Source: a virus
Virus record (IMG/VR): IMGVR_UViG_3300045988_162015
DNA: 64,000 nucleotides
Reading direction: 5' to 3' (one strand)
Part shown: positions 1 through 64,000 of the stretch, piece after piece
How positions within the stretch are numbered: the first letter of the stretch is position 1
How the letters are laid out: each line of letters starts with the position of its first letter
Notes under the pieces: model-generated
Databases searched by the model: none
Told to the model about the DNA's origin: nothing
The model's input: only the letters and a program-made list of their open reading frames with translations
Program-made: the position numbers and the translations under genes

Positions 1-83
1 CACGACCTGCTATATGGTGAAGAAGCATAAGCTTCTTCACCCATTCACCTAACAACCAACTGACATTATATGGAGGTATAACT

Positions 84-419
84 ATGAACCGTATCAACAG
101 AAGAATCGCACGCAAGGAAGCTATGATGAACACTATCACCCGCATTAGCGATGCCATCAGCAAGGTTAACTTCTCTGACCCTAATGGCAAGGCCACTTTT
201 CATAAGCTGCTGGACAAGAAAGACTATATTGCTCAGCAGATCGCCGAAGCCAGCTACACCGAATACTCGATGAAGAGCGACCATCGGGAGCTGAAACGTA
301 TTTTCGCTCATATGGATGAAGACGGCTGCTCTGACTGTGTCAAGTGGGAAGTCGAGTGGCTGGCAGCAAGTCGGCGTCGCTGGTCTATCGCAACAAGCAA
401 GCAAATCTGGTTGAGCTAA
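84..419 (+). CDS. hypothetical early protein (111 aa)
   Basis: ORF with an ATG start and a TAA stop. It overlaps the start of the next gene. No recognisable motif. Confidence 0.4.
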   Translation: MNRINRRIARKEAMMNTITRISDAISKVNFSDPNGKATFHKLLDKKDYIAQQIAEASYTEYSMKSDHRELKRIFAHMDEDGCSDCVKWEVEWLAASRRRWSIATSKQIWLS

Positions 420-454
420 TTGCTCAACCAGAACATCAGAAAGGGGATAATATC

Positions 455-643
455 ATGTACTCTATCTATAATCACACGACTGGCCAGTATGGCATAATCT
501 ACCGCAGCCTGACCGCAGCACGAGCCATGGCACACGCTTACAGCATATGGGCACGGAACGACAGAGATGTCATTGACATGGAGACAGGTGAAGTCATGAG
601 CATATTCGAGAAAGGCAAAGAAACTTACAGAGCCAAGGGTTAA
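455..643 (+). CDS. hypothetical small protein (62 aa)
   Basis: ATG at 455 follows a GGGGATAA ribosome-binding site (RBS). It lies in frame inside track ORF 344..643. Confidence 0.45.
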   Translation: MYSIYNHTTGQYGIIYRSLTAARAMAHAYSIWARNDRDVIDMETGEVMSIFEKGKETYRAKG

Positions 644-677
644 AACCCTTGGCTTCCAATAGAAAGGATGGTACAAT

Positions 678-977
678 ATGGCAACTGCACGAAATCCCTA
701 TGCTGAAATCCGTTTTCTTGATAAGAACAATGTTCAAACTGATTATTGCAGATGGCAATTATCCACTACATTCAACTGCCCTTGGCAGCCTGCCTTCTAC
801 CGCGAACTCGAAGAAAAACTCTACATCATGCAGGAACTGGAAATTGTAGGGTTTGGCAATAGGTCTGCAATATTCAAAGGTGGTATGCTGACAACCTATC
901 ATTTCACAAGCTATCAGATGGTGCAGTGCATTGAACATATGGCAGACCATTTGACGTTAGTGGTGAGGGACATTTGA
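678..977 (+). CDS. hypothetical protein (99 aa)
   Basis: AAGGATGG RBS 8 nt upstream of the ATG. Confidence 0.5.
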   Translation: MATARNPYAEIRFLDKNNVQTDYCRWQLSTTFNCPWQPAFYRELEEKLYIMQELEIVGFGNRSAIFKGGMLTTYHFTSYQMVQCIEHMADHLTLVVRDI

Positions 978-1045
978 GTCCCTCTACCGCTTACCAACCG
1001 CACAATCGAGCACATGAATCCAAAAATCGAAAGGAAAATTTCAAA

Positions 1046-1198
1046 ATGAAAAATCTCAAACTGGCGTTGACCCTATCCGGCATAATTATTATGCTCTGGA
1101 TTTCTGTTTCATTTTGTCAGGTGGTCCGCCATAATAACCCTGCTGGCGGCAGACCTGAATACAGCAGTTGGAATTTCTTCGTGATGATGGATGAGTGA
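1046..1198 (+). CDS. small membrane protein (50 aa)
   Basis: AAGGAAAA RBS. Hydrophobic segment LALTLSGIIIMLWISVSF. Confidence 0.45.
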   Translation: MKNLKLALTLSGIIIMLWISVSFCQVVRHNNPAGGRPEYSSWNFFVMMDE

Positions 1199-1254
1199 AG
1201 GCCATATGACCTTCACTCACAATGGAATGAATTAACAGAAAGGAAATATTTAAT

Positions 1255-1566
1255 ATGATTAACATCCGCACAATCAAGAAACTGGCTGACGGCGATGGCC
1301 TGACCCTTAAAAATGGAAAAATCAAGAGGTACAAGAGCGGCTATCAGGTAGCTACTAATGGCGTCGAGGTCATCAGTCCTGAAATGGCAATACAGGCGGT
1401 TCGAGAGTTCAAGGGCACATGCGGCGTTTGGGTTGAAAATGGCAGATACTACATTGACATTTCCAAACGAGTTTCCACAAAACGCGAGGCAGTTGAAATT
1501 GGCAGGAAATGCAATCAGCTTTCAATTTACAGATGGCGTGGCAATCCTGCCTGTCTTTACATTTAA
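1255..1566 (+). CDS. hypothetical protein, tandem paralog 1 (MINIRTIKK...)
   Basis: GGAAAT RBS. The N-terminus MIN(I/V)RTIKK(L/M)xDGD(G/T)L and the KNGKIK(R/K)YK(S/G)G(Y/F)QV block are shared with the next gene. Confidence 0.55.
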   Translation: MINIRTIKKLADGDGLTLKNGKIKRYKSGYQVATNGVEVISPEMAIQAVREFKGTCGVWVENGRYYIDISKRVSTKREAVEIGRKCNQLSIYRWRGNPACLYI

Positions 1567-1588
1567 TATTTGAGAGGAGAAATAAAAA

Positions 1589-1906
1589 ATGATTAACGTG
1601 AGAACTATTAAGAAAATGCTGGATGGCGATACCCTGAACATCAAGAACGGAAAAATCAAAAAGTACAAGGGCGGTTTTCAGGTGAATGTGCAGACTGAGG
1701 AACATGACAATCCTGAATCTGCTATCTTTTGGGCGAAAATGCTTAACGCTCTGGACGGCGGTTGTAGTATTCAGTTCAAAAATGGAAAATATTACGTCAG
1801 CACCACGAAGCACGCCTACACCAGACGGCAGGCAAAAGAAATGGCAAATGATGCAGGTCAGGACGCCATTTATGAATGGCAGAATCTGGCTCATATGGCA
1901 GTTTAA
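1589..1906 (+). CDS. hypothetical protein, tandem paralog 2 (MINVRTIKK...)
   Basis: GAGGAGAAATAAAAAATG RBS. Clear paralog of 1255..1566. Confidence 0.55.
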   Translation: MINVRTIKKMLDGDTLNIKNGKIKKYKGGFQVNVQTEEHDNPESAIFWAKMLNALDGGCSIQFKNGKYYVSTTKHAYTRRQAKEMANDAGQDAIYEWQNLAHMAV

Positions 1907-2219
1907 TCCTGAAATTCCAAGGGCTGGAAATTGGAAACAGTTTCCAGCCCATTTTTCAAATCATCTTCTTTACATCATCATCACTTTAATCAAATGAATT
2001 GCCTCGCCGGGGCGTGGCGAAATTGCTATATCCACAGCAGGCTCGCCACGCCCCGCATTTTCCATTTAATACCAATTCCGAATATTTCCAGTCAAATTTT
2101 ACCATATCTGACATTATGTTCCATTTCCCATATCCTACCAGCTTATGGTATATAATTCCATACCAAATGTTTCCAGAATCTTTGTGCATATTGACGAATA
2201 AAAAAATTTGACTTTCCTA

Positions 2220-2248
2220 TTGACATTTGCCATAGGGTGTGCTAATAT
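2220..2248. promoter_or_regulatory. sigma-70-like promoter (TTGACA, 17 bp spacer, TGcTAATAT)
   Basis: -35 TTGACA at 2220 and an extended -10 gtgcTAATAT at 2240-2248. A second TTGACT lies just upstream. Confidence 0.5.
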
Positions 2249-2296
2249 ATAATTGTTCCAAGGGAACGAATAAAAAATGAAATGGAGATACAAAAA

Positions 2297-2458
2297 ATGA
2301 CTACTGAAAAAATCGCTGAATTGCTGAACGAATGGATTGATAATGACCATGATTTCAGTGCGGAATCCATCAATGACTTCTGCAATACATATGCCCGCAA
2401 CTACGACGAGTATATGGGCCTGTGGTACACAGTCTGCGGTTGCATCGAGGAGGACTAA
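2297..2458 (+). CDS. small acidic protein (53 aa)
   Basis: GGAGATACAAAAAATG RBS. The track fused this gene with the next one in another frame. Confidence 0.45.
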   Translation: MTTEKIAELLNEWIDNDHDFSAESINDFCNTYARNYDEYMGLWYTVCGCIEED

Positions 2459-2462
2459 CATC

Positions 2463-2603
2463 ATGTTTGAATTTGAAATGTACAACGTCAACACGGGCGA
2501 AACTGAAACTGCATATGGCTACTCCCTAGCAGACGCTAGGGAAAGAAGCCAAAAGTATGAGAGCCGTGAATGGGTTTGTCTAATGTCTACTTATATTGAT
2601 TAA
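2463..2603 (+). CDS. small protein (46 aa)
   Basis: GAGGAGGA RBS 7 nt upstream. It is the C-terminal part of track ORF 2337..2603. Confidence 0.4.
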   Translation: MFEFEMYNVNTGETETAYGYSLADARERSQKYESREWVCLMSTYID

Positions 2604-2805
2604 GGGGGAAATGAAAATGAAAATGTCTGAATTTGTAAATAACGTCCTTGATAAGGATATGCTGATTGACATTATCAGCCACCTAGATGATTGTGAAGCT
2701 TGTCCTTTCAAAATGGCTTGTCGGGATGCGGCATATGATAATCCGGATGAATCTTGTGAACAGTTCCTTAACCGTTGGATTGAAGATGATAGGAATGAGG
2801 GCTGA
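2596..2805 (+). CDS. small Cys-motif protein (DDCxxCPxxMxCRD), paralog of 6385..6558
   Basis: AAGGGGGAA RBS. The motif HLDDCEACPFKMACRD matches FDDCACCPLMFKCRD at 6385. The exact start among three adjacent ATGs is uncertain. Confidence 0.45.
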   Translation: MIKGEMKMKMSEFVNNVLDKDMLIDIISHLDDCEACPFKMACRDAAYDNPDESCEQFLNRWIEDDRNEG

Positions 2806-2835
2806 AAAGCCCTCTTCCAAAAGGAGGAAATTAAA

Positions 2836-3159
2836 ATGGATATTACAAAATTGCAAGTCAGTCAGCATATCAAGGAAGACCGCTTGGACAGATATGTTGA
2901 AATTCAAATGAATACCGGACTTGGCGAACCTGTTGCAAAATTCAAATATGAGGATAAATGGCAGATTATTACAAGCACAGGAGTGATTTTGATTACAGAT
3001 AGCCGGATGGAATTTCTAATCACATTATATTATGTCAACATGGATAAAGCAACTGCAATTTTCAGACGAAACGGACAGATGAAAATGCCGAAAGTGGTAT
3101 ATGAAGCAATTCAGAAGAACATGGCGAAAAAGCTAATTAAACATAGAAAGGAAAAATAA
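2836..3159 (+). CDS. hypothetical protein (107 aa)
   Basis: AAGGAGGAAATTAAAATG RBS. Confidence 0.55.
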   Translation: MDITKLQVSQHIKEDRLDRYVEIQMNTGLGEPVAKFKYEDKWQIITSTGVILITDSRMEFLITLYYVNMDKATAIFRRNGQMKMPKVVYEAIQKNMAKKLIKHRKEK

Positions 3160-3161
3160 AA

Positions 3162-3389
3162 ATGAAAATCGAATATGAAAAGCCCAGACAGGTTATCCAC
3201 TTCGCGGCTCTGGACGTTGGAACTGTATTCCGCGACCCGTCTGATGATACAGCTTATATGAAAATTGAATATATTGATAATAATGGTGATGAAATCAATT
3301 CGATTGATTTGTCTACGGGAGCACTTGGTGGTTTCTCTGATGACGCAAAAGTCTATCCCATAAATGCTACATTATATGTTAAGGAGTGA
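3162..3389 (+). CDS. hypothetical protein (75 aa)
   Basis: AAGGAAAAATAAAAATG RBS. Translationally coupled to the upstream gene. Confidence 0.5.
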   Translation: MKIEYEKPRQVIHFAALDVGTVFRDPSDDTAYMKIEYIDNNGDEINSIDLSTGALGGFSDDAKVYPINATLYVKE

Positions 3390-3394
3390 TAAAA

Positions 3395-3604
3395 ATGACA
3401 GGAGATAAGACATGGAAATATCTGGTAATCAATTTCAACCCTACGGAAGACTGGCCGCGTCTGTTTTTTGTAGATGCCTCGTGCCGTTCAGAAGCTGAAT
3501 CTCATATTCAGAAGCACTGTGGAAAAGACTATATGTTAGTCGAAAATGATGAACCTGTCGCAAGAGTTCTTGACGTTTCCGAAATTCCGCATTATAAATT
3601 CTAA
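3395..3604 (+). CDS. hypothetical protein (69 aa)
   Basis: AAGGAGTGATAAAAATG RBS. In frame with track ORF 3386. Confidence 0.5.
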   Translation: MTGDKTWKYLVINFNPTEDWPRLFFVDASCRSEAESHIQKHCGKDYMLVENDEPVARVLDVSEIPHYKF

Positions 3605-3616
3605 AAACAATTTGAG

Positions 3617-3650
3617 TTTCCTCCCAGATTTTGGGAGGAAATTCTTATTT
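3617..3650 (+). terminator. rho-independent terminator
   Basis: Stem TTTCCTCCC/GGGAGGAAA followed by a T-rich tail. Confidence 0.6.
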
Positions 3651-3780
3651 GAAAATTATAAAAAAAAATAATATAATTTTTTATATAAAAAAAATAATTT
3701 TTATTTCTGTTTCAATTCTATAATTTTCCAGTCAAAAAATCAAATGCGGCAAATTTTGGCAATCCCATAATCTGGGAATT

Positions 3781-3830
3781 CATTTGAGCCGGCCGCGATC
3801 CCACGCCGCGGCCGGAATTTCGCGAATTAA
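3781..3830. repeat. GC-rich hairpin repeat, copy 1 of 5 (CATTTGAGCC-[10 bp GC stem]-ATTT)
   Basis: Perfect inverted repeat GCCGGCCGCG...CGCGGCCGGC. Related copies lie at 6230, 7903, 10221 and 11448. Confidence 0.55.
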
Positions 3831-3933
3831 AGTGCTAACGTAAAAAAGTTTTCCAAATCCTTCCAGCCCAGCTCTTGGAAATTTTTCCCAAAATGTTTGT
3901 GCAATTTGACGAAAGCATTTTCCATTTTATGTC

Positions 3934-3962
3934 TTGACATTTGGCTTGCCCTGTGCTATACT
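3934..3962. promoter_or_regulatory. sigma-70-like promoter (TTGACA, 17 bp spacer, TGcTATACT)
   Basis: Canonical spacing. It drives 3996..4163. Confidence 0.55.
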
Positions 3963-3995
3963 ATAAACAATCCAAGAGGAAAGGAAGTAAATCAA

Positions 3996-4163
3996 ATGAC
4001 TGACCGCGAAGCCCTCAACCAGATTCTGGAACATCTGGACAAAAGTCTACAACCTATTATTACCAGCACTGATGTATATGTCGAAATTGAGAACGCCTGT
4101 CTTGGGGAAGACATTGTGTTTGAATTTGACAAAAATGGAAATATTTTGTCAATCGGTTCTTGA
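3996..4163 (+). CDS. hypothetical protein (55 aa)
   Basis: AGGAAAGGAAGTAAATCAAATG RBS. It lies downstream of the promoter that sits inside track ORF 3897. Confidence 0.5.
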   Translation: MTDREALNQILEHLDKSLQPIITSTDVYVEIENACLGEDIVFEFDKNGNILSIGS

Positions 4164-4177
4164 AAGGAGAATTTGAT

Positions 4178-4561
4178 ATGAAAATCTATATGGCTGGTGC
4201 ATTTTTCCGTCCTGAAACAAAATCAAGAATTGATTCATATGCGGCAGGTTTCCGGCGGCTTGGGTATGATGTATTTGTGCCGCAAGAACATACAGTCCCG
4301 AACGCTTGGGAGATGTCGCAAGAAGATTGGGCAAGGGAAGTTTTCAAAATGGATATTGCCGCAATTCAAGAATGTGACATGGTGTTTGTCGTATATGATG
4401 GTCTGTATTCTGATTCTGGAACAGCTTGGGAAATCGGATATGCTTATGCTCTTGGGAAAAATATCCAAATGAGTGTAAATAATGGTGTAAAAGATATGTC
4501 TATTATGCCATTTGCAAGTGCTTGGGCTATTGAAAACTATACAAATATTAAATTAGTTTGA
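4178..4561 (+). CDS. nucleoside 2-deoxyribosyltransferase-like protein
   Basis: MKIYMAGAFF N-terminus and the (S)DSGTAWEIGYAYALGK block are typical of the NDT family. Confidence 0.55.
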   Translation: MKIYMAGAFFRPETKSRIDSYAAGFRRLGYDVFVPQEHTVPNAWEMSQEDWAREVFKMDIAAIQECDMVFVVYDGLYSDSGTAWEIGYAYALGKNIQMSVNNGVKDMSIMPFASAWAIENYTNIKLV

Positions 4562-4568
4562 AAAAACA

Positions 4569-4597
4569 CTTGACAAATTTGGTTGAACCTGTTATAA
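4569..4597. promoter_or_regulatory. sigma-70-like promoter (TTGACA, 17 bp spacer, TATAAT)
   Basis: Consensus hexamers. Confidence 0.55.
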
Positions 4598-4630
4598 TTA
4601 AAGCACACCAAAAGGAAAGGAAATGATAAA

Positions 4631-5104
4631 ATGATTAAGGAACTTGTTTTTGATATGGACGGCACGATTGCCGACCTGTTTGGCGTGGAAAATTGGCTTG
4701 ATAAAATTCGAGCCTATGACCCTACACCCTATCAGACCGCCGAACCGCTGGTTGATATGGCAGAACTTGCTTGTCTGCTCCGTAGCTTGCAGAATTGCGG
4801 TATCAATGTCGCGGTTATCACTTGGCTGTCAAAAGAGCCGAACAAGCAGTATGATGATGAAGTCAGAAAAGCGAAGCGAGCTTGGCTGAAAGAATATGGT
4901 TTTCCGTTTGACAGTCTGCGATGTGTAGCTTATGGAACGCCGAAGCATAAGGTTGAAGCCGCACGACTTGCTGATGATGAAGAAGCCCTGATTTTTGATG
5001 ATGATGCAAGAGTCCGCAGGGATTGGGACTTGGGCGGAGCAATCGACCCGACTAAGGTTGACATTCTGGAAGTATTGAAAGAAATTTTGAATGGGCTGGA
5101 ATAA
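4631..5104 (+). CDS. HAD-superfamily 5'(3')-deoxyribonucleotidase-like hydrolase
   Basis: N-terminal FDMDGTIAD is the HAD motif I (DxDGT) found in NT5C-type deoxynucleotidases. Confidence 0.6.
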   Translation: MIKELVFDMDGTIADLFGVENWLDKIRAYDPTPYQTAEPLVDMAELACLLRSLQNCGINVAVITWLSKEPNKQYDDEVRKAKRAWLKEYGFPFDSLRCVAYGTPKHKVEAARLADDEEALIFDDDARVRRDWDLGGAIDPTKVDILEVLKEILNGLE

Positions 5105-5128
5105 TCCAGCCCATAAGAGGAAAATAAA

Positions 5129-5347
5129 ATGAATGATATTCTTAAAGAACTTGCCGACTTGGCAAACCGGATTGGAAAATTAGCTGGAAAAATTTACTGT
5201 GAAAAAAAGAATATCTCAAATCCTTATGATTTTACAAATGCACAAGAATTAAGTGATAAATTGTTTGAAATCCATTCTAATTTACAAAATGACTGCTATA
5301 CATTGGCTGTCACTATTTGGGGAGACGATGAAGATGATGATTCCTAA
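5129..5347 (+). CDS. hypothetical protein (72 aa)
   Basis: GAGGAAAATAAAATG RBS. Confidence 0.45.
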   Translation: MNDILKELADLANRIGKLAGKIYCEKKNISNPYDFTNAQELSDKLFEIHSNLQNDCYTLAVTIWGDDEDDDS

Positions 5348-5519
5348 AAAAATTACTGTCAAGTATTCAGGCTTTGATAAAAGAGGACTATATTATAACC
5401 ATGAAATAGATTTTCCTACGGAACGAGATGCTGACCTTTTTATTCTGGATATAAAAATGTTGATGTTTGGACTGCAATCTTATACAAAAATTATCACTTG
5501 GGAAAAAAGGAAGGAATAA
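5328..5519 (+). CDS. hypothetical protein (63 aa)
   Basis: ATG overlaps the end of the upstream gene. In frame with track ORF 5253. Confidence 0.4.
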   Translation: MKMMIPKKITVKYSGFDKRGLYYNHEIDFPTERDADLFILDIKMLMFGLQSYTKIITWEKRKE

Positions 5520-5608
5520 TAAATGAATGACGAACAGCTTGACATTTTGCTTGAAGAAGCAACGGACATTAAAATTTTAATTGCCTTGGGCTGAAAGGAT
5601 TGATAAAA

Positions 5609-5860
5609 ATGAAATTTATTGCGTATGTCACAAAATGTGTTCCCGTAGAAGTAGAAGTTGATGATAAGTGGAAGCCGATGGAAGATTATGGCAACCATGT
5701 TGATGAAACAACAGAAGAAGAAAATAGATATTTTGATGCAAATATTGAAGATTTCCTGACTGACATTGAAAATAAACTTAAAAAAATGGATGAAGATTTT
5801 TCATTCGATAATCTATGTGCCGTCTGGACAATGGAAGATAATTATATTACTGAACTCTGA
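5609..5860 (+). CDS. acidic hypothetical protein
   Basis: AAAGGATTGATAAAAATG RBS. Confidence 0.5.
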   Translation: MKFIAYVTKCVPVEVEVDDKWKPMEDYGNHVDETTEEENRYFDANIEDFLTDIENKLKKMDEDFSFDNLCAVWTMEDNYITEL

Positions 5861-5874
5861 AAGGATGGATAAAA

Positions 5875-6162
5875 ATGGGAACAAAATTTATTTGGGTAGT
5901 TCATTTTGAAGAAGCAGATTTCAACGACTTGGACTGTGCCTTCGACAGTTTTGAAATGGCGAAAGAGGCAGTCCAGACAATTTTTGACAAAGTTTCCGCA
6001 GTAAATCCTGCTTGGCAGAATCTAATGCTGGATGATGAAGATATCGAAGATGAATGGGCTGTTTTCAGTTTTGATTATATTGGAGAAGATGCCAAATTTT
6101 TGTTAAAGCCAAATATTGGTATCACAGTTTTCCCAGCTCCTTACAATTCACTTCCTATTTGA
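5875..6162 (+). CDS. acidic hypothetical protein
   Basis: AAAGGATGGATAAAAATG RBS. Confidence 0.5.
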   Translation: MGTKFIWVVHFEEADFNDLDCAFDSFEMAKEAVQTIFDKVSAVNPAWQNLMLDDEDIEDEWAVFSFDYIGEDAKFLLKPNIGITVFPAPYNSLPI

Positions 6163-6229
6163 AAAATTTGGGAATCCAAAATCTGGATTCCCATTTTCTT
6201 ACTTGTCTATTGGAAATAATTTACATTTT

Positions 6230-6275
6230 CATTTGAGCCTGCCGCGATCCCACGCCGCGGCAGGCATTTTAGATT
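6230..6275. repeat. GC-rich hairpin repeat, copy 2
   Basis: CATTTGAGCCTGCCGCGATCCCACGCCGCGGCAGGCATTTT. It shares the ATCCCACG loop with copy 1. Confidence 0.55.
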
Positions 6276-6324
6276 TTCAGCATTTTCACCAATTTTTCGC
6301 CCAGAAATTTGTGCAAAATGACAG

Positions 6325-6353
6325 TTGACTTTTCTCCCGATACCTGTTATACT
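6325..6353. promoter_or_regulatory. sigma-70-like promoter (TTGACT, 17 bp spacer, TGtTATACT)
   Basis: It is preceded by the conserved TTTCAGCATTTTCACCAATTTTTC...AAATTTGTGCAAAATGACA module. Confidence 0.5.
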
Positions 6354-6384
6354 ATTGGTACAAGGTTAAGGGAGGGAATACCTA

Positions 6385-6558
6385 ATGACTTCTGACGAAA
6401 AACTTAAATACTGCATTGAGCAATGGGTCGAAACATTTGATGATTGTGCTTGTTGTCCTCTGATGTTCAAATGCCGAGATGATGAAGATATTCAAGGCAT
6501 TGACTGCATTGAATGTGGTGAAAAAATTATTGATTGGTTAAAGGAGAATGAACAATGA
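6385..6558 (+). CDS. small Cys-motif protein (57 aa), paralog of 2596..2805
   Basis: GGGAGGGAATACCTAATG RBS. Carries the CCPLMFKCRDDED motif. Confidence 0.45.
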   Translation: MTSDEKLKYCIEQWVETFDDCACCPLMFKCRDDEDIQGIDCIECGEKIIDWLKENEQ

Positions 6559-6968
6559 AAAATCTGTACTGGAAACGCATTTACATGAAAATGAATGATG
6601 GTCAAGAGCCTATTCTGAATTGGGACCCGCAGCTTGTTTATCGCCCCGAACCGCCTGAAAATGAAACACTGACAATTAAAAACACAACAGACCTTGCAGT
6701 AGCTATTTGTAGTAATTATGTCAATGGTTCTATCCAGCGTGGAACTTTTGACAGAAGAATCAAAAAATTCCATATCGAGAATATGAGATACTGGAAAGGC
6801 GAAGAATACAAGCCCGAAAAAATCAGTTTCCCTGTTTCACGTGAAACAATTTATAAACCAGTTGATTATGACATGAGTTTCAAGAAGTTGTCGGGAGAAT
6901 TGTCCGCAGAAGATTTTATCCGCTGGATGAAAGATAACGGAATGAACACTTGCCCGATTATGAAATAA
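6555..6968 (+). CDS. hypothetical protein (137 aa)
   Basis: ATGA overlap with the upstream gene. AAGGAGAATGAACAATG RBS. Confidence 0.55.
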   Translation: MKNLYWKRIYMKMNDGQEPILNWDPQLVYRPEPPENETLTIKNTTDLAVAICSNYVNGSIQRGTFDRRIKKFHIENMRYWKGEEYKPEKISFPVSRETIYKPVDYDMSFKKLSGELSAEDFIRWMKDNGMNTCPIMK

Positions 6969-7014
6969 ATGGTAGGCTTAACAGCCTACCATAATAAGGA
7001 AAGGAATTGATACA

Positions 7015-7347
7015 ATGAATAAAAAGAATAAAGAAAACTTAACCAGAGTATTAAATCTCTTGGATGACCTTATTTCTGATGAAGTAGAAGAACGCACCGC
7101 AGAACTTGAAAAAGAAGTTTCTCATTTTAAATGTTCAAGTGCCCGATATAAGGATTTAATTAAATTCCTTGTCAGAGAATCTAAACTCGATATCCCTGCT
7201 AAAACTGCGGAAGCATTGGAAGAATTTAGAAGTGCAAAAAAATGCGATGATAGAAACGGTTATTTTGCTTATACAAGCTATACAAATCAAAAAGGTTATG
7301 TTTACGAAAGCTACGAAATGATTAAAAAAATTTGTGATAGGGGTTGA
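7015..7347 (+). CDS. hypothetical protein (110 aa)
   Basis: AAGGAAAGGAATTGATACAATG RBS. Confidence 0.5.
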   Translation: MNKKNKENLTRVLNLLDDLISDEVEERTAELEKEVSHFKCSSARYKDLIKFLVRESKLDIPAKTAEALEEFRSAKKCDDRNGYFAYTSYTNQKGYVYESYEMIKKICDRG

Positions 7348-7373
7348 CAAACGACCCCTAATGTGATACAATA
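7345..7373. promoter_or_regulatory. sigma-70-like promoter with a palindromic -35 region (GGGGTTGACAAACGACCCC)
   Basis: TTGACA, a 17 bp spacer and tgtgaTACAAT. The same architecture recurs at 8194 and 9405. Confidence 0.55.
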
Positions 7374-7404
7374 ACTATACAAATTAAGAAAGGAATTAAT
7401 AAAA

Positions 7405-7854
7405 ATGAAAGCAACTGGCATTATTCGCAGAATTGATGACCTTGGACGTGTAGTTATTCCCAGAGACATTCGCCGTAGTTTGAAGATTCATGAGGGTGAC
7501 CCACTTGAAATCTTTATTGAAAATAACGGCGTTTGTTTTCAGAAGTGTTCAACGCTTGGGTCACTTGCGGAAGAATCCTTGCGAATTGCTATCAAAATGG
7601 CGTCAAATTCCGGTTTACGTCCTATTGCAATTTATGACGCTGATACAAAATTGCGAGGTATGGAAAACTTTCCGTCCTATGTCTCGAAAACATGGGAAGA
7701 TGAAGACAAACCATTTGAATACAATGCCACTTACGGCGTTTACCCGATTGACGCAGATGGTGACCGCGTGGGGTATGTGGTTTGCGATTCACAAGACATG
7801 GGCTGTGAAGTGATGATGATTGCTCGCTACCTTAGTACGGTAGTTGAGGATTAA
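7405..7854 (+). CDS. AbrB/SpoVT-family swapped-hairpin DNA-binding protein (N-terminal domain) with a C-terminal extension
   Basis: MKATGIIRRIDDLGRVVIPRDIRRSLKIHEGDPLEIF closely matches the AbrB/MazE N-terminal domain. Confidence 0.65.
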   Translation: MKATGIIRRIDDLGRVVIPRDIRRSLKIHEGDPLEIFIENNGVCFQKCSTLGSLAEESLRIAIKMASNSGLRPIAIYDADTKLRGMENFPSYVSKTWEDEDKPFEYNATYGVYPIDADGDRVGYVVCDSQDMGCEVMMIARYLSTVVED

Positions 7855-7855
7855 A

Positions 7856-7903
7856 AAAAATAACACAAGAGGCTTATTTGTCTAGCCTCTTGTGTTATTT
7901 TTT
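7856..7903 (+). terminator. rho-independent terminator
   Basis: 13 bp stem AACACAAGAGGCT/AGCCTCTTGTGTT followed by ATTTTTTG. Confidence 0.7.
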
Positions 7904-7945
7904 GAGCCTCGCGGCCACGGTCCAGCCGCGAGGATTTTTAGATTT
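7903..7945. repeat. GC-rich hairpin repeat, copy 3
   Basis: GAGCCTCGCGGCCACGGTCCAGCCGCGAGGATTTTTAG. Confidence 0.5.
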
Positions 7946-7993
7946 TCAACACATTGCACAATTTTTTACTCACAAATTTGGTTATTCTGCCAA

Positions 7994-8022
7994 TAGACAA
8001 AAATCCTGAAATCGTGTATAAT
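7994..8022. promoter_or_regulatory. sigma-70-like promoter (TAGACA, 17 bp spacer, TGtTATAAT)
   Basis: The conserved module TGCCAATAGACAAAAATCCTGAAATCGTGTATAAT is also found at 10313. Confidence 0.5.
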
Positions 8023-8054
8023 TAAGATACAAATTAAGAAAGGAATTGAATGCA

Positions 8055-8189
8055 ATGGATTTAGTTATTATTATTTTAGGTGTCCTCTATCTCTGCGGGG
8101 TTAAGGTTGGCACAGCCCTTGCAATCTGTGCTATTATTGAAGGTCTTTTAGTTATTATCAATGCAATTATCAGAAAATTAGAGGAATAA
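8055..8189 (+). CDS. small membrane protein (44 aa)
   Basis: Hydrophobic throughout. AAGGAATTGAATGCAATG RBS. Confidence 0.4.
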   Translation: MDLVIIILGVLYLCGVKVGTALAICAIIEGLLVIINAIIRKLEE

Positions 8190-8193
8190 GGGC

Positions 8194-8222
8194 TTGACAA
8201 ACAAGCCCTAACGTGATACAAT
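8194..8222. promoter_or_regulatory. sigma-70-like promoter with a palindromic -35 region (GGGCTTGACAAACAAGCCC)
   Basis: Near-identical to the promoter at 7345. Confidence 0.55.
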
Positions 8223-8251
8223 AGATTTATCAAAGGAAAGGAATTGATATC

Positions 8252-8563
8252 ATGAATTTTGAATCTGCTATCGTTGAAGCAATGAATTTGCAGGACTTAA
8301 ACGACTACATAAATAACAGGAAGCCGGAAGAATTACAGACCTTGATTGCATTAGCACAGAAAAGAATTAACCAGTTAGACCAAGAGAAAGAAGCAAAATA
8401 CATGGCCGCAATTATCAAGTCTGTTCAAGATTATCTGGATAATGTTGGAGATTTGACATTCCATGTTGAGTACGAAGACGAAGATGGTCAGGACGCAGAA
8501 ACTGACATCACCGTAGACAATCTGAATCCGCCTGCTGGTGGCAATGGAGTTATTTATATTTAA
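8252..8563 (+). CDS. hypothetical acidic protein (103 aa)
   Basis: AAAGGAAAGGAATTGATATCATG RBS. Confidence 0.5.
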   Translation: MNFESAIVEAMNLQDLNDYINNRKPEELQTLIALAQKRINQLDQEKEAKYMAAIIKSVQDYLDNVGDLTFHVEYEDEDGQDAETDITVDNLNPPAGGNGVIYI

Positions 8564-8575
8564 GGAGTGATACAA

Positions 8576-8890
8576 ATGCTTACAAATCCGGGTTTTTATT
8601 TTGCTTGGTTAATTTTGACCATTCTTCCTCTGATGATCGCCGTTGTTGCCCCTGAAACTCGACATGGTAGAGTTGTAGCTGTTCTGATTGCGATTGCTAT
8701 TGGTTTTGGCGTTGCAACTCTATTGTACAAAGAACAAGAAAGCAATCATGACCGCTGGAATAATGGTTATTGTGAATGTGGCGGTCAGTATCAGTTTTCA
8801 AGTGCTACCAACTATCGCGGTTCAAAAGATTATTACTATACTTGCGATGAATGCGGACACACAGAAAGATTTTCTTCAATCATGAAATAA
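8576..8890 (+). CDS. membrane protein with a C-terminal CxxC...CxxC zinc ribbon
   Basis: TAAGGAGTGATACAAATG RBS. Two transmembrane segments followed by CECGG...CDECGH. Confidence 0.5.
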   Translation: MLTNPGFYFAWLILTILPLMIAVVAPETRHGRVVAVLIAIAIGFGVATLLYKEQESNHDRWNNGYCECGGQYQFSSATNYRGSKDYYYTCDECGHTERFSSIMK

Positions 8891-8938
8891 AAAAATGCCG
8901 GTTGGGAAAAAAATTATAAAAAAAATTCCCAACCGGCT

Positions 8939-8967
8939 TGACAAATTAAAAAAAATTTGATATAATA
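8939..8967. promoter_or_regulatory. sigma-70-like promoter (TTGACA, 17 bp spacer, TGaTATAAT)
   Basis: It immediately follows the hairpin GCCGGTTGGGA...TCCCAACCGGC (8897-8938), a possible terminator. Confidence 0.5.
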
Positions 8968-8997
8968 ATAGTACCAAAAGGAAAGGAATTGATAATC

Positions 8998-9408
8998 ATG
9001 ACTGAAATTACAACCTATGAGTGCGACTTCTGCGGGCAGGTGTTCGACGATGAAGAAGAATGTATTCATCACGAATGGAAATGCAGATACGAAGATTTAT
9101 GTAAATCTGAAAATTGCGAACCGTTGAAGCTGTTCGACCTTGAAGGCAAGGAAATTGAGGGATTTAATTATCCTAAATGTGATGAAATTGGAGCGGTAGA
9201 AATTCATTCTTACGCTCAGGCACAATTCATCAATGATTATTTTGATGAAATGGGCTATGAAGTTCCCATTAAAGTTGTCATGGGATTGATTGACTACTAT
9301 GGTCTGTGGTATTATGACCCTGAATACCATTATGGCGAGTGGCGGTCTTATGAAGAAGTTCTTGAAGATATTCAGGAAATCGGAAAGAAATTTAATCAAG
9401 GGGCTTGA
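8998..9408 (+). CDS. zinc-finger protein (137 aa)
   Basis: ECDFCGQVFDDEEECIHHEWKCRY zinc-finger-like motif. AAAGGAAAGGAATTGATAATCATG RBS. Confidence 0.5.
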   Translation: MTEITTYECDFCGQVFDDEEECIHHEWKCRYEDLCKSENCEPLKLFDLEGKEIEGFNYPKCDEIGAVEIHSYAQAQFINDYFDEMGYEVPIKVVMGLIDYYGLWYYDPEYHYGEWRSYEEVLEDIQEIGKKFNQGA

Positions 9409-9433
9409 CAAGCCCCTTGACCTGTGGTATAAT
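9405..9433. promoter_or_regulatory. sigma-70-like promoter with a palindromic -35 region (GGGGCTTGACAAGCCCC)
   Basis: TTGACA, a 17 bp spacer and TGgTATAAT. Confidence 0.5.
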
Positions 9434-9462
9434 TGATTTATCAAAGGAAAGGAAATGATACA

Positions 9463-9738
9463 ATGAATTATCAGGTTATTTTCATGGACAATGAAGGAAC
9501 TGTTCAGGCGGGTATCTGGAATCAGGACAGAGATGAAATTATCTGCGGTTGTTGTGGTGCAACAATCGAATCCGGAGATTTTGTCCTGCTTCATATCTAT
9601 GATGCTTGGCTCAACATCACTGATGAAATCTGTGGGGATGATGGAGATATTCTCCATGAGATTGAAGAAAAGGTCGATAGACTGACTACCTCTGAAATTG
9701 AGGCAATTCTTGATGGAAAGAAGGATTTCAACGAATGA
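9463..9738 (+). CDS. hypothetical Cys-containing protein (91 aa)
   Basis: AAAGGAAAGGAAATGATACAATG RBS. The track ORF begins upstream, inside the promoter. Confidence 0.5.
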   Translation: MNYQVIFMDNEGTVQAGIWNQDRDEIICGCCGATIESGDFVLLHIYDAWLNITDEICGDDGDILHEIEEKVDRLTTSEIEAILDGKKDFNE

Positions 9739-9884
9739 GAGGAAAGAGATTTAACAAGGGCGGTTATACCGCACAAGTTATCCAGTGGGATGATACAGAC
9801 GCCTTGTGGATTTGCCAATACTCTTGGGGCGAATACTTCTATGAAGATGATGAATTTATCAGGGAAAATCTGGTGGAGGATTGA
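9735..9884 (+). CDS. small protein (49 aa)
   Basis: ATGA overlap with the upstream gene. Missed by the track because it is under 60 aa. Confidence 0.35.
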   Translation: MRGKRFNKGGYTAQVIQWDDTDALWICQYSWGEYFYEDDEFIRENLVED

Positions 9885-9886
9885 AA

Positions 9887-10207
9887 ATGGAATTTTTGAT
9901 TGCGGCGATTATTGCTTGGTTTCAGAAAAATGAACTGCCGGTTGTAATTTATGGGGCTGATGGTAGCCCCATTGCCAACTGGAAGATTAAACCAAAGGAT
10001 TGCTATTTTGCAAAGCGGCTGGATGAGGCTGTCCGCGATAGAGATGGATTGTATTGTTATCCATTAAATGCTGATGGTGAATACTGCGGTTGCATTTGCT
10101 GGAAATGGGTGGAAGATGATGATGATTTTGAACAGCCAGAAATTTATGATATTTTGAATATCTGTCAACTTCTGGAAATTGCCTGCGGTTTGGATGAAAA
10201 TTCCTAA
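9887..10207 (+). CDS. hypothetical protein (106 aa)
   Basis: GGTGGAGGATTGAAAATG RBS. Confidence 0.5.
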   Translation: MEFLIAAIIAWFQKNELPVVIYGADGSPIANWKIKPKDCYFAKRLDEAVRDRDGLYCYPLNADGEYCGCICWKWVEDDDDFEQPEIYDILNICQLLEIACGLDENS

Positions 10208-10220
10208 TTCATCAGGGCGG

Positions 10221-10268
10221 TTCATTTGAGCCGCCCGATGTCCTACACACCGGGCGGCATTTTAATTT
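10221..10268. repeat. GC-rich hairpin repeat, copy 4
   Basis: TTCATTTGAGCCGCCCGATGTCCTACACACCGGGCGGCATTTTAA. Confidence 0.5.
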
Positions 10269-10315
10269 TTCAGCATTTTACACAATTTTTTCATGCAAAT
10301 TTTGTGCAATCTGCC

Positions 10316-10344
10316 AATAGACAAGAATCCTGAAATGTGATATA
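10316..10344. promoter_or_regulatory. sigma-70-like promoter (TAGACA, 17 bp spacer, TGaTATACT)
   Basis: Paralogous to the promoter at 7994. Confidence 0.45.
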
Positions 10345-10448
10345 CTCTATAATGTCAAGAGGGAACGGTTAGAGAAAGACCTATTGCTGTTAAGTTAGCA
10401 TCACAGTCTGAAATCCGAAAAAATTTCAAAAATAAATGAAATTCCCTC

Positions 10449-10477
10449 TTGACAATCCCCACCTGATGTGCTATAAT
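10449..10477. promoter_or_regulatory. sigma-70-like promoter (TTGACA, 17 bp spacer, TGcTATAAT)
   Basis: Consensus hexamers. Confidence 0.55.
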
Positions 10478-10527
10478 TAAGTCAACAAGTGAAGGAAACA
10501 CTTAAAAACCAGAAAGGAATTGATACC

Positions 10528-10914
10528 ATGGAAAAGATTAAAGCCCCGACCCGCAAGGAAATGTTCACCCGCGTCTCTGACTTCCTCGCAGAACATGAAG
10601 CAGATACTGCCCTGATTGATTTTGTCAATCACCAGATTGAACTGCTGGACAGCAAGAAGGAAAACAAGAAGCAGGCCAAGGAGCAGGAAGAAAATGCCGC
10701 TTACTCTGATGCAATCTATGAGCAGATGGCATTCGAGCGTAAGTACAGCGTCGCAGAGCTGATGAAGGAGCTTCCGGCTGTCGGCGATTGGAATGCCAAC
10801 CATGAAACCGAACTGTCGGTTCAGAAGCTCGCAAGCCTGTTGAAGCCGCTGGTCGATGGTGGCAAGGTCATTAAGACCACGGAGAAGCGTCGCGTGTTCT
10901 ACACCAAGGCGTGA
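10528..10914 (+). CDS. hypothetical protein, module copy 1 gene A (C-terminus GKVIKTTEKRRVFYTKA)
   Basis: CAGAAAGGAATTGATACCATG RBS. The C-terminal ~60 aa match those of 12809..13186. Confidence 0.55.
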   Translation: MEKIKAPTRKEMFTRVSDFLAEHEADTALIDFVNHQIELLDSKKENKKQAKEQEENAAYSDAIYEQMAFERKYSVAELMKELPAVGDWNANHETELSVQKLASLLKPLVDGGKVIKTTEKRRVFYTKA

Positions 10915-10960
10915 TAAACCATGGGGCGGAGAAATCCGCCCCACTAATTAAGGAGAGCCT

Positions 10961-11359
10961 ATGAGAGAATTGACTGAAAAGGAATGGACGAAAGTCGATA
11001 ATCTTGTTGACAAGCTGGAATGTTCGATTGATGAAGCAGTTGACATTCTGGACGCCGACAAAGCTATTGACCGCAATCAGAAAGTTGATTTTGATTTGAG
11101 TCCAGAAGAACACAAGCAAGCGATGAAACTTGCTAATGTCAAAGAGCATACGGTCAAGAAAAGCAATGTCTACCGCCCGCGTAAGCCTAATGAAATTAAA
11201 GGTGCGATTATCGCCGGTTTGTCAAAATATTTGGCAGAAATGGCAGATTTTGAAGTGATTGAAGAAGAAATCACTAACAAAGAACGCACAATCATGTTCA
11301 CAAGTGGCGGCGAACGGTTTGAATTGACCCTTATCCAGAAAAGAAAGCCAAAAACTTAA
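10961..11359 (+). CDS. hypothetical protein, module copy 1 gene B
   Basis: AAGGAGAGCCTATG RBS. A divergent paralog lies at 13279..13641, with which it shares the (E/R)LTL(I/M)(Q/R)(K/P)RK C-terminus. Confidence 0.5.
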   Translation: MRELTEKEWTKVDNLVDKLECSIDEAVDILDADKAIDRNQKVDFDLSPEEHKQAMKLANVKEHTVKKSNVYRPRKPNEIKGAIIAGLSKYLAEMADFEVIEEEITNKERTIMFTSGGERFELTLIQKRKPKT

Positions 11360-11362
11360 AGA

Positions 11363-11398
11363 AAATGCTGGAAAATGAAAATTTTTCCAGCATTTTTG
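11363..11398 (+). terminator. rho-independent terminator
   Basis: AAATGCTGGAAAA...TTTTCCAGCATTT followed by TTGT. Confidence 0.6.
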
Positions 11399-11447
11399 TA
11401 TAATTTAATGAATTTTTAAGGATTTTTTGTGCATTTTTATCTATTGA

Positions 11448-11492
11448 CATTTGGGCTGCCCGGCCACGACCTAGCCGGGCAGAATTTCCAAT
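11448..11492. repeat. GC-rich hairpin repeat, copy 5
   Basis: GGGCTGCCCGGCCACGACCTAGCCGGGCAGAATTT. Confidence 0.5.
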
Positions 11493-11529
11493 ATTTACCA
11501 GTTTTACCAATTTTTTTACCAAAACCCAG

Positions 11530-11661
11530 CTTCATTTGATTAAAGTGTTAAATCCTTAAAGTGCCGCACTTTACCACATTAAAGTGTTAAAGCGTGCATA
11601 AATATTCATTGAAAATGAATAAATATTCTTCTTGACATTTTGGGCAAGGTGTGATAATATA
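11530..11661. promoter_or_regulatory. operator-like repeats plus a sigma-70 promoter upstream of the exonuclease gene
   Basis: Two copies of TTAAAGTGTTAAA. A palindrome AAAGTGCCGCACTTT. An inverted repeat ATTCATTGAAAATGAAT. The promoter is TTGACA(11632), a 17 bp spacer, then TGaTAATAT. Confidence 0.45.
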
Positions 11662-11722
11662 TAAGAGCAATGAGGGAGCGATGGCAAACCCTGATTGACA
11701 TTATTAAAAGGATGGAATCCCT

Positions 11723-12580
11723 ATGACTAAACTGGATAAGCGTCGAAAGTATTACCTGATTCTGGATTGTGAGACGGCTACTCTGCCGTATGCCGCAAAG
11801 TTTCCCGCAGATATGAAGAAGAATGTAGCAATCGCCAAGCCGCTAATTTATGATTTGGGATGGCAGATTGTGGATATTCGGGGCAAGGTCTATAAGCGTG
11901 CGTCTTATCTCATTTCTGAAATTTTCAGTGTTCCCGCAGTTTTCAATACTGCATATTATGCAAGCAAGCGACCGATTTATCTTGACCGCTTGAAGAATAA
12001 GGAAATTGCCCTTGCTGATTGGAACACGGCTGTCGCAGAACTGATTGAAGATTTGGACGCTGTTGTAGCTGTTGGAGCTTATAACAGTATGTTCGACTTT
12101 AAGAAGGCTATTCCATTTACTGACCTTTATGTCTCCAAGCTGTATTCGCCTGATTTCTTTGAATGGGAATCTTATCAGAATGAACGATGTGAAGCAATCG
12201 CCCACGGAAGTAAGCCCCATTCGCAGAAAGAGTTTGAACCTGATGTTTTCCGCTTCCATGGCAAGGCGTATCCGCTGTTTGACCTGTGGGGCTTGTCTTG
12301 TGAACATCTGTTGAATAATCCCGACTATAAGCAGATGTGTTATGATAATGAGTGGAGAACGGCAAGCGGCAAATATTATCCGACTAATGCGGAAAAGGCA
12401 TTTGCCTATTGTTTCCAGCAGGAAGATTTTGAAGAAGCACATACTGCAATCGAGGACGCAATCATTGAATCCATGCTGTTTGCCCTCATTGGAGAAAAGA
12501 CCAAGCACAAGTTTGAGATGGGTATTGAATATTTCCCCTACAAAAAGTTGGGAAGATTTGACAGTGATTGGGAGCTGTAA
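11723..12580 (+). CDS. DEDDh-family 3'-5' exonuclease (DnaQ-like)
   Basis: Exo I LILDCETAT. Exo II AYNSMFDF. Exo III HTAIEDAIIE. Confidence 0.7.
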   Translation: MTKLDKRRKYYLILDCETATLPYAAKFPADMKKNVAIAKPLIYDLGWQIVDIRGKVYKRASYLISEIFSVPAVFNTAYYASKRPIYLDRLKNKEIALADWNTAVAELIEDLDAVVAVGAYNSMFDFKKAIPFTDLYVSKLYSPDFFEWESYQNERCEAIAHGSKPHSQKEFEPDVFRFHGKAYPLFDLWGLSCEHLLNNPDYKQMCYDNEWRTASGKYYPTNAEKAFAYCFQQEDFEEAHTAIEDAIIESMLFALIGEKTKHKFEMGIEYFPYKKLGRFDSDWEL

Positions 12581-12708
12581 AAGGCTCCCATCCTTCCCAA
12601 AATTTTCATAGCTACGGTATTGAAATTGCCATTTTGACAAATACTTCCAGCGTTTCACGATACTTTATTCAAGTCGAAAAAAAATCGTGGAAAATTCAAA
12701 ATAAGGTA

Positions 12709-12737
12709 TTGACAAATCAATAGGTTTGTGATACAAT
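12709..12737. promoter_or_regulatory. sigma-70-like promoter (TTGACA, 17 bp spacer, TGaTACAAT)
   Basis: Consensus hexamers. Confidence 0.55.
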
Positions 12738-12808
12738 ATAATTGTTCCAAGAGAGGAACACAAAACAAATAAGGGTTGCGACCTACCGCTAGAAAGGAAT
12801 TGATAATT

Positions 12809-13186
12809 ATGGAAAAGAAGATTACCTACGCTCAGGCCCTGCACACTGTCCTTGACAATGAGAACATCGTCCTTGCTTCTGATGTGCGGGAGAAGCTGGA
12901 AGCCCTGCTTTCTTCTGTTTCTAAGAAGTCCGGCGAAAAGAAGGAAACTGCACAGCAGGTGGAGAACGCCACGATGGTGGAGCGGATTTATCAGGAGATG
13001 GAAGCCAACCGCACCTACTCTATCGCCGAACTGATTAAGGAACTGCCGGTTGTAGCTGATTTCAATGCCAAGCATGAGAATGATATGACCACGCAGAGAA
13101 TTGCGAACCTGCTCAGAACCCTTGTGGAGAATGGCAAGGTTATCAAGACCACTGAAAAGCGGCGTGTCTATTACACCAAGGCATAA
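12809..13186 (+). CDS. hypothetical protein, module copy 2 gene A (C-terminus GKVIKTTEKRRVYYTKA)
   Basis: Paralog of 10528..10914. Confidence 0.55.
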   Translation: MEKKITYAQALHTVLDNENIVLASDVREKLEALLSSVSKKSGEKKETAQQVENATMVERIYQEMEANRTYSIAELIKELPVVADFNAKHENDMTTQRIANLLRTLVENGKVIKTTEKRRVYYTKA

Positions 13187-13195
13187 GCGAAAAAG

Positions 13196-13232
13196 AAGTA
13201 AGGGGAGTTTTCTCCCCTTACTTCTCCCAGCT
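13196..13232 (+). terminator. hairpin terminator candidate
   Basis: GAAGTAAGGGGAG-TTTT-CTCCCCTTACTTC. The T-tail is weak. Confidence 0.45.
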
Positions 13233-13278
13233 AATTCCAGATAGCTTCCAGCAAACAAAATTCTAATGGGATGGTAAA

Positions 13279-13641
13279 ATGTCAATGACCGCAGAAAAGT
13301 TGGCAAATTCACTTAAAATCTCTATTGAAGAAGCCAAACAAGTTTTGGAAATGGACAAGCGAATTGATAGGGGCGAAAAGCTGTTTGAGTTGCCGCCGGA
13401 GCTTGAAGCAGGTGCGAAAAAGGCAAGACGTGCTGACCGGAAGAAAGTGGAAAATGTAAAACGGGAACGCAAACCTGATGAAGATAAAAGGGAGCTAATC
13501 CAGTATTTGGAAAGTTCTTTGGAAGATGCCTACCCCGATTTGGATTTGGGTAATATTACCATTACAAATCCAGAACGAGAAATGGAATTTACTTACAATG
13601 GAATTAAATACCGGTTGACCCTGATGCGTCCAAGGAAATAA
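13279..13641 (+). CDS. hypothetical protein, module copy 2 gene B
   Basis: Paralog of 10961..11359. Confidence 0.5.
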   Translation: MSMTAEKLANSLKISIEEAKQVLEMDKRIDRGEKLFELPPELEAGAKKARRADRKKVENVKRERKPDEDKRELIQYLESSLEDAYPDLDLGNITITNPEREMEFTYNGIKYRLTLMRPRK

Positions 13642-13680
13642 TTGGAATGGGAGAAAATTCCATTCCAATTTTTGGAATCA
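13641..13680 (+). terminator. rho-independent terminator
   Basis: ATTGGAATGG...CCATTCCAAT followed by TTTTGG. Confidence 0.55.
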
Positions 13681-13917
13681 TAATTGGAAAATTTTTCCAA
13701 GGAAAATATTGGAACAGATGGTAATTTTAGCCGGTCGTCACTGGAAGTGATGACCGGAATTCTAGAAAAATCTACCATATGGCAATTTTTTGCTCAATCC
13801 AGCGGCCTCTCATATGCCGCATGTTTTTCCCGAAACTTGCAATTTTTAAAAAAATATTTTATAATATATATACAGAATAAAGAGTTCTGTAAATCTTTAT
13901 AAAGAGGTAATATACAT

Positions 13918-14313
13918 ATGTATGATTTTTATGATCGTCTGATGAAGGGTGAATCCGCAGAGGATATTGCCAAGAGCATCACTGATGAACTGAACAAGGC
14001 ACAGGCCAAGAGAACAGAAGAATTGAAGGCTCAGGCCGAAAAGTCCAAGAGAGATCAGACAATGGCAGCGGATGCAGAGGTTATCTGCACTGGCCTGATG
14101 AAGTTTGCAAAGGATTATTATGGCTATGATATTGAGGTCAAGCCGGAAGACCTGATGAAGGTTTTTGATATGGCTGATAAGATTGGCCGTGCCATTGAAG
14201 ACCTTGGTAAGACGGTTGAGAAGCCTGCTGAAAAAGTAAAGGCTAAGGTATACAAGGTCAATGGCTCTGCTGATGAAGTCATTGATAAGTTCCTTGATAT
14301 GATGGGGTGGTAA
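13918..14313 (+). CDS. hypothetical charged/coiled protein (131 aa)
   Basis: AGAGGTAATATACATATG RBS. Confidence 0.5.
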   Translation: MYDFYDRLMKGESAEDIAKSITDELNKAQAKRTEELKAQAEKSKRDQTMAADAEVICTGLMKFAKDYYGYDIEVKPEDLMKVFDMADKIGRAIEDLGKTVEKPAEKVKAKVYKVNGSADEVIDKFLDMMGW

Positions 14314-14342
14314 GGAAAAGGGCATATGCCCTTTTCTTTTTA
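14314..14342 (+). terminator. rho-independent terminator (end of the early region)
   Basis: AAAGGGCATATGCCCTTTT followed by CTTTTT. Confidence 0.6.
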
Positions 14343-14678
14343 GCCTGAAATGGAAATTTTTGGAAAGTCAAATTTGACTTTTATAAAAAAATATGATATA
14401 ATATTAAAAAAAGATATAATTGCATTAGGGTAGAGATTATTTGTTATCGGTCGATATAGCAATAATAGGGGTGCCACTGGTGCAGTAGGGGCACACCCAC
14501 TTCTCAGTTTAGCACTATTTTAATACAATTTAATACAATTTTTTTTAGAATTTTCCACAATCTACATAATATAATTTAATATATCTTATATTATATTTTT
14601 TTACATTATTTCAATATCTTACTTTATATTACATTATTTCTCTTACTAATAAGTAGACTAATACACAATTAGTCTACT

Positions 14679-15311
14679 TTATTTATACCTAAATGGCTAT
14701 AATCTACCAGCTATATTTCCACAAGGTTTATATAATAAAATTAACGCAAACTCTATTGTTTTTAAATCAGTAGATGTTATATTCCTATCACACTATAAGT
14801 CTTCTCCTCTTATAATTGATTTAAATTCAATACTATCTCTCTGCTCATTTAATAATTTATATACATATAAACTATTACTATGATTTTTGATATTTCTTTT
14901 ATGTTCATTCCATCTCTTATTAAAATCAACAGTACTACCTATATAAATTAACTATCCATTTCTATATATACCATATACTCCACCATTACATACCTATGAT
15001 ACATTTCTTTTAGACTATCTTTCAAGTAATTTTCGTCTTTCTTCCTACTATCTTATAACCATAGCATCAAATTCATCTTTGGTTCCAAACCAATTATAAT
15101 ACTTCTATTTATAGGTCCAATAAGGTTTAGTTAATTTTTTCTAATCTTCTAAACATATCTCTTTATAATTATCTGGAACTATCATAGCTATATACTCTCG
15201 ATCTAACCAATCATTATACTTACTAAATGATGATAATGGTTCTAACGTTCTATAGATATTTAACAAATTCTCACGATTCTATAACTTCATATTAAATTCA
15301 TAATTTTTCAT
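14679..15311 (-). CDS. GIY-YIG homing endonuclease (210 aa), with 9 in-frame TAG codons
   Basis: Translated by hand from the minus strand: ...GVYGIYRNGQLIYIGSTVDFNKRWNEHK... carries the GIY-YIG motif. The reading frame is open only if TAG is treated as a sense codon. Confidence 0.6.
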
Positions 15312-15394
15312 TTTGTTTTTTCCTTTCAATTTTCATTTCATTTCTCAAAATATTTCTTTACAGCTACTAAGCCCACACTGCCACAGAGGAAATA

Positions 15395-15690
15395 CCCCGT
15401 TTTGTCCTATTATGGCCCGAATGGGACATAATAGGACAATTATGTTATGTTCGATGTCCTGAATAGGACAAATCGGACAGGACATTTTCTTTCTTCAGCT
15501 TTTGTCGCATTTGTCGCATTTGTCCTAAATTAAATCATTTTGCTAATTTTTTTAGATTTTTATTTAGTTATGTCGCATTTGTCCTATCAGCATTTTAATA
15601 CTTTCATTTAAAAATAGGACAAAACTCATTTGTCCCATTCAAGACAAATGTCTGCTTTTGTCTCATTTGTCGCATTTGTCCTATAAGTTC
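15395..15690. repeat. iteron cluster (TTTGTC[G/C][C/T]A direct and inverted repeats), putative origin of replication
   Basis: At least 12 copies of TTTGTCGCA/TTTGTCCTA/TAGGACAAA. Includes the palindromes TGTCCTGAATAGGACA and TTGTCCTATTATG...CATAATAGGACAA. Confidence 0.55.
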
Positions 15691-16147
15691 CATTTAATAC
15701 CTTCTAGGCCAATTCAAATATCTATGGAGCTTTATATTCTACTCTATCTAATGCTCTAGTGCTAATCTTCTAACCAAAAATTTTAAAATAAGCATCAGCT
15801 GCTTGCTATTTAGTAGGAACTCCATTTTTATCTTTAGTGGCTTTTACTATTGCTTTTTCTATATCTTCTTTATATATTCTCTACTATGCACCACCAGCTG
15901 CTCCTGCTTCTGCCTTCTATTTACTAACTTCTTTAGACTTATCAATAGTAAGTTTCATAGACTATAATAACATCATAATAATTCCATAATCTTTATCATT
16001 CTCATCAGGTTCAATACCATACAATCCATAATTAGTTAATGCACTATATAATTTATATTTTAATTCTACATCTTCATTCTATTCAATAGTTTCTCTCATA
16101 TTAGCCCAGAAGGTAAATTTGTCTTTATTCGGCTTTTCAACTGCCAT
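15626..16147 (-). CDS. replication initiator/replisome-organizer-like protein (N-terminal domain; 173 aa; 9 in-frame TAG)
   Basis: Minus-strand ORF with a GGAGGTAATTATTTATG RBS. The sequence ...LKYKLYSALTNYGLYGIEPDENDKDYG... resembles the N-terminus of Firmicute phage replication proteins. This resemblance is recalled from memory and unverified. The 3' end runs into the iterons. Confidence 0.4.
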
Positions 16148-16153
16148 AAATAA

Positions 16154-16336
16154 TTACCTCCTTTGAGCTTCAACAAAATCCCTCATAAAATCATCATCAA
16201 CCTTAAATATCCAGCAATTATATTCAGGATATTTGGGATTAGGCATAGTCTATATAGGGAAATGACCATTCTCCACCAACTTTTCCATAACAGCTAATGA
16301 ATAAATAATCATATTTTTATTTTGTTCTTTGTTCAT
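16154..16336 (-). CDS. small hypothetical protein (60 aa; 1 in-frame TAG)
   Basis: MNKEQNKNMIIYSLAVMEKLVENGHFPI(Q)TMPNPKYPEYNCWIFKVDDDFMRDFVEAQRR. Coupled to the downstream gene. Confidence 0.4.
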
Positions 16337-16342
16337 TTTGTA

Positions 16343-16495
16343 TTACTTCTCCTTATCCATATATTCTTTAATGGCTTTTCTAATCAATTGCGAAACACTC
16401 ATATCATTTTCTTTGCAGAATTCATCAATACGTGCCTTCTCTTCATCCTTAACACGAGTCGCAATATTATGATAGCCTTCACGTTTACTTGGCAT
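16343..16495 (-). CDS. ribbon-helix-helix (Arc/CopG-like) DNA-binding protein (50 aa)
   Basis: MPSKREGYHNIATRVKDEEKARIDEFCKENDMSVSQLIRKAIKEYMDKEK shows the typical RHH pattern. Below the 60-aa track cutoff. Confidence 0.55.
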   Translation of the reverse strand: MPSKREGYHNIATRVKDEEKARIDEFCKENDMSVSQLIRKAIKEYMDKEK

Positions 16496-16714
16496 ATATA
16501 TATTCTCCTTTTCTTTTATTAATCTACTATATATAAAAATTAAATCAATATCCTTAACCGCGGTGGCCCAAAAAATTTTAAGTAATTTATAACAAGTTTA
16601 ATTGATATAAGTTGAAATAAAAATATACCTATTAGTTTTATAAATAGTGGAAAAATATAAAAATTTTTGATAAAATATATATAAGATAAAAGATAAGAAA
16701 GGAAAATCTCTTAA

Positions 16715-17182
16715 ATGCCAAATTATCGTGAACAGAATGGCGAAGTTGGTAGCTACAACAACCTAAAAGTCTGGGTCCTTAATGGTGAAGAATTCCAAAA
16801 GAGACTACTCACCAAGGGCGGACTTAATGCTACTACCATTTACTGCCTTAAAGAATATGACCCTTATCACAAGCTGCTGCCCGACTGCATGTACGCTTAT
16901 ATGATTAACCCTAATGACCGCGACAACCTCTACTGCCTTGGCACTATGGGCAATTATGGAAAAGTGAATTTCAAGAAAAATATTGCCGCGTGCGAAAAAT
17001 TCTCACTTGCTCCTAAGCCTGTTCCTAAAACCACATTTGAAGTAGATACCACTAACTATGGCGACGCACCTACTCTTACAACCATTGACGCCATTCTTGC
17101 CGATATCCAGAAGTGGAATACAAAGATTGATTATGCAGATTATACTAAAACAGTAGACAAATACTTGGAGGCCCTCGCATGA
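16715..17182 (+). CDS. hypothetical protein (155 aa)
   Basis: AAGAAAGGAAAATCTCTTAAATG RBS. First gene of the plus-strand AT-rich block. Confidence 0.5.
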   Translation: MPNYREQNGEVGSYNNLKVWVLNGEEFQKRLLTKGGLNATTIYCLKEYDPYHKLLPDCMYAYMINPNDRDNLYCLGTMGNYGKVNFKKNIAACEKFSLAPKPVPKTTFEVDTTNYGDAPTLTTIDAILADIQKWNTKIDYADYTKTVDKYLEALA

Positions 17183-17379
17183 CTAACTTCTTCATTTTTG
17201 CCACAAATGATGATAATATGTATTATTACAATTTTGAAGATATTGTTTGTGCAAGATTCTACAAGGATGAATCATACCATATGACTATTACTACTAAATA
17301 CTGTGGTGTTGAAACTTTTAATTTTGATTCTTATGAGGCTTTTGAATTAGCCGTTGAATCATTTAGGAGAGTTAATTAA
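17179..17379 (+). CDS. hypothetical protein (66 aa)
   Basis: ATGA overlap, coupled. Confidence 0.45.
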   Translation: MTNFFIFATNDDNMYYYNFEDIVCARFYKDESYHMTITTKYCGVETFNFDSYEAFELAVESFRRVN

Positions 17380-17672
17380 TGATTAACCCTTACTTCACAT
17401 TTACAACAGATAATGAAAACTTATGTTGTTATAAAACATCAAGCATTATCTACGTTAGTTTCTATACTGACCCAAATGAAAAATATAAAATGCAAATCCA
17501 AGTTACAGGAGATACTGACGAAACCATAGGCGTTTATTCCTTCAAAAGTAAAAGATTATGGCAAGCAGCACAAGATAAATGGATGGACATTATGCGGGCC
17601 ACACGCAATGAAGCAGTAAATAATACCAATATGAAATATTATGGTAGCTATGGAGATGTTGACCCATGGTAA
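17379..17672 (+). CDS. hypothetical protein (97 aa)
   Basis: TAATG overlap, coupled. Confidence 0.45.
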   Translation: MINPYFTFTTDNENLCCYKTSSIIYVSFYTDPNEKYKMQIQVTGDTDETIGVYSFKSKRLWQAAQDKWMDIMRATRNEAVNNTNMKYYGSYGDVDPW

Positions 17673-17866
17673 AAATCTACACAGGCCTGCAACGCCAAAA
17701 GCATGTCAAGGCAACAAACATTCGCACAATCTGTTTCCACCCTACTGAACGCACCATTAATCTCTACTATTGGAATAATCAGAAAGAAACTATTAAGTTT
17801 GATGATGAAGATTACTGCCGTGCCGCCTATCAAAAACTACACGAATATATTGCTTATCCGTTTTAA
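17666..17866 (+). CDS. hypothetical protein (66 aa)
   Basis: Overlapping start. Confidence 0.4.
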   Translation: MVKIYTGLQRQKHVKATNIRTICFHPTERTINLYYWNNQKETIKFDDEDYCRAAYQKLHEYIAYPF

Positions 17867-17873
17867 TTGAAAA

Positions 17874-17910
17874 ATAAATAAAAATATTATAAAATATATA
17901 TATAAAGAAT
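17874..17910. promoter_or_regulatory. phage middle/late promoter motif (AAAAATATTATAAAATATATATATAAA)
   Basis: One of about 15 copies of a conserved AT-rich motif placed 15-30 nt upstream of an RBS. Confidence 0.45.
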
Positions 17911-17926
17911 AGAGGAGAAATAAAAA

Positions 17927-18217
17927 ATGGATAAAACTTTATTCGCTAAACTCACTACTCTTACATCTGAAGCAGAAGTCAATAAAGAGCGTCGGGCGAC
18001 TGAAAAGGCAGAACAAATCATCATAAATAATACCCCAGCCATGTTGCAAGCGGCAACAAATGGTGCTTACGCTTATACCATTGTCATTTCTCCCGATGAT
18101 ACTCCCTCGTCGAACAATTATACCGTTAAGAAACTTCAAGAGATTCTTAACTCAAACAACTTCACAACTCAATATTTCCAAGATAATACAATGATTGTTA
18201 GGTGGCGTGACGCATGA
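17927..18217 (+). CDS. hypothetical protein (96 aa)
   Basis: GAGGAGAAATAAAAAATG RBS. Confidence 0.5.
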   Translation: MDKTLFAKLTTLTSEAEVNKERRATEKAEQIIINNTPAMLQAATNGAYAYTIVISPDDTPSSNNYTVKKLQEILNSNNFTTQYFQDNTMIVRWRDA

Positions 18218-18489
18218 ACCTTGATGAATACCTTGATCGTGCAACTGAAATGCGAAACGAGATTGCCGCTTATGATGAGAAGATAGTACGCCTTTTGGAC
18301 GAAAGAGTTCAATTGGCAAAAAACTTGGTAGAACTCAAAAAAGAACATTCTCGTCCGGCATACACACCAATAGTAGAAGAAAAAAAGATAGAGTATTTAA
18401 GCACTCTAACTTCTTATCCAGATTTGATTAAGATGTTATGGCCTATGATTATGGGTTATAGCCGCATCCCCTATAACGAAAGGATTTAA
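18214..18489 (+). CDS. chorismate mutase (AroQ class)-like protein
   Basis: LDRATEMRNEIAAYDEKIVRLLDERVQLAKNLVELKKEHSRPAYTPIVEEKKIEYL matches the AroQ helical signature. Confidence 0.5.
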   Translation: MNLDEYLDRATEMRNEIAAYDEKIVRLLDERVQLAKNLVELKKEHSRPAYTPIVEEKKIEYLSTLTSYPDLIKMLWPMIMGYSRIPYNERI

Positions 18490-18491
18490 TT

Positions 18492-18644
18492 ATGAAAATG
18501 AAAAACAATGTCTCCGGTAAGACTTACACGATCGCACAAATCTTCCGAGACGATAGCGGATATTTCCGTGTCCTTTACTTTGATCCCGAAGCAAATAGAT
18601 GGCTAACCGAAAGCCTCAACTTCTTTACTCCAGTAGAAAACTAA
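18492..18644 (+). CDS. small protein (50 aa)
   Basis: Coupled start 3 nt after the upstream stop. Confidence 0.35.
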   Translation: MKMKNNVSGKTYTIAQIFRDDSGYFRVLYFDPEANRWLTESLNFFTPVEN

Positions 18645-18669
18645 CTAAAATTAAGAAAGGAAAAGAACA

Positions 18670-20019
18670 ATGGATATTAATCACTGTGGTTATATTGTAA
18701 AAGTTAAAGAGCTGCGGAAGCACCCTAATGCAGACAAGCTCTACATCGCAACTTTCTTCGGCAATGACACTTGCGTTTCCATTGATACGCAGGTTGGCGA
18801 TATTGGTGTCTACTTCCCCTGCGACCTCCAGCTTTCCCTCGAATTTTGCATCGCCAATCATCTGTGCCGCAAGCTTCCTGATGGGACTGCTGACACTGGT
18901 TATATGGAAGTAGATAAGCGTAATATCACCGCTATTAGACTGCGTGGCGAACGTTCTGATGGTCTGTATCTACCGATTAGCTGTTTCAATTATTGCTATG
19001 ACGATGATGCAAGTGCTTATCTAAAGGTGGGTGACATTATCAATGAAGTTAATGGTCATCCTATCTGCAATAAGTATATTCCGCGTACTCGTAAGCAGAA
19101 TAATACTAATAACTCTAATGTAAGCAAGACTCGCAAGCATAAAGATCCGATTGCTCCTCTGTTCAAGGAACATATTGATACTGCCCAGCTTGCTTATAAT
19201 CTCAGTGCATTTAATCCTGGTGACCTTATTGAAATCACTCGTAAGCTCCATGGCACTTCTGCACGAATCGGCTATCTGCCTGTTCTTAAGGGTTATAAGC
19301 GTACTCTGTGGGATAAGATTACTCGTAAAGATGGCAAACCTATCTATCAGTATGATTACATTGACGGCACTCGCCGTACTCTGCTGACTGGCTATGATGG
19401 CGGCTTCTATGGTTCTAATGAATTCCGTAAGCATTTCCATGAAGCAATCGAAGGTAAGCTGCATGAGGGCGAAACCTGTTATGCAGAAATCGTAGGTTTT
19501 ACTGACGATGGCACGCCGATTATGGGTTCTGTCTCTAATAAGAAGACCAATGATAAGGCATTTATTAAGCAGTATGGTGATATGACTACCTTCTCTTATG
19601 GCTGCGACCCTACTGGTGTTACTGCTCCGAAGAATGATTTTTATGTTTATCGTATGACTCTAACTACTCATGATGGTTATACTGTGGAATATTCTCCTGA
19701 ATATACTCGGTATCGTTGTGAGCAGATGGGCGTGAAATTCGTTCCTGTTGAATGGCGTGGCTATATCCCCGAGCATCCGGCATCTGAAAATGATGATACT
19801 ATCACCGCAGGCGAATGGATTATGAACAAGGCAGAACAGTATTATGATGGTCCTGAGCCGATTGATCCGCGACATGTGCGTGAAGGTGTTGTTGTGCGTC
19901 TGGTTGATAAGCCTTCATTTACTGCTTATAAAATTAAAAATTTTTCATTCAAACTAATCTCCGGCATTGCGGTTGCTGATACTACTCCAGTAGATGAAAC
20001 AATCGCGGAGGAACTGTAA
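18670..20019 (+). CDS. tRNA-binding-domain (Myf/CsaA-like OB fold) fused to an Rnl2-family RNA ligase
   Basis: N-terminus IVKVKELRKHPNADKLYIATF...DIGVYFPCDL...RLRGERSDGLYL is tRNA-binding-domain-like. Ligase motif I is KLHGTS, motif IV is EGVVVR and motif V is YKIKN. Confidence 0.65.
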   Translation: MDINHCGYIVKVKELRKHPNADKLYIATFFGNDTCVSIDTQVGDIGVYFPCDLQLSLEFCIANHLCRKLPDGTADTGYMEVDKRNITAIRLRGERSDGLYLPISCFNYCYDDDASAYLKVGDIINEVNGHPICNKYIPRTRKQNNTNNSNVSKTRKHKDPIAPLFKEHIDTAQLAYNLSAFNPGDLIEITRKLHGTSARIGYLPVLKGYKRTLWDKITRKDGKPIYQYDYIDGTRRTLLTGYDGGFYGSNEFRKHFHEAIEGKLHEGETCYAEIVGFTDDGTPIMGSVSNKKTNDKAFIKQYGDMTTFSYGCDPTGVTAPKNDFYVYRMTLTTHDGYTVEYSPEYTRYRCEQMGVKFVPVEWRGYIPEHPASENDDTITAGEWIMNKAEQYYDGPEPIDPRHVREGVVVRLVDKPSFTAYKIKNFSFKLISGIAVADTTPVDETIAEEL

Positions 20020-20242
20020 TGATTATTGGAATGATTTGCATCTTAATTGGTGCAATTGTAGGAATTGTATTAGCGAGGGCTACTGATTAATGGGACTATT
20101 TTTCTTAACCATTTTTATTTGTCTTATCTTTTATGCTCTTGGCAGTTTGTATAATGATTAAAATATTTATTTTTGGTTTTGTAATCATTGCATTCGTAAT
20201 GTATTTATTCTGTAAAACAAATGATTTATAAGGAGAATTAAT

Positions 20243-20545
20243 ATGAGAAGTAGAAGTGGTAGTGTTGCAGTAATTCTTATTACAATTATTCTTGTAATTG
20301 GTCTTTTGGTTCTTACTTTCAGTGGTGCGAATTTCCAGCGTACCATTAAGAGTTGGAGAAGTAATTACACCGGCGGTCTTTATCGTATTGTGTCTGTCTA
20401 TGATTACAATGGTAATCTCTTGCGGGAATATGGTCCAGCAATGATTGATATTAGCGAGTCAGAAAATGAAACATTCTTTGATTATAATGGTAATCGTATT
20501 GTAATTCATAATGCTATTGTAATCGTTGAAGAAGTAAATAAATAA
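20243..20545 (+). CDS. membrane-anchored hypothetical protein (100 aa)
   Basis: AAGGAGAATTAATATG RBS. N-terminal transmembrane segment. Confidence 0.5.
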   Translation: MRSRSGSVAVILITIILVIGLLVLTFSGANFQRTIKSWRSNYTGGLYRIVSVYDYNGNLLREYGPAMIDISESENETFFDYNGNRIVIHNAIVIVEEVNK

Positions 20546-20547
20546 CC

Positions 20548-20580
20548 AAAGAGCCAGAACAAATCTGGCTCTTTTATTTT
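20548..20580 (+). terminator. rho-independent terminator
   Basis: AAAGAGCCAGA...TCTGGCTCTTT followed by TATTTTTAT. Confidence 0.6.
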
Positions 20581-20620
20581 TATAAAAAAATTTGTTAAAA
20601 TATATATATAAAAATGAGGG
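20578..20620. promoter_or_regulatory. phage middle/late promoter motif
   Basis: TTTTATAAAAAAATTTGTTAAAATATATATATAAAAATGAGGGAG. Confidence 0.45.
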
Positions 20621-20632
20621 AGAAAATAAATT

Positions 20633-20965
20633 ATGAAGTATGTTGCTTATGATTATTTTGATAACTTCTATCCTAGTATTCTTGGTATTTGCAATACTGA
20701 AGCCGATGTACAGGAACTAATTCTTGCCGCCGCCGAAGAAGAAGCATATAATGCATTCCTTGATGATTATTATTATGATGAAACAGGAATTACAGTAGAG
20801 CCTGGTGAAAATCCTATTGAAGTTTATCTCAATGATAAAATTCTTGACTGGAAAGAGTATAATAAATTTAGATTTCCATTTGACGATAAAAATATTTCTT
20901 TCTATGGTTGGACTCTTCTTATGGCTAGTGAATATTATAATTATTCTATTGGAGAGGAGTACTAA
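20633..20965 (+). CDS. tandem paralog 1 of 5 (MKY..ICNTEADVQELILAAAEEEAYN)
   Basis: Shared MKY start, the motif (I/F)C(N/A)T.(A/E)DA(E/Q)(E/D)LIL(A/S).(A/V)EE and Tyr-rich tails. Confidence 0.55.
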   Translation: MKYVAYDYFDNFYPSILGICNTEADVQELILAAAEEEAYNAFLDDYYYDETGITVEPGENPIEVYLNDKILDWKEYNKFRFPFDDKNISFYGWTLLMASEYYNYSIGEEY

Positions 20966-20967
20966 AA

Positions 20968-21237
20968 ATGAAATATCTTGTTATTTATGATGATAGAGAA
21001 AATCATAAACCCATTGGCATTTGTGCCACTAAAGAAGATGCTCAAGATTTAATTCTCTCTATTGTTGAAGAAAAAGAATATAATAAAGTTATGGCTGATG
21101 GGTTTGAGCATTTCAATAAAATCTATAATCATATCAGGAAAAAATATGGACCTACCTGCATTAAAAATCTTGATGCTTGGTATTATTATACCGAAAGTCT
21201 TGACTATTATATTCGTAAAATAGGAGAATACTCATGA
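20968..21237 (+). CDS. tandem paralog 2 of 5
   Basis: GICATKEDAQDLILSIVEEKEYN. Confidence 0.55.
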   Translation: MKYLVIYDDRENHKPIGICATKEDAQDLILSIVEEKEYNKVMADGFEHFNKIYNHIRKKYGPTCIKNLDAWYYYTESLDYYIRKIGEYS

Positions 21238-21509
21238 AATATTTAATTTCTGAAATTGATGATGATGCTTGTTGCGAAATCCCTCGATTTATTTGCAACA
21301 CTCGTGCAGATGCCGAAGAAGCTATTCTTGCATTAACTGAAGAAGATGTATATTATCAAGCAATGTATGAAAGTGTAGATAACTTCTTCAATAACAGCTT
21401 TGAATTTAGAAAATCAAGACATCCAGAAGTGAAATGCCAAACTCATTACGGCACAGCTCTTTGGTTTATGAGTGGTCGATTTATTATTGAAGAATTAGGA
21501 GAATATTAA
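21234..21509 (+). CDS. tandem paralog 3 of 5
   Basis: FICNTRADAEEAILALTEEDVYY. Confidence 0.55.
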   Translation: MKYLISEIDDDACCEIPRFICNTRADAEEAILALTEEDVYYQAMYESVDNFFNNSFEFRKSRHPEVKCQTHYGTALWFMSGRFIIEELGEY

Positions 21510-21785
21510 ATGAAATATATTGTTTGGAATAGCTGTAATGATGATTTAATTTGCTGTGATAACCGAGCTTCTGCCGAAGAACTTGTTCTGTCTATCGCCG
21601 AAGAAGAAGCATTTATCGAATATAATTATGGCATTAACAAACTTGATGATGCCGATACTCTTGAAGAATATACAGATACATTACGTGATTGGTGGAAGAA
21701 ATACCATTGTAGTAATGAATGCATTGTTCTTTTCTTTGGCGGGATTAATTATTATATTAGAACTATTCCAAGTTTGGAGAACTAA
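21510..21785 (+). CDS. tandem paralog 4 of 5
   Basis: ICCDNRASAEELVLSIAEEEAF. Confidence 0.55.
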   Translation: MKYIVWNSCNDDLICCDNRASAEELVLSIAEEEAFIEYNYGINKLDDADTLEEYTDTLRDWWKKYHCSNECIVLFFGGINYYIRTIPSLEN

Positions 21786-21787
21786 TT

Positions 21788-22081
21788 ATGACTATTTATA
21801 CTGTAATGCGTCATAGTATTTTCAATTTTGATATTGACGCTACTATTTCATTTAAAGAGCGTGGCGATGCCGAAGAATTTGTATTAGCTTGTGCCCAAGA
21901 AGATGAAGTAAATTATTTTAATGATGATGTTCAAAACTTTTCCTTCCCATTCGATGAACCCACAGGAGAAAATGTACTTGCCTGTTGGATTGCAAGTGCC
22001 AAAGCTATGGGTCGGAGCCTTGAAAGTTATAGCCTTTTTAAAGCATCTGACAGATTTATTGTGAGGAATGAATTAAAATAA
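21788..22081 (+). CDS. tandem paralog 5 of 5 (most divergent)
   Basis: ERGDAEEFVLACAQEDEVNYF. Confidence 0.5.
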   Translation: MTIYTVMRHSIFNFDIDATISFKERGDAEEFVLACAQEDEVNYFNDDVQNFSFPFDEPTGENVLACWIASAKAMGRSLESYSLFKASDRFIVRNELK

Positions 22082-22099
22082 ATTTTTGGAGAATTAAAT

Positions 22100-22330
22100 A
22101 TGTATTTTAGATATAAAATAAATTGGAATTTTGATGATAAGCCAAGAGATGAAACAGGACTTATATATGCCGATGAGGAAGTTGATGAGGGCTATACTGA
22201 TGCTATGGAAAAGATTTGTAAATACTTCGATAGTATTAATAAGGTAGAGCTTGAAGCGTTCGCACCTGATGATTGTCTTGAAGTAAGTGCCGAAGCACTT
22301 GATGCAATTCAGGAGACTGTAATTTGGTAA
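22100..22330 (+). CDS. hypothetical acidic protein (76 aa)
   Basis: TGGAGAATTAAATATG RBS. Confidence 0.45.
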   Translation: MYFRYKINWNFDDKPRDETGLIYADEEVDEGYTDAMEKICKYFDSINKVELEAFAPDDCLEVSAEALDAIQETVIW

Positions 22331-22539
22331 ATCTACGGCGATGCGGCAGATGCGGCTATCGTATTCAAGGCCAATGCCGCATCGTCTCTGGCTTACGTGT
22401 CGATGATGAAGACCCAGGCTGCAAATTCTTCTGCTCTAATCCGCCGCATTGTACCAGGTGCGGCACAGTCCTTCAAAATAATCAAGTCCTTATTGTAGAT
22501 GACAAAATCTATTGTAAAAATTGTGGGAGTAATATATGA
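22324..22539 (+). CDS. zinc-ribbon protein (4 CxxC pairs)
   Basis: CGRCGYRIQGQC...CKFFCSNPPHCTRCG...CKNCG. Confidence 0.5.
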   Translation: MVNLRRCGRCGYRIQGQCRIVSGLRVDDEDPGCKFFCSNPPHCTRCGTVLQNNQVLIVDDKIYCKNCGSNI

Positions 22540-22742
22540 TTTATAAAATTAAAGCTGAAGGATATCCATATCCTATTCATATTAATACTGCTGTTATTCC
22601 TATTATGTATATCATTAAAATTGAAAAAAATTTGTACGAATTAACAATGGTTGAATCTTTATCAAAAAGGTATAAACTTACTATTAATGCTCTCGAAAAC
22701 CGCGATTTTATTGAATATATGGGAGGAAAAGTAGAAGAATGA
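22536..22742 (+). CDS. hypothetical protein (68 aa)
   Basis: ATGA overlap. Confidence 0.45.
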   Translation: MIYKIKAEGYPYPIHINTAVIPIMYIIKIEKNLYELTMVESLSKRYKLTINALENRDFIEYMGGKVEE

Positions 22743-23236
22743 TTTTTTTCTTGATCGCCGCTGCCATTACTATTGTTTATAGTATTCAGCAGTATATTAA
22801 ATATTATAGTTTTTCAGAAATTTGGAAGTGGTTTAAGGCCGAATTCCTGTGGATGGCATTTGCCACTTGTGCGGTTGCTCTTATGATTAGTGGACTATTA
22901 GCTGTTATTTATTGTGAAGTTCCAAGCAGCAAAGAACATTCAGTAATTGAAGTAGAAAACTACCATGACCTTAAGCCATTTACTGAAGATACATATGTTC
23001 AGTGGGGTGCAGATAATTCTATTGTTGTTCTTTTAGATAATGGGTATTATCAGACATATAACCTTGATAATGTTTCAACATTCATTAAAACTTGTGCAGA
23101 TGATGAAACACCTAATGTAAAAACAATTAAGTACACAAAATATGATGATTATCGTCAATGGCTCTGTCTCTGGAATGCCCTTAGTGATGAAACATTTATT
23201 ACACTTCCTCCTGGAGTTTATAAACCTATTACATAA
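22739..23236 (+). CDS. membrane protein (165 aa)
   Basis: Two N-terminal transmembrane segments. Confidence 0.5.
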   Translation: MIFFLIAAAITIVYSIQQYIKYYSFSEIWKWFKAEFLWMAFATCAVALMISGLLAVIYCEVPSSKEHSVIEVENYHDLKPFTEDTYVQWGADNSIVVLLDNGYYQTYNLDNVSTFIKTCADDETPNVKTIKYTKYDDYRQWLCLWNALSDETFITLPPGVYKPIT

Positions 23237-23268
23237 GCCGATTGGTTAATGCCATTCGGCTTCTTTTA
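23236..23268 (+). terminator. hairpin terminator
   Basis: AGCCGATTGG-TTAAT-GCCATTCGGCT followed by TCTTTTATTTTT. Confidence 0.5.
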
Positions 23269-23312
23269 TTTTTATAAAAAAATATTATAAAATATATATA
23301 TAAAGAAATGAG
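23266..23312. promoter_or_regulatory. phage middle/late promoter motif
   Basis: TTTTTATAAAAAAATATTATAAAATATATATATAAAGAAATGAG. Confidence 0.45.
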
Positions 23313-23342
23313 AAATAAAAAAATTGTCAAGGAGGATATATC

Positions 23343-23696
23343 ATGAGTGTTGAATATGAAGCGTTTGTTGGTCGCGGTTTTATGTTTGGTGAAGACGGAA
23401 CTTCTACTTTCAGAGAATATTGCGAACGAGTAAAGATTGATCCGAATGAAGCATTTGAAATTCTTCAAGAAGATGACCTTGTAATTTCTGATTGCTATGG
23501 CTATGATTGGCTGGATCATATCTTTTTTGGTTATCGCCTTTTTAGTATTGACCTTGATTCGTCATTTAATTATAATCGTCTTAACCATTTTGAAATTGAT
23601 GTAAATAAAGAACATGAAATGGAAAAGAAGTTTAATAAAGTATTTGGCGAATACCCGCCGATTTTTAGCAATTATATTGTAGAGAGGGCATATTAA
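23343..23696 (+). CDS. hypothetical protein (117 aa)
   Basis: AAGGAGGATATATCATG RBS. Confidence 0.5.
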   Translation: MSVEYEAFVGRGFMFGEDGTSTFREYCERVKIDPNEAFEILQEDDLVISDCYGYDWLDHIFFGYRLFSIDLDSSFNYNRLNHFEIDVNKEHEMEKKFNKVFGEYPPIFSNYIVERAY

Positions 23697-24028
23697 TGGA
23701 TGGCTTAATTATTATTAATCATTTGCCGCTTGATGAAGGCAATTATGATTTTATGGATACATATAATTTTATTGCCTTGACGCCCCAGCTTACTTGGCAA
23801 GAAACGTTCCAAGAGATTGAAGAAGTGCGGCGGGCGGTTGTGGAGGATGTGGCAGATGAACTTATCTATTACATCCAAAAGCAAATCTATGAAACAAGCC
23901 TTGAAGCAGCAGAACAGTGGTTTCTATATGAAACGTCTTGCCTGCTTGGGCAAGGTAAATTGGCATTTATGTCTTATGTAGACAAATTTATTGAATTTAT
24001 TTATGTGGAGGGTGTAAAACAATGGTAA
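23696..24028 (+). CDS. hypothetical protein (110 aa)
   Basis: TAATG overlap. Confidence 0.45.
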   Translation: MDGLIIINHLPLDEGNYDFMDTYNFIALTPQLTWQETFQEIEEVRRAVVEDVADELIYYIQKQIYETSLEAAEQWFLYETSCLLGQGKLAFMSYVDKFIEFIYVEGVKQW

Positions 24029-24357
24029 TAACTGACGAGGATAAGCTGATTACTGAAGGAGTAATTGGTCCCAAGGATTGTGCGAGTAGAGTTATTTATA
24101 AGTCACTGAAATCTATCCCTGACAGTGCATTAATGGTGCAGTCAAATCTGGCTAATACATTTAGCACTTGGATTGTGCGTGAAGGCATGGTGCAGACGGT
24201 TAAGATTGCACTTGATAGATGCGGCTATCATAAGGATATTGACTATACTGTTATTGATAATCCGCCTTATTATGATGCAATTTTTGTTGTAGTAAAAGAC
24301 CCGACAGATTATTCTAAAGGTATGTATCAGTATAGAATTAAGGAGTGGAAGAAGTAA
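24022..24357 (+). CDS. hypothetical protein (111 aa)
   Basis: Overlapping start. Confidence 0.45.
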   Translation: MVITDEDKLITEGVIGPKDCASRVIYKSLKSIPDSALMVQSNLANTFSTWIVREGMVQTVKIALDRCGYHKDIDYTVIDNPPYYDAIFVVVKDPTDYSKGMYQYRIKEWKK

Positions 24358-24698
24358 TGGATAAGAATGACAAGTATTGGGAAAGTTCTCACAGTTCCAA
24401 TAGTAAGAAGAATCTGAAACATAAGATTATTCATCGTATCAAGAAGATGAATAAGAATTTGCAAGACGACCCTCTGTGGCAGGGCAGATTTGAAATCCGT
24501 TGTGACGATATTTTCCATGCAACTTATGGAGATGGCAGCGGTAATTATGCCACTGTATATCTAACTATTCGAGATAAGGAAAAGAAGTTGTTCGGCAGTA
24601 AGAGATTTGATGACCTTGATTTTACTATGTTTAATGGTTATCATTTTTGGGAATGGGTAAATCAGTTTGTCTGTGATTGTAGCATGGAGGATAAATAA
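24357..24698 (+). CDS. hypothetical protein (113 aa)
   Basis: AAGGAGTGGAAGAAGTAATG RBS. Confidence 0.45.
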   Translation: MDKNDKYWESSHSSNSKKNLKHKIIHRIKKMNKNLQDDPLWQGRFEIRCDDIFHATYGDGSGNYATVYLTIRDKEKKLFGSKRFDDLDFTMFNGYHFWEWVNQFVCDCSMEDK

Positions 24699-25151
24699 AT
24701 GATTCTTGCAGCTCTTGTTATTGGTATTATTCTTATTGTTGTTGGTGGCATTGTAAATATGATAAGCTATAAAGACGGTTATGCATATCAAATTATTGGT
24801 GGTTGTATTATTGCTTTTGCTACTCTTGGTCTTCTTATTTGTGGTTCTATCATTGGTAAAGTGCCTGAATACAATAAGAAAATTGAAGTATATGAAACTG
24901 AAATGCAAACCATCCAAGTGACAATTAATGATGTAGTCGCTAATTATCTTGACCACGAAAAAGATACATATGCTGCATTGACTCCTGAAAATGCTGTTAT
25001 CTTCGCATCTATTTATCCTGAATTGTCCAGTAGTGAATTAGTTAAACGGCAGTTGGAAATTTACAATAATTATCTAGTAAGCATTAAGAATTGTAAACTT
25101 GCCCTTGCAGAAGTATCTACGGCAAAGTGGTGGTTGTATTTTGGTCATTAA
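24699..25151 (+). CDS. membrane protein (150 aa)
   Basis: Two N-terminal transmembrane segments. Confidence 0.5.
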   Translation: MILAALVIGIILIVVGGIVNMISYKDGYAYQIIGGCIIAFATLGLLICGSIIGKVPEYNKKIEVYETEMQTIQVTINDVVANYLDHEKDTYAALTPENAVIFASIYPELSSSELVKRQLEIYNNYLVSIKNCKLALAEVSTAKWWLYFGH

Positions 25152-25341
25152 ATTAATGTTGGCAATTATTCATTCTACATTAGACCCGTTATGGTTTCTC
25201 ATTCCGGGTCTAATCCTATTAGGAATAGCTATTTACTTGCGTTTACATTTAGAAGATTAATTTTATACAGAACTATTTTCTAAATATATTATACAAAAAA
25301 ATTTTAACTATGTCAAGCCATTTTGGGCAAAGGAGGATAAT

Positions 25342-25782
25342 ATGGATAAAGATTATTTATACGAATTTTGGTCGCCAGAAGGCGATTATTAGAAAGTGCG
25401 TGCAACACCTACCGAAGCACGAAGACATGATATCACTGGCAGCATGTTAATGGATGTAGCTTGTGATTGCTATGAGAAACATTCAGATAAGTATCGCGAT
25501 GTAGCTGATGTATTGAGTCAATGTTATTATACTAAAACTTTAATTACAGATGAAGCTTGTTATAAAAAGGATAAAGATTGTTTTAGACTTACAGGTTATA
25601 CTCCTTATGGAGAATATAGCACTTGGCTTATTGCTAATGGGTCTGATAGTATAGAACAATTTGAACATGGAATGAAAACAGAATTAACAGCAGAGTGGTG
25701 GCCGGAACATCGTGATGAATACGATGAAAAAGAAGATTTCTATAACGCTTGTTATTGTGTAATAGAAAAAATTGAAAAATAA
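25342..25782 (+). CDS. Cys-rich hypothetical protein (146 aa) with an in-frame TAG at 25390
   Basis: AAAGGAGGATAATATG RBS. MDKDYLYEFWSPEGDY[TAG]KVRATPTE... continues in frame into track ORF 25396. Confidence 0.5.
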
Positions 25783-25822
25783 AAAATAATATTATATAAT
25801 ATTTATATAATAAAGGAGGAAA
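25783..25822. promoter_or_regulatory. phage promoter motif, variant B (TATTATATAATATTTATATA)
   Basis: AAAAATAATATTATATAATATTTATATAATAAAGGAGG. Confidence 0.45.
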
Positions 25823-25828
25823 TATTAT

Positions 25829-26986
25829 ATGAGTTATTTATTTACCAGTGAGAGCGTTTTTGCCGGTCACCCTGATAAGGTTTGTGATTAGGTAAGTGAT
25901 GCTATTCTGGATTATGTCCTCCAGCTTGATCCTGATGCACGAGTAGCTTGTGAATGTACTATTAGCCCAGGTCTTTTCCATATCATGGGAGAGATTACAG
26001 CTAAAACAGAACAATCTATTCCTTATCAGGAAATTGCAAGAGAGACTTTAAGATTTATTGGTTATGACAATGATGAAGCAGGATTTAACTGTGACACTTG
26101 TTCATATATTATTAATGTAGTAAATCAATCTCCTGACATCGCTGCGGGTGTTGATAGGGATGGTGCTGGCGACCAAGGCATGATGTTTGGTTATGCAACC
26201 AATGAAACAGAAAATTATATGCCTATTGCCCAGCAGCTTGCTAATAATATCTCGGTCATTATGTTCAGCAAGTATAAGAATGATTTGCTACCTTGGGCAT
26301 TACCTGATGGTAAATGTCAGATAACTGTCCAATACGATGATAATGGTAACTTTGAAGGGGTAGATACAATTGTCGTATCGGCCCAACACAAAGACAAGTA
26401 TAGTATTAAGGAAATAACACCCGATATTACGAACATTTGTAATATTGCCCTTCAAGGTTATGCCATTAAAAAAGATTGTAAATTTTATATTAACCCAACA
26501 GGTAAGTTTGTAGAGGGCGGACCTGCGGCTGATACTGGATTAACTGGACGTAAAATTGTCGTAGATACATATGGTGGCTACGCTCCGCATGGTGGTGGAG
26601 CATTCAGTGGCAAAGACCCCAGTAAGGTAGACCGTAGTGGTGCATATATGGCACGTTATGTAGCTAAAAATCTTGTAGCTTCTGGCGTTTGTGATAAATG
26701 TATGATTCAAGTTGCTTATATTATTGGGCAGACAGAACCTGCATCTATTGATATTAATTGTTTTGGCACAGAAAAGAAACCTATTGCTGAAATTCTTGAA
26801 GCAGTTAATCAAACATTTGATTTTGCACCGCGTAGTATTATTCATAAATTTGATTTAAAGCATACTCGTTATCTGCCCTATGCTTGCTTCGGTCATTTTG
26901 GTCGCATTGAATGCAATAGTCCTTGGGAACAACTTGATAAAGTAGACGAATTAAAAACAATTTTTAATTTTGAAAAGGAGAACTAA
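25829..26986 (+). CDS. metK: S-adenosylmethionine synthetase (MetK), with an in-frame TAG at 25889 that aligns with a conserved Gln
   Basis: LFTSESV..GHPDKVCD[TAG]VSDA aligns with E. coli MetK HPDKIADQISDA. The motifs GAGDQG, DTYGG and GGAFSGKDPSKVDRS are also present. Confidence 0.9.
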
Positions 26987-26987
26987 T

Positions 26988-27074
26988 ATGGACCCCGTAA
27001 TTATTCTTGTTATTGCTATTGTTGTTATTGGTGGATTGTATTTCTATAACTATAAGAAAGGAACCAAGTATTAA
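26988..27074 (+). CDS. tiny membrane peptide (28 aa)
   Basis: MDPVIILVIAIVVIGGLYFYNYKKGTKY. GGAGAACTAATATG RBS. Speculative. Confidence 0.3.
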   Translation: MDPVIILVIAIVVIGGLYFYNYKKGTKY

Positions 27075-27075
27075 T

Positions 27076-27309
27076 ATGATTTATTGCCTTGTTCCAAAAG
27101 AGGAATTAAAAGATTTGCTCTATGATAGCTTGAAGCTTCAAGCATTAGACTGTGGCGGCGTTGACAATTGGGATTGGTACGGTGCATCTATTGGAGATTT
27201 TATTGATGCTGCCAAGGCAGACTATAATGTTCCAGAAGATGATGATGATTTCGACATTGGCGATATGGCTGATGTAGATGTTGAAGGTTATAGAACAGTG
27301 GAGGAATAA
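27076..27309 (+). CDS. acidic hypothetical protein (77 aa)
   Basis: In frame with track ORF 27007. Starts at the second ATG. Confidence 0.45.
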   Translation: MIYCLVPKEELKDLLYDSLKLQALDCGGVDNWDWYGASIGDFIDAAKADYNVPEDDDDFDIGDMADVDVEGYRTVEE

Positions 27310-27311
27310 TT

Positions 27312-27722
27312 ATGTTATTATATCTTCTTGCTATTGTTGTTTGCGTAGTTTGTTTTATCATTGGAAAAATTTTAAGTGATAATTTTAGTGATTGGAGTGT
27401 TCTTCCATTCACAGTAGGTTTTATGACGGCTCTTGTAGTATTTATTAGCACTATTGTTTTTATCAGTCAAGGAGTCAGAGAACCTATTGACCGTGCTAAT
27501 GTAGAAGCCGAACGAGATGTTATTATTTATCAGATAGAACACCATGATAGTTTCCTTGAAACTTCAAGGGTTGGTGTAAATGAATTATATTATACTCAAG
27601 TAAAAGAGTTCAATGAAAAAGTGCGTGTTCATCAGTTTTATAGGAGTAATCCTTGGACAAGCTGGTATGAGCAGCCATTTTGGTCAGAAATTGAATTGAT
27701 TGATTATACAGAGGAGTCTTGA
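27312..27722 (+). CDS. membrane protein (136 aa)
   Basis: Two N-terminal transmembrane segments. Confidence 0.5.
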   Translation: MLLYLLAIVVCVVCFIIGKILSDNFSDWSVLPFTVGFMTALVVFISTIVFISQGVREPIDRANVEAERDVIIYQIEHHDSFLETSRVGVNELYYTQVKEFNEKVRVHQFYRSNPWTSWYEQPFWSEIELIDYTEES

Positions 27723-27745
27723 TAAGAGACTCCTCTTTTATTTTT
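27711..27745 (+). terminator. rho-independent terminator
   Basis: GAGGAGTCT...GAGACTCCTC followed by TTTTATTTTT. Confidence 0.6.
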
Positions 27746-27785
27746 ATAAAAAAATATTATAAAATATATATATAAAGAAATGAGA
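27740..27785. promoter_or_regulatory. phage middle/late promoter motif
   Basis: TATTTTTATAAAAAAATATTATAAAATATATATATAAAGAAATGAGAG. Confidence 0.45.
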
Positions 27786-27815
27786 GATATAAAGAATTTT
27801 AAAGGAGACGATACT

Positions 27816-27974
27816 ATGGACAAGATTAGAAACGAAGAAGTTGTTAATGCTTATAATAAGGTTGTTGATCTTTGTGTAAGTAATTATGAGTATATTGACA
27901 ATGCTGAAGCGGAAGAAATTGACATGGCTCTTGATATTCTTTATAAGCAGCTTTTTGAGGAGGGTGACAGATAA
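27816..27974 (+). CDS. hypothetical protein (52 aa)
   Basis: AAAGGAGACGATACTATG RBS. Confidence 0.4.
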   Translation: MDKIRNEEVVNAYNKVVDLCVSNYEYIDNAEAEEIDMALDILYKQLFEEGDR

Positions 27975-28684
27975 TGGCTCTTGTTGCTAAGTCTTATCAG
28001 GATTTGGAAATTATCCGTGATACTTATATTGAAAATGGCAAGCGTTATTGTGATGTGCGGACCAAGGATGGCAAGATCAAAAAAGTTAAATCGTATACCA
28101 CAGCAGAGTATGACCGCTATTATCCTCCTGTGAAAATTATTAAACCTGGCAACCGCAAGCATATTCTTGGTTTTGATAATGGTTATATTACTCTGTTTAA
28201 GGGTAATACCTATGAAAATCTTGAATGGTTTAAACGCTCTAATGCTCGTTTCCACACTATATTTAAGTGGTATGTTGTTTCTACAGAAGAAGTTCCTGCC
28301 GATGTACCGGAAGGTATTACGCCTGTGCAGCTGCCTTGGGAGCTCGTAGGTAATGACGACGGCACTCTGAAAGATACAGTAGTTATTAATAAGGTAGTTG
28401 AAAACCTTATTTATGATGAAGGCAATAGCCGCTATCAGGGTGAAGTTGGGGACAAGATTGAGCGTGATGTAAAAGTAATTAAAAACATTGAAGCAGAAAA
28501 TTATTATGGTGTTAACCATATTATGACATTCATTGATGCCAATGAGAATCTGTACTGTTGGAGTACAGCAGCCAAGAATTGGGAAATTGGCAAGGAACTT
28601 ACCATTAAGGGAACTATTAAGTCTCTTGGAACTTACCAGAAGCAGAAAATTACTTATTTGACGAGGTGTAGTGAAGTTGGATAA
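27974..28684 (+). CDS. hypothetical protein (236 aa)
   Basis: Coupled start (TAATG). Confidence 0.5.
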   Translation: MALVAKSYQDLEIIRDTYIENGKRYCDVRTKDGKIKKVKSYTTAEYDRYYPPVKIIKPGNRKHILGFDNGYITLFKGNTYENLEWFKRSNARFHTIFKWYVVSTEEVPADVPEGITPVQLPWELVGNDDGTLKDTVVINKVVENLIYDEGNSRYQGEVGDKIERDVKVIKNIEAENYYGVNHIMTFIDANENLYCWSTAAKNWEIGKELTIKGTIKSLGTYQKQKITYLTRCSEVG

Positions 28685-28952
28685 TTGGATGGATGTATTT
28701 GATGCATATGCTGAAGAAGTTTATCAGCATATGATTATTGAAAAGCATTCTAATGTTCTTAAATATGGTAAGATTGCTATTGATTTACAGAGTGAAGAGA
28801 ATGGAAACTATTATCGTTTGCGTATAATCCTTTGGGATGATATGGTTTATGCAGATTGGATGCGTAATGGAATAGTTATTTTTTGTGAGCCGATTTCTGA
28901 CAAGAAAAGTTATAATGAAAGGATTGAAATGAGTAATTGGAATTTGACATGA
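28671..28952 (+). CDS. hypothetical protein (93 aa)
   Basis: Overlapping start. Confidence 0.4.
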   Translation: MKLDNWMDVFDAYAEEVYQHMIIEKHSNVLKYGKIAIDLQSEENGNYYRLRIILWDDMVYADWMRNGIVIFCEPISDKKSYNERIEMSNWNLT

Positions 28953-29365
28953 GCAAGGTAATGTCTGGTCCAGGCAATCCTTTTGTATTTAATCAGATGG
29001 ATTTTTTAATGGGTCGTATTAAGAAAGAAGACACATTAAATAAATACCATATGCTTCTTAAATCAGGCAAAGTTATTCTTGAAGACTATTGGTGTTGGCA
29101 TGGTCATGAATGGTATAAAGCATTAGTTAAATGTCTTAATGATTTTTATATTGTAATTATATCAGAAATAGATGTAATTAGTATAGAAAGAATAGAAAAT
29201 CCAACAGTAGATTCTATCTATATGGAATATATATTGGCGAGCAGAATGAGAGGAGATGAAGTTGATGGCGACTCTATATATGATGTGCGGCTTGAGTGCA
29301 AATGGAAAGACTACATTCGCGAAATCCTTCGCAAAGATGAATCACATCCGATATGTAAATCCTGA
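28937..29365 (+). CDS. hypothetical protein (142 aa)
   Basis: Overlapping start. Confidence 0.4.
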   Translation: MEFDMSKVMSGPGNPFVFNQMDFLMGRIKKEDTLNKYHMLLKSGKVILEDYWCWHGHEWYKALVKCLNDFYIVIISEIDVISIERIENPTVDSIYMEYILASRMRGDEVDGDSIYDVRLECKWKDYIREILRKDESHPICKS

Positions 29366-29801
29366 TGAATTGTATGCTGTTTTTAATGGTGATGAATGCA
29401 ACCGTAGTCATAAGTTCGAAGTTTGGCAGACATTGTATCAGATTGTGCATTGTGCAGAAATGGATAATGCAGACATTATCATTGATACTAATTGCTTGAC
29501 TTTTGGACAGCGAGAAGAAATCAGAAGCCGTTTCCCCCATTTCGATAACTATCAGCTTATGGTTATTATTGCCAGCGTAGAAAATTCAAAGGAATGGAAC
29601 TCCAAGAGACATAGAGTAGTGCCGCAGCAGGAGCTTGAACGGCAGGCACGTATTGTAGACTGGCCTAATTTGACTGACCATTATAATGGTTGGAATAATA
29701 TTAGATATTATTACAATGATGGTTCTCTGTTCACTAAATATCGTGAAATCTATGATGGCGAAGATCATGATCTGCGACAGGAGAAGGAGGATAATAAGTA
29801 A
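29256..29801 (+). CDS. P-loop kinase, polynucleotide-kinase-like
   Basis: Walker A MCGLSANGKTTFAKSF. Walker B-like IIIDTNCLT. The start is one of the ATGs at 29256, 29265, 29280 or 29283, and it overlaps the upstream ORF. Confidence 0.5.
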   Translation: MKLMATLYMMCGLSANGKTTFAKSFAKMNHIRYVNPDELYAVFNGDECNRSHKFEVWQTLYQIVHCAEMDNADIIIDTNCLTFGQREEIRSRFPHFDNYQLMVIIASVENSKEWNSKRHRVVPQQELERQARIVDWPNLTDHYNGWNNIRYYYNDGSLFTKYREIYDGEDHDLRQEKEDNK

Positions 29802-30400
29802 TGTTTTTGATTGTTTTAGGTATTTTTATTGTATTTGCTATTATTTGTTTTATAGTATTTAGTTATTTCAAAGATTGGGAAAATTATCAAGGTTTTAAAG
29901 AAGGAGCTATTAAATGGCATGAAAAAACTGTTGAGCTTACCTTCGATGATGTAATGAGATATTCTGCTATTAAACCTGATAAATGGTGTGTTACTGGTAA
30001 TAGCATTTCTTATAAGACTGGTAAGCGTACTCGTAATGGCGGCGAAAATAATTTTTATGTATATTTTGGTTCTTATAAGGAATACCGTAAATTTATTCAA
30101 TGGTGGATAAATAAAAAGAATAAAGTAAAGCAAGAAGAGGAACTACTTAAAGGTCTTGAATTCTGCGACCTTATGAGAAAAGATTGTCAGGCACTTAAAG
30201 AAGAAAGCCAAGAGGCAATTCGTAAGGCGGCAATTAGTAGTGCCCAGCTTATTAAGCAAACGGTTGAAAATGATGCTGAACTTAAACATATTTATAAGTG
30301 TGTAGTTAATAAAGATGGCACTGTTGAACTTGTTAAGTATGATTGTACTAAAACGGCACAATTGAGTGAGCAGCCGGAAGGTTCTATTACTTGCTCGTAA
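29801..30400 (+). CDS. membrane-anchored hypothetical protein (199 aa)
   Basis: N-terminal transmembrane segment. TAATG coupling. Confidence 0.5.
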   Translation: MFLIVLGIFIVFAIICFIVFSYFKDWENYQGFKEGAIKWHEKTVELTFDDVMRYSAIKPDKWCVTGNSISYKTGKRTRNGGENNFYVYFGSYKEYRKFIQWWINKKNKVKQEEELLKGLEFCDLMRKDCQALKEESQEAIRKAAISSAQLIKQTVENDAELKHIYKCVVNKDGTVELVKYDCTKTAQLSEQPEGSITCS

Positions 30401-30401
30401 A

Positions 30402-30445
30402 TTTGAAAAAAATAAAAAAATATTATATAATATTTATATAAAAGA
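30402..30445. promoter_or_regulatory. phage promoter motif, variant B
   Basis: AAAAAATAAAAAAATATTATATAATATTTATATAAAAGATAAGGAG. Confidence 0.45.
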
Positions 30446-30460
30446 TAAGGAGTAATTAAT

Positions 30461-30685
30461 ATGTTTGGTTTTGATGATAGCTATTTTCTGTTCATGAATG
30501 AAGCAGAGGGTACTGGAATGGTAAACACTCGTACTGGATGTATTAATACTCTGGTACGTAAGATGCAAGAAAGTCCTCGATGGTATGTTGAGGAAAATTT
30601 TAATATTATGTGTGAAGAGTGCGGGATTGAAGATATTACACCTGCCGAAGAAGATATGGTATGGGAGATGTATAGCCGAGGATGA
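30461..30685 (+). CDS. hypothetical protein (74 aa)
   Basis: AAGGAGTAATTAATATG RBS. Confidence 0.5.
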   Translation: MFGFDDSYFLFMNEAEGTGMVNTRTGCINTLVRKMQESPRWYVEENFNIMCEECGIEDITPAEEDMVWEMYSRG

Positions 30686-32313
30686 AAGTTTATTTAAAAG
30701 GAATTGGTTTTAAGGATTATCGAAGAACTTATAGTCCAGTTTATGATTCTAAGGTCTATGATAAAGAAGCTTGGAAAGAACTACTAGAAGATTTTAACGA
30801 GAATGTTAAAGTAGGAACTTATAACAAATTGCCTTATGCCGATTGGAAAATTCTTCGTCTGATGGATGGAGATTACAAGGTAGTATGGTTTGAAATTGAT
30901 AATGTATATCTTGCTCCTATTGTAGTTCATATCCAAGAATTTAAATATTTAAAAGATTCAGATAGTTTTAGAATGGTAGGTACTGATAAGAAGTATGATA
31001 CCTTTGAAGCTTATTCATTTGGTGCATATTTAGCTGATATGCTGTTCTATGATTATTTTGATTGTGTGGAAACGGCGGAAACTCCTGGAAGGATAGATGA
31101 TTATAGACTATTTGGCTTGGATAATTTAGGAGCATATGACTCAGAAGATAATATCGGTTGGCGTGCTCTTAACTGGGCACTTAATCCCGCTGTGGAGGGC
31201 AAAACCGGTAAAATGATTTTTGAAAATGTAAAAGATAATATTAAGAATCTTAGTTATGAATTTGATAAAACTACTAAAATTCTTAATGATTGTTATAATA
31301 TCTATAAAGATAGTAATAAAGAATGGCTTAATACTGTTTACAAAGATGTAGATAGAGTAAAGACTTCGGCATCAGATTGTACAAATGTTGAAGTTAATCC
31401 TATTAGAGCGATTACAAAGGATGAAGCCCAGCAGTCAGTTCAGGATTTTCTGAATTCTCAAATTTCTACTGAAGCTTCTACAGCAGTTGCATCTACTGAT
31501 TGGAAATATAATACATCTATTTCTAAGACAGTGCCTATTGTTGGTGGAGGAGTTTCTGATTTTTCCACTATTAAAATTAGTAATGATGGCTCTTATGGCA
31601 CAGCCACTATTTCAATTGATGATAACTTAACTCATCGTATTGATACAATGGAAGAAAGAATTAATAAACTTGAAACAAACAATGATGATATGAAAGGTAA
31701 AGGAAATAATATGAAGATGTTTAATTTTGATTTTGGTCCGATTAAGGATAATGATGCTATTCGTATGTCGCCGTATGGTCTGGCTGTTAAGAATGTTAAT
31801 GGCACTTATCAGGCATATGATAAGAAAAATGGTGAGATTATGGATGTTGATGTTTTCAACTTCAAGGCTGATAATATGTTCTTCAAGATTCCTGTCGGCA
31901 TTGATGCAATTGAAGCCGGCGACGTAATCATCTTTAACAGACGCCCGTGTTTTGTATTCGGTTTCTCCGAGCAGGGTGATGTGATTGCAATTGATATTGC
32001 AATGGGTGAGAAGAAGACTATTATGCCGACCCGCAGCCCGTTTGGCTTTAATTTCATTACGAAGGTTATGTCTCTGGCAGACAATATGTTTGGCGATACT
32101 CCTTCTGCTGATAATCCTTTCGGTAATATGTGGATGTTTGCAATGATGGATGATAATTCTTCTATGAAGGATATGCTGCCGATGATGATGCTGATGAATG
32201 GCAAGGTCGGCAGTACAATGGACCCGATGATGCTGTACTTCATGATGAAGGACGGCAAGGGTGATGATGAAAGTATGCTTCCTCTTCTTCTTATGATGAA
32301 TATGAAGAAGTAA
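30682..32313 (+). CDS. large hypothetical protein (543 aa) with a Met-rich C-terminal tail
   Basis: ATGA coupling. The last ~90 aa contain about 25 Met residues, for example MMMLMNGKVGSTMDPMMLYFMMKDG...LLLMMNMKK. Confidence 0.5.
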   Translation: MKVYLKGIGFKDYRRTYSPVYDSKVYDKEAWKELLEDFNENVKVGTYNKLPYADWKILRLMDGDYKVVWFEIDNVYLAPIVVHIQEFKYLKDSDSFRMVGTDKKYDTFEAYSFGAYLADMLFYDYFDCVETAETPGRIDDYRLFGLDNLGAYDSEDNIGWRALNWALNPAVEGKTGKMIFENVKDNIKNLSYEFDKTTKILNDCYNIYKDSNKEWLNTVYKDVDRVKTSASDCTNVEVNPIRAITKDEAQQSVQDFLNSQISTEASTAVASTDWKYNTSISKTVPIVGGGVSDFSTIKISNDGSYGTATISIDDNLTHRIDTMEERINKLETNNDDMKGKGNNMKMFNFDFGPIKDNDAIRMSPYGLAVKNVNGTYQAYDKKNGEIMDVDVFNFKADNMFFKIPVGIDAIEAGDVIIFNRRPCFVFGFSEQGDVIAIDIAMGEKKTIMPTRSPFGFNFITKVMSLADNMFGDTPSADNPFGNMWMFAMMDDNSSMKDMLPMMMLMNGKVGSTMDPMMLYFMMKDGKGDDESMLPLLLMMNMKK

Positions 32314-32369
32314 GGTTGATATAAATATTTCTAAATATTGCCAGTTTAGAAAATCACTTCCTTTATGAA

Positions 32370-32405
32370 ATAGACCTCGGTTATCCGGGGTCTATTTTAT
32401 TTTTA
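32370..32405 (+). terminator. rho-independent terminator
   Basis: TAGACCTCGG...CCGGGGTCTA followed by TTTTATTTTT. Confidence 0.55.
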
Positions 32406-32445
32406 TAAAAAAATATTATAAAATATATATATAAATTAAAAGGAA
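32399..32445. promoter_or_regulatory. phage middle/late promoter motif
   Basis: TTTTTATAAAAAAATATTATAAAATATATATATAAATTAAAAGG. Confidence 0.45.
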
Positions 32446-32458
32446 AAGGTGAATTAAA

Positions 32459-34123
32459 ATGACAGATTTGAGGACTCTTATTCCAGAAGAAGAAAAGAAT
32501 CTGCTGCACGATTATATTAAAGAGTACCTTCATTCTGATAATTACTGTACTGTAGATGAAATTAATCATCTTCTGCGGTTTTGGGCTGCCGAAAAGCCTG
32601 ACCTGTATAAGCTGCTGGGCAACAATCTGATGGTTAAAGACCATATTGCTTATCAGGCATCTGAAGAGGATTTGATGGATAAGTTCAGTGAAATGTATGA
32701 AGAAATTTATAATAATCCTGAATTAGCAAACGTTAAAAAATTCATTGACTCTTACGAGCAGATTACTAATATTTATTATTCTTGGATGGATGCCACTCTT
32801 GATAAGGATGAACGGGCTATGTGTTGTAGCATGATTGAGCATTGCCTTGATAGTGAATCTCTCGTGGCCAATAAAAATGTGTATATGTTTGATTGGGGTC
32901 GCAAATCTGTTACTATTCGCCGTGGTCCGCATGCAGATACTTCAAAGCCGCTTGAACTGAAGAGTGATATGAAGTTGATGCGAATGATGGCTAAAATTGT
33001 CGATTGGTTTGAGTTGGACAAAGAAGCATTTGAGCAGTTTCGTATTCTTCATTCGCGTGTTTTGAATGATCGTATGATTAATGCTGATATTGTACTATCT
33101 ATTCATCCGCTTGATTATCTTACTATGAGTGACAATGCTTGTGATTGGGAGAGCTGTATGAACTGGTATCAGGGTGGCGATTATCGTCTTGGTACTGTTG
33201 AAATGATGAATTCTCCTGTCATCCTTGAAGCATATGTTGAATCCGAGCATCCTTATTGTCCCATTGACCGTGACAAAAGGACTTGGAGCAATAAGCGTTG
33301 GCGGTGTCTCTATATTGTTAATAGGGATATCATTACTGAAATCAAGCAGTATCCTTATAATAACATTTATCTGCGTGACTATGTGCTGAATAAGATTAAG
33401 CAGTTGGCTGAACAGAATATGGGTTGGCATTATGATGAAAAGATGTACGAGGTTTGGCAGAATCAGCCTAATGATACTGATTTTGGTCAGGTTTATATTC
33501 GCATGAGGACTGGAGCTATGTATAATGATTATTATGATAATCATTATGCTTATATCAATCCAGAAGTCAAAGAAGTAGAAGTTTACTATTCTGGTGTAGC
33601 TGAATGTATGTGTTGCGGCAAAGGCTACGAAGCTGATCCGAGTGGAAATGTAGATGCATTTGTAGAATGTGATAAAGTCGTATGTGCAACCTGCGAAGGC
33701 AAAGTACAGTGCGATGATTGTGGTTCTTGGATTGATAGTGAAGATGCTTGGTTTTGTAGTGAAGATGGGGCAACATATTGTAGCTGGTGTGCAGAGGGCC
33801 GCACCCAGATTTGTAGCTGCTGCGGAGAAACTAAATGGCTTGATTATGATTTCAAGAAGCAGGCTCTTCCCTATATGTTTGAAGTAAAAACTCCTAATGG
33901 TAAGCATCGTCGAGATGTTGGAAATCCGATTGATGTTTGCGATGATTGTTATGAAGACTATGATTTCGATGATGTACCGAAGGAGCCAGACCCGTGGGGC
34001 GATTTTCAGTATATTGATGTTGACAAGGTAGATAGGAAGGTATGGGAGCCATTTCTGTCCCTTGAAAGAATTGCTGATGCCAAGGAACGGTTAAAGGCAA
34101 CTTACCCTAATGATTATGTTTAG
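32459..34123 (+). CDS. large Cys-rich protein, family member A (HPLDYLTMSDN...WESCMNW core plus C-terminal CxxC zinc-ribbon repeats)
   Basis: 554 aa. Paralogous to 40422..42065 and 44661..45983. Confidence 0.55.
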   Translation: MTDLRTLIPEEEKNLLHDYIKEYLHSDNYCTVDEINHLLRFWAAEKPDLYKLLGNNLMVKDHIAYQASEEDLMDKFSEMYEEIYNNPELANVKKFIDSYEQITNIYYSWMDATLDKDERAMCCSMIEHCLDSESLVANKNVYMFDWGRKSVTIRRGPHADTSKPLELKSDMKLMRMMAKIVDWFELDKEAFEQFRILHSRVLNDRMINADIVLSIHPLDYLTMSDNACDWESCMNWYQGGDYRLGTVEMMNSPVILEAYVESEHPYCPIDRDKRTWSNKRWRCLYIVNRDIITEIKQYPYNNIYLRDYVLNKIKQLAEQNMGWHYDEKMYEVWQNQPNDTDFGQVYIRMRTGAMYNDYYDNHYAYINPEVKEVEVYYSGVAECMCCGKGYEADPSGNVDAFVECDKVVCATCEGKVQCDDCGSWIDSEDAWFCSEDGATYCSWCAEGRTQICSCCGETKWLDYDFKKQALPYMFEVKTPNGKHRRDVGNPIDVCDDCYEDYDFDDVPKEPDPWGDFQYIDVDKVDRKVWEPFLSLERIADAKERLKATYPNDYV

Positions 34124-34149
34124 TTTAAATTCTTGCCAAAATTGAATAC

Positions 34150-34195
34150 TCGAAAATTTATAAAAAATTTGATATAATATATATAGAAAGGATGG
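34150..34195. promoter_or_regulatory. phage promoter motif
   Basis: ATTTATAAAAAATTTGATATAATATATATAGAAAGGATGGGAG. Confidence 0.4.
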
Positions 34196-34202
34196 GAGAG
34201 AT

Positions 34203-34649
34203 ATGGAACACATTTATAGATTGACTTATGGACCTGACTACGAAGAGCAAGTACTTGGTTATCTCACTGAAGATAAGTTGAATGATTACCTTGAAGAGTT
34301 GTTTAATTCTGCTCTTATTCAGAGTAGTATTCGTAGCCATATTGAAACTCTTAAAGTGCAAAAAATGGCATATGAAACTCAACGGCATCATATTGTTCAA
34401 GACATGAATAAATGTCTTCCTATCCTTCAAGATGGCAAGACAAATCCTAAATATAAAGAAACTAAAAAAGAATACAGAAAATATGAACGAGCTGTTATTG
34501 ATTGTAAATGGCAGATAAAGAAAATAGATAAGCTACTTGAAGAATGTGATAAATGGACAGCAACTGATTGGCTTCATTGGACTGATTATAATTGGGAACC
34601 TATTGAACTTAATGTAGTCAGACCAGTTAATGAGGAGGAAGATTGGTAA
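34203..34649 (+). CDS. hypothetical protein, tandem paralog a (148 aa)
   Basis: LTEDKLNDYLEELFNS...DWLHWTDYNWEPI is shared with the next gene. Confidence 0.5.
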   Translation: MEHIYRLTYGPDYEEQVLGYLTEDKLNDYLEELFNSALIQSSIRSHIETLKVQKMAYETQRHHIVQDMNKCLPILQDGKTNPKYKETKKEYRKYERAVIDCKWQIKKIDKLLEECDKWTATDWLHWTDYNWEPIELNVVRPVNEEEDW

Positions 34650-35107
34650 TGACAATTTATAAGGTAAGCCGCGGCAATGCTTGGGATGAATATGACATTG
34701 CTTATCTTACAGAAGATAAGTTGGAAGAATATCTCAATGCTGTTTACAATAGCTCTTGGATGGAACGGCATAAGCATAATCATCTTGATGGTATTAATGA
34801 GACAGAGAAAGATTACAAAGAAAGTCTTGATAGATATATTCAAAGCTGTAATTTCTATCTTCATGCTCCAAAACATGGACAGTTAAGTAAAGAAGCTTCT
34901 AAAAATAATTTCAATCAGTGTGAACGAAAAATTATAGAAACACGCAATAGACTTCAGCAAATCCAAGAGATTAAAGAAGAAGTAGTCAATTGGAGCAAGG
35001 AAGATTGGCTGCATCATGCACATTATAATTGGGAACCCATCCGAATTAACGATATGGAAAATCTTGAAAGACCTGATGATGACAGAACAAGTGAGGATTG
35101 GATGTAA
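34643..35107 (+). CDS. hypothetical protein, tandem paralog b (154 aa)
   Basis: LTEDKLEEYLNAVYNS...DWLHHAHYNWEPI. Confidence 0.5.
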   Translation: MVMTIYKVSRGNAWDEYDIAYLTEDKLEEYLNAVYNSSWMERHKHNHLDGINETEKDYKESLDRYIQSCNFYLHAPKHGQLSKEASKNNFNQCERKIIETRNRLQQIQEIKEEVVNWSKEDWLHHAHYNWEPIRINDMENLERPDDDRTSEDWM

Positions 35108-35343
35108 TGGAAAAGAAAGAAATGGTAATTAAAATCCTTAAAGAAAGCGGCACTCTTACTGCAAAGCAAATTTCAGCATTTGCAAAGCGTAAGTATGATT
35201 TTGATATTACACCACAGGGTGCTTCGGGTGTGATGCGTGGCCTTATTGGTCAGGGGCTTGCGGCGAGTTCTAAAGATGGTAGTAATCAGACACGATACTG
35301 GCTTAATACTTGTACATGGAAGGATATGATGGCAAATGATTAA
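35107..35343 (+). CDS. small putative winged-helix-like protein (78 aa)
   Basis: KILKESGTLTAKQISAFAKRK. Weak helix-turn-helix-like pattern. Confidence 0.35.
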   Translation: MEKKEMVIKILKESGTLTAKQISAFAKRKYDFDITPQGASGVMRGLIGQGLAASSKDGSNQTRYWLNTCTWKDMMAND

Positions 35344-35566
35344 AAAATGTGTTATAACAATCCTATTGATTATAGCTGCCGGAATGATTCTTATTTCCTC
35401 TTGGAATTATACTTCTAATAGGATTCGTATTTTCCCTGATGCTATTGGTTCTCAAGGTGTTGAAATTCAAAAGCGAGATGGATATAAAATTGATCTTCAT
35501 CATCCGTATGAAATGGTTGAAACGGAAGAAGGTTATGATTTAATCATTCATTTTGTAGAGGAATAA
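35336..35566 (+). CDS. membrane protein (76 aa)
   Basis: N-terminal transmembrane segment. Confidence 0.45.
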   Translation: MIKKCVITILLIIAAGMILISSWNYTSNRIRIFPDAIGSQGVEIQKRDGYKIDLHHPYEMVETEEGYDLIIHFVEE

Positions 35567-35568
35567 GT

Positions 35569-35739
35569 ATGGCTGAATGTATTTATTTTAGCTATGAAGA
35601 TACAACTCCTTGGCATGGTGATGTATTTGACCATCCTGATTATGAGTATTATTGTTTAAAGAATGAAAAGAAAAAGAAAATTTTTTCTTGGTCCTGTTCA
35701 AAATGTCCTTATTATGAGGAGGGAAAAAATGATTCATAA
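35569..35739 (+). CDS. small Cys-containing protein (56 aa)
   Basis: GAGGAATAAGTATG RBS. Under 60 aa, so missed by the track. Confidence 0.35.
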   Translation: MAECIYFSYEDTTPWHGDVFDHPDYEYYCLKNEKKKKIFSWSCSKCPYYEEGKNDS

Positions 35740-36007
35740 AATGATTGCGTGCTCAGAAGAATGTCTTCGCTTGGCCTGTTGCAATGTTTGTAAATACGTT
35801 ATTCAAGATTATTTTTTTGAAAAAGACAAAGATGGGAATACACAGATTGTAAATGGTGGACCATATGGTTGTTCTCTTCATAAAGATAGCGACCATCAGA
35901 TGATTGCTGAAAGTTTTGGTTATTGTCCAGATTTTCATTGCAGAAATGCGACTGAAGATAATAAAGATAATTGGGTTGTAAAGGAGTTCGCAGATGAAGA
36001 GCATTAG
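35729..36007 (+). CDS. Cys-rich protein (92 aa)
   Basis: GGAGGGAAAAAATG RBS. In frame with track ORF 35663. Confidence 0.45.
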   Translation: MIHKMIACSEECLRLACCNVCKYVIQDYFFEKDKDGNTQIVNGGPYGCSLHKDSDHQMIAESFGYCPDFHCRNATEDNKDNWVVKEFADEEH

Positions 36008-36159
36008 AACTTGGGCACAACTCTATGACAGGCTGGGTAGACAGCTTCTGTGTAAAACAAGAGACCAAAGAATTATTTTAAAGAAAAATAATAAAGTAAT
36101 TCCATTATATTTAGTATATAATGAAAATGGAACGGATTGGTGGCTGGAGGAAGATACTG

Positions 36160-36405
36160 ATGACTGAATATAAATGTAAAGTATATTTAATTGAACCGCA
36201 GATAGGTTGGCATGGATTTAGTCTAGTTGCTGCCCTTGATGCTGAACATGCTAATCAAATTATTCGGAAAGCCGCAGGAGAGAGTAGATATTATTGGGGT
36301 TATTCGCATGTGCGAGAGTATGATGCTATTGATAATGTTTATTCTGATACTATTGGATTTGTATATGAAGGAATTTTTGAACACGAGGAGTTTTCAATGA
36401 TTTAA
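36160..36405 (+). CDS. hypothetical protein (81 aa)
   Basis: GGAGGAAGATACTGATG RBS. In frame with track ORF 36121. Confidence 0.45.
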   Translation: MTEYKCKVYLIEPQIGWHGFSLVAALDAEHANQIIRKAAGESRYYWGYSHVREYDAIDNVYSDTIGFVYEGIFEHEEFSMI

Positions 36406-36419
36406 GGAGTTGATATTTT

Positions 36420-37226
36420 ATGAATTATCATTCTGATAAATGGGTTATGGATAAGGTAGAAACTCATTTAGAAGCAGCTAATGTTAAGGGAGAAAATTGG
36501 GTTAGCTTAATGGCTTATGGTAGTCAGAATTATGGTCTTGATACTCAATCGTCTGATGTAGATACACGGCTTATTGTTCTTCCTTCATTTGAAGATATTG
36601 TATTAAATAAGAAGCCAGTATCTTATACCAAGGTTCTTCCTAATGAAGAGCATATTGATTTTAAGGATATTCGTTTGTTCATTGATTGTTTGAAGAAACA
36701 GAATATGGCTTATCTTGAATGCATCTTCACGTCTTATAAAATGGCATCAAGCACGTATTGGAATGAGTGGCAGGCACTGCTTAATGAGCGTGAAGCTATT
36801 GCACGCTATAATCCTTACAAGGCAGTTAAGACAATGAAGGGTATTGCTATGGAAAAATATCATGCAATGGAACATAGATATCCTACTAAAACTCATCTGA
36901 TTGATACATATGGTTATGATAGCAAGCAGCTTATGCATCTGCTTCGTATTGAAAGATACCTTGGACGTTATATTGATGGTGTTAAATATGCAGATTGTCT
37001 TCAAGCCCCAATGGGTGATTATCTTCTTAATGTAAAAAATTATCATTATGATCTTGAAACTGCACGAATTGTAGCCAATACTGCTATTAGTAATATTACA
37101 AGAGTAGCTGATGATTATTGTTCTAAGACTAAGGACGAAGGCAATGAAGAGCTTGAAGATTTTATGAATAAAGTTATTTATATTATTATGAAAAAAAGAA
37201 TTGTAAAGGAAATGTTAGATGTCTGA
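36420..37226 (+). CDS. Pol-beta-superfamily nucleotidyltransferase
   Basis: YGSQNYGLDTQSSDVDTRLIV is the G[SG]x(9-13)DxD nucleotidyltransferase signature. Confidence 0.55.
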   Translation: MNYHSDKWVMDKVETHLEAANVKGENWVSLMAYGSQNYGLDTQSSDVDTRLIVLPSFEDIVLNKKPVSYTKVLPNEEHIDFKDIRLFIDCLKKQNMAYLECIFTSYKMASSTYWNEWQALLNEREAIARYNPYKAVKTMKGIAMEKYHAMEHRYPTKTHLIDTYGYDSKQLMHLLRIERYLGRYIDGVKYADCLQAPMGDYLLNVKNYHYDLETARIVANTAISNITRVADDYCSKTKDEGNEELEDFMNKVIYIIMKKRIVKEMLDV

Positions 37227-37410
37227 AGATAATATGACTATTGAAATTGATAGTCGAGATATTGAAGAAATTGAAAATAATTTTGATGATCTTGGTAAAT
37301 GGTTGACTGAACATTTTACCAGATTTGGTGCTCAAGCTGTTGTGCTTAGTGCAGTTATAGAAAAAGTAGAAGAATTAAAGGAAGAGTTGGCTAAAGAAGA
37401 AAATACGTAA
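37219..37410 (+). CDS. acidic hypothetical protein (63 aa)
   Basis: Overlapping start. Confidence 0.4.
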   Translation: MSEDNMTIEIDSRDIEEIENNFDDLGKWLTEHFTRFGAQAVVLSAVIEKVEELKEELAKEENT

Positions 37411-37423
37411 GGAGGGAACTTCA

Positions 37424-38248
37424 ATGTTCAAGGACTGGGTTGTCCGAGGCGATTGTCATGGCGATTTCACATGGCTTAACGCAAGAATGTTTAAAATTTT
37501 AAATCCAAAAGACTACGCAATTATTATCCTTGGTGATGTAGGTTTTAATAGTGGCAATACATTCAGGGATGATATGAAGAAAAAGTATGCAAGCCAGTTT
37601 GGATATTCTATCTATTGCGTGCGTGGCAATCACGAGGTACGTCCTGAAAATGTTGAAGGTATGGAGCGTATTTGGGATAGTAATGTCCAAGCTAACGTAT
37701 GGTATGAGCCGGCCTACCCTCTGATTAGGTATTTTGACAATTATGGTATCTATTATCTTAAAACAGAAGATAAAGAATATCGCACATTGGTAATTTGCGG
37801 TGCTTATTCTATTGATAAATATTATCGCCTTAAAAATAATCTGCTCTGGTGGAAAGATGAGCAGTTGACTGATACAGAAAAATCAGAAGTAGAGAGACTT
37901 ATTCGGCAGACTAACAAGCATTTTGACCTTGTGCTCTCGCACACTTGCCCTTATTCATGGGAGCCAAGAGATTTATTTTTACCTTGTGTGGACCAATCTA
38001 CTGTTGATAACAGTATGGAATTATGGTTAGAAAATATAGAAAAAGATATAGATTGGAACATTTGGCTTTGGGCACATTTTCACTGTGATAGAATTCAAGG
38101 CCCTCATTGTGAAATTTTTTATAACAATATAGATTTTCTTTCTGAAATTTGGGATAGATGGAATAATAATGATAAAGAAAGAAAAGATAGAATGAAAAAA
38201 AGTTTAGTTTTTTTCATTGAAAATAAATGGTCCAAAGAGTTTAAATAA
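37424..38248 (+). CDS. calcineurin-like metallophosphoesterase (lambda Ser/Thr-phosphatase-like)
   Basis: Motifs RGDCHGDF (GDxHG), ILGDVGFN (GDxxxRG-like) and VRGNHE (GNHE). Confidence 0.65.
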   Translation: MFKDWVVRGDCHGDFTWLNARMFKILNPKDYAIIILGDVGFNSGNTFRDDMKKKYASQFGYSIYCVRGNHEVRPENVEGMERIWDSNVQANVWYEPAYPLIRYFDNYGIYYLKTEDKEYRTLVICGAYSIDKYYRLKNNLLWWKDEQLTDTEKSEVERLIRQTNKHFDLVLSHTCPYSWEPRDLFLPCVDQSTVDNSMELWLENIEKDIDWNIWLWAHFHCDRIQGPHCEIFYNNIDFLSEIWDRWNNNDKERKDRMKKSLVFFIENKWSKEFK

Positions 38249-38271
38249 TTTTTTATAATATTTATAATAAG

Positions 38272-38315
38272 TATGGAGAGTGGAATTTTTTCTCCACTCT
38301 CCATACTTATTTAAT
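38272..38315 (+). terminator. hairpin terminator
   Basis: 16 bp stem AAGTATGGAGAGTGGA/TCCACTCTCCATACTT. Confidence 0.55.
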
Positions 38316-38333
38316 TTATTAGGGAGACTATTT

Positions 38334-39110
38334 ATGGATAAAAAAACATCAAAAGATATTTAGGTTGGAGCAAAATTTGGAAGATGGACAATTCTTGAAA
38401 TAAATACTAAAAATCCTAAAAGTAAAGCAGCACGACCTCCTAGAGTTGCGTTATGTCAATGTGAATGTGGTACTAAACGATATAAAGAATATAGAGATTT
38501 ATATTCAGGACGCTCTCAATCTTGTGGCTGTAGAGCCAGAGAACAGATAATATAGATGAATTATAATAAAGGAATCATCGAAGAAGGAACAAGATTTGGG
38601 TATTTAACATTTGTTAAAGATTTAGGATATAGAAAACAACAATGTCGAGATAAAAAAGAACGATGGAGTTTATGCCAATGTGATTGTGGAAATTTTATTG
38701 AAGTTAATAATAATAATTTAAAAAGTGGTGGAACTACTTCTTGCGGTTGTGTAAAATCTAGAGGAGAGAGAATTATAGGAGAACTTTTAAGGAAAAATAA
38801 TATAAATTTTTCTACTCAATATACTTTTTCAGATTTAAGAAGTGACAAAAATACTTTATTACGTTTCGATTTTGCTATTTTTATTAATAATCAGTTATAT
38901 GAATTAATAGAGTTTGATGGCAGGCAGCATTTCCAAGGTCCTGATGCTACTTGGAAAAACTCTGATAGTTTAGAAACTATTTAGCGAAGAGATAATTTAA
39001 AAAATGAATATTGTAAAAATCATAATATAAAATTAGTTAGAATACCTTATACTCAAATTAATAATATTAATTTAAAAACATTAGAATTAGATAACATTGA
39101 CCGCATCTAA
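38334..39110 (+). CDS. homing-endonuclease-like protein: two zinc-ribbon modules plus a Vsr/DUF559-like PD-(D/E)xK domain, with 3 in-frame TAG codons
   Basis: Tandem FGRWTIL...CQCECG...SCGC and FGYLTFV...CQCDCG...SCGC modules, then FDFAIF...IEFDGRQH. TAG codons at 38361, 38553 and 38982 link track ORFs 38556..38984 and beyond in one frame. It may instead be two genes split at 38553. Confidence 0.45.
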
Positions 39111-39203
39111 ACGGTCAATTCTTTTTAGCTATTAATTTTGACTTTTCATATAAAATATAGTATTATTTACTAGCTATTTATTTTATATTAAAGGAGAATT
39201 AAT

Positions 39204-39791
39204 ATGCGAAAATTCTTAAATGTCATTCTTGTAATCGCTATGGTTGCTTTAATGATGATGCCAGTAAATGCTTTTAACGTAATAAGTTATAGTGCTGATG
39301 GCGGAGACAGATTAGAAATCGAATACGGTCCTACAGAATATTGTAATTGCGGAATCGACCATACTAATAAACCCTTTGAATGGTGGACTGATATTACATC
39401 TACTGATAGTCCTCAATGGGATTTAATTCATAATTATTTAACTGTTTAGGAGAACGGCACATTAGCTACTGATGATGGCTATACTGCTTGTGCTCTTGGA
39501 AGGTATTTCGGTAAGATTGGTTCAAAATGGATTTTTATTTGTGAAGATGGTTCAGAAATTAAGGTAGTTAAAGCTGATGAAAAGCAAGACCGCCATACAA
39601 AAAACTGGGATTTAATTCACGGTATTATTTGTGATGAATTAATTGAGCTTGTTGTAGATAGTAAGATTAGTCAAACTTGCCCAACTGGTAATTTCAAAGA
39701 CCTTGAAGGTTTTGAAGGTAACATAATTGGGTGGAAAGAAGTCCTTAATAATGAATTGCCCGATTTGTTAAAAGGAACAATTTATAAATAA
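39204..39791 (+). CDS. secreted/membrane hypothetical protein (195 aa) with an in-frame TAG at 39447
   Basis: AAAGGAGAATTAATATG RBS. N-terminal signal-like hydrophobic segment. The frame continues for 114 codons past the TAG. Confidence 0.4.
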
Positions 39792-39817
39792 AATAATATT
39801 AAATGAGGTAATATAAA

Positions 39818-40318
39818 ATGAGCGTAGTTGCCGCGAAGGTATATGATAATAATATTCAAATGTCTGCAGATAGTATTTTAACTAATGGATGGGAAAAAGA
39901 CCCCAATACTAACTTTACTAAAATTATTTCTTTAAATGATATGATTGTTGGTAGTGTTGGTAATGCGGATGAATGTAGTCTTATGTGGCTGTATATGGAA
40001 AATCATCAACCGCTTAATGCTACAGAGAGAGAAATTCTTAATTATTTTGCTGAATTTGGTAAATGGAAAGGTGATATTGCTAATACTCGTGATATTAAGA
40101 ATAGTTATTTAATGGCTTTTGAAGGTCATCTTTTCCAAATTTGTGGATATTTGGTTAGAGAAATTAAAGATTATTATGCCATCGGTGCTGGTGCTCCTTA
40201 TGCTTTGACAGCACTTTATCTTGGACATGATTCAGAAGAAGCTGTTAAAGTTTCTTGTGCTATGTGTTGCTTCGTTTGTGAACCTATTGTGACATATAAT
40301 CAGAAAAAAGATAATTAA
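39818..40318 (+). CDS. HslV/proteasome-beta-like Ntn-hydrolase peptidase
   Basis: SVVAAKVYDNNIQMSADSILTNG...MIVGSVGNADEC...YYAIGAGAPYALTALYLG follows the HslV pattern. The N-terminal residue after Met is Ser. Confidence 0.45.
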   Translation: MSVVAAKVYDNNIQMSADSILTNGWEKDPNTNFTKIISLNDMIVGSVGNADECSLMWLYMENHQPLNATEREILNYFAEFGKWKGDIANTRDIKNSYLMAFEGHLFQICGYLVREIKDYYAIGAGAPYALTALYLGHDSEEAVKVSCAMCCFVCEPIVTYNQKKDN

Positions 40319-40327
40319 ACATAGATA

Positions 40328-40365
40328 AAAAGGGATAAAGATTTGATTCTTTATCCCTTTTTTAT
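40328..40365 (+). terminator. rho-independent terminator
   Basis: AAGGGATAAAG...CTTTATCCCTT followed by TTTTATTTTTAT. Confidence 0.65.
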
Positions 40366-40410
40366 TTTTATAAAAAAATATTATAAAATATTTATAGAAA
40401 AAATAAAGGG
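40364..40410. promoter_or_regulatory. phage middle/late promoter motif
   Basis: TTTTTATAAAAAAATATTATAAAATATTTATAGAAAAAATAAAGGGAG. Confidence 0.45.
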
Positions 40411-40421
40411 AGTAAATAATC

Positions 40422-42065
40422 ATGACACCTTATGAAGCATTAACGGCACAAGATAAGAAATATATTACTGAATATATTGAAACATGGGGTGGCGTTAATT
40501 CCCCTATTAAACTCAAAGCATCTCTTGATTATATCCTTCGAGAATGGAATAAGAGTAAACAAACTCTATTTAATATTTTTGGCGAAAAGTTAATGCTGGA
40601 GAAGGAAATCCAGGTTGAAGATGGAGATAATAAAAAAGTAAGAGAAGTTAATGAGTATCTCTATAGCACTAATCCTGGTATCAATTTTATTACAAATCTT
40701 CGTAGATTATTTGAATCTGATACTACTTATTTTGAAAATACTTATGCAACAAGGCATGCAATATATAATTTAATTCAAGCTTATCAACTTTTTACTAATA
40801 GAGTTGTTAAAGGATTTACTTATCACAATAAAGATGGTAAAGTAGTTAAAGTTCCAGAAGGAGCTAAGGTAATGAAAGTTCTTCAGAAAATGGCTAAAGA
40901 ATTTGATTTGCCTGATTTTGAAATTTTTCGCAATCATGTTTCACGTATTACTGAAGTACGTAAATCTAAAATTAAGTTTACATTATCTATTCATCCCTTG
41001 GATTATATGACTATGAGCGATAATGTAAATGGTTGGGAAAGTTGTATGAACTGGACTCAAGGGCCAGGCTCCTATCGTGCTGGTACTATTGAGATGATGA
41101 ACAGTCCTGTGGCTGTTGTAGCTTATATTACTACTAAGCCTTATTATCCAGCAAATACTTCAATTGAATGGACTTCCAAGAGTTGGAGAGAATTGATTAT
41201 TGTTCATCCAAATGCTATTTGTTCTGTAAAATCTTATCCTTATTACAATATTGCATTTGATAAAGCTCTTGTTAATTGGCTTGCTAATTTGGTTGAAGAA
41301 AAAACTGAATGGCGTTATAACAGAAAAAAGCCACAAGAAAGTTTAGATAGTTGTTCTTATATCGAAGCTTGGCAAGATAAAGAAGATGAAGATAATCATT
41401 TCCTGTTGGATTTTGAAACAAATGAAATGTATAATGATTTTGGTAATACAGAGAATTATGGAATTTTTTCAATTAATCCACCAGACAATAAATATCGTAC
41501 ATTCGCAATTAATTATTCTGGTTTAATGACTTGTATGTGCTGCGGCGGAAAAGATTATTGGGATGATGATACTGAAGCAGTTGTTTGCGAAGAATGCGAC
41601 CCACCTGAGTATTGTTATTGCTGTGGCGAACGAATTAATGCAAGTAATTCAATTGAAGTAGATGGCGAATTAGTTTGTGAAGATTGTTATCATGATTTGC
41701 CTAGATGTATGTGTTGTGAAGATGCTCATTTTGAGGATGATGTTACTCCGGTATTCGTTGGACACATCGATAATCAAACTATTAATATTGACTATGATGA
41801 GCATTATATTTGCAACGAATGTCTTGCCAATAAAGAATTGCCGAAATATCTTGATGATTCTAACGTTAGGACTAAAATAACTAAATTAGATGGCGGTCCT
41901 TATTATGGTAGGACAGCTCTCTTGATTGAAGAAGATGATTTAGATGTAGAAGCTAAAAAGATAATTTCTAATGATCCTTATTCTACTATAATTACTGATT
42001 ATACTTATGCTATTCGTCGTTATCCTGAACGTTTTTATAGTTACAATACATCAATCGCAATTTAA
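40422..42065 (+). CDS. large Cys-rich protein, family member B (HPLDYMTMSDN...WESCMNW plus C-terminal zinc ribbons)
   Basis: 547 aa. Paralog of 32459..34123. Confidence 0.55.
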   Translation: MTPYEALTAQDKKYITEYIETWGGVNSPIKLKASLDYILREWNKSKQTLFNIFGEKLMLEKEIQVEDGDNKKVREVNEYLYSTNPGINFITNLRRLFESDTTYFENTYATRHAIYNLIQAYQLFTNRVVKGFTYHNKDGKVVKVPEGAKVMKVLQKMAKEFDLPDFEIFRNHVSRITEVRKSKIKFTLSIHPLDYMTMSDNVNGWESCMNWTQGPGSYRAGTIEMMNSPVAVVAYITTKPYYPANTSIEWTSKSWRELIIVHPNAICSVKSYPYYNIAFDKALVNWLANLVEEKTEWRYNRKKPQESLDSCSYIEAWQDKEDEDNHFLLDFETNEMYNDFGNTENYGIFSINPPDNKYRTFAINYSGLMTCMCCGGKDYWDDDTEAVVCEECDPPEYCYCCGERINASNSIEVDGELVCEDCYHDLPRCMCCEDAHFEDDVTPVFVGHIDNQTINIDYDEHYICNECLANKELPKYLDDSNVRTKITKLDGGPYYGRTALLIEEDDLDVEAKKIISNDPYSTIITDYTYAIRRYPERFYSYNTSIAI

Positions 42066-42125
42066 TTGAAATTTTAAAAATAAAATAATATAATATATAC
42101 ATAAAATAAAGGAAAAATAAAAGGA
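42066..42125. promoter_or_regulatory. phage promoter motif, variant B
   Basis: AAATTTTAAAAATAAAATAATATAATATATACATAAAATAAAGGAAAAATAAAAGGAG. Confidence 0.4.
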
Positions 42126-42136
42126 GTTATTAAATT

Positions 42137-42532
42137 ATGGAAAAGAAGTTTACGAAGCGTGAGCTGTATGATGCTCTGATTGGCAAGCTGTGCGGTGAAG
42201 AGGTTGAGGTTGATGCACAGACTCTGGTTGATTTTTGTCAGGCAGAGATTGACCGTATTGATCAGCGTAATGCCAAGGACCGCGAGAAGCGTGAAGCCAA
42301 GAAGGCTGAGCCTGATGTCGCACGCGAGAAGGTATTTGCCGCAGTTGACGACCAGTTCCGTACTGCTGATGTGATTCATGATTCTATTGATGATGAAGAT
42401 ATTACCCTGGGTAAGGTTCGTCATCGTCTGGCCGGTCTTGTCCGCGATGGTCTGGTAAAGAAGCAGGAGATGAAGATTCCTGGCGGCGAGGGTGAGAAGA
42501 CGCGGCACGCCATGTGCTACGCAAGAGCTTAA
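42137..42532 (+). CDS. hypothetical charged protein (131 aa; GC-richer)
   Basis: AAAGGAGTTATTAAATTATG RBS. Confidence 0.5.
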   Translation: MEKKFTKRELYDALIGKLCGEEVEVDAQTLVDFCQAEIDRIDQRNAKDREKREAKKAEPDVAREKVFAAVDDQFRTADVIHDSIDDEDITLGKVRHRLAGLVRDGLVKKQEMKIPGGEGEKTRHAMCYARA

Positions 42533-42540
42533 TAAACGAA

Positions 42541-42570
42541 GGGTCGGGAAACCGACCCTTTTGTTTTGCC
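42541..42570 (+). terminator. rho-independent terminator
   Basis: AGGGTCGGGAAACCGACCCT followed by TTTGTTTTG. Confidence 0.65.
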
Positions 42571-42699
42571 ATTTTAAGGTGCTGCTCCGGCCAAGGTCAA
42601 GCGTCTATACCGAACATCCAAATTGAAAAGCGTTTTAAGAATTTTTTTGACTAAATGCTAATAATATGGTAAAATAATATAAAAAAGGAGTAGATAAAA

Positions 42700-43527
42700 A
42701 TGAAAGTTTGTTTAAGACATAATCAAGAAGAACAATATCTCCAAAAGGCAGATTAGGTTGAGGTTAAATGGGCATATATTGACCAACTTCTTGATTTAGT
42801 AGAAAAATATCCTGATAAAGATTTTGTCATAGATGCTCCAAAAGGCAAACCAATGGATTGGAAAAGTATAGCCACTTGTAAGGCCGGCCTACATTAGGGT
42901 CATACCTTTTATATCCGGCTACATGATTTAAATCCATTGCTTACATTACGCTGGATGGAGAAATACGATTTTAAATTTTTTTATAGTGAACCAGCAAAAA
43001 CATATTATGAGTTATATAATCTAAAAAAATTAGGTGTGTCATATGCTTATATTGATGCTCCCATTTTCTTTGATTTAAATGAAGTAAAAAAAGTAGATAT
43101 TCCTTTAAGACTTGTGCCAAATCGGGCATATATTCAAGGGCATATTCCACAAATGAGTGGCTTACATGGCACTTGGGTTCGTCCAGAAAAGCTTGATATT
43201 TATGAACCATATTTTGATGTTTGTGAATTTGAAAATGATGGACCTACGCAAGAACGAGCCTTCTACCGCATTTATTTTGAAGATAAGTCTTGGCCGAATG
43301 ACATGAATTCATTAATTTTTGGTCTTAATACTAATATTGATGATAGATTAGTATATGAAGGTCTTGATGAAATGCGGCTTAATTGTAAACAAGTATGTGA
43401 AACGCCAAAACCTTATTGTCAAATGTGTGATAAAGTATTGTATTTTGAACGTGCCGGACGTCAATGGGCTAAGGAATATATTGCTGAGCACGAGAAAGAA
43501 GATCAAGAACAGATAAGCCCTAATTGA
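42700..43527 (+). CDS. hypothetical protein (275 aa) with 2 in-frame TAG codons (42754, 42895)
   Basis: AAAAAAGGAGTAGATAAAAATG RBS. The frame joins track ORF 42937 through the TAGs. Confidence 0.45.
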
Positions 43528-43575
43528 TTCTTTAATAAAATTATTATATAATATTTATATAATAATAGAAGGGAA
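43528..43575. promoter_or_regulatory. phage promoter motif, variant B
   Basis: TTCTTTAATAAAATTATTATATAATATTTATATAATAATAGAAGGG. Confidence 0.45.
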
Positions 43576-43581
43576 TAAGAA

Positions 43582-44580
43582 ATGGGTAAAAAAGTTTTAG
43601 TTCCTGAGTTTACTGAAAATTGTAGAGGGCTTTTGGAAGGGCTATTCAAGATTAGTGAAGTAGGTCTTTTGAAAGCTCTTGGTGATTTTGTATCTAATAA
43701 ATATTCTAATGTAGAGATTACAGAAGATTATGTATATGCTGAAGGCAATATTCCTGTAATGCTTATCGCACACGTAGATACTGTATTTAGACAGCCAATT
43801 CGTCAATTTACTTATAATGAAAAAAGAGCTGTTTATAAAGGCAAGGAAGGTCTTGGAGCAGACGATAGAGCAGGTGTTTTTGCGATTATTCAGATTTTAC
43901 GCAAAAAGTATAGACCTTATGTTCTTTTTACAACAGATGAAGAAATGGGTGGCTATGGGGCACATATATTTGTTGAAGAGCATCCAGTAGCTCCAAATAT
44001 TAAGTACATGATTGAGCTTGATAGAGCTGGGGAAAGAGATTGTGTCTTCTATGAGTGTGAAAATTTTACATTCATGGATTATGTTGAAAGTTTTGGATTT
44101 AAGCAAGCAATTGGATCATTTACAGATATTAGTATTATTATGCCTGAATGGGAAATTGCCGGAGTAAATTTATCAGTTGGCTATCATCATGAACATACTC
44201 AAAATGAAGATTTGCATATTAGAACATTGTATAATACAATTAATAAAGTATGTAAAATGCTTGATGATATCGAAAATGCAGATAAATATAAGTTTATTCC
44301 CAGCAAGGAATATCTTCAGTGGATTACATTAACTAATAAATATCATATGCCTTATGATTTTGATGATGATAAACTTCTTAATTGTAGTTTTTGTAATCAG
44401 TTGTATTATGAGTGGGAAGATTTTCCTCTTGATATTGATGGAGTAAAGGTCCATGTATGTCCTGAATGCTTGGCTCTTGACCCTAATATTCATCAATGTG
44501 AAAAATGTTATAATTTATTTTATTCAAATAATATGAAAGAAAGAGTATGTAATAAATGTCGAGTCCCTGTTGTAATTTAA
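43582..44580 (+). CDS. Zn-dependent peptidase (M20/M28/M42-like) with a C-terminal zinc ribbon
   Basis: IAHVDTV, GADDRAG, EEMGGYG and HHEHT fit the metal-ligand pattern of co-catalytic Zn peptidases. The C-terminus carries CxxC...CxxC. Confidence 0.5.
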   Translation: MGKKVLVPEFTENCRGLLEGLFKISEVGLLKALGDFVSNKYSNVEITEDYVYAEGNIPVMLIAHVDTVFRQPIRQFTYNEKRAVYKGKEGLGADDRAGVFAIIQILRKKYRPYVLFTTDEEMGGYGAHIFVEEHPVAPNIKYMIELDRAGERDCVFYECENFTFMDYVESFGFKQAIGSFTDISIIMPEWEIAGVNLSVGYHHEHTQNEDLHIRTLYNTINKVCKMLDDIENADKYKFIPSKEYLQWITLTNKYHMPYDFDDDKLLNCSFCNQLYYEWEDFPLDIDGVKVHVCPECLALDPNIHQCEKCYNLFYSNNMKERVCNKCRVPVVI

Positions 44581-44660
44581 ATGAACTTAAAGAACAAGTA
44601 AAGAAGGTTATTGCCTATTCATAGGGGCTGGACATTAACCTTTTAAATATTGATAAATTA

Positions 44661-45983
44661 ATGAATGATTGGGAAGAGAATAAATGCAAATTTTATAGTA
44701 GGCTTCCTGGTAATAAATTAATTTATCAAAGTCATACACCTATTACAATGTCTATTTCAGAAGATGATAAAAAAGCTGAATTAGATTGTTTTATTGACAA
44801 CATTCGTTGGCGTTATGGCTTATTTGAATTAAGAGATTTTGTTGAAAATAATAGAAAAAATTTTTATAATAATATTTTAAGCGAAGATTATTCAATGAAT
44901 AATGGAACTATCATTCCAAAAGGAATGAAAATAATTAAAGCATTTAAATATTTTGTAGAAGATAAGGAAATTCTTACTGAAATACAAGATAAGGCTAGTA
45001 TGCTTATTCAAAACACAAAAATTAGTGGATATTTTTGTATGTCAGTTCATCCATTGGATTATCTTAGTTTAAGTGAAAATACACATAACTGGCGGTCATG
45101 CCATGCACTTGATGGAGAATACCGTGCTGGTAATTTATCTTATATGGCAGATAATTGTACAATTATATGCTATATTAAGAGTGAACATAATGCGGTTTTA
45201 CCTAGATTCCCAGATGATGTACCATGGGCAGATAAGAAGTGGCGTATGCTTCTTCATGTATCTGATGATGATACTATGGTTATTTCAGGCCGGCATTATC
45301 CTTATGAAAGTAAAGGATTGCAAGATTTTGCTCTTGAATTATATGAAACATTTTTCGGGCAAGGATACCGTTTTACTGATTGGTGTCATGAAAAATATAA
45401 TACATTTACAATAAATGATAAAATCTTTTCTAATGATAGCCGTTTATTGCCTACTGGATATGTAATGACTCCAGATATTAAGGTTATTGTTGACCCAAAA
45501 AATCCTTTACATTATAATGACCCTCTTCATTCTACTGTATATGACTATTGGTTTAGTATTGCTTATAGTGAACCTTATTGGCATGAAGAAGGTATTCCGC
45601 AAGATAAATTAATTCTTCCAAGAACTCGTACCACTACTAAAGTTAATATAGGACATGATGTAAAATGCTGTATTTGTGGTAAAAATGATTGTGTTTTAAC
45701 AGATACGATGCTTTGTATTGATTGTGAACTTAAATATGGTACAGAAGAAACAGAAGATTTTACTTTCTGCAGAGGATGCGGTAGACGTATTTATATTCCT
45801 GAAGCAATATCATTAGATGATGATGATGGTTATGTATGCCGCAGTTGCGGAGACAATTATTAGATATGTGATAATTGTAATATGTATTATGATAAAAAAG
45901 ATTTAATTTATGATGAAGAAAACAATGCTTACTACTGTGAAGCTTGTTATGATGAAATTTTATTTGATAGGGAGAATGAATAA
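44661..45983 (+). CDS. large Cys-rich protein, family member C (HPLDYLSLSEN...WRSCHAL plus zinc ribbons), with an in-frame TAG at 45861
   Basis: The frame continues past the TAG into 41 more codons of CxxC ribbons (ICDNCNMYY...CEACYDE), which matches the C-termini of paralogs A and B. Confidence 0.5.
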
Positions 45984-46291
45984 TGGCAAAAGGTAGTATT
46001 GCTAAAGATGCTGTTGTAGAAAAAATTGCAGAAGCATTTGGCGAAGATTTCCTCGGATCTTATGATAAAAAGTATTATGTGCGAGCTAAAGAAAATGGAC
46101 AATATATTCAGATTGCAATTAGTCTAACTTGTCCAAAAACACCTGTTGAATCTTTTGGTTCTATGGATTTTGGCAATAATGAACTTAATTTTGAAGATGG
46201 AGCAACAATTCAGCCTGCAAAAAAGGCTACAGAAATTAGTCCAGAAGAAGAAGAAAATTTAAAAACTTTAATTGAAAAGCTTGGTTTGTAA
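45983..46291 (+). CDS. hypothetical protein (102 aa)
   Basis: TAATG coupling. Confidence 0.5.
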   Translation: MAKGSIAKDAVVEKIAEAFGEDFLGSYDKKYYVRAKENGQYIQIAISLTCPKTPVESFGSMDFGNNELNFEDGATIQPAKKATEISPEEEENLKTLIEKLGL

Positions 46292-46325
46292 GAGAAAGTC
46301 AAATTGACTTTCTCTTATTTTTATG
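46291..46325 (+). terminator. rho-independent terminator
   Basis: AGAGAAAGTCAA/TTGACTTTCTCT palindrome followed by TATTTTTAT. Confidence 0.6.
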
Positions 46326-46398
46326 TTATAATTATTTATATAGGGCATATTATATTAATTAAATAATTAAATTTCTTATATAAGAAAGGAATAAAAAT

Positions 46399-46680
46399 AT
46401 GAAGAAGATTATAATTCCTCAAGAAGAAGTAAATTATCTTTAGAAATTAAATTATGAAATTGAAGCTAGAAAAAATTTATGTCAATTTTTAATTAGACAA
46501 AATATTAGAAATAAAGCTTTTGATGATTATCATAATGAGTATATAGAATTATTTGCTGAATATGAATTAGCTAAATTAGAATTAGAAAATAATTATATTA
46601 AACCAGTAATTGGAAATCAAACTTGTAATTGGAATTTAGATTTTTAGACAAACGAGGTAAATATTGATGTTATTTCCTAA
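46399..46680 (+). CDS. small protein upstream of the radical SAM gene (93 aa; 2 in-frame TAG); possible peptide-recognition partner
   Basis: AAGAAAGGAATAAAAATATG RBS. Overlaps the radical SAM start by 14 nt. The function is a guess. Confidence 0.35.
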
Positions 46681-48007
46681 GATAATTAATATTCCTGAAG
46701 AATTTTCTGATTTTATAAGTCGTTTATATTCTAATGATTGCTTAAATTCTTAGGCTGTATTTACATTAACTTTTTAGGTTACAGATGATTGTTGTCTAAA
46801 TTGTGTTTATTGTTATCAAGGACATAAAGGAAAACATAAATTATCCTTTAATACAGCTAAATAGATGATTGATTAGATACTAACAAGAGACAATAAAGTT
46901 ATTAATTATATTGATTCTTATAAAATACCAGGAGTAGTAATAGAATTTATAGGTGGAGAGCCATTTTTAGAAATTGAATTAATTGATTAGATTACTGATT
47001 ATTTTATTAATAAAATGATTGAATTGCGGCATCCTTGGGCCACTAAATATAAAATTTCAATTAGTTCTAATGGTATTTTATATTTTGAACCAAAAGTACA
47101 AGAGTATATTAAAAAAAATAATGAAAATTTAAGTTTATCAATTTCTATTGATGGAAATAAAAAATTACATGATGCTTGTAGAGTTTTCCCTGATGGTAGT
47201 GGTAGTTATGATAAAGCATTGTCTGCTGCATTACATTATAGCCATAATTATAATAAATGGATTGGGAGTAAAATGACTATCTCTCCATTTAATATAGATT
47301 ATTTATATGACGCTGTTTTAGAAATGATAAACAATGGTTATAATCAAATCAATCTAAATTGTGTGTATGAAAAAGGTTGGGAACTTAACCATGCCACTAC
47401 ATTATATTATTAGTTAAAAAAAATTGCTGATTATTTATTAAATAATGATTTGTGGGATAAAGTTTATTTATCTATTTTTTATATTAATGATGGAAGTAAA
47501 AATTTATCTAATGATAATTGGTGCGGCGGGAATGGTCGTATGTTAGCCTTAAATTGGAAAGGTAAATATTATCCCTGTTTACGTTATATGGAAGATAGCA
47601 TAAGTAATCAGCCAGAATATTATATTGGAGATATTTATTAGGGAATAGGCCAAGATAATTTAACCATCAATAGATTAAAAGATTTATCTGAAATAACAGT
47701 TATTAGTCAATCTCCTCAAGAATGTTTAGATTGTGAAATTTCTGGAGGATGCTCTTGGTGTACAGCTTATAATTATCAAGAAACAGGTAATGTTAATAAA
47801 AGAGTTACTTATATTTGTGATATGCATTATGCTACAGTTCTAGCTTCTTTATATTATTTAAATTCTATTTTAAAAAAAATAAACTCGAATAAACGATTTA
47901 AATTTAATGGAGATATGGAAAAAGCATTAAAAATTATCTCTTAGGATGAATATAATATAATAAAGGAGGCAATGACAAATGAAAATAGGAACGACAATAA
48001 CTTCTGA
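46667..48007 (+). CDS. radical SAM/SPASM-domain peptide-maturase-like enzyme (446 aa; 9 in-frame TAG)
   Basis: Cx3Cx2C motif DDCCLNCVYCYQG. GGEPFL glycine-rich motif. SISSNG and SISIDG motifs. C-terminal SPASM cysteines CGGNG...YYPC and CLDCEISGGCSWC. Confidence 0.75.
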
Positions 48008-48629
48008 TAGATTTAATGAATTAAAGAAAAAAATAAAGGCTGAATGTTTACGTCGTAAATATACAGGTAGTGTAAGTTCATATGGAGGGACTTCTTATGA
48101 TTATACTACTTAGCCTAATAATGGAAAAGTTATTTCAAAAGAACATATAACAAAACTGGTAGAACCTATGGCGGCAATAAATATTGAAAATCAGAATGAA
48201 AATATAAATGTTATTAAAGATGATGATTTAAGTACATTAGAGGCAAAAATTACAGCTTATCAAGCTATGGGATTAACTGATTCGAATACTGGATGTTCAG
48301 CTTATTGCACTGGATTATGTTCTACCAGTTGTAGTGAAAGTTGTGGAGTACAATGTCAGGGAACTTGTTTAGGCAGTTGTAAGAATACTTGCCAAGGAGG
48401 CTGCCAAAACACTTGCAGAGGCGGATGTCGAAGCAGTTGTAGTGGCAGTTGTGATGGATGTAGTGGGTCTTGTTCAGGTGGATGCCGAACTGGATGTAGC
48501 GGATGCAGCGGTAGTTGTACAAGACATTGTGCTAACGATTGTACTGGATTATGCGGAGGAAGCTGTTCAGGCTTATGTACAAGTTGTACTGGTACATGTA
48601 GTGGCACAGGTAGAAATGAACCATTATAA
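47979..48629 (+). CDS. Cys-rich repeat precursor-like protein (216 aa): a ~110-aa leader followed by about 25 tandem Cx3C repeats, with one in-frame TAG at 48111
   Basis: AAGGAGGCAATGACAAATG RBS. The core reads GCSAYCTGLCSTSCSESCGVQCQGTCLGSC...CTGTCSGTG. It sits immediately downstream of the radical SAM/SPASM gene. Confidence 0.6.
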
Positions 48630-48747
48630 TTTAAAAATATTTATCGAAAATACATATAACTGTAAGATATATTATATGTATCTTATACAAGATAATATTT
48701 TATTTTGTATAAGTAATTATAAGAATATAAATTTTCAAAAATATAAT

Positions 48748-49317
48748 ATGGATATTTAGATTTTATCTGTTTATGAATATTTATGTCAAAAATATATTTT
48801 ACATAAGGATATATTAAAACAATATAAAGGTATAGAATTATATAAAATTATGGAAATTCAAGATAAAATTTTTATTAATAGATATAAATTATTATTGTAG
48901 ATTATTAATAATAATTATAATTTTGATAATTAGTTAATATACACTGATTTTAATAATTTTAATTTTGAACAAAATATTAGTTATATAAATTATTGTTTAA
49001 AATTACTATTTAATAATTTTAAAAAAATAGATAAACAATTTTGGAAAATTTTAGATTAGATTTATTTTTTAATTAATGGTAAAACTAATTTATTTTTATT
49101 GTTGGGAAATTTTTATTTGAATAAAAGTAATTTATAGCAATTTACTGAAGAAATAAAAAAAATTCCTGGAATTAAAGAATAGCTCTCTTTTAGTTATACA
49201 GCTTTAAATTTAGCTATTGAAATTGATAAAGTTGCAGAAAATAAAAATTATCTTAATGAATTAATTGAAATTATTGATAATCATTCACAAGAAAAAATTT
49301 ATAAATTTGATATTTAA
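48748..49317 (+). CDS. AT-rich hypothetical protein (189 aa; 7 in-frame TAG)
   Basis: Open only if TAG is sense. Lies downstream of the precursor. Low-complexity Asn/Ile/Lys-rich sequence. Confidence 0.35.
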
Positions 49318-49360
49318 TAAAAATTAATATATAATATATATACAAAATAAAGAAAATAAA

Positions 49361-49480
49361 GACTTTAACAGCAAAGAAATGGACAGTAAATCCGTCGCAA
49401 ATGCTACGCAGGTTCGAATCCTGCCCTCCCCACCATTATATGGCGGAGGTAGGGAAGCGGTTAAACCCAATGGGACCAAA
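49361..49480 (+). pseudogene. tRNA-like fragments: a 3' half (T-arm GGTTCGAATCC plus CCA) followed by a 5'-half-like D-arm
   Basis: GCAGGTTCGAATCCTGCCCTCCCCACCA, then GGCGGAGGTAGGGAAGCGGTTAAACCC. The acceptor halves do not pair. Confidence 0.35.
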
Positions 49481-49504
49481 CCAAATAAGTCTTGTTTGAA
49501 TAAA

Positions 49505-49555
49505 ATAATTATTTGATTTTTAATAAAAAATATTATATAATATTTATATAGAAAA
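49505..49555. promoter_or_regulatory. phage promoter motif, variant B
   Basis: TTAATAAAAAATATTATATAATATTTATATAGAAAAGG. Confidence 0.4.
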
Positions 49556-49687
49556 GGCTTTTACAGCAATTTAAACTTCTTTCCGTGGTCGAATAACTGG
49601 ATAATTCATTAGAATTAATTCTGAAAATAAGGATTCGAATTCCTTCCTTGGAGCAAAGTATAAAAAGTCTTGGGTAAATTTCTTAAT

Positions 49688-49740
49688 TTGAAAAAATTAA
49701 AAAAATATAATATAATATATAAGTAATCAATAAGAAATCA
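49688..49740. promoter_or_regulatory. phage promoter motif, variant B
   Basis: AAAAAATTAAAAAAATATAATATAATATATAAG. Confidence 0.4.
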
Positions 49741-49747
49741 AATAAAT

Positions 49748-49822
49748 GGGGTCGTGGCCAAGCGGTAAGGCCGACAACTTATAATTGTCAAATCGTTGGT
49801 TCGAACCCAACCGGCCCCACCA
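49748..49822 (+). tRNA. tRNA-Ile (anticodon UAU)
   Basis: Cloverleaf GGGGTCG/CGGCCCC. Anticodon loop CTTATAA. T-loop TTCGAAC. Encoded CCA. Confidence 0.7.
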
Positions 49823-49848
49823 TATTCCAATAGAAAGGAATTAAAATA

Positions 49849-50088
49849 ATGAAGTTGACAAATATTAAGCAGGTTGAAGATTTTATCGCAGCAGTTAATC
49901 GGGCACATAGTAATGTATGGCTGGTAAGTCCGCAGGGTGATAGATATAATATGAAATCTGCACTTTCACAGTATATTGCACTTGGTGCATTGCTCGGCCA
50001 GCATGGCGATGAATTGGAACTTTTCTGTGATAGTAAGCAGGATGAAGGCTTGTTTATTGAATTTTTTGTTCGTCACCCTGAAGTTTAA
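49849..50088 (+). CDS. hypothetical protein (79 aa)
   Basis: AGAAAGGAATTAAAATAATG RBS. Confidence 0.5.
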   Translation: MKLTNIKQVEDFIAAVNRAHSNVWLVSPQGDRYNMKSALSQYIALGALLGQHGDELELFCDSKQDEGLFIEFFVRHPEV

Positions 50089-50115
50089 TAAAAACATTAG
50101 AGAGGGAGGGGAAGA

Positions 50116-51075
50116 ATGACTGTTATTGAATTGTTCGCAGGAATTGGAACATAGATTTCAGCCTTGAGCGAGATTGATCCAAATATTAGATCAATTGGTA
50201 TTAGTGAAATTGATGAACGACCATTGAAAGCGTATAAAGTTTTGAATGGTGAATATAATAATTTTGGTGATATCACAAAAATTGATACTTTGCCCTACGC
50301 AGATATTTGGACTTATTCTTTCCCTTGTACTGATTTATCTATTGCAGGGAAGCAAGAAGGTTTTCAAGGAAAAAATTCTTCATTAATTTATGAGGTATAC
50401 CGTCTCTTGCTTTCTTCTCCAAAGCCAAAAATTCTTTTAATGGAAAATGTGGCCAATATTTGTAATAATACTTTTATGCCAAAATTTCAAGAGTGGATTA
50501 ATAGTTTAGCTGAATTAGGTTATGTATCTAGTTGGAAGAAAATAAAAGCTTATGAATATGGCGGAGCAACTATTAGAGATCGTGTATTCATGATTTCAGT
50601 AATTTCTCCTTTAAAAAAGTTTATTTTCCCTTTAGCTGAAAATGTTAAAACTACTTTAAAAGATTTTTTGGAGCCAATTAACGAAGAATATTTCATTGAT
50701 AGTTATGATGGCCCAAGTGATATTACTACACCATATTATAATGGAGCTAAAAAACTCTGTGATTATAAAAATGGTGGTCAAGGAAATCGAATTTATTCTA
50801 TATTTGGACAAGGAGTTACATTAACTGCTTCTGGTGGAGGAAAAGCCGGATCAAGTGGTGGTTTGTATCTTCGTAATAATAGTATTTATAAACTTACTCC
50901 AATTGAGATTTGTAAAGTAATGGGTTGGACTAAAGTAGAAGCAGAAAAGATTTGTTCTGTTTTAACCCCTAGAGAAGTGGGTTTTTGCTTGGGCAATGCC
51001 ATTGATAGAAATGTGTTAATTCATATTTTTAAAGGGATAAAGGAACAATACTATGATGAATTGGGAGAAAAGTGA
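50116..51075 (+). CDS. DNA (cytosine-5)-methyltransferase, with an in-frame TAG at 50152
   Basis: Motif I ELFAGIGT. Motif IV FPCTDLSIAG (PC motif). Motif VI ENV. GGGGAAGAATG RBS. Confidence 0.7.
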
Positions 51076-51679
51076 AAAGAAAGCATTTGAATGGTTTAAA
51101 AATAACTATGATAATGATGCGGTTTACCAAGGACATAATAATTCTACTATTTCAGATATTTATTCTCCTTTATATAATTGCTATATTGAAGTAAAAGATA
51201 TTACTAATGGTGCTCGATGCGGGCAATTTACTAAAAGTACCATCAGTAATAACCCATATGCTGAAGCTATTTATTTGGGTAAAAATGATGAAGAAACTTG
51301 TATAAATTTTGTAAAAGAGCATTATAGAGCTAAACGAGTAGGGGCTTTTATTATTATTAATAATAATAATATTTCTCTTGTGGCTTTTGATGATTTTTTT
51401 AATAATTATACTTTTGAAATTCAAAAGCCTTATTGCAAAAGAAGCGGCACTTCATCGGCTCCAATTAAAGATAAAGAAACTCTTTTAAAATTTAATACAG
51501 GATTTTATCAAGAAAATAATAAAGTTTTTTGTTCTGATCAAAATTTATTTGGTACTTATTGTTCAGTATTTAATCCTTTTGATTATTTTATCAGTAAAAC
51601 AACTGGTGAATTAAGAAAAAGAAGTAATACTAATAATATGACTTGGCATATTGTAATTAAAGAAAAATTGAAAAATTAA
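51053..51679 (+). CDS. putative PD-(D/E)xK nuclease partner of the methyltransferase (possible Type II restriction endonuclease)
   Basis: Overlaps the methyltransferase 3' end. SDIY...CYIEVKD is a possible D...ExK motif. Weak. Confidence 0.3.
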   Translation: MMNWEKSEKKAFEWFKNNYDNDAVYQGHNNSTISDIYSPLYNCYIEVKDITNGARCGQFTKSTISNNPYAEAIYLGKNDEETCINFVKEHYRAKRVGAFIIINNNNISLVAFDDFFNNYTFEIQKPYCKRSGTSSAPIKDKETLLKFNTGFYQENNKVFCSDQNLFGTYCSVFNPFDYFISKTTGELRKRSNTNNMTWHIVIKEKLKN

Positions 51680-51715
51680 AAAAAATATTATAAAATATAT
51701 ATACAAAATAAATGA
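51662..51715. promoter_or_regulatory. phage middle/late promoter motif
   Basis: AAAAATTAAAAAAAATATTATAAAATATATATACAAAATAAATGAG. Confidence 0.4.
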
Positions 51716-51735
51716 GAAATAAATTCTCATTTGTA

Positions 51736-51812
51736 TGGGACAGTAGCTTACGAGGTCGGAGCATTGGTCTGAAAAACCAAAGGATGGAGGCTCGATACCT
51801 CCCTGTCCCACC
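51736..51812 (+). tRNA. tRNA-Phe (anticodon GAA)
   Basis: Acceptor GGGACAG/CTGTCCC. Anticodon loop CTGAAAA. Atypical T-loop CTCGATA. Encoded CCA. Confidence 0.6.
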
Positions 51813-51895
51813 AATTGGTCTTACACATGGGGTTTCCGATTTGAACTAGGCAGATTAGTCACCTGCCGTTGGCAATAGACCAATTAAAAATAAAC
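51813..51895 (+). ncRNA. structured hairpin element (9 bp outer stem AATTGGTCT/AGACCAATT enclosing an inner GGCAG/CTGCC stem-loop)
   Basis: Nested inverted repeats lying between two tRNAs. Function unknown. Confidence 0.3.
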
Positions 51896-52031
51896 TGAGG
51901 CAAAGGGAAATCGGGTAGTTATGATGAACTTCATAATGAAATCCTCTTGTAATCAAGCTAATTGGGAGAGAGGTAGCACGGGAACGGGGAGAAGCGTGCT
52001 ATAAAAGGTGAAATACTTCTTTCCACCATAT

Positions 52032-52107
52032 GCCGGTGTAGCCGAATGGCATAGGCGAATGATTTAGGATCATTAATCTGAAGGTTCGAATCCTTTCACC
52101 GGTACCA
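52032..52107 (+). tRNA. tRNA with anticodon UAG (Leu-decoding) but a type I body (5-nt variable loop)
   Basis: Acceptor GCCGGTG/CACCGGT. Anticodon stem AATGA/TCATT with loop TTTAGGA. Variable loop AATCT. Encoded CCA. Confidence 0.6.
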
Positions 52108-52176
52108 TAAGCCGATATCTTTGTACTATCCGGTGGTTGGTGGCTCCATCGTTATGTAAATAAGCCATATATATAT

Positions 52177-52247
52177 TACTTCTTGGTGTAATGGAAGCAC
52201 GCTGCCTGAAGGGGGCGGAGGTATTGGTTCAATTCCAATAGAAGGAT
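52177..52247 (+). tRNA. tRNA-like gene, anticodon unresolved (loop TGAAGGG with G33); possibly a pseudogene
   Basis: D-arm GTG-TAATGGAAG-CAC. T-arm ATTGG-TTCAATT-CCAAT. The acceptor pairs 6 of 7. Confidence 0.35.
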
Positions 52248-52597
52248 TAATTAAAGCTGGGAAATAATAGTCGCCCATAACTAATTATTTAATATAGGAC
52301 TATTATTAAAGATTATTTAAGTTAAAGAAATGCGGTTGAAGTTATTACTTACTTGATCATAAAATAATATAACCGCAAGACGAGTGTTTGAAGCTTGTCT
52401 ATAAACAAATTCTTCATATGTTGTCTTTTTATACTTACTCTTTGGCTGTTTCTTGACATATAAGTAAAGGCGAAAAGGGAGTTAAAGGTTTAACTAAAAA
52501 ACCAGTTTGTTTTTTGATAAGATTTTAAAGGTTAGGTGGCAAAATCTTATTTGAGTGACGCTGCTCAGGAGGGTCCGGAACCTCTAAAATGCGATAT

Positions 52598-52730
52598 GCG
52601 CCAGTGGCCAAGTGGTATGGCACCTGCCTTTGTGGGATTGATGTAAGTAGCATTTTAATGTATTGGTTCAAATCCAATATTCCGCACCATAAGCAGGGCA
52701 ACGCGGGTTCGATCCCCGCCTGGCGCACCA
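52598..52730 (+). tRNA. tRNA interrupted in the anticodon loop by a 58-nt insertion (52632-52689) that itself resembles an anticodon-arm-less mini-tRNA
   Basis: Outer tRNA: acceptor GCGCCAG/CTGGCGC, D-arm GCC-AAGTGGTAT-GGC, and anticodon stem halves CCTGC(52623)...GCAGG(52693) separated by the insert. The T-arm is GCGGG-TTCGATC-CCCGC with an encoded CCA. Insert: acceptor GTGGGAT/ATTCCGC, D-arm ATG-TAAGTAG-CAT, T-arm ATTGG-TTCAAAT-CCAAT, then ACCA. Confidence 0.45.
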
Positions 52731-53064
52731 GGTCAAGTTTGAGAAATTTCATAGAGCATTGCTGACGTTAAATGGTTCTTATATGAAAGCGCGTAATTAG
52801 TATAAGAAACAAAATTCTCGTAGTTCATCCCATTAGAGAATCTTAAAGAGTAATGGCAAGGTCATATCGCGGGAGACCGTGCGTATGAGATACCTAAATA
52901 AAGGTAGCACATTCTGTGTTGAGCAGAATACTAGTGGAAATCAAGCGGGTCCACCTTACTGGGCCTACTGTAATAGCCAGTTTAATATGCCCTCCATACC
53001 CAATGAGGAATTTTTATAAAAGTCTATTTAATTTTTCTTGGCAGTTTAGTTAAATAGACTATAT

Positions 53065-53141
53065 GCGGGATTAGCTCAGCTGGTTAGAGCGTTTGGTTTA
53101 CACCCAAGAGGTCATTGGTTCGAATCCAATATCCTGCACCA
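53065..53141 (+). tRNA. tRNA-Val (anticodon UAC)
   Basis: GCGGGAT/ATCCTGC. D-arm TAGCTCAGCTGGTTAGAGC. Anticodon loop TTTACAC. Encoded CCA. Confidence 0.7.
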
Positions 53142-53142
53142 A

Positions 53143-53200
53143 TAAATTTGAAAATTTAAAAAAAATATTATATAATATTTATATAATAATAAAGGAGATA
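53143..53200. promoter_or_regulatory. phage promoter motif, variant B
   Basis: AAAAAAATATTATATAATATTTATATAATAATAAAGGAG. Confidence 0.4.
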
Positions 53201-53206
53201 TTTGAA

Positions 53207-53374
53207 ATGGCAACTACTAAGAAACCTGCTATCAAGATGGATAATGAAGAGTTGAATGAGTATCTTCTGTTTCGCCGTCGTAGATCAATTGTCCCTGCCA
53301 AGAAAGGTAAGGGTATGGAATATGATAGAGCGAAGGAAAAAGAAAAATCTGAAAAAATGATTTCTGATGAATAA
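53207..53374 (+). CDS. small basic protein (55 aa)
   Basis: AAAGGAGATATTTGAAATG RBS. Confidence 0.4.
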   Translation: MATTKKPAIKMDNEELNEYLLFRRRRSIVPAKKGKGMEYDRAKEKEKSEKMISDE

Positions 53375-53441
53375 ATATGCTCCCATCGACAAGTGGTCTA
53401 AGTCACCAGCCTTTCACGCTGGAGTCGCCGGTTCAAATCCG
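53369..53441 (+). tRNA. tRNA-Glu (anticodon UUC)
   Basis: GCTCCCA/TGGGAGT. Anticodon loop CTTTCAC. T-arm GCCGG-TTCAAAT-CCGGC. No encoded CCA. Confidence 0.6.
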
Positions 53442-53535
53442 GCTGGGAGTAGAGATACAAATTCTACAACCTTCACGCGGTGTATCTTGTTTTAACTAAT
53501 GTAGAATAAAGTAAATAAAAAGGAGCTGTTTAATT

Positions 53536-54159
53536 ATGGCATACATTTATTAGATTATTAATGATATAAATTAGAAAATTTATGTTGGTAAAACTGAATT
53601 TTCTATTGAAAAACGTTTTAAAGAACATTGTAAAGATGCTTTTAGAGAGCGCAATGAAAAACGTCCATTATATTCAGCAATGCGAAAATATGGAGTAGAA
53701 CATTTTCATATTGAACTAATTGAAGAAACTGATGATGCTAATAATCGAGAAACTTATTGGATTGAAAAATTAGGTTCTTTTAAATGGGGATATAATGCTA
53801 CAATAGGCGGAGATGGTAAAAAGTATCTTGATTATGATTTAATTATTGCTTCTTATCAAGAAATTAAAAATATTGAAGAAACTGCTCGTAAATTAGGAAT
53901 TTCTTCTGATAGTGTAGAAAGAATTCTTAAAGAAAAAAAAGAAAAAATTTATTCTCAACAAGAAGTTAATTTAGTTAAATCAGGTAAAAAAGTTGCTCAA
54001 TGTGATAAAAAAACTGGAAAAATTTTAAATATATTTCCATCTATTGGAAGTGCAGGTAGAGCTATTAATAAACCTGATATTACTCATATAAGCGCTGTAT
54101 GCTTAGGTAAAAGACAAAGTGCTTATGGTTATAAATGGAAATTTATTGAAAATAATTAA
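53536..54159 (+). CDS. GIY-YIG homing endonuclease (I-TevI-like), with 2 in-frame TAG codons
   Basis: MAYIY[TAG]IINDIN[TAG]KIYVGKT aligns with I-TevI GIYQIKNTLNNKVYVGS, placing the first TAG at the I-TevI Gln. A C-terminal helix-turn-helix-like region follows. Confidence 0.7.
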
Positions 54160-54183
54160 AATTATTCTTATATGGTGCTATAG

Positions 54184-54260
54184 TTCAGTTGGCTAGAATG
54201 TCGGACTGTCTCTCCGAAGGTCAGGGGTTCGAGTCCCCTTAGCATCGCCACCGCACTCGC
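54184..54260 (+). tRNA. tRNA-Asp (anticodon GUC)
   Basis: GGTGCTA/TAGCATC. Anticodon loop CTGTCTC. T-arm AGGGG-TTCGAGT-CCCCT. Encoded CCA. Confidence 0.7.
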
Positions 54261-54352
54261 GGGATGATACTACAAATGCACAACAGATAATTAAAATTGG
54301 CAGCATAGAACTTGATAGAGCGTTCTATTAATCTGATTAAATTAAGTTTTAT
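54261..54352 (+). repeat. post-tRNA repeat element, copy 1 (CCGCACTCGCGG hairpin ... GCATAGAACTTGATAGAGCGTTCTATTAATCTGAT ... ATTAAGTTTTATAAC)
   Basis: A near-identical unit follows tRNA-Asn at 54570. It contains a small GC hairpin directly 3' of the CCA and an ATAGAAC/GTTCTAT hairpin. Confidence 0.55.
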
Positions 54353-54355
54353 AAC

Positions 54356-54431
54356 TATCGAATATGGGGCTTTAGCTCAACTGGGAGAGCGCCTGTCTTG
54401 CACACAGGAGGTAGCGAGTTCGACCCTCGCA
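54356..54431 (+). tRNA. tRNA-Ala (anticodon UGC)
   Basis: GGGGCTT/AAGTTCC. Anticodon loop CTTGCAC. T-arm GCGAG-TTCGACC-CTCGC. Encoded CCA. Confidence 0.65.
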
Positions 54432-54493
54432 AGTTCCACCATTAAGTGTGATATATTCCAAACACGTAGGGTGGTAAGCACACGGGTTTTCTA

Positions 54494-54569
54494 GAAGCCT
54501 TCCCTATGAATATGGATGCATAGCTCAGTTGGTAGAGCAATTGACTGTTAATCAATGGGTCGGAGGATC
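54494..54569 (+). tRNA. tRNA-Asn (anticodon GUU)
   Basis: GGATGCA/TGCATCC. D-arm TAGCTCAGTTGGTAGAGC. Anticodon loop CTGTTAA. Encoded CCA. Confidence 0.7.
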
Positions 54570-54690
54570 ATACCCTTCTGCATCCGCCACCGCACTCGCG
54601 GAAAACATACAACTCAACTGGTGCATAGAACTTGATGGAGCGTTCTATTAGTCTGATGCCTGCATTAGATTAAGTTTTATAACCATTATA
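54570..54690 (+). repeat. post-tRNA repeat element, copy 2
   Basis: CCGCACTCGCGGAAAACATACAACTCAACTGGTGCATAGAACTTGATGGAGCGTTCTATTAGTCTGAT...ATTAGATTAAGTTTTATAACC. Confidence 0.55.
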
Positions 54691-54719
54691 TTTATAAAAG
54701 ACAATTTCAGCAATTATAA

Positions 54720-54825
54720 ATTTGCTTGGGGAGCCGTAGGTTATAGGTTCAAGTCCTATTGTTCGGCAGAATGCCGGATATGGCGTAATTGGTAGCGCGA
54801 CGTATAAAAATTGTCTTGTTAATAT
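54720..54825 (+). pseudogene. tRNA fragments (a 3'-half-like T-arm ATAGG-TTCAAGT-CCTAT followed by a 5'-half-like GCCGGATATGGCGTAATTGGTAGCGC)
   Basis: The halves are in 3' then 5' order and their acceptor strands do not pair. Degenerate. Confidence 0.3.
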
Positions 54826-54898
54826 TGCGGGGTCGTCAAGTGGTTAAGACACAAGCCTCATAAACTTGTTATCGTGGGTTCGAATCCTACCCCCGCAA
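54826..54898 (+). tRNA. tRNA-Met (anticodon CAU)
   Basis: TGCGGGG/CCCCGCA pairs 7 of 7, with U8. Anticodon loop CTCATAA with a 31-39 C-A mismatch. T-arm GTGGG-TTCGAAT-CCTAC. Confidence 0.6.
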
Positions 54899-55099
54899 GA
54901 GATACATTAATCAAACCTCCACGTGGTGTATCTTGGGTAACGCTAATTGATTAAATGAGTATAATTAATAATGTTTTATGAAAAGCCCACACAGCAATTT
55001 TTAATAGGTTAAATAAGAAATTCTGCAAAAATTTTTTAGAGTTGGTTCAAATCCAGCAAATGATTTTAGGGCTTTGTTAAAATTGTTAAGGAGAAAATA

Positions 55100-55285
55100 A
55101 TGAAGTTTAATCCAGGAGATAAGGTCTGGTGTAAGAGGTACGGTAAGGGTAAGTGCCGTAAGGCTGATAATAAGGATAATTTTATGACTTATCTTTTCAG
55201 ATTTTATGATGGCACTTTGATTTGGATGCCGAAACGTCAGGCTGAACATTTTGTAAAAGTTCGTTCCACCGAGGCCACGGTGTGA
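55100..55285 (+). CDS. small basic protein (61 aa)
   Basis: AAGGAGAAAATAATG RBS. Lies within the tRNA island. Confidence 0.4.
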   Translation: MKFNPGDKVWCKRYGKGKCRKADNKDNFMTYLFRFYDGTLIWMPKRQAEHFVKVRSTEATV

Positions 55286-55444
55286 ATATAAAGTCCGGTT
55301 ATAGGAAATCCTGTCATTAGGCGGCAGGCTACCGGTAATCCTTTCTTATATATTTAAATATGTAAGGAACAAAAACTATACAATAGATAGAGTTTTTACG
55401 CCTTGGCGCGATGCTTGTTTTTTACTATCTATTTTTCTATATTC

Positions 55445-55531
55445 GGAGTCGTGGGATAATGGTATTCCAATGGATTGCTAATCCATCCTACCTCTTGGGT
55501 AGTCCGCGTTCGAGTCGCGGCGATTCCGCCA
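55445..55531 (+). tRNA. tRNA-Ser (anticodon GCU), type II
   Basis: GGAGTCG/CGATTCC. Anticodon loop TTGCTAA. 17-nt variable arm. T-arm CCGCG-TTCGAGT-CGCGG. Encoded CCA. Confidence 0.7.
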
Positions 55532-55537
55532 TTATAT

Positions 55538-55625
55538 GTAGGAGTGCCAGAGTGGTCGATTGGGTTAGTCTCCAAAACTAATTGTAGCTGCACATCCAGG
55601 GTTCGAATCCCTTGCTCCTATGCCA
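55538..55625 (+). tRNA. type II (long variable arm) tRNA with anticodon CCA
   Basis: Acceptor GTAGGAG/CTCCTAT, U8, D-arm CCAG-AGTGGTCGA-TTGG. Anticodon stem TTAGT/ACTAA with loop CTCCAAA. About 15-nt variable arm. T-loop TTCGAAT. Encoded CCA. Confidence 0.5.
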
Positions 55626-55896
55626 TACGTATTAAGACTCATTTTCAGCAAACTTTTGCCTGTAAAGGCTCTACAATACTTATTTATTACTAATAGATGA
55701 AAAAGTATAATAAAGAAAATAAAGTATATTTTGAAAAGTTTTTTCTTTTTAGCTGATTTAGTAAGCTAAATTCCGCGTTTTTATTTTGGCTTTTCAATGA
55801 GTCTTGTTTATTAAAATAATTGGTATCGCTAAGCTTCATAGTAATTGTGGCGTATTTAAATCATAGATAGCTAAGGGTCTATAGCCAATTATGATA

Positions 55897-55985
55897 TGCG
55901 GAATTAACTTGCCCGGCGGTAAGCCTTGTCTTGAAAACAAGTGGTCCTGTGATAGGGATGGGGATCGACACCTCAGTTCCGCGCC
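55897..55985 (+). tRNA. tRNA-Ser-like (anticodon UGA), type II, with an irregular D-arm
   Basis: GCGGAAT/GTTCCGC. Anticodon stem CTTGT/ACAAG with loop CTTGAAA. 17-nt variable arm. T-arm TGGGG-ATCGACA-CCTCA. Encoded CCA. Confidence 0.45.
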
Positions 55986-56028
55986 ACTCGTTTCAGATTC
56001 GTTCATTGCATTTCATCCTTTCTATAAA

Positions 56029-56070
56029 GATGGACTGATTAGATTAATCAGTCCATCTTTTTTTTTATAT
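56029..56070 (+). terminator. rho-independent terminator (end of the tRNA island)
   Basis: 14 bp stem AGATGGACTGATTA/TAATCAGTCCATCT followed by T9. Confidence 0.7.
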
Positions 56071-56218
56071 ATTTTAAAGACAGTAGGTTATGGGTTGCTC
56101 TGGCCGGTTTGGACCATTAAAACCGAATGCTTGAATTAAAATTCCATTTAAGAAATTTTCGGTCTAACAGGTATAGAGCAATATAAAATAATTTTAAATA
56201 TGAAAGGAGAAGGACAAT

Positions 56219-56332
56219 ATGAAAATGTTTATTCTTTCATATAAGGGCGGCAAAGATGGCGGCGATATTGACAAAGAAGATACTTCCAAGTCAACAGGCG
56301 GCTGGGATGGCGGCTCTATAGATGATGATTAA
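56219..56332 (+). CDS. small Gly/Asp-rich protein (37 aa)
   Basis: AAAGGAGAAGGACAATATG RBS. Speculative. Confidence 0.3.
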   Translation: MKMFILSYKGGKDGGDIDKEDTSKSTGGWDGGSIDDD

Positions 56333-56349
56333 AGAAAGGAGAACACAAG

Positions 56350-57411
56350 ATGGCTGAAATTATTAAGTTAAGACGCGGTAAATCAACCAGTTGGTCTAAA
56401 AAGAATATAGTCCTGGCAGCTGGTGAAATCGGCGTAGAACTTGATACACATTAGATTAAAGTCGGTGATGGTTCAACCCCTTGGAATGAACTATCTTATG
56501 TAGGCGGAACTAAAGTTGTTAATGTTCAAGAATACACTGATAATCCAGCAGTTGTAGATGGTGTGCCTTATCAATCTATTGATGTAGCATTTATGAAGGC
56601 TCCAGCAGGAAGTACAATTCGTCTTAATGCTAACTTTGATAACAGTGTTTCTATTGATAAAGCATTGACTATTGAATTAAATGGTAATGATATTATTAAT
56701 AATGAAAAAACTCCAATAAATATCAAAGCAAACGGCGATTTAACTATTAAGGGCCAAGGTACTATTGAATGTAATAAGAATGAAAATGCCGCGGTTTTTA
56801 ATAATGGTAATATTACTATTAATAATGGTAAATTACAACGTACTACTGATATATCAGGCAACGGTTATTATACTGCTGTTAATCATGGCACTATGACAAT
56901 TAATGGCGGCATGTTTATGAGTGGTGGCGAATTTTCTAGCATGATTGAAAATGGCTATTGGGATTATCACGCTGGTAATGCTACTAATGGTTATGTTCAA
57001 GGTCAAAATGCTGAAATGCCTACATTAACTATTAATGATGGTACATTCGCTGGCGGCTTATATGCTATAAAAAATGATGATAATGCTGTTTTAAATATTA
57101 ATGGCGGCACATTCTATAATACTATTCTTGCTAATGGTAAGTCAATAACTATCACTGATGGGTATTTTGAAAATAGTAAGCCAAGTCAAGGCGAATATAA
57201 TTTTTATCTTCGTAAATTAAGTGAAGATTTAAATCCTCAAAATACATATATTAGTGGCGGTACATTTATTACTGCACAAGATAAGAATTTCAAGGTTGAG
57301 GGCGATCCTCATATTGAAATTAGCGGTGGCCGTTTTAATAGAGAATTAGATCCTTCTTATCTAGCTCCTGGCTATAGACAAGTACTTGTCAATGGCTTCT
57401 ATACTGTCTAG
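56350..57411 (+). CDS. tail fibre/tail spike protein with a beta-helix-like Asn/Gly-rich repeat region, and an in-frame TAG at 56452
   Basis: N-terminal motif IKLRRGKSTSW...GEIGVELDTH[TAG]IKVGDGSTPWNELSYVGG is shared with four other genes. The repeats are NGN.IT.N.G-type. Confidence 0.55.
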
Positions 57412-57426
57412 AAGGAGGAATAATCT

Positions 57427-57942
57427 ATGGCTGATATCATCAAGTTCAAAAGAGGTCGATCAACTACATGGCGTGAAAAGAACTTATTGCTTAAGGATGG
57501 CGAGCCTGGATTTGAATTAGATACTCATAAACTGAAAATTGGTGATGGTAAAACCTTATGGAATGATTTACCATATATCGGTGGCGAAAGTGGTACAATT
57601 GATCTTCCTGATAATGTAATGGAATTTTTAGGCACAGTTGATGCACTTCCAGCTACTGCTGAAGATGGAGAAATGTGTATTTATGATGGTAAATTATATA
57701 TTTACGATGGTAAATGGACAACTACAGAAACTTCTTCTTCAGCACAAAATTCTTTCAATTCTTTAGTAGATGCAATTAACTATATTACTTAGCATAATTG
57801 TGTTGGTCAAATTGTATCTATCTTTTAGAATAATAAATGGTTGCCTTATATTGTAGATGTAAATAATAATCTTGTACCTATTCAATATGGAGAAGATCAT
57901 TATGATATTCTTAATGGCGGCAACGCAAATACTCTTAATTAA
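57427..57942 (+). CDS. tail-fibre-motif protein (171 aa; 2 in-frame TAG)
   Basis: IKFKRGRSTTW...GFELDTHKLKIGDGKTLWNDLPYIGG. The frame continues past the TAGs at 57790 and 57826. Confidence 0.5.
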
Positions 57943-57964
57943 TTTTATAGGAGGAAAATAATTT

Positions 57965-59182
57965 ATGGCTGAAAATATTCTTAATACTCGCATTCAAGTA
58001 TTAAATGACACGGCTGAAGCTCTTAAAGCAAAAGGTAGTGCAGTCCCAAAAGCTGGCGAAATTGTTTATGAGAACGATACTCGTAAAATGAAAATCGGTG
58101 ATGGTACTACTACTCTTGAAAACTTAAAATATTTTGGTGGCGAAGCCGCTCAAAATTTTGAAACTATTCCAACAGGTGAAGAAACTGACGTTCAGGCTAT
58201 TACTCGTATTGTAGCTTCTGCAGAACTTCACAATGGCGATACTGCTATTGTAAAGCGTGCTATTACTGGCGATAAGACTTCTTATACTGCTTACGTATAT
58301 GACGGCGAATGGAAAGCTATGGATGGCAATTATCGTGCTGATAATGTTTATTTTGATGATGACATTACTTATACTGTTGCTATTGGCACTTTAGCTAAGC
58401 CATCTGGTTCTGCTAAATTTGCAGCTAAAGGTAAGAGCGTTGAACAGGTCCTTTCTACCTTAATGGCCAAGGAAGCTAATCCTTCTAAGTCTGATCCTGC
58501 TGTTAGTTTCAGCTCTACTAGCGGACTTGGTACATTTGAAATTGGCACGAAGAAGAATTTAACATATACAGCAGCTCTATCTGCTGGTAGTTATACTTAT
58601 GGTCCAGCTACTGGTATTACAGCTCAGAGTTGGAGTGTAAAATGCACTGGTGTTGAAGATGTCCTTGCTACTGCTACTGGTTCTTTCGATAATGTTGTTG
58701 CTGAAGCAACAGCTAAAAAAATTACTGCAACCGCAACTTATGGCGACGGCACTATTCCTAAGACCAATCTAGGTAATTCTTATCCTGCTAGCCAGATTAA
58801 GGCAGGCTCAGCATCTAACGATAGCAATGTCCTTTAGGGTGTCCGTCATATGTTCTATGGTCCTATGACTACTGATGCAGCTCTTGATAGTACTACTATT
58901 CGTGGATTAAAACATGAAGCTGCTAATAAAAAGCCTATTACTACATTTGGTGCAGGTGCTGGAGCAAAGAAAGTTGTTATTGCTTGTCCTGCTGGATATA
59001 ATGTAACTAAGGTTCTTATGCCTAGTGCTATGAATGCTGATGCTACTGCTAACTTTGTAAAGCAAGCTGGTACTGTTAATGTTGAGGGTGCTGAAGGATA
59101 TACTGCAGTTCCTTATACTGTTTGGGTATATTAGCCCGCCTCAATTGATAGTACTGAAACTTATGCTGTTACAATTGGTTAA
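57965..59182 (+). CDS. tail fibre protein (405 aa; 2 in-frame TAG)
   Basis: N-terminal motif GEIVYENDTRKMKIGDGTTTLENLKYFGG. In frame with track ORFs 57965 and 58850 through the TAG at 58838. Confidence 0.5.
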
Positions 59183-59206
59183 TTTATAAAGGAGGAATAA
59201 TATAAT

Positions 59207-61897
59207 ATGGCTACTATTTTAAAAGATGCTGCCTATATGGCTCTTCCTATGAATATCAAGCGTGGTAATCCTATCCCTCTTGATACTACTGCTGTATGGT
59301 ATGATAAAACTGAACTAAATAAGTATGCAGCTTCTGGTGCTACTGCATATGTTGGTCAGATTCTAACATTATGTGCCGATAATAAGTGTGAAGCTTATAT
59401 GATTTCTAATGAAGCTGGTACATTAATTAAACTAGCTTCTACAACCGCTTCTGGTGACCTTGCTGGCGATGTTACTACTCTACAAGGTCAAGTTACAAAT
59501 CTTATTTCTAAGGTTGGTAAAGCAGCTGATGGTGAAGTCGCAGCTACTGGTCTATATAAAGAAATTGCTGATGTTCTAGCTATTGCTAATGGCAAGGTTG
59601 CTTCTGTTAAGGCAGCTGATAAGTCCATTATGGTTGGTGGCAATGCTACTGAGCCTACTGTTAAGGTAGCTATTGCATCTGGTGAGGATAATGCTCTTTC
59701 ACTTGCAGCTGATGGTCTGAAGGTTGTTATTCCTGAAGTGACCGTGCCTGAATATAGCATGAAGAAGCTGGATGTCGCTACTGAGGGCATGTCCGCATCT
59801 TATCAGCTAACTAAGGATGGCACAGCTATTGGTGCAGTTATCGACATTCCAAAAGACATGGTTGTTAAGTCTGGTTCTGTTCAGACATTTGCAGCTGGTG
59901 AAGTACCCGCTGGTGTTACTGAGGCTGGTACATATATTGTATTAGTTCTAGCTAATACTACTAATGATAAATTATATATTAGAGTCAATGATTTAATTGA
60001 ATATGTCACCTCTGGCTCTGCTGCAGATGATATGGTATTCATCAATATTGATCCTAAGACTCATAAGGTAACAGCAAAAATTACTGACGGTAGCATCACT
60101 GAAGCTAAACTAGCAAAAGCTGTTACTGATAAGCTCGCTTTAGCTTCTTCTGCTATTCAGAAGGTCGAATCTGGTACTGCTAATGGCACTATTGCCGTTG
60201 ATGGTACTGATATTGCTGTCACTGGACTAAGGAGTGCTGCATATACCGATTCCACTGCTTATGATACTGCTGGTACTGCTGCTGGTATAAAGACAGCTCT
60301 TGAAGGTGCTGATGCTGATAAGGCTGATGCTCTTACCATTAAGGGTGCTAAGAAATATGCTGAGGAAAAAGCAACTGCAGCTCAGAGTGCTGCTGAAACA
60401 ACTGCAAAGGGCTATGTTAATGGCCTAAATCTTGCTGATAAAGCTGTTACCAAACAGCTCGTTTCTGCCGTTACGCAGACTAATGGTCAAATTGCAGTTA
60501 TTCGCCGTGAACTAGTTGCTGATGATATTCCCACTCTTGGTATTTCTAAGATTGATGGTCTTCAGGGTGCTCTTGGCGCTAAGTAGGATACCGTCGTATT
60601 TGATGGTGAATATTCAGCAAGTAATAAAGCTGCTACAGTAAGCACTGTTAATACTGCTGTTGATAATTTACGTCATACTGTTGATGGTAAAGGTAAAGAT
60701 ATTGATACCCAAGATAGTCAAACTATCCATGGTGCAAAAATTTATGCTGATGAAGTCAGTAAGGCTACTCTTGGTTAGGCTAAAACTTATGCTGATAGCT
60801 TAGTCGGTGATAGTTCTGCTATTGCTGGTCGTGTAACTACTCTTGAAGGCAAAGTTGATGTAGCAAAGGTTAGTACTGCTATCTCTACTGCTAAGAATGA
60901 GGCTATTGAGGCCGCAGCAACAGATGCCGCATCTAAGGATACTGCTTTAAAGACTGAGATCCTTGGGGACGGATATACTGGTACTGTAAAGGAAGCTTAT
61001 GACCTTGCTAATAAGAAAACTACTATGACTGAGGTTGAGGCTAAGGGCTATGCTGTTAAGACTGAAGTTGATACTGCTGTTGCTGATGCAAAGAAAGCTG
61101 GCACCGATGCTCAGACTTCTGTTGATACATTAAGTGGTAAAGTTGGTACTATTCCAGTAGGCGCTAAAGCTACTACTGTTATTGGTTATGTAGATGAAAA
61201 AATTGCGGCTATTCCTTCATAGGTTAATTATACCGTTACTGCTGATGTTAGTAGTCCTACTGGCATTGCCAAACGATATGTCCTTAGCCAGAATGGTAGT
61301 GATATTGTAACCATTGATATCCCCAAAGATATGGTGGTCAGCTCTGGTACTGTTGAAACTAAGGCTGATGCTGGTGTATGGGGGGTTGCAGGTACTTATC
61401 TAGTTCTTACTCTAGCTAATGCAACCTCTGACAAGGTATACATTAATGTTGGCGACCTTATTGAATATGTAACTAGCGGCTCTTAGGCTGACGATATGGT
61501 CGAAATCAAGATTGATGCCGAGCATAAGGTCACTGCCGTTATCAATGATGGTACGATTACAAAGGCAAAGCTAGCTTAGGCTGTACAAGATAGCCTAGAT
61601 AAAGCTGATACAGCACTATAGATGGCCGATCTTGCACCATATGCAAAGACTGCTGATATTAAAGCTGGCTATGTTGCAAAAGAAGATGGCAAACAGCTAA
61701 TGACCGCTGCTGAAAGCACTAAATTGGCCGGTATTGCTGCTAATGCACAGGTCAACGTGATTGAAGTCGTTAAGGTTGGCGGCACTGCTCTTGAAATTGC
61801 TGATAAAGCTGTTAATATTGAAACAATCAGTACTGATCTATTAACTCAAGGTGCTAAAACTCTTATTCTCAATGGTGGCACCGCTGCTTCTCTTTGA
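59207..61897 (+). CDS. large Ala/Thr-rich tail fibre/virion structural protein (896 aa; 6 in-frame TAG) with an internal ~100-aa duplication
   Basis: Joins track ORFs 59207, 61025 and 61622 in one frame. The duplication is IDIPKDMVV(K/S)SG(S/T)V...YVTSGS.ADDMV...KAKLA. Confidence 0.55.
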
Positions 61898-61964
61898 TAT
61901 ATATATATACTAGGGAGAGAGAAATCTCTCCCTTCCAATAGTAAAAGAGAAAGGGGAATAAAGA

Positions 61965-62306
61965 ATGGCTCAAAAAGAATTTAATACACGAATTAAATTA
62001 AAGTATGATACTTTAGATAAATGGTTAAAGAATACATCAGTTGTACTGCTTAAAGGCGAAATTGGCTTATGCTATGTGCCAGCGATTACATCTGGTACAA
62101 CGACCACAGCTCCTACTGTATTATTTAAAGTTGGTGATGGTACAACCACATGGGAAAAACTACCTTGGGGTGCAGGGCTTGGAGCAGATGTCCCGGCATG
62201 GGCTAAGGCACCTGCAAAGCCATCTTATACCCTTGATGAAATAGGTGCTAATCCTGATACTAACTATGTAATTTTCGATTGTGGTTCTTCTACTATAAAT
62301 ATATAA
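61965..62306 (+). CDS. tail-fibre-motif protein (113 aa)
   Basis: KGEIGLCYVPA...FKVGDGTTTWEKLPW. Confidence 0.5.
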   Translation: MAQKEFNTRIKLKYDTLDKWLKNTSVVLLKGEIGLCYVPAITSGTTTTAPTVLFKVGDGTTTWEKLPWGAGLGADVPAWAKAPAKPSYTLDEIGANPDTNYVIFDCGSSTINI

Positions 62307-62310
62307 GAAT

Positions 62311-62345
62311 AAAGACTCCATTTTGGAGTCTTTATTTTTTTTACC
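62311..62345 (+). terminator. rho-independent terminator
   Basis: AAGACTCCA-TTTT-GGAGTCTTT followed by T8. Confidence 0.7.
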
Positions 62346-62423
62346 TGGACTAATTTTATTAATTTAATATTTTTATTTTTTATATAAATTTAGAATAAGA
62401 AACATTGAAAGGAGGAACTTTCA

Positions 62424-63566
62424 TTGGCAGATAAACAATTAAAATCATTATAGTTTCCTAATATAAGTGATAAATATGTCGTTAAATTAACAGTAGAAGA
62501 ATTACAAAATTTATTATCTGATATTAGACTTAATGGCGGAATAGCTTATTAGAAAGATATAGTTACAAGCTACAATGATTTAAATGATAAACCTAAGATT
62601 TTAACAGAAAAAAATTTATCTGAAGAAGTAAATAATAAATTTGTAGAACTAAAATGTGTAACATTAGATGATTTAAAAAATCATACTAAAATGTTAGAAG
62701 CAAAATTTAATGGTAATGAAGAAAATGATTTAAGTGAAACCTGGATTATTCATAAAGCCCCATCTTTCTATTTTAAAAGTAATATTGAATTTGTTTCTAA
62801 TGGAATAACTTATTCTTCTATAGAATATAAAAAAAATACTTAGCCCAAGAAAGATGGTATTATTCTTGAAGATATGTTATATTATGATACCACTTGTGTT
62901 GGTCATAGTCCTCAAGATAATTCTGCTATTAATTACAAAGAAATATCTTGGGAAAATTAGGCTTATAATATAATTAAATTTACCAAAGAAAAGCCAACAG
63001 GTGATTTATTAAGATGGTTACAAGAAGATGGAACAATTAAAGGACCTAATACATTTCAAGGATTATTTAATTATGTAAATAATTAGGATAATGAAACTTT
63101 AAAAAAGGCTAAAACGTATATAAATGATGTCATGAATAATTATCATGCTCCAATAGCTAGTGAAAATACATTAGGTATAGTTATGGGCGGCGGAACTGGT
63201 ATCGGTATTGATGAAAATGGTAGATTATATGCAACAGGAGAAATTATAGCTGATGCAAATATCTTATGGTCTAAGATAGTAGAAAAACCTACTACTTTAG
63301 AAGCAATCAGCAAAGATGCAATGTGTCGAGCTATTATAAATAGTTTACCATCTAGTAGTTAGTCAGGTAATTATGCTGATTTATTAAATAAACCAGATTT
63401 ATCTAAATATGCTTTAAAAACAGATATATCTGAATATACATTACCAACTGCTTCAACCTCTACTCTTGGCGGTGTAAAAATAGATAATAGTACAATTGGT
63501 ATTAGTGATGGATTTATTTATGTAAAAAATACTAATTCAGCCGTTTGGACTAAATGGACAGGATAA
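62424..63566 (+). CDS. tail fibre protein (380 aa; TTG start; 6 in-frame TAG)
   Basis: AAAGGAGGAACTTTCATTG RBS. C-terminal ASENTLGIVMGGGTGIGIDENG...STLGGVKIDNSTIGISDGFIYV is like a fibre tip. Confidence 0.45.
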
Positions 63567-63638
63567 GTTTGAAATTGATAACTTATTTATTATAATCTTT
63601 ACTCTTTTGAAAATAGATGATTGAGAAAGATATTTAAT

Positions 63639-63700
63639 ATAGGGAAATAAATATCTTGAACTATTTTCAAGATATTTATTTCCCTATATTTTTGTTTAAG
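63639..63700 (+). terminator. rho-independent terminator
   Basis: Long stem ATAGGGAAATAAATATCTTGAA/TTCAAGATATTTATTTCCCTAT followed by ATTTTTG. Confidence 0.7.
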
Positions 63701-63711
63701 GAGGAAATATA

Positions 63712-64000
63712 ATGGCAAATAATACATTCCAAGGCCGTATGATTTAGAAGCATGATACAAAAGCTAATTGGGATAAAGCAACTAATTTTGTCCCCTTAAA
63801 AGGCGAAATTATTATATATGATGATTTAAAGAAAATAAAAATAGGTGATGGAGCTACTAAAGTAGGAAATCTGGTTTTTATTAATGACTTAGATACTATA
63901 AATGGAAAATATTTACCTCTTGCTGGCGGTACTATGACTGGTAATATTAATATTAATAATAAAACAATTACTAATTTAAAAACTCCAACAGCCGATACAG
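63712..64000 (+). CDS. tail-fibre-motif protein (partial; runs off the window; in-frame TAG at 63745)
   Basis: AAGGAGGAAATATAATG RBS. KGEIIIYDDLKKIKIGDGATKVGNLVF. Confidence 0.45.

What the first reader, a model, noticed from the sequence alone, without database searches (positions are those of the whole stretch)
49300..56000. No CUA-anticodon suppressor tRNA was found in the 14-gene tRNA island
Recoding normally relies on a phage-encoded tRNA-Sup(CUA). I parsed every tRNA here by hand and none has a CUA anticodon. The anticodons found are UAU, GAA, UAG, UAC, UUC, GUC, UGC, GUU, CAU, GCU, CCA and UGA. The only ambiguous candidate is the interrupted tRNA at 52598, where alternative splice junctions could give UUU, UUG (Gln) or other anticodons. 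The suppressor may lie outside the window. It may instead derive from an unusual gene in the island.
Basis: seen in the sequence. Interest (0 to 1): 0.55.

Follow-up and report, generated by a model that had tools for sequence, protein, structure and literature searches.

The report
Suppressor tRNA lies outside this island
This gut-phage tRNA cluster really has no amber-suppressor tRNA, most likely because the lineage keeps it in a second tRNA cluster about 20 kb past the window; the "interrupted" tRNA is a lysine tRNA with a small tRNA-shaped insert in its anticodon loop.

Summary
ARAGORN (default, intron and pseudogene modes), the Rfam tRNA model and my own hairpin scan find no CUA-anticodon tRNA in 49.3-56 kb or anywhere else in the 64-kb window. 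TAG is read through here: a C5 methylase, a GIY-YIG nuclease and a radical-SAM protein align to their families across in-frame TAGs.

The source genome itself could not be recovered. In all five 90-96% identical relatives whose downstream region I obtained, a tRNA(CUA) sits in a second tRNA island. That island lies 29-35 kb downstream of tRNA-Phe, which is 17-23 kb beyond the window end. The suppressor occurs as three different alleles, two of them next to GIY-YIG homing-endonuclease genes. One allele is non-canonical and ARAGORN misses it.

The ambiguous gene at 52598 cannot yield CUA. It is tRNA-Lys(UUU) carrying a 58-nt insert. The insert is itself tRNA-like: acceptor stem, T arm and ACCA, ending exactly at the exon junction. 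At least 12 similar nested elements occur in related phages, and the long ones carry HNH genes. They may be a new, enzyme-processed kind of mobile tRNA intron, but this is untested.

The island also holds two theta (HDV-like) ribozymes and five members of an undescribed stem motif.

The parts
49359..49494 (+). Element a. Outer stem AAGACTT/AAGTCTT plus the CAGCAA motif, enclosing a circularly permuted tRNA-like module in this order: stem-loop, T arm, acceptor 3' strand, ACCA, 6-nt linker, acceptor 5' strand, D arm.
   Evidence: Fold z = -2.35. T stem covaries in L069 (GCAGG/CCTGC to GTAGG/CCTAC). Motif family statistics.
49554..49672 (+). Element b. Outer stem AAGGCTTTT/AAAAGTCTT plus CAGCAA, with a T-arm-like hairpin inside.
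   Evidence: ARAGORN -ps90 gives a weak tRNA-like call at 49582-49654. The fold is not significant.
49748..49822 (+). tRNA-Ile(UAU)
   Evidence: ARAGORN; Rfam 63.3 bits.
51737..51813 (+). tRNA-Phe(GAA)
52032..52107 (+). tRNA-Leu(UAG)
52177..52247 (+). Atypical tRNA-like gene. ARAGORN calls it Leu(AAG). Position 33 is G, and the apparent anticodon changes to AAA in close relatives.
   Evidence: Rfam 38.7 bits; alignment.
52598..52631 (+). tRNA-Lys(UUU), 5' exon (positions 1-35, ending CCUGC-CUUU).
   Evidence: Pairs 7/7 with the 3' end at 52723-52729 (sequence). Homologous to the intact tRNA-Lys in L040.
52632..52689 (+). 58-nt nested tRNA-like insert in the anticodon loop: acceptor GTGGGAT/ATTCCGC, a small hairpin, T arm ATTGG-TTCAAAT-CCAAT, A73 and CCA. 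It ends exactly at the exon junction.
   Evidence: Identical in L034 and L151, and one mismatch in L002, while the flanks are about 90% identical.
52690..52730 (+). tRNA-Lys(UUU), 3' exon (UAA-GCAGG ... CTGGCGC-A-CCA).
53065..53141 (+). tRNA-Val(UAC)
   Evidence: 70.7 bits.
53378..53451 (+). tRNA-Glu(UUC), no encoded CCA.
53452..53507 (+). Theta (minimal HDV-like) ribozyme abutting tRNA-Glu. P1 GAGATAC/GTATCTT, P2 ATTCTACA/TGTAGAAT, P3 ACC/GGT, L3 TTCACGC.
   Evidence: Weak Rfam HDV-F-prausnitzii hit, 19.4 bits. P1 and P2 covary among five copies. Context matches PMC10879173.
54174..54250 (+). tRNA-Asp(GUC)
54366..54441 (+). tRNA-Ala(UGC)
54514..54589 (+). tRNA-Asn(GUU)
54698..54818 (+). Element c. 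Outer stem AAGACAATTT/AAATTGTCTT plus CAGCAA, enclosing a YrlA-like permuted tRNA-like module (T arm, closed acceptor hairpin, D arm).
   Evidence: Fold z = -2.95. Rfam YrlA 20.1 bits, below the gathering score of 69. T stem and acceptor hairpin covary in relatives.
54825..54898 (+). tRNA-Met(CAU), no encoded CCA.
54899..54954 (+). Theta (minimal HDV-like) ribozyme abutting tRNA-Met. P2 is TTAATCAA/TTGATTAA.
   Evidence: Rfam HDV-F-prausnitzii 24.9 bits, gathering score 44.
54982..55076 (+). Element d. Outer stem AAAGCCC/GGGCTTT plus CAGCAA, enclosing a degenerate tRNA-like module. ARAGORN calls the homologue Cys(GCA) in relatives.
55445..55531 (+). tRNA-Ser(GCU)
55538..55625 (+). 88-nt tRNA with anticodon CCA, a long variable arm and G73. 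It scores better against the tRNA-Sec model than against the general tRNA model.
   Evidence: Rfam tRNA 33.8 bits; tRNA-Sec 38.8 bits, gathering score 47. Conserved in relatives.
55634..55806 (+). Element e. Outer stem AAGACTCATT/AATGAGTCTT plus CAGCAA. No tRNA-like module seen.
55898..55986 (+). tRNA-Ser(UGA) with a non-canonical T loop (ATCGACA). Missed by ARAGORN and Rfam.
   Evidence: Hand parse. Acceptor and anticodon stems covary in L092 and L054.
50116..51075 (+). C5 DNA methyltransferase gene with an in-frame TAG at codon 13 (evidence of recoding).
   Evidence: Pfam PF00145, 1.1e-40, residues 1-309.
53536..54159 (+). GIY-YIG homing-endonuclease-like gene inside the island, with two in-frame TAGs.
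   Evidence: Pfam PF01541, 1.7e-11, residues 1-87. In the alignment to I-TevI the first TAG aligns with Gln.
46667..48007 (+). Radical-SAM/SPASM-like gene with 8 in-frame TAGs.
   Evidence: Alignment to PDB 5wgg spans residues 25-387.
18670..20019 (+). RNA ligase gene. With 29256-29801 (AAA_33 kinase), 36420-37226 (RlaP) and 37424-38248 (metallophosphatase) it forms an RNA-repair gene set.
   Evidence: Pfam PF09414, PF13671, PF10127, PF00149.

Best explanation
The 49.3-56 kb island is one of two tRNA islands of a TAG-recoded gut phage with a genome of about 140 kb. TAG is probably read as Gln. This island encodes only sense-codon tRNAs: Ile, Phe, Leu, Lys (interrupted), Val, Glu, Asp, Ala, Asn, Met, two Ser, and one with a CCA anticodon. 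It also holds tRNA-like small RNAs and two theta ribozymes.

The amber suppressor tRNA(CUA) of this lineage is encoded in a second island. That island runs Thr-Pro-Gln-Tyr-ROOL RNA-Sup(CUA)-Leu(UAA)-Gly and lies about 29-35 kb downstream of tRNA-Phe, which is about 17-23 kb beyond the end of the window. So the absence of a suppressor here is an effect of where the window ends, not an unusual decoding mechanism.

What is shown: no CUA tRNA in the window; TAG read-through; tRNA(CUA) genes at the syntenic site in relatives. What is inferred: that this particular genome carries the same second island, and that TAG is read as Gln.
For: - No CUA tRNA in the window by four approaches.
- TAG read-through is seen in three conserved proteins. 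TAG-rich ORFs cluster at 46.6-49.3 kb and 56-64 kb.
- The relatives are 90-96% identical to the window across the island.
- The second island with tRNA(CUA) was found in L123 at 9608-9682, L125 at 9610-9684 (ARAGORN; Rfam 49.2 bits) and L276 at 1215-1289.
- L124, from contig 166471, has a non-canonical allele at 9610-9681 with the arm CCGGT-CTCTAAA-ACCGG (Rfam tRNA 38.9 bits).
- L153 has a third allele, GGGGA-TTCTAAA-TCCCT.
- That makes 5 of 5 close relatives in which this region was recovered.
- Distances come from contig coordinates.
- All suppressor alleles share G73 and an unpaired or weak 1:72 pair with the phages' own tRNA-Gln(UUG).
- Where the window and relatives differ at a TAG, the other codon is CAA or CAG in 4 of 8 cases. 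The first TAG of the GIY-YIG gene aligns with Gln of I-TevI.
- Code-15 phages with phage-encoded tRNA-Sup(CUA), theta ribozymes after CCA-less tRNAs, and a DRB0094-type RNA ligase are a described syndrome (PMC10879173; bioRxiv 10.1101/2021.08.26.457843 and PMC9523058).
Against: - The source genome was not found. No IMG/VR contig is identical, and the only exact protein match is a 2.6-kb Logan contig. The second island is therefore inferred, not seen.
- Three different probes did not retrieve the second island of contig 164317, which shares the interrupted Lys allele with the window.
- Three more distant contigs carry the same HNH/Leu-intron marker but have no CUA hairpin within +/-10 kb (L126, L127, L131).
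- The suppressor site is a hot spot of cassette replacement, so loss in a given genome is conceivable.
- The amino acid inserted at TAG is not firmly established here.
Confidence: 0.8

Rival explanations
1. The suppressor is made from an unusual gene in this island, for example by alternative splicing of the interrupted tRNA at 52598 or by processing of the permuted tRNA-like elements.
For: The island does contain an interrupted tRNA, permuted tRNA-like genes and an RNA ligase gene, so unconventional tRNA maturation is plausible in this phage.
Against: - The exons of 52598 match intact tRNA-Lys(UUU) alleles.
- Removing the insert at its tRNA-like ends gives the loop CUUUUAA. ARAGORN's alternative junction gives CAU.
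- No junction choice can create CUA, because neither the loop residues nor the insert termini contain C-U-A in the right place (sequence).
- The loops of elements a-e read CAGUAAA, UUAUAAAU and so on, never CUA.
Confidence: 0.02
2. This particular phage has no suppressor tRNA of its own. TAG codons would be read by a host or co-infecting-phage suppressor, or by near-cognate read-through helped by interference with release factor.
For: Some recoded phage genomes lack suppressor tRNA genes, as stated in PMC10607447 citing earlier surveys. Three more distant contigs with the same marker gene lack a nearby CUA tRNA. The second island of contig 164317 was not recovered.
Against: All five close relatives with recovered sequence keep a tRNA(CUA) at the same site, despite repeated allele replacement. 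That argues for selection to retain it. In-frame TAGs are dense in essential structural genes, with 6-8 per gene.
Confidence: 0.12
3. A highly non-canonical CUA tRNA (armless, split or permuted) is present in the window but escaped every search.
For: The lineage does have non-canonical tRNAs that ARAGORN misses: Ser(UGA) at 55898 and the L124 suppressor with T loop GGCAGCA.
Against: The L124-type suppressor is still found by Rfam (38.9 bits) and by the simple hairpin scan. The same two searches over the whole window return nothing comparable. The one conserved CUA hairpin, at 54484, lacks any acceptor or T-arm partner.
Confidence: 0.04

Closest known systems
TAG-to-Gln (code 15) recoded gut phages with phage-encoded tRNA-Sup(CUA) (Borges et al., bioRxiv 10.1101/2021.08.26.457843; Peters et al., PMC9523058; phAss-1, PMC10607447)
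   Same: In-frame TAG is concentrated in structural and late genes. There are large tRNA arrays. Relatives carry suppressor tRNA(CUA) genes. Genome size is about 140 kb and the source is human gut.
   Different: No nucleotide or protein match to any GenBank phage in the INPHARED copy, so this is not Phassvirus or a described crAss-like phage. The suppressor lies in a separate island and exists as three replaceable alleles.
Theta ribozymes: minimal HDV-like ribozymes abutting the 3' end of phage tRNAs (Kienbeck et al. 2024, PMC10879173)
   Same: Two copies start immediately after the discriminator base of tRNAs that lack an encoded CCA. P1, P2 and P3 are supported by covariation. The genome encodes an RNA ligase, as 54.5% of theta-ribozyme phages do.
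   Different: Both copies score below the Rfam HDV-F-prausnitzii gathering threshold. Here they follow tRNA-Glu and tRNA-Met, not the suppressor. Cleavage activity was not tested.
Free-standing homing endonucleases in phage tRNA gene clusters (T4 SegB, PMC2330249)
   Same: GIY-YIG and HNH genes lie among the tRNA genes. tRNA genes are exchanged as cassettes with breakpoints at the gene borders.
   Different: Several endonuclease genes here sit inside tRNA anticodon loops, or carry an embedded replacement tRNA (L001 at 11558-11642).
Group I introns in bacterial and phage tRNA anticodon loops, and archaeal bulge-helix-bulge introns with homing endonuclease genes
   Same: The insert is in the anticodon loop. 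Insert-bearing and insert-free alleles both exist. Long versions carry a homing endonuclease ORF.
   Different: The 58-nt insert is far too small for a group I core, and no Rfam intron hit was found. There is no bulge-helix-bulge motif. Instead, the termini form a tRNA acceptor/T minihelix ending in NCCA.
YrlA bacterial Y RNAs (Chen et al. 2014, PMC4201824)
   Same: Elements a and c have the same permuted order (stem-loop, T arm, closed acceptor stem, D arm) set inside a terminal stem. Element a encodes ACCA next to the acceptor 5' strand. This recalls M. smegmatis YrlA, which is cut by RNase P and receives CCA.
   Different: The GNCGAAN0-1G Ro-binding motif is absent and CAGCAA stands in its place. 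No TROVE/Ro60 gene was seen among the ORFs tested. The Rfam score of 20 bits is far below the gathering score of 69.

Membership tests
Code-15 (TAG-to-Gln) recoded phage using a phage tRNA-Sup(CUA) | In-frame TAG codons inside conserved protein domains | tested here: met
   Pfam alignments span the TAGs in the methylase and GIY-YIG genes. The radical-SAM protein aligns to 5wgg across seven TAGs.
Code-15 (TAG-to-Gln) recoded phage using a phage tRNA-Sup(CUA) | A tRNA gene with anticodon CUA in the genome | not testable with these tools
   Absent from the 64-kb window. Present at a syntenic site in 5 of 5 close relatives. The rest of this genome could not be retrieved.
Code-15 (TAG-to-Gln) recoded phage using a phage tRNA-Sup(CUA) | TAG is decoded as glutamine | tested here: inconclusive
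   TAG versus CAA/CAG accounts for 4 of 8 substitutions. One TAG aligns with Gln of I-TevI and another with Asn. The suppressor tRNAs share G73 and a weak 1:72 pair with the phage tRNA-Gln. The alignment to 5wgg is uninformative.
Theta / minimal HDV-like ribozyme | Nested double-pseudoknot helices P1, P2 and P3 with a G-U pair at the cleavage site | tested here: met
   P1 is 7 bp starting with G-U, and P2 is 7-9 bp. Both covary among five copies. P3 is ACC/GGT.
Theta / minimal HDV-like ribozyme | Cleavage site directly 3' of a tRNA that lacks CCA | tested here: met
   Ribozymes start at 53452 and 54899, right after the discriminator A of tRNA-Glu and tRNA-Met. This matches PMC10879173.
Theta / minimal HDV-like ribozyme | Reaches the Rfam HDV-F-prausnitzii gathering score; self-cleavage activity | tested here: not met
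   24.9 and 19.4 bits against a gathering score of 44. Activity cannot be tested here.
YrlA (Y RNA-like) | Permuted tRNA-like domain (T arm, acceptor stem-loop, D arm) inside a terminal stem | tested here: met
   Elements a and c.
YrlA (Y RNA-like) | GNCGAAN0-1G motif near the 5' end, and a neighbouring Ro60/TROVE gene | tested here: not met
   The motif is absent and CAGCAA stands in its place. No TROVE domain was found among the 15 window ORFs scanned, though not every ORF was scanned. Rfam gives 20.1 bits against a gathering score of 69.
Group I intron in a tRNA anticodon loop | Conserved P1-P9 ribozyme core (at least about 200 nt) and a terminal G | tested here: not met
   The insert is 58 nt and ends in CCA, and there is no Intron_gpI hit at E <= 10. 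By contrast, inserts of 340-790 nt ending in ...AAG, which I take by size, terminal G and insertion site (not by any ribozyme-core or Rfam test) to be group I introns, occur in tRNA-Leu(UAA), Asp, Pro and Ala of relatives.
Archaeal/eukaryal bulge-helix-bulge tRNA intron | Two 3-nt bulges separated by a 4-bp helix at the splice sites | tested here: not met
   The predicted structure has the insert's own acceptor stem starting at the junction, with no bulge-helix-bulge (inspection).

The most novel reading that the evidence does not exclude
The 58-nt insert in tRNA-Lys(UUU) (52632-52689) would belong to a previously undescribed class of mobile tRNA intron. Each member is a tRNA-shaped cassette: a 7-bp acceptor stem, a T arm and N73-CCA, with or without an HNH homing-endonuclease ORF. 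It sits in the anticodon loop of another tRNA, and its DNA boundaries are exactly the mature 5' end and the CCA end of the inner tRNA-like RNA.

The proposed pathway is as follows. RNase P cuts at the inner +1 position. A 3' processing activity cuts after CCA. This leaves tRNA halves with 3'-OH and 5'-phosphate ends, which the phage-encoded RNA ligase reseals. That would be protein-catalysed tRNA splicing in a bacterial system.

Supporting observations:
- Twelve nested elements were found, in Lys, Ile, Gln, Asn, Glu and Leu tRNAs. Their acceptor pairing is 100% and their T-stem pairing is 95%, with compensatory changes.
- In every case, removing the element restores a 7-nt loop with U33.
- Insert-bearing and insert-free alleles differ by one base apart from the insert itself (L065 versus L040).
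- All three long versions encode HNH proteins.
- Reduced tRNA-like modules occur only inside anticodon loops.
- The insert is more conserved than its flanks.
Probability: 0.3. Interest if true: 0.85.

Novelty: new member of a known kind. Interest (0 to 1): 0.4.

Why it matters
For the question asked, the result is reassuring rather than surprising. A recoded phage can seem to lack its suppressor simply because the gene lies in another tRNA cluster, or because it is a non-canonical allele that standard tRNA finders miss. This matters for annotation pipelines that assign genetic codes from partial contigs.

The by-products may matter more. The lineage exchanges tRNA genes, including the suppressor, as cassettes driven by homing endonucleases. 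It also carries tRNA-shaped inserts in anticodon loops. If these inserts are spliced, that would be a new RNase P plus ligase route of tRNA splicing. It would also give a function to the RNA ligase that is strongly enriched in theta-ribozyme phages.

Tried and rejected
- Megablast of the island and tblastn of a 547-aa window protein against GenBank phages gave no match. No annotated relative could be read.
- Exact-protein look-ups for the source contig returned nothing for the 459-aa product and only a 2.6-kb Logan contig for the 208-aa product.
- I tried four probes to fetch the second island of contig 164317: the HNH protein, a 209-aa protein, the element downstream of the suppressor, and a ROOL fragment. 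None retrieved it.
- The 14-nt junction pattern CACCATAAGCAGGG was too unspecific. A longer pattern in metagenomes returned only the two insert types already known.
- The CUA hairpin at 54484-54500 was rejected as a suppressor arm.
- YrlA membership was rejected for elements a and c.
- Group I and bulge-helix-bulge identities were rejected for the 58-nt insert.
- The alignment of the radical-SAM protein to PDB 5wgg did not reveal which amino acid TAG encodes.
- My first regex for the AAGRC stem motif was mis-specified and had to be redone.
- Literature searches for nested or tRNA-like introns in phage tRNAs found nothing relevant.

Full report
**Observation.** ARAGORN finds 12 tRNA genes in the window. 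All are on the + strand between 49748 and 55625, with anticodons TAT, GAA, TAG, AAG, TAC, TTC, GTC, TGC, GTT, CAT, GCT and CCA. Rfam at gathering threshold gives 12 tRNA hits over the whole 64 kb, adding 52598-52686. A permissive Rfam search of 48.5-57 kb adds no further tRNA. ARAGORN run with introns allowed, and with thresholds lowered to 90% and 85%, gives only weak extra calls, none with CUA. My own scan for CTA centred in a 7-nt loop closed by at least 4 bp, on both strands, finds nothing convincing. The best island candidate is at 54484-54500. It is conserved in relatives, but it folds as a 7-bp stem with a CUA triloop in an unstructured 72-nt spacer, with no T arm or acceptor partner. 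The hand-parsed tRNA-Ser(UGA) at 55898-55986, which both programs miss, is supported by compensatory changes in its acceptor and anticodon stems in L092 and L054.

**Recoding is real.** With TAG read through, ORFs at 46.6-49.3 kb and 56-64 kb carry 2-8 in-frame TAGs each, whereas ORFs at 20-46 kb carry few. Pfam DNA_methylase (1.1e-40, residues 1-309) and GIY-YIG (1.7e-11, residues 1-87) alignments run across TAGs. A radical-SAM protein aligns to PDB 5wgg over residues 25-387, across seven TAGs.

The amino acid is probably Gln, but the evidence is modest:
- The first TAG of the GIY-YIG gene aligns with Gln of I-TevI, and the second with Asn.
- Among eight positions where the window and relatives differ by TAG versus a sense codon, four are CAA or CAG.

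**Where the suppressor is.** A 208-aa island protein retrieved two IMG/VR contigs of 137 and 145 kb at 98% amino-acid identity. I then scanned IMG/VR for a phage promoter-like motif, AAAAATATTATAWAATATWTATA, which occurs 9 times in the window. This fetched many tRNA islands, including pieces of five phages that are 90-95% identical to the window.

One of these, contig 164919, has a second tRNA cluster with a CUA tRNA. Using the protein next to that tRNA as a probe gave the syntenic region in several contigs. ARAGORN finds Thr-Pro-Gln-Tyr-Sup(CUA)-Gly in L123 and L125.

In L124, from contig 166471, the canonical suppressor is replaced. The BLAST breakpoints fall exactly at the tRNA borders. The replacement is 916 nt and consists of a TAG-containing GIY-YIG ORF plus a non-canonical tRNA with the arm CCGGT-CTCTAAA-ACCGG, T loop GGCAGCA and a G73-CCA end. 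ARAGORN misses this tRNA, but Rfam scores it at 38.9 bits, above the gathering score of 29.

A third allele, next to another GIY-YIG gene, is in L153. A fifth relative has the canonical allele (L276).

From the contig coordinates, the suppressor lies 29.2, 35.5 and 34.1 kb downstream of tRNA-Phe in three of the genomes. That is 17-23 kb past the window end. All suppressor alleles share G73 and a mismatched or weak 1:72 pair with the phages' tRNA-Gln(UUG).

I could not retrieve the source genome itself or the second island of contig 164317. The conclusion for this genome is therefore an inference. I put it at about 0.8.

**The ambiguous gene at 52598.** The 5' strand GCGCCAG does not pair with the first 3' end, ATTCCGC. 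It pairs 7/7 with CTGGCGC at 52723-52729. The gene is therefore 52598-52730, with a 58-nt insert in the anticodon loop. The exons match intact tRNA-Lys(UUU) genes in relatives. ARAGORN's intron mode also predicts a 58-nt intron, but it shifts the boundaries by 2 nt and so calls the anticodon CAU. No choice of junction gives CUA.

The insert is itself tRNA-like: GTGGGAT pairs with ATTCCGC, followed by a T arm, then A73 and CCA, and it ends exactly at the 3' exon. The evidence from relatives is as follows:
- In L001 the same 3' part belongs to a complete tRNA-Val(UAC), which is followed directly by the Lys 3' exon.
- In L065 a different Lys allele is interrupted at the same place by 735 nt. Its termini again form an acceptor stem, T arm and ACCA, and it encodes an HNH protein.
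- Splicing L065 in silico at those termini reproduces the intact L040 gene, apart from one base.
- The interrupted gene is identical in L034 although the flanks are about 90% identical.

ARAGORN's intron mode on all fetched loci shows two classes of interrupted tRNA. The first class has inserts of 340-790 nt ending in ...AAG. I take these to be group I introns from their size, terminal G and insertion site. I did not test them for a ribozyme core, and no Rfam group I hit was obtained. The second class is the nested tRNA-like type.

Twelve nested elements were tabulated, in Lys, Ile, Gln, Asn, Glu and Leu tRNAs. All have 7/7 acceptor pairing. All leave a 7-nt loop with U33 when removed. Their T stems, which were not used to select them, are 95% paired, and both helices show many compensatory changes. 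Reduced tRNA-like modules were found only inside anticodon loops.

The window also encodes an RNA ligase, an RlaP-family nucleotidyltransferase, a kinase and a phosphoesterase.

A coherent but untested reading is excision by RNase P and a 3' processing activity, followed by ligation. The simpler rival is that these are scars of homing-endonuclease traffic, which is clearly intense in these islands. For example, L001's tRNA-Leu(UAG) is disrupted by an HNH ORF that contains an embedded replacement tRNA-Leu.

**Other contents of the island.** Two minimal HDV-like (theta) ribozymes start right after the discriminator of the two tRNAs that lack CCA (53452-53507 and 54899-54954). Rfam scores are sub-threshold, but P1 and P2 covary among five copies. 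The context matches Kienbeck et al., including the enriched RNA ligase.

Five elements, labelled a-e, share an outer stem AAGRC-NNNN / NNNN-GYCTTG with a CAGCAA motif on the 5' side. Across the fetched loci, 72 of 125 distinct 5' motifs have a 7-bp partner, against 25 in a control. G follows the 3' arm in 65 of 72 cases. Elements a and c enclose permuted tRNA-like modules with the YrlA topology, but they lack YrlA's defining motif and score only 20 bits.

**Comparison and verdict.** This is a member of the known kind [quoted passage not shown]. It belongs to a lineage with no counterpart among GenBank phages. The specific finding, that this island has no suppressor, is true, and it is explained by where the window ends. 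It is, however, the most interesting object here and deserves an RNA-level experiment.

Noticed in passing
window 52632-52689; L065 2538-3272; L020 6758-6818 (- strand); L027 756-823 (- strand); L001 about 8594-8742; L108 13658-13733; L129 12737-13482 and 15133-15196; L054 9066-9986: tRNA-shaped inserts sit in the anticodon loops of other tRNAs. Each has an acceptor stem, a T arm and NCCA ending exactly at the exon junction. Short forms are 50-83 nt. Long forms are 670-850 nt and carry an HNH ORF. L108 has a complete tRNA-Lys nested inside tRNA-Gln. These may be a new enzyme-processed mobile intron class.
   Followed up: partly
window 49359-49494, 49554-49672, 54698-54818, 54982-55076, 55634-55806; many loci (e.g. 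L124 9690-9761, L057, L054, L108): A widespread, apparently undescribed stem motif: 5'-AAGRC-NNNN-(A)CAGCAA ... NNNN-GYCTTG-3', 55-280 nt long. The inner stem positions covary. It lies next to tRNAs in phage tRNA islands and sometimes encloses tRNA-like modules. No Rfam family matches it.
   Followed up: partly
L123 9608-9682, L124 8765-9684, L153 2400-3445: The suppressor tRNA site is a cassette-exchange hot spot. Three unrelated tRNA(CUA) alleles occupy the same position, two of them next to TAG-containing GIY-YIG genes. The L124 allele has non-canonical D and T loops and is invisible to ARAGORN.
   Followed up: yes
window 53452-53507 and 54899-54954; L124 about 5472; L132 about 8482 and 11841: Theta (minimal HDV-like) ribozymes lie directly after CCA-less tRNAs. 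P1 and P2 covary between copies.
   Followed up: yes
window 55538-55625: An 88-nt tRNA with anticodon CCA, a long variable arm, G73 and an apparent 13-bp acceptor/T stack. It scores higher on the tRNA-Sec model (38.8 bits) than on the general tRNA model (33.8 bits). It could be a Ser- or Sec-type body reading UGG. It is conserved in relatives.
   Followed up: partly
window 52177-52247: A tRNA-like gene with G at position 33. Its apparent anticodon differs between near-identical relatives (AAG here, AAA in L001, L034 and L040). It is probably not an ordinary decoder.
   Followed up: partly
L001 11025-11932: In a relative, tRNA-Leu(UAG) is disrupted by an insertion of about 900 nt that encodes an HNH endonuclease. 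A complete type-II tRNA-Leu(UAG) (11558-11642) is embedded within that ORF.
   Followed up: partly
window 54251-54365 and 54590-54697: A repeated element follows tRNA-Asp and tRNA-Asn. It has a CCGC-ACTC-GCGG hairpin and then a conserved hairpin, ATAGAAC...GTTCTAT. The second copy folds with z = -2.9. Function unknown.
   Followed up: no
window 17885, 23283, 27755, 30421, 32414, 40379, 49531, 51686, 53166 and others: A strongly conserved promoter-like motif, TTGAAAAA-N-AAAAAATATTATAWAATATWTATA, has 36 loose matches against 1.6 expected. It precedes genes, tRNAs and the small RNAs a and b. The same motif marks tRNA islands in many IMG/VR phages.
   Followed up: partly
L124 7305-7898 and 10621-10733; L123 8122-8715: The second tRNA island of relatives contains a ROOL RNA (320 bits) just upstream of the suppressor, and a RAGATH-33 RNA. 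It also has a tRNA-Leu(UAA) interrupted after U34 by a 736-nt insert ending in ...AAG, which I take to be a group I intron. That insert encodes the 148-aa HNH protein.
   Followed up: partly
window 18670-20019, 29256-29801, 36420-37226, 37424-38248: An RNA-repair-type gene set: RNA ligase PF09414, AAA_33 kinase, RlaP nucleotidyltransferase and a metallophosphoesterase.
   Followed up: partly
window 32459-34177, 40422-42065, 44556-45983: Three paralogous proteins of about 475-570 aa share a SIHPLDY..SDN...WxSCM..YRAGT.EMMNSP motif and C-terminal Cys-rich repeats. They have no Pfam match and no hit in GenBank phages.
   Followed up: no
window 52248-52597 and 52731-53064: Two spacers of about 340 nt without ORFs, between tRNA genes. 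They stay conserved in relatives even where the flanking tRNA genes are swapped. They may be structured RNAs or recombination substrates.
   Followed up: no

What the first reader, a model, noticed from the sequence alone, without database searches (positions are those of the whole stretch)
52598..52730. tRNA gene split in its anticodon loop by a 58-nt insert that is itself a three-armed, anticodon-less mini-tRNA with its own CCA
Outer halves: GCGCCAG-TG-GCC-AAGTGGTAT-GGC-A-CCTGC-CTTT on the 5' side, and TAA-GCAGG-GCAAC-GCGGG-TTCGATC-CCCGC-CTGGCGC-A-CCA on the 3' side. They form a perfect cloverleaf once 52632-52689 is removed. The insert is GTGGGAT...ATTCCGC-ACCA. It has acceptor, D and T arms but no anticodon arm. 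Depending on the exact junction, the spliced anticodon could be UUU (Lys), UUG (Gln), UAU or CAU. A nested tRNA-like intron of this size is not a known bacterial or phage intron class. It might be a mobile mini-element, a processing decoy or an unusual permuted tRNA. Because Gln is the amino acid inserted at TAG, this locus is the strongest candidate for a recoding-related tRNA.
Basis: seen in the sequence. Interest (0 to 1): 0.75.

Follow-up and report, generated by a model that had tools for sequence, protein, structure and literature searches.

The report
tRNA-like intron inside phage tRNA-Lys
A gut-phage lysine tRNA gene is interrupted in the middle of its anticodon by a 58-base relic of another tRNA; it is one example of a barely described "tRNA inside a tRNA" arrangement, which is probably cut out by ordinary tRNA-trimming enzymes and re-joined by the phage's own RNA ligase.

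Summary
Window 52598-52730 is a perfect tRNA split by a 58-nt insert (52632-52689). The insert has a 7-bp acceptor stem, a T arm and an ACCA end, but no anticodon arm. The outer gene is tRNA-Lys(UUU), not a Gln or suppressor tRNA. Only removal of exactly the mini-tRNA gives a CUUUUAA loop. An intron-less allele of the same gene in the same flanks exists in a related contig (L226), and it differs by exactly those 58 nt.

The locus recurs in 7 other human-gut phage contigs. It carries 1 variable site in 132, against 11% in the flanking spacer, and both helix systems show compensatory changes. Relatives carry a second nested case, Ile(UAU) with a 73-nt tRNA-like insert.

About 1 Mb of tRNA arrays from theta-ribozyme phages yielded more cases, including complete tRNA-Phe and tRNA-Asn genes inside Arg, Asn and Lys anticodon loops. 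In the cases I could resolve, the insert is a 7-bp stem plus a 4-nt NCCA-like tail.

The window also encodes an ATP-dependent RNA ligase, a PNK-like kinase, an RlaP nucleotidyltransferase and a phosphoesterase.

Best model (inferred, not shown): RNase P and a 3'-end nuclease excise the insert, and the phage ligase seals the exons. The only precedent found is the "enigmatic" tRNA introns of Lak megaphages (2019).

The parts
52598..52631 (+). 5' exon of tRNA-Lys(UUU): acceptor 5' strand, D arm, anticodon-stem 5' strand and loop nucleotides C32 U33 U34 U35
   Evidence: Identical in 6 relatives. L062 carries a different body with 7 compensatory pair changes.
52632..52689 (+). 58-nt tRNA-like intervening element. 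Acceptor 52632-52638 / 52679-52685, D-like hairpin 52641-52653, T arm 52662-52678 (T loop TTCAAAT), discriminator A 52686, CCA 52687-52689. There is no anticodon arm.
   Evidence: The acceptor stem has 2 covarying pairs. There is 1 variable site in 58 against 11% in the spacer. It is absent, to the base, from allele L226. Its last 28 nt are identical to the 3' end of a full tRNA-Val in L097. No Rfam ribozyme or intron family matches it.
52690..52730 (+). 3' exon of tRNA-Lys(UUU): U36 A37 A38, anticodon-stem 3' strand, variable loop, T arm, acceptor 3' strand, A73, CCA
   Evidence: An identical orphan copy follows tRNA-Val in L097.
18670..20019 (+). ATP-dependent RNA ligase (N-terminal OB domain plus nucleotidyltransferase domain, KLHGTS motif I), a distant DRB0094/Rnl5-type enzyme. 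It is the candidate exon-sealing enzyme.
   Evidence: PF09414 1.7e-7 and PF21189. phrog_968 'RNA ligase' 8e-64. TIGR02306 1.1e-8, below its cut-off. A homologue at 60% identity lies 8 kb from another nested tRNA in L110.
29256..29801 (+). P-loop kinase of the polynucleotide-kinase type (possible 5'-end healing enzyme)
   Evidence: phrog_505 'polynucleotide kinase' 1.7e-8. PF13671 AAA_33 1.2e-12.
36420..37226 (+). RlaP-family (RNA-repair-pathway Pol-beta) nucleotidyltransferase
   Evidence: PF10127 9.1e-6. phrog_388 1.7e-19. Homologues lie in the nested-tRNA loci L110 and L182.
37424..38248 (+). Calcineurin-like metallophosphoesterase (possible 3'-end healing enzyme)
   Evidence: PF00149 5.9e-12. 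phrog_1649 2e-18.
53065..53141 (+). tRNA-Val(UAC). Its T arm and acceptor 3' strand are 89% identical to the last 28 nt of the insert. It is the likely source of, or recombination partner for, the insert.
   Evidence: The L097 recombinant is shown.

Best explanation
The locus is a phage tRNA-Lys(UUU) gene carrying an optional 58-nt intervening element between anticodon nucleotides 35 and 36. The element is a degenerate tRNA: its 3' part is tRNA-Val-like, and it keeps the acceptor stem, T arm and ACCA end, which are the features that tRNA end-processing enzymes recognise.

It belongs to a wider class of 'tRNA-in-tRNA' genes in human-gut phages that also use theta ribozymes and carry RNA-repair genes. 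In these genes a complete tRNA, or a relic of one (a 7-bp stem plus an NCCA-like tail), sits in the anticodon loop of another tRNA.

Proposed maturation:
1. The outer cloverleaf and the inner mini-tRNA fold independently.
2. RNase P cuts at the inner +1 (U|G). This leaves a 3'-OH on the 5' exon.
3. A tRNA 3'-end endonuclease cuts directly after the inner CCA. This leaves a 5'-phosphate on the 3' exon.
4. The two exons are held together by the acceptor and anticodon stems. The phage ATP-dependent RNA ligase (18670-20019) seals them into a 75-nt tRNA-Lys(UUU).

Shown here: the anatomy, the Lys identity, the exact boundaries, selection on both parts, recurrence of the class, and the presence of the ligase and repair genes. 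Inferred: steps 2 to 4.
For: Identity and boundaries:
- Exact excision gives tRNA-Lys(ttt).
- The intron-less allele L226 differs from L062 by exactly these 58 nt, in the same flanks.
- An intact Lys(UUU) occupies the same slot in L097.

Selection:
- Eight copies come from independent assemblies.
- Variable sites are 1/132 in the locus and 1/58 in the insert. The adjacent spacer has 38/337 and a degenerate tRNA next door has 13/71 (Fisher p = 2e-5 for the locus, 0.012 for the insert).
- Pairing is 100% kept, with 9 compensatory pairs, 2 of them in the inner acceptor stem.

Class:
- Relatives carry Ile(UAU) with a 73-nt tRNA-like insert, with a compensatory change in its acceptor stem. It sits in the slot where the window has an intact Ile(UAU).
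- Of 818 tRNAs in the held loci, 6 (4 distinct arrangements) are complete tRNAs whose exact removal (+1 to CCA) restores a canonical tRNA. The control gave 1 in 20,000.
- The inner tRNAs score 52.9-72.4 bits against Rfam tRNA.
- In the 13 loci my script resolved (of 20 examined), the insert is a 7-bp stem plus a 4-nt tail (ACCA or GCCA; variants ACAA and TCCA). It is preceded by U, once by G. Its position in the host loop varies (34/35, 35/36, 36/37). The boundaries are therefore set by the insert, not by the host loop.

Enzymes:
- RNA ligase, PNK-like kinase, RlaP and phosphoesterase lie in the window.
- Ligase and RlaP homologues lie beside other nested tRNAs.
- DRB0094-type ligase is 140-fold enriched in theta-ribozyme phages, with no established role there (PMC10879173).

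Established knowledge:
- RNase P leaves a 3'-OH on the leader, and RNase Z leaves a 5'-P on the trailer. These are the ends that ATP-dependent RNA ligases join.
- Bacterial RNase P needs only the acceptor/T-stem stack plus a 3' RCCA, and it prefers U(-1)/G(+1).

Demand: AAA is the commonest Lys codon in the window (47.8 per 1000).
Against: - There are no RNA data, so splicing has not been shown.
- No enzyme is known to cut precisely after an internal CCA in the unknown host. RNase Z of many bacteria is inhibited by CCA, and exonucleolytic 3' maturation would not release an intact 3' exon.
- Characterised DRB0094/Rnl5 ligases seal nicks in duplex RNA, not anticodon loops. This ligase is only a distant member (below the NCBIfam cut-off; no PDB sequence match).
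- The phage population also carries intact alleles (L226, L097), so the interrupted gene could be dispensable.
- The array contains at least one decaying tRNA (52177-52247).
- Only three distinct sequence variants of the locus are available.
- Ligase presence could be checked in only a few nested-tRNA contigs, because only parts of the contigs are held.
Confidence: 0.5

Rival explanations
1. Unspliced insertion. The mini-tRNA is a recombination scar or a selfish fragment that has inactivated this tRNA-Lys copy. The locus is a recent pseudogene, tolerated because phage tRNA sets are dispensable and intact alleles circulate.
For: - Bacteria have no tRNA-splicing endonuclease.
- L097 shows that the insert recombines with tRNA-Val, leaving an orphan Lys 3' half.
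- The array is mosaic. It has a GIY-YIG homing endonuclease inside it and a decaying tRNA at 52177-52247.
- Intact Lys alleles exist.
Against: - Both exons and the insert are far more conserved than the neighbouring spacer and the true degenerate tRNA.
- All stems are kept through compensatory changes, also in a second, different Lys body (L062).
- The interrupted allele is the majority: 7 contigs plus the window, against 2 contigs with an intact tRNA-Lys(UUU) in that slot.
- Several other phage lineages carry other tRNAs or tRNA relics nested with the same exact +1 ... NCCA boundaries, some with fully intact inner and outer tRNAs. Random scars would not produce this.
Confidence: 0.2
2. It is spliced, but by a heal-and-seal route. 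[quoted passage not shown] The phage phosphoesterase and PNK-like kinase heal the ends and the ligase seals them, as in T4 Pnkp/Rnl1 repair or yeast-type splicing.
For: - The window encodes the full toolkit: phosphoesterase, PNK-like kinase, ligase and RlaP.
- Most nested inserts lie at 34/35. From my own knowledge, this is a classic anticodon-nuclease site (RloC, colicin E5, gamma-toxin).
Against: - No candidate nuclease turned up among the roughly 45 window ORFs scanned.
- The healing enzymes are already explained by the theta ribozymes in the array, which leave cyclic-phosphate tRNA ends (PMC10879173).
- The variable position in the host loop, with a constant tRNA-like insert end, points to recognition of the insert.
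Confidence: 0.15
3. The products are the pieces. The outer tRNA is only a scaffold. Processing releases the 58-nt CCA-ended mini-tRNA and/or tRNA-Lys halves, which act on their own, for example as decoys for anticodon nucleases or acceptor-stem toxins, or as regulators. No ligation occurs.
For: - The insert is as conserved as the exons.
- It keeps the acceptor, T arm and CCA, the part seen by many tRNA-binding proteins.
- From my own knowledge, tRNA-Lys(UUU) is a favourite target of host anticodon nucleases.
Against: - In other members the insert is a perfectly ordinary complete tRNA (Phe, Asn) or a plain 47-nt hairpin, so no common 'decoy' sequence exists.
- The outer exons keep every tRNA feature, including the exact 7-nt loop after excision. 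A scaffold would not need that.
- An intron-less allele of the same gene is an ordinary tRNA-Lys.
Confidence: 0.1
4. One reading: a recoding-related tRNA (Gln or suppressor) whose anticodon is created by splicing.
For: - TAG-containing ORFs in the late region suggest that TAG is read as sense.
- One junction choice would give UUG (context).
Against: - No junction gives CUA.
- The UUG junction does not coincide with the ends of the insert.
- The intron-less allele and the slot-mates are Lys(UUU).
Confidence: 0.01

Closest known systems
'Enigmatic' tRNA introns of Lak megaphages (Devoto et al. 2019, Nat Microbiol, PMC6784885)
   Same: - Gut phages with TAG recoding.
- tRNA genes interrupted in the anticodon loop.
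- The intron sequence is almost invariant across samples.
- Alleles with and without the intron exist.
- One intron (Thr) 'may itself encode a tRNA'. By my reading of their Table S6, the Phe, Tyr and Gly introns contain acceptor + D + T modules without an anticodon arm.
- The phage encodes an RNA ligase (Rnl2).
   Different: - Lak introns are 79-114 nt. They begin with a ~26-nt leader hairpin before the tRNA-like module and end in CA or C rather than NCCA.
- Here the tRNA-like element abuts both exons directly and carries ACCA.
- The phage clade is different (105-190 kb genomes; no nucleotide match to GenBank phages).
- The authors proposed no mechanism.
T4 anticodon-loop repair (PrrC nuclease / Pnkp / Rnl1)
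   Same: A phage RNA ligase re-joins a tRNA-Lys(UUU) broken in its anticodon loop. The phage carries kinase, phosphatase and ligase functions.
   Different: In T4 the break is damage inflicted by a host nuclease on a mature host tRNA. Here the discontinuity is encoded in the phage's own gene. The ligase here is a distant DRB0094/Rnl5-type enzyme, not Rnl1.
mascRNA / MALAT1 and the mitochondrial 'tRNA punctuation' model
   Same: A tRNA-like structure embedded in a longer transcript is used as a cleavage signal for RNase P and RNase Z. mascRNA is also a ~60-nt CCA-ended tRNA-like RNA with a poor anticodon arm.
   Different: Those systems only cut, and nothing is re-ligated. They are eukaryotic or organellar. 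The weak Rfam mascRNA hit in the window (24 bits) is on an ordinary tRNA-Asp, not on the insert.
Group I introns in bacterial and phage tRNA anticodon loops
   Same: They occupy the same place (the anticodon loop), and alleles with and without the intron coexist. A real one, in a tRNA(CUA), was found in a related collection (L227, RF00028, 58 bits).
   Different: Group I introns are self-splicing ribozymes of about 200 nt or more with a conserved core. The 58-nt insert has no such core and no Rfam hit.
Archaeal/eukaryal protein-spliced tRNA introns (bulge-helix-bulge, EndA + RtcB/Trl1)
   Same: A short intron in the anticodon loop is removed by proteins and the exons are ligated.
   Different: - There is no BHB motif. 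The junction is a 4 x 7-nt internal loop between the anticodon stem and a 7-bp acceptor stem.
- The position is 35/36, not 37/38.
- No EndA homologue was seen.
- The intron is itself tRNA-shaped.
Theta (minimal HDV-like) ribozymes of gut phages (Kienbeck et al. 2024, PMC10879173)
   Same: They occur in the same phages and the same tRNA arrays: two copies lie in this window after the CCA-less tRNA-Glu and tRNA-Met. They are another unconventional route of tRNA end formation, and they share the enrichment for DRB0094-type ligase.
   Different: They are self-cleaving ribozymes placed after tRNAs. The insert lies inside a tRNA and does not have the HDV-like fold.

Membership tests
tRNA (outer gene, tRNA-Lys UUU) | Cloverleaf with a 7-bp acceptor stem, D, anticodon and T arms, a 7-nt loop with U33 and a purine at 37, and a discriminator plus CCA | tested here: met
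   After removal of 52632-52689, ARAGORN calls a 75-nt tRNA-Lys(ttt) with all stems fully paired and the loop CUUUUAA. The interrupted form is not called without intron mode. Rfam scores only a chimeric 31-bit match.
tRNA (outer gene, tRNA-Lys UUU) | An uninterrupted orthologue exists, and stem pairs are kept in evolution | tested here: met
   The L226 allele lacks the 58 nt and is otherwise the L062 gene in the same flanks. There are 7 compensatory pairs in the outer stems.
tRNA (outer gene, tRNA-Lys UUU) | The mature RNA is made, aminoacylated and used | not testable with these tools
   No RNA data are available.
Pre-tRNA-like RNase P substrate (the insert) | A coaxial acceptor (7 bp) + T stem (5 bp) stack, a canonical T loop, a 3' RCCA, and U(-1)/G(+1) | tested here: met
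   Read directly from the sequence: GTGGGAT/ATTCCGC, ATTGG-TTCAAAT-CCAAT, ACCA, and U before G+1. The same features recur in the other inserts.
Pre-tRNA-like RNase P substrate (the insert) | It is actually cleaved by RNase P at +1 | not testable with these tools
   This needs an in vitro or in vivo assay.
Lak-megaphage-type tRNA intron | It interrupts the anticodon loop of a phage tRNA, contains a tRNA-like module, is near-invariant between samples, and shows presence/absence alleles | tested here: met
   compared with PMC6784885.
Lak-megaphage-type tRNA intron | A ~26-nt 5' leader hairpin (TACA...) before the tRNA-like module, and a 3' end without CCA | tested here: not met
   The insert starts at the acceptor stem directly after U35 and ends in ACCA. 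I therefore treat it as a variant, not a member.
Group I intron | A catalytic core (P3-P9) detectable with RF00028, and a length of about 200 nt or more | tested here: not met
   The insert is 58 nt. No RF00028 or any ribozyme hit appears up to E = 5 in 49500-56500. The same tool finds a true group I intron in L227.
Archaeal/eukaryal BHB intron | A bulge-helix-bulge motif at the splice sites, the canonical 37/38 position, and an EndA-type endonuclease | tested here: not met
   The supported structure has a 4 x 7-nt internal loop, not 3-nt bulges flanking a 4-bp helix. The position is 35/36. No EndA-like hit appeared among the scanned ORFs, but only about a third to a half of the genome lies in the window.
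Theta / HDV-like ribozyme | A nested double pseudoknot with a conserved L3 and catalytic C, and a match to the HDV models | tested here: not met
   There is no hit on the insert. Weak but correctly placed hits lie elsewhere in the array (53452-53506, 54899-54954).
tRNA pseudogene / recombination scar | Relaxed constraint: a substitution rate like the spacer's, and broken stems | tested here: not met
   Variable sites are 1/132, against 38/337 in the spacer and 13/71 in the degenerate tRNA 52177-52247. There are no broken pairs.
Split or permuted tRNA genes (Nanoarchaeum, Cyanidioschyzon) | The halves are encoded at separate loci or in 3'-5' permuted order | tested here: not met
   The halves are collinear and separated only by the 58-nt element.
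ATP-dependent RNA ligase (protein 18670-20019) | An RNA_ligase nucleotidyltransferase domain with a motif I lysine, and for the DRB0094/Rnl5 type an N-terminal OB domain | tested here: inconclusive
   PF09414 is above its cut-off. The PF21189 OB domain is below its cut-off. phrog_968 scores 8e-64. TIGR02306 scores 34 bits against a cut-off of 151. KLHGTS was read in the translation. There is no PDB sequence relative. It is an RNA ligase, but its subtype and substrate are unresolved.

The most novel reading that the evidence does not exclude
Gut phages use a third, unrecognised way of splicing tRNAs. The intron is itself a tRNA, or the relic of one. It is excised by the universal tRNA end-processing enzymes: RNase P at its +1, and a nuclease that defines the CCA end at its 3' side. 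The exons are re-joined by a phage-encoded RNA ligase, which would give the phage DRB0094-type ligases their long-missing substrate.

The arrangement may have arisen when a repair ligase sealed a mature tRNA (5'-P ... CCA-3'OH) into a tRNA cut by an anticodon nuclease. That would explain the exact mature-tRNA boundaries and the preference for position 34/35 and for tRNA-Lys(UUU).

It may persist for either of two reasons. It hides the anticodon loop of nuclease-targeted tRNAs until the phage ligase is present. Or it makes supply of Lys/Ile/Arg tRNAs depend on a phage enzyme, giving a timing switch like the one proposed for theta ribozymes.
Probability: 0.35. Interest if true: 0.9.

Novelty: new variant of a known kind. 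Interest (0 to 1): 0.8.

Why it matters
Bacteria and their viruses are textbook cases of having no protein-dependent tRNA splicing. The only tRNA introns accepted there are self-splicing group I introns.

A class of phage tRNA genes interrupted by tRNAs or tRNA relics, with boundaries that coincide with mature tRNA ends, would imply several things:
- A new splicing logic in which the intron recruits RNase P and the 3'-end machinery.
- A physiological role for the RNA ligases and repair genes that are strongly enriched in these phages but have no known substrate.
- Two tRNAs made from one nested gene.
- A practical point: standard bacterial-mode tRNA finders miss these genes. Here tRNA-Lys, needed for the phage's commonest Lys codon, was invisible to default ARAGORN. 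Phage tRNA repertoires and codon-supply analyses are therefore biased.
- Directly testable experiments with a 133-nt transcript and three enzymes.

Tried and rejected
- **Folding energy.** z-scores of -1.0 to -1.8 are not informative for tRNA-like RNAs, so I relied on comparative evidence.
- **GenBank phages.** There was no nucleotide match, either near with a 6-kb query or distant with the 133-nt query. The clade is not in INPHARED.
- **Exact-protein lookup** of the neighbouring ORF gave only a 2.6-kb Logan contig.
- **First loose pattern**: 84 of 87 loci were chance matches.
- **Free-standing copies of the mini-tRNA.** None were found. The D-arm pattern hit only the nested copies plus 3 unrelated loci.
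- **Ribozyme or group I reading of the insert.** No Rfam hit.
- **An alternative extended anticodon helix** (UUGUGG/CCAUAA) predicted by RNAfold. It is not supported: L062 breaks it, and the Ile case has no equivalent.
- **A phage-encoded splicing nuclease.** None was found among about 45 ORFs. This is inconclusive because the window is only part of the genome.
- **Ligase subtype.** No PDB sequence relative. I did not model the structure.
- **Host inference** from the anticodon arm in bacterial genomes. The hits were Acidobacteriota tRNA-Lys genes and one tRNA 3' fragment in an Oscillospiraceae MAG. These are uninformative.
- **Several ARAGORN intron calls in the theta-ribozyme sample** are artefacts of tandem tRNAs. 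Some others could not be resolved (L134, L141, L184, L197, L198 3070-3198 and 5286-5409, L217), and I did not count them.
- **The ~200-nt module after tRNA-Lys as a splicing cofactor.** Rejected, because its presence does not correlate with the intron.
Full report
**1. What is there**

Window 52598-52730 reads as follows:
- GCGCCAG-TG-GCCA-AGTGGTA-TGGC-A-CCTGC-CTTT
- [GTGGGAT-TG-ATG-TAAGTAG-CAT-TTTAATGT-ATTGG-TTCAAAT-CCAAT-ATTCCGC-A-CCA]
- TAA-GCAGG-GCAAC-GCGGG-TTCGATC-CCCGC-CTGGCGC-A-CCA

Default ARAGORN and the Rfam gathering scan do not report a proper tRNA here. ARAGORN lists 12 other tRNAs between 49.7 and 55.6 kb. Rfam gives only a 31-bit chimeric match, 52598-52686. In intron mode ARAGORN finds a tRNA with a 58-nt intron, and the joined halves are a flawless 75-nt cloverleaf.

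**2. Which tRNA it is**

The anticodon depends on the junction. ARAGORN's own rule gives CAU. Removing exactly the tRNA-shaped insert (G+1 to CCA) gives the loop CUUUUAA, which is Lys(UUU). Three observations settle this.
- A related contig (L226, IMGVR_UViG_3300045988_152007) carries the outer tRNA of L062 without the insert, in the same flanks. Only deletion of exactly GTG(A/G)GAT...CACCA turns one allele into the other. Sliding the 58-nt window by one base gives CTTATAA or CTTTGAA instead.
- In L097 the same array slot, with identical flanks on both sides, holds another, uninterrupted tRNA-Lys(UUU).
- None of the possible anticodons reads UAG, so the proposed link to TAG-to-Gln recoding fails.

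The insert therefore splits the anticodon itself, between nucleotides 35 and 36.

**3. The insert**

- It has a 7-bp acceptor stem (G1-C, U2·G, G3-C, G4-C, G5·U, A6-U, U7-A).
- It has a short D-like hairpin, an 8-nt connector in place of the anticodon arm, and a canonical T arm (ATTGG-TTCAAAT-CCAAT).
- It ends in discriminator A and CCA.
- Its last 28 nt are identical to the 3' end of a complete tRNA-Val(UAC) in L097 and 89% identical to the window's own tRNA-Val at 53065-53141.
- In L097 that tRNA-Val is followed directly by an orphan copy of the Lys 3' exon. This is a recombinant between a Val gene and the insert, and it shows that the two are homologous.
- I found no free-standing copy of the mini-tRNA.
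- It has no Rfam ribozyme or intron match up to E = 5, and it is far too short for a group I intron. The supported structure has no bulge-helix-bulge motif.

**4. Is it maintained by selection?**

The interrupted gene occurs in the window and in seven further contigs:
- L012, L059 and L062 (IMG/VR);
- L103 (OJAW01000005.1, a 189.5-kb human-gut contig);
- L104 and L106 (ENA assemblies).

Among six closely related copies, variable sites are distributed as follows:

| Segment | Variable sites |
|---|---|
| Upstream spacer | 38 of 337 |
| Degenerate tRNA 52177-52247 (no U33, no CCA) | 13 of 71 |
| Interrupted gene, whole | 1 of 132 |
| Insert alone | 1 of 58 |

Fisher tests give p = 2e-5 for the whole gene and 0.012 for the insert alone. 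The single variable site is a G·U to A-U change inside the inner acceptor stem.

L062 carries the same insert in a markedly different Lys body. Across the three distinct sequences all 36 modelled pairs stay paired. Nine pairs show changes on both sides: 7 in the outer stems and 2 in the inner acceptor stem. This exceeds all 500 shuffles and all slid controls. With only three distinct rows this is modest evidence. Even so, the contrast with the decaying tRNA next door argues against a pseudogene.

**5. A second nested tRNA in the same phages**

L012, L059, L062, L103 and L226 carry tRNA-Ile(UAU) interrupted between positions 36 and 37 (CTTAT|AA). The insert is a 73-nt degenerate tRNA-like element, CCAAGAT...ATCTTGG-G-CCA. 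L059 and L103 have a compensatory G-C to A-U change in its acceptor stem. The window has an intact but different tRNA-Ile(UAU) (49748-49822) in exactly that slot, with identical flanks. Uninterrupted Ile(UAU) genes with the same anticodon arm exist in eight other phage contigs. Intact and interrupted genes therefore behave as alternative cassettes at fixed slots of a mosaic array. The array also contains a GIY-YIG homing endonuclease.

**6. A wider class**

Weak HDV-like hits directly after the two CCA-less tRNAs of the array (Glu, Met) identify theta ribozymes, which are known from gut phages (PMC10879173). I used their conserved core as a handle and fetched 118 loci (0.99 Mb, 676 tRNAs) from IMG/VR.

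An excise-and-test procedure removed each of the 818 called tRNAs in all held loci and asked whether a tRNA then spans the junction. It gave 6 hits, representing 4 distinct arrangements:
- tRNA-Phe(GAA) inside tRNA-Arg(UCU), CTT|CTAA (L202; L110 carries the same arrangement, but ARAGORN could not type its outer tRNA);
- a tRNA inside tRNA-Asn(GUU), CTG|TTAA (L115);
- tRNA-Asn(GUU) inside tRNA-Lys(UUU), CTT|TTAA (L119 = L169);
- tRNA-Asn(GUU) inside tRNA-Lys(UUU), CCTTT|AA (L130).

Twenty thousand random excisions gave one hit. The inner tRNAs score 52.9-72.4 bits against Rfam tRNA.

Further interrupted genes carry degenerate inserts:
- Lys(UUU) in L155 and in L182/L183;
- Leu(UAA) in L182, L169 and L175;
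- a 49-nt mini-tRNA in L198;
- a 93-nt element in L119, L169 and L175.

In the 13 loci my script could resolve (of 20 examined), the insert is closed by a 7-bp stem followed by a 4-nt tail (ACCA or GCCA; variants ACAA and TCCA). It is preceded by U, once by G. Its position in the host loop varies (34/35 most often, 35/36 here, 36/37). The boundaries are thus defined by the insert, not by the host anticodon loop. The assignments for the degenerate inserts rest on my own heuristic script and are less secure than the six complete-tRNA cases.

**7. Context**

The window encodes:
- an ATP-dependent RNA ligase (18670-20019: PF09414; phrog_968 8e-64; distant TIGR02306/DRB0094);
- a PNK-like P-loop kinase (29256-29801);
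- an RlaP 'RNA repair pathway' nucleotidyltransferase (36420-37226);
- a metallophosphoesterase (37424-38248).

A ligase homologue (60% identity) and an RlaP homologue lie within 8 kb of the nested Arg/Phe gene in L110. An RlaP homologue lies in L182. Kienbeck et al. report that DRB0094-family ligase is 140-fold enriched in theta-ribozyme phages and offer only a speculative role for it. AAA is the window's commonest Lys codon.

**8. Mechanism**

Shown:
- the anatomy and the identity of the gene;
- the exact boundaries;
- conservation of both parts;
- recurrence of the design;
- the presence of a ligase.

Inferred from established enzymology:
- The insert offers what bacterial RNase P needs: a 12-bp acceptor/T stack, a T loop, a 3' RCCA, and U(-1)/G(+1).
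- RNase P cleavage would leave a 3'-OH on the 5' exon.
- A hydrolytic cut directly after CCA (RNase Z/BN-like) would leave a 5'-phosphate on the 3' exon.
- These are exactly the ends that ATP-dependent RNA ligases join.
- The exons would stay together through the outer acceptor and anticodon stems.

The weak link is the 3' cut. RNase Z of many bacteria is inhibited by CCA, the host is unknown, and no nuclease candidate was found in the window. Characterised Rnl5 enzymes also prefer duplex nicks.

Two variants remain open. [quoted passage not shown] In the other there is no splicing at all.

**9. Origin (speculative)**

The inserts start at tRNA +1 and end at CCA. They sit mostly at 34/35, a classic anticodon-nuclease site, and often in tRNA-Lys(UUU). 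One origin would be a repair ligase sealing a mature tRNA between the two halves of a cleaved tRNA, followed by fixation in DNA. Nothing here tests this.

**10. Comparison with the literature**

Four full-text searches found one precedent: Devoto et al. 2019 on Lak megaphages. They reported tRNA 'enigmatic introns' and noted that the Thr(TGT) intron may itself encode a tRNA. Their Table S6 sequences show, by my reading, a ~26-nt leader hairpin followed by a tRNA-like module, in Phe without an anticodon arm, ending in CA. They gave no mechanism.

The present element differs in having no leader, in ending with NCCA, and in occurring in a different phage clade (no match in GenBank phages). I therefore rate it a new variant of a known but unexplained kind. 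The generalisation found here is the part a specialist would find surprising: complete tRNAs nested in other tRNAs, a constant stem + NCCA rule, and co-occurrence with RNA-repair genes.

**11. Limits**

- There are no RNA data.
- Only three sequence variants of the locus are available.
- Only parts of the related contigs are held, so the absence of other Lys genes or the presence of ligase could not be checked genome-wide.
- The sample of theta-ribozyme loci is not a controlled survey. The background set contained few tRNAs, so enrichment per tRNA is not established.

Noticed in passing
window 53452-53506 and 54899-54954 (+): Minimal HDV-like (theta) ribozymes start at the base after the discriminator of the two tRNAs that lack an encoded CCA, tRNA-Glu(UUC) and tRNA-Met(CAU). 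Both begin GAGATAC...ACCTYCACGYGGTGTATCTTG...CTAA. The Rfam HDV-F-prausnitzii scores are 19.4 and 24.9 bits, below gathering, but the P1/P3/P2 pairing is evident.
   Followed up: partly
window 55538-55625 (+): An 88-nt tRNA has an 8-bp acceptor stem, a 6-bp anticodon stem, a long variable arm and the anticodon CCA. Its best Rfam match is tRNA-Sec (38.8 bits, below gathering). It is conserved next to tRNA-Ser(GCU) in all relatives. It looks like an allo-tRNA or Sec-like body that reads UGG.
   Followed up: no
window 52177-52247 (+): A degenerate 71-nt tRNA (Rfam 38.7 bits) has no U33 and no CCA. Its anticodon is called aag here and aaa in relatives. It evolves faster than the spacers (13 of 71 variable sites). 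Its T arm is 95% identical to the T arm of the insert.
   Followed up: partly
window 52731-52931 (+): A ~200-nt segment directly after the CCA of tRNA-Lys is present in the window, L012, L104, L062, L226 and L097, and absent in L059, L103 and L106. RNAalifold finds 60 pairs, 7 with compensatory changes, including a terminal hairpin that covaries in three versions. It has no Rfam match and no ORF. Its presence does not correlate with the intron.
   Followed up: partly
L097 (minus strand), reverse-complement coordinates 3588-3705: A complete tRNA-Val(UAC) is fused at its CCA to an orphan 3' half of tRNA-Lys. A second tRNA-Val follows 207 nt downstream. This is a recombinant between tRNA-Val and the mini-tRNA.
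   Followed up: yes
L012 5382-5530 (-), L059 5619-5767 (+), L062 2670-2818 (+), L103 9567-9715 (-), L226 (minus strand; reverse-complement coordinates 2972-3119); window slot 49748-49822: tRNA-Ile(UAU) is interrupted between positions 36 and 37 by a 73-nt degenerate tRNA-like element ending in GCCA or ACCA. The window carries an intact, unrelated Ile(UAU) in the same slot.
   Followed up: yes
L202 2025-2177, L110 4972-5124, L115 752-904 (-), L119 2541-2690 (-), L169 6847-6996 (-), L130 1666-1815 (-): Complete, high-scoring tRNAs (Phe, Asn) are nested in the anticodon loops of other complete tRNAs (Arg UCU, Asn GUU, Lys UUU) in other gut-phage lineages.
   Followed up: yes
L119 2071-2237 (-), L169 6349-6513 (-), L175 68-234 (+); L169 2650-2785 (-), L175 4386-4521 (+), L232 3967-4102 (+): Other small tRNA introns have no T-loop. 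One is a 93-nt element in a tRNA that ARAGORN calls Arg(tcg). Another is a 47-49-nt hairpin in tRNA-Leu(UAA). In L119 and L169 each is closed by a 7-bp stem plus a 4-nt tail (TCCA and ACAA respectively). L169, the one locus scanned at the E-value threshold, has no Rfam family match on these elements at E <= 0.01.
   Followed up: partly
L227 759-1030 (-): A tRNA with anticodon CUA (amber suppressor) is interrupted by a 196-nt group I intron (RF00028, 58.2 bits, at 820-1004).
   Followed up: partly
window 56350-63566 (+), also 46667-49317 (+) and 14679-16147 (-): ORFs become long only if TAG is read as sense. Examples are an 896-aa fibre-like protein with 6 TAGs and a radical-SAM protein with 8. 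No tRNA(CUA) lies in the window. Early-type genes (about 0-45 kb) are mostly TAG-free.
   Followed up: partly
window 53536-54159 (+) and 14679-15311 (-): There are two GIY-YIG homing-endonuclease-like genes. One sits inside the tRNA array, as segB does in the T4 tRNA region. The other contains 10 in-frame TAGs.
   Followed up: no
window 32459-34177, 40422-42065, 44556-45983 (+): Three paralogous proteins of 475-572 aa share a ...SIHPLDY(L/M)TMSDN...WESCMNW... core and Cys-rich C-terminal zinc-ribbon repeats. They have no Pfam hit, and only phrog_18912 (unknown function) matches.
   Followed up: no
L198 1388-1499 (+); L110 1708-1777 (+): A 'drum' RNA (RF02958, 59 bits) ends 3 nt before an interrupted tRNA in L198. 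A 'skipping-rope' RNA (RF02924, 60 bits) lies in the L110 tRNA array.
   Followed up: no
window 49560-49640 (+): Upstream of tRNA-Ile there is a stretch with a T-arm-like GGATTCGAATTCC and flanking complementarity. It may be another decayed tRNA.
   Followed up: no
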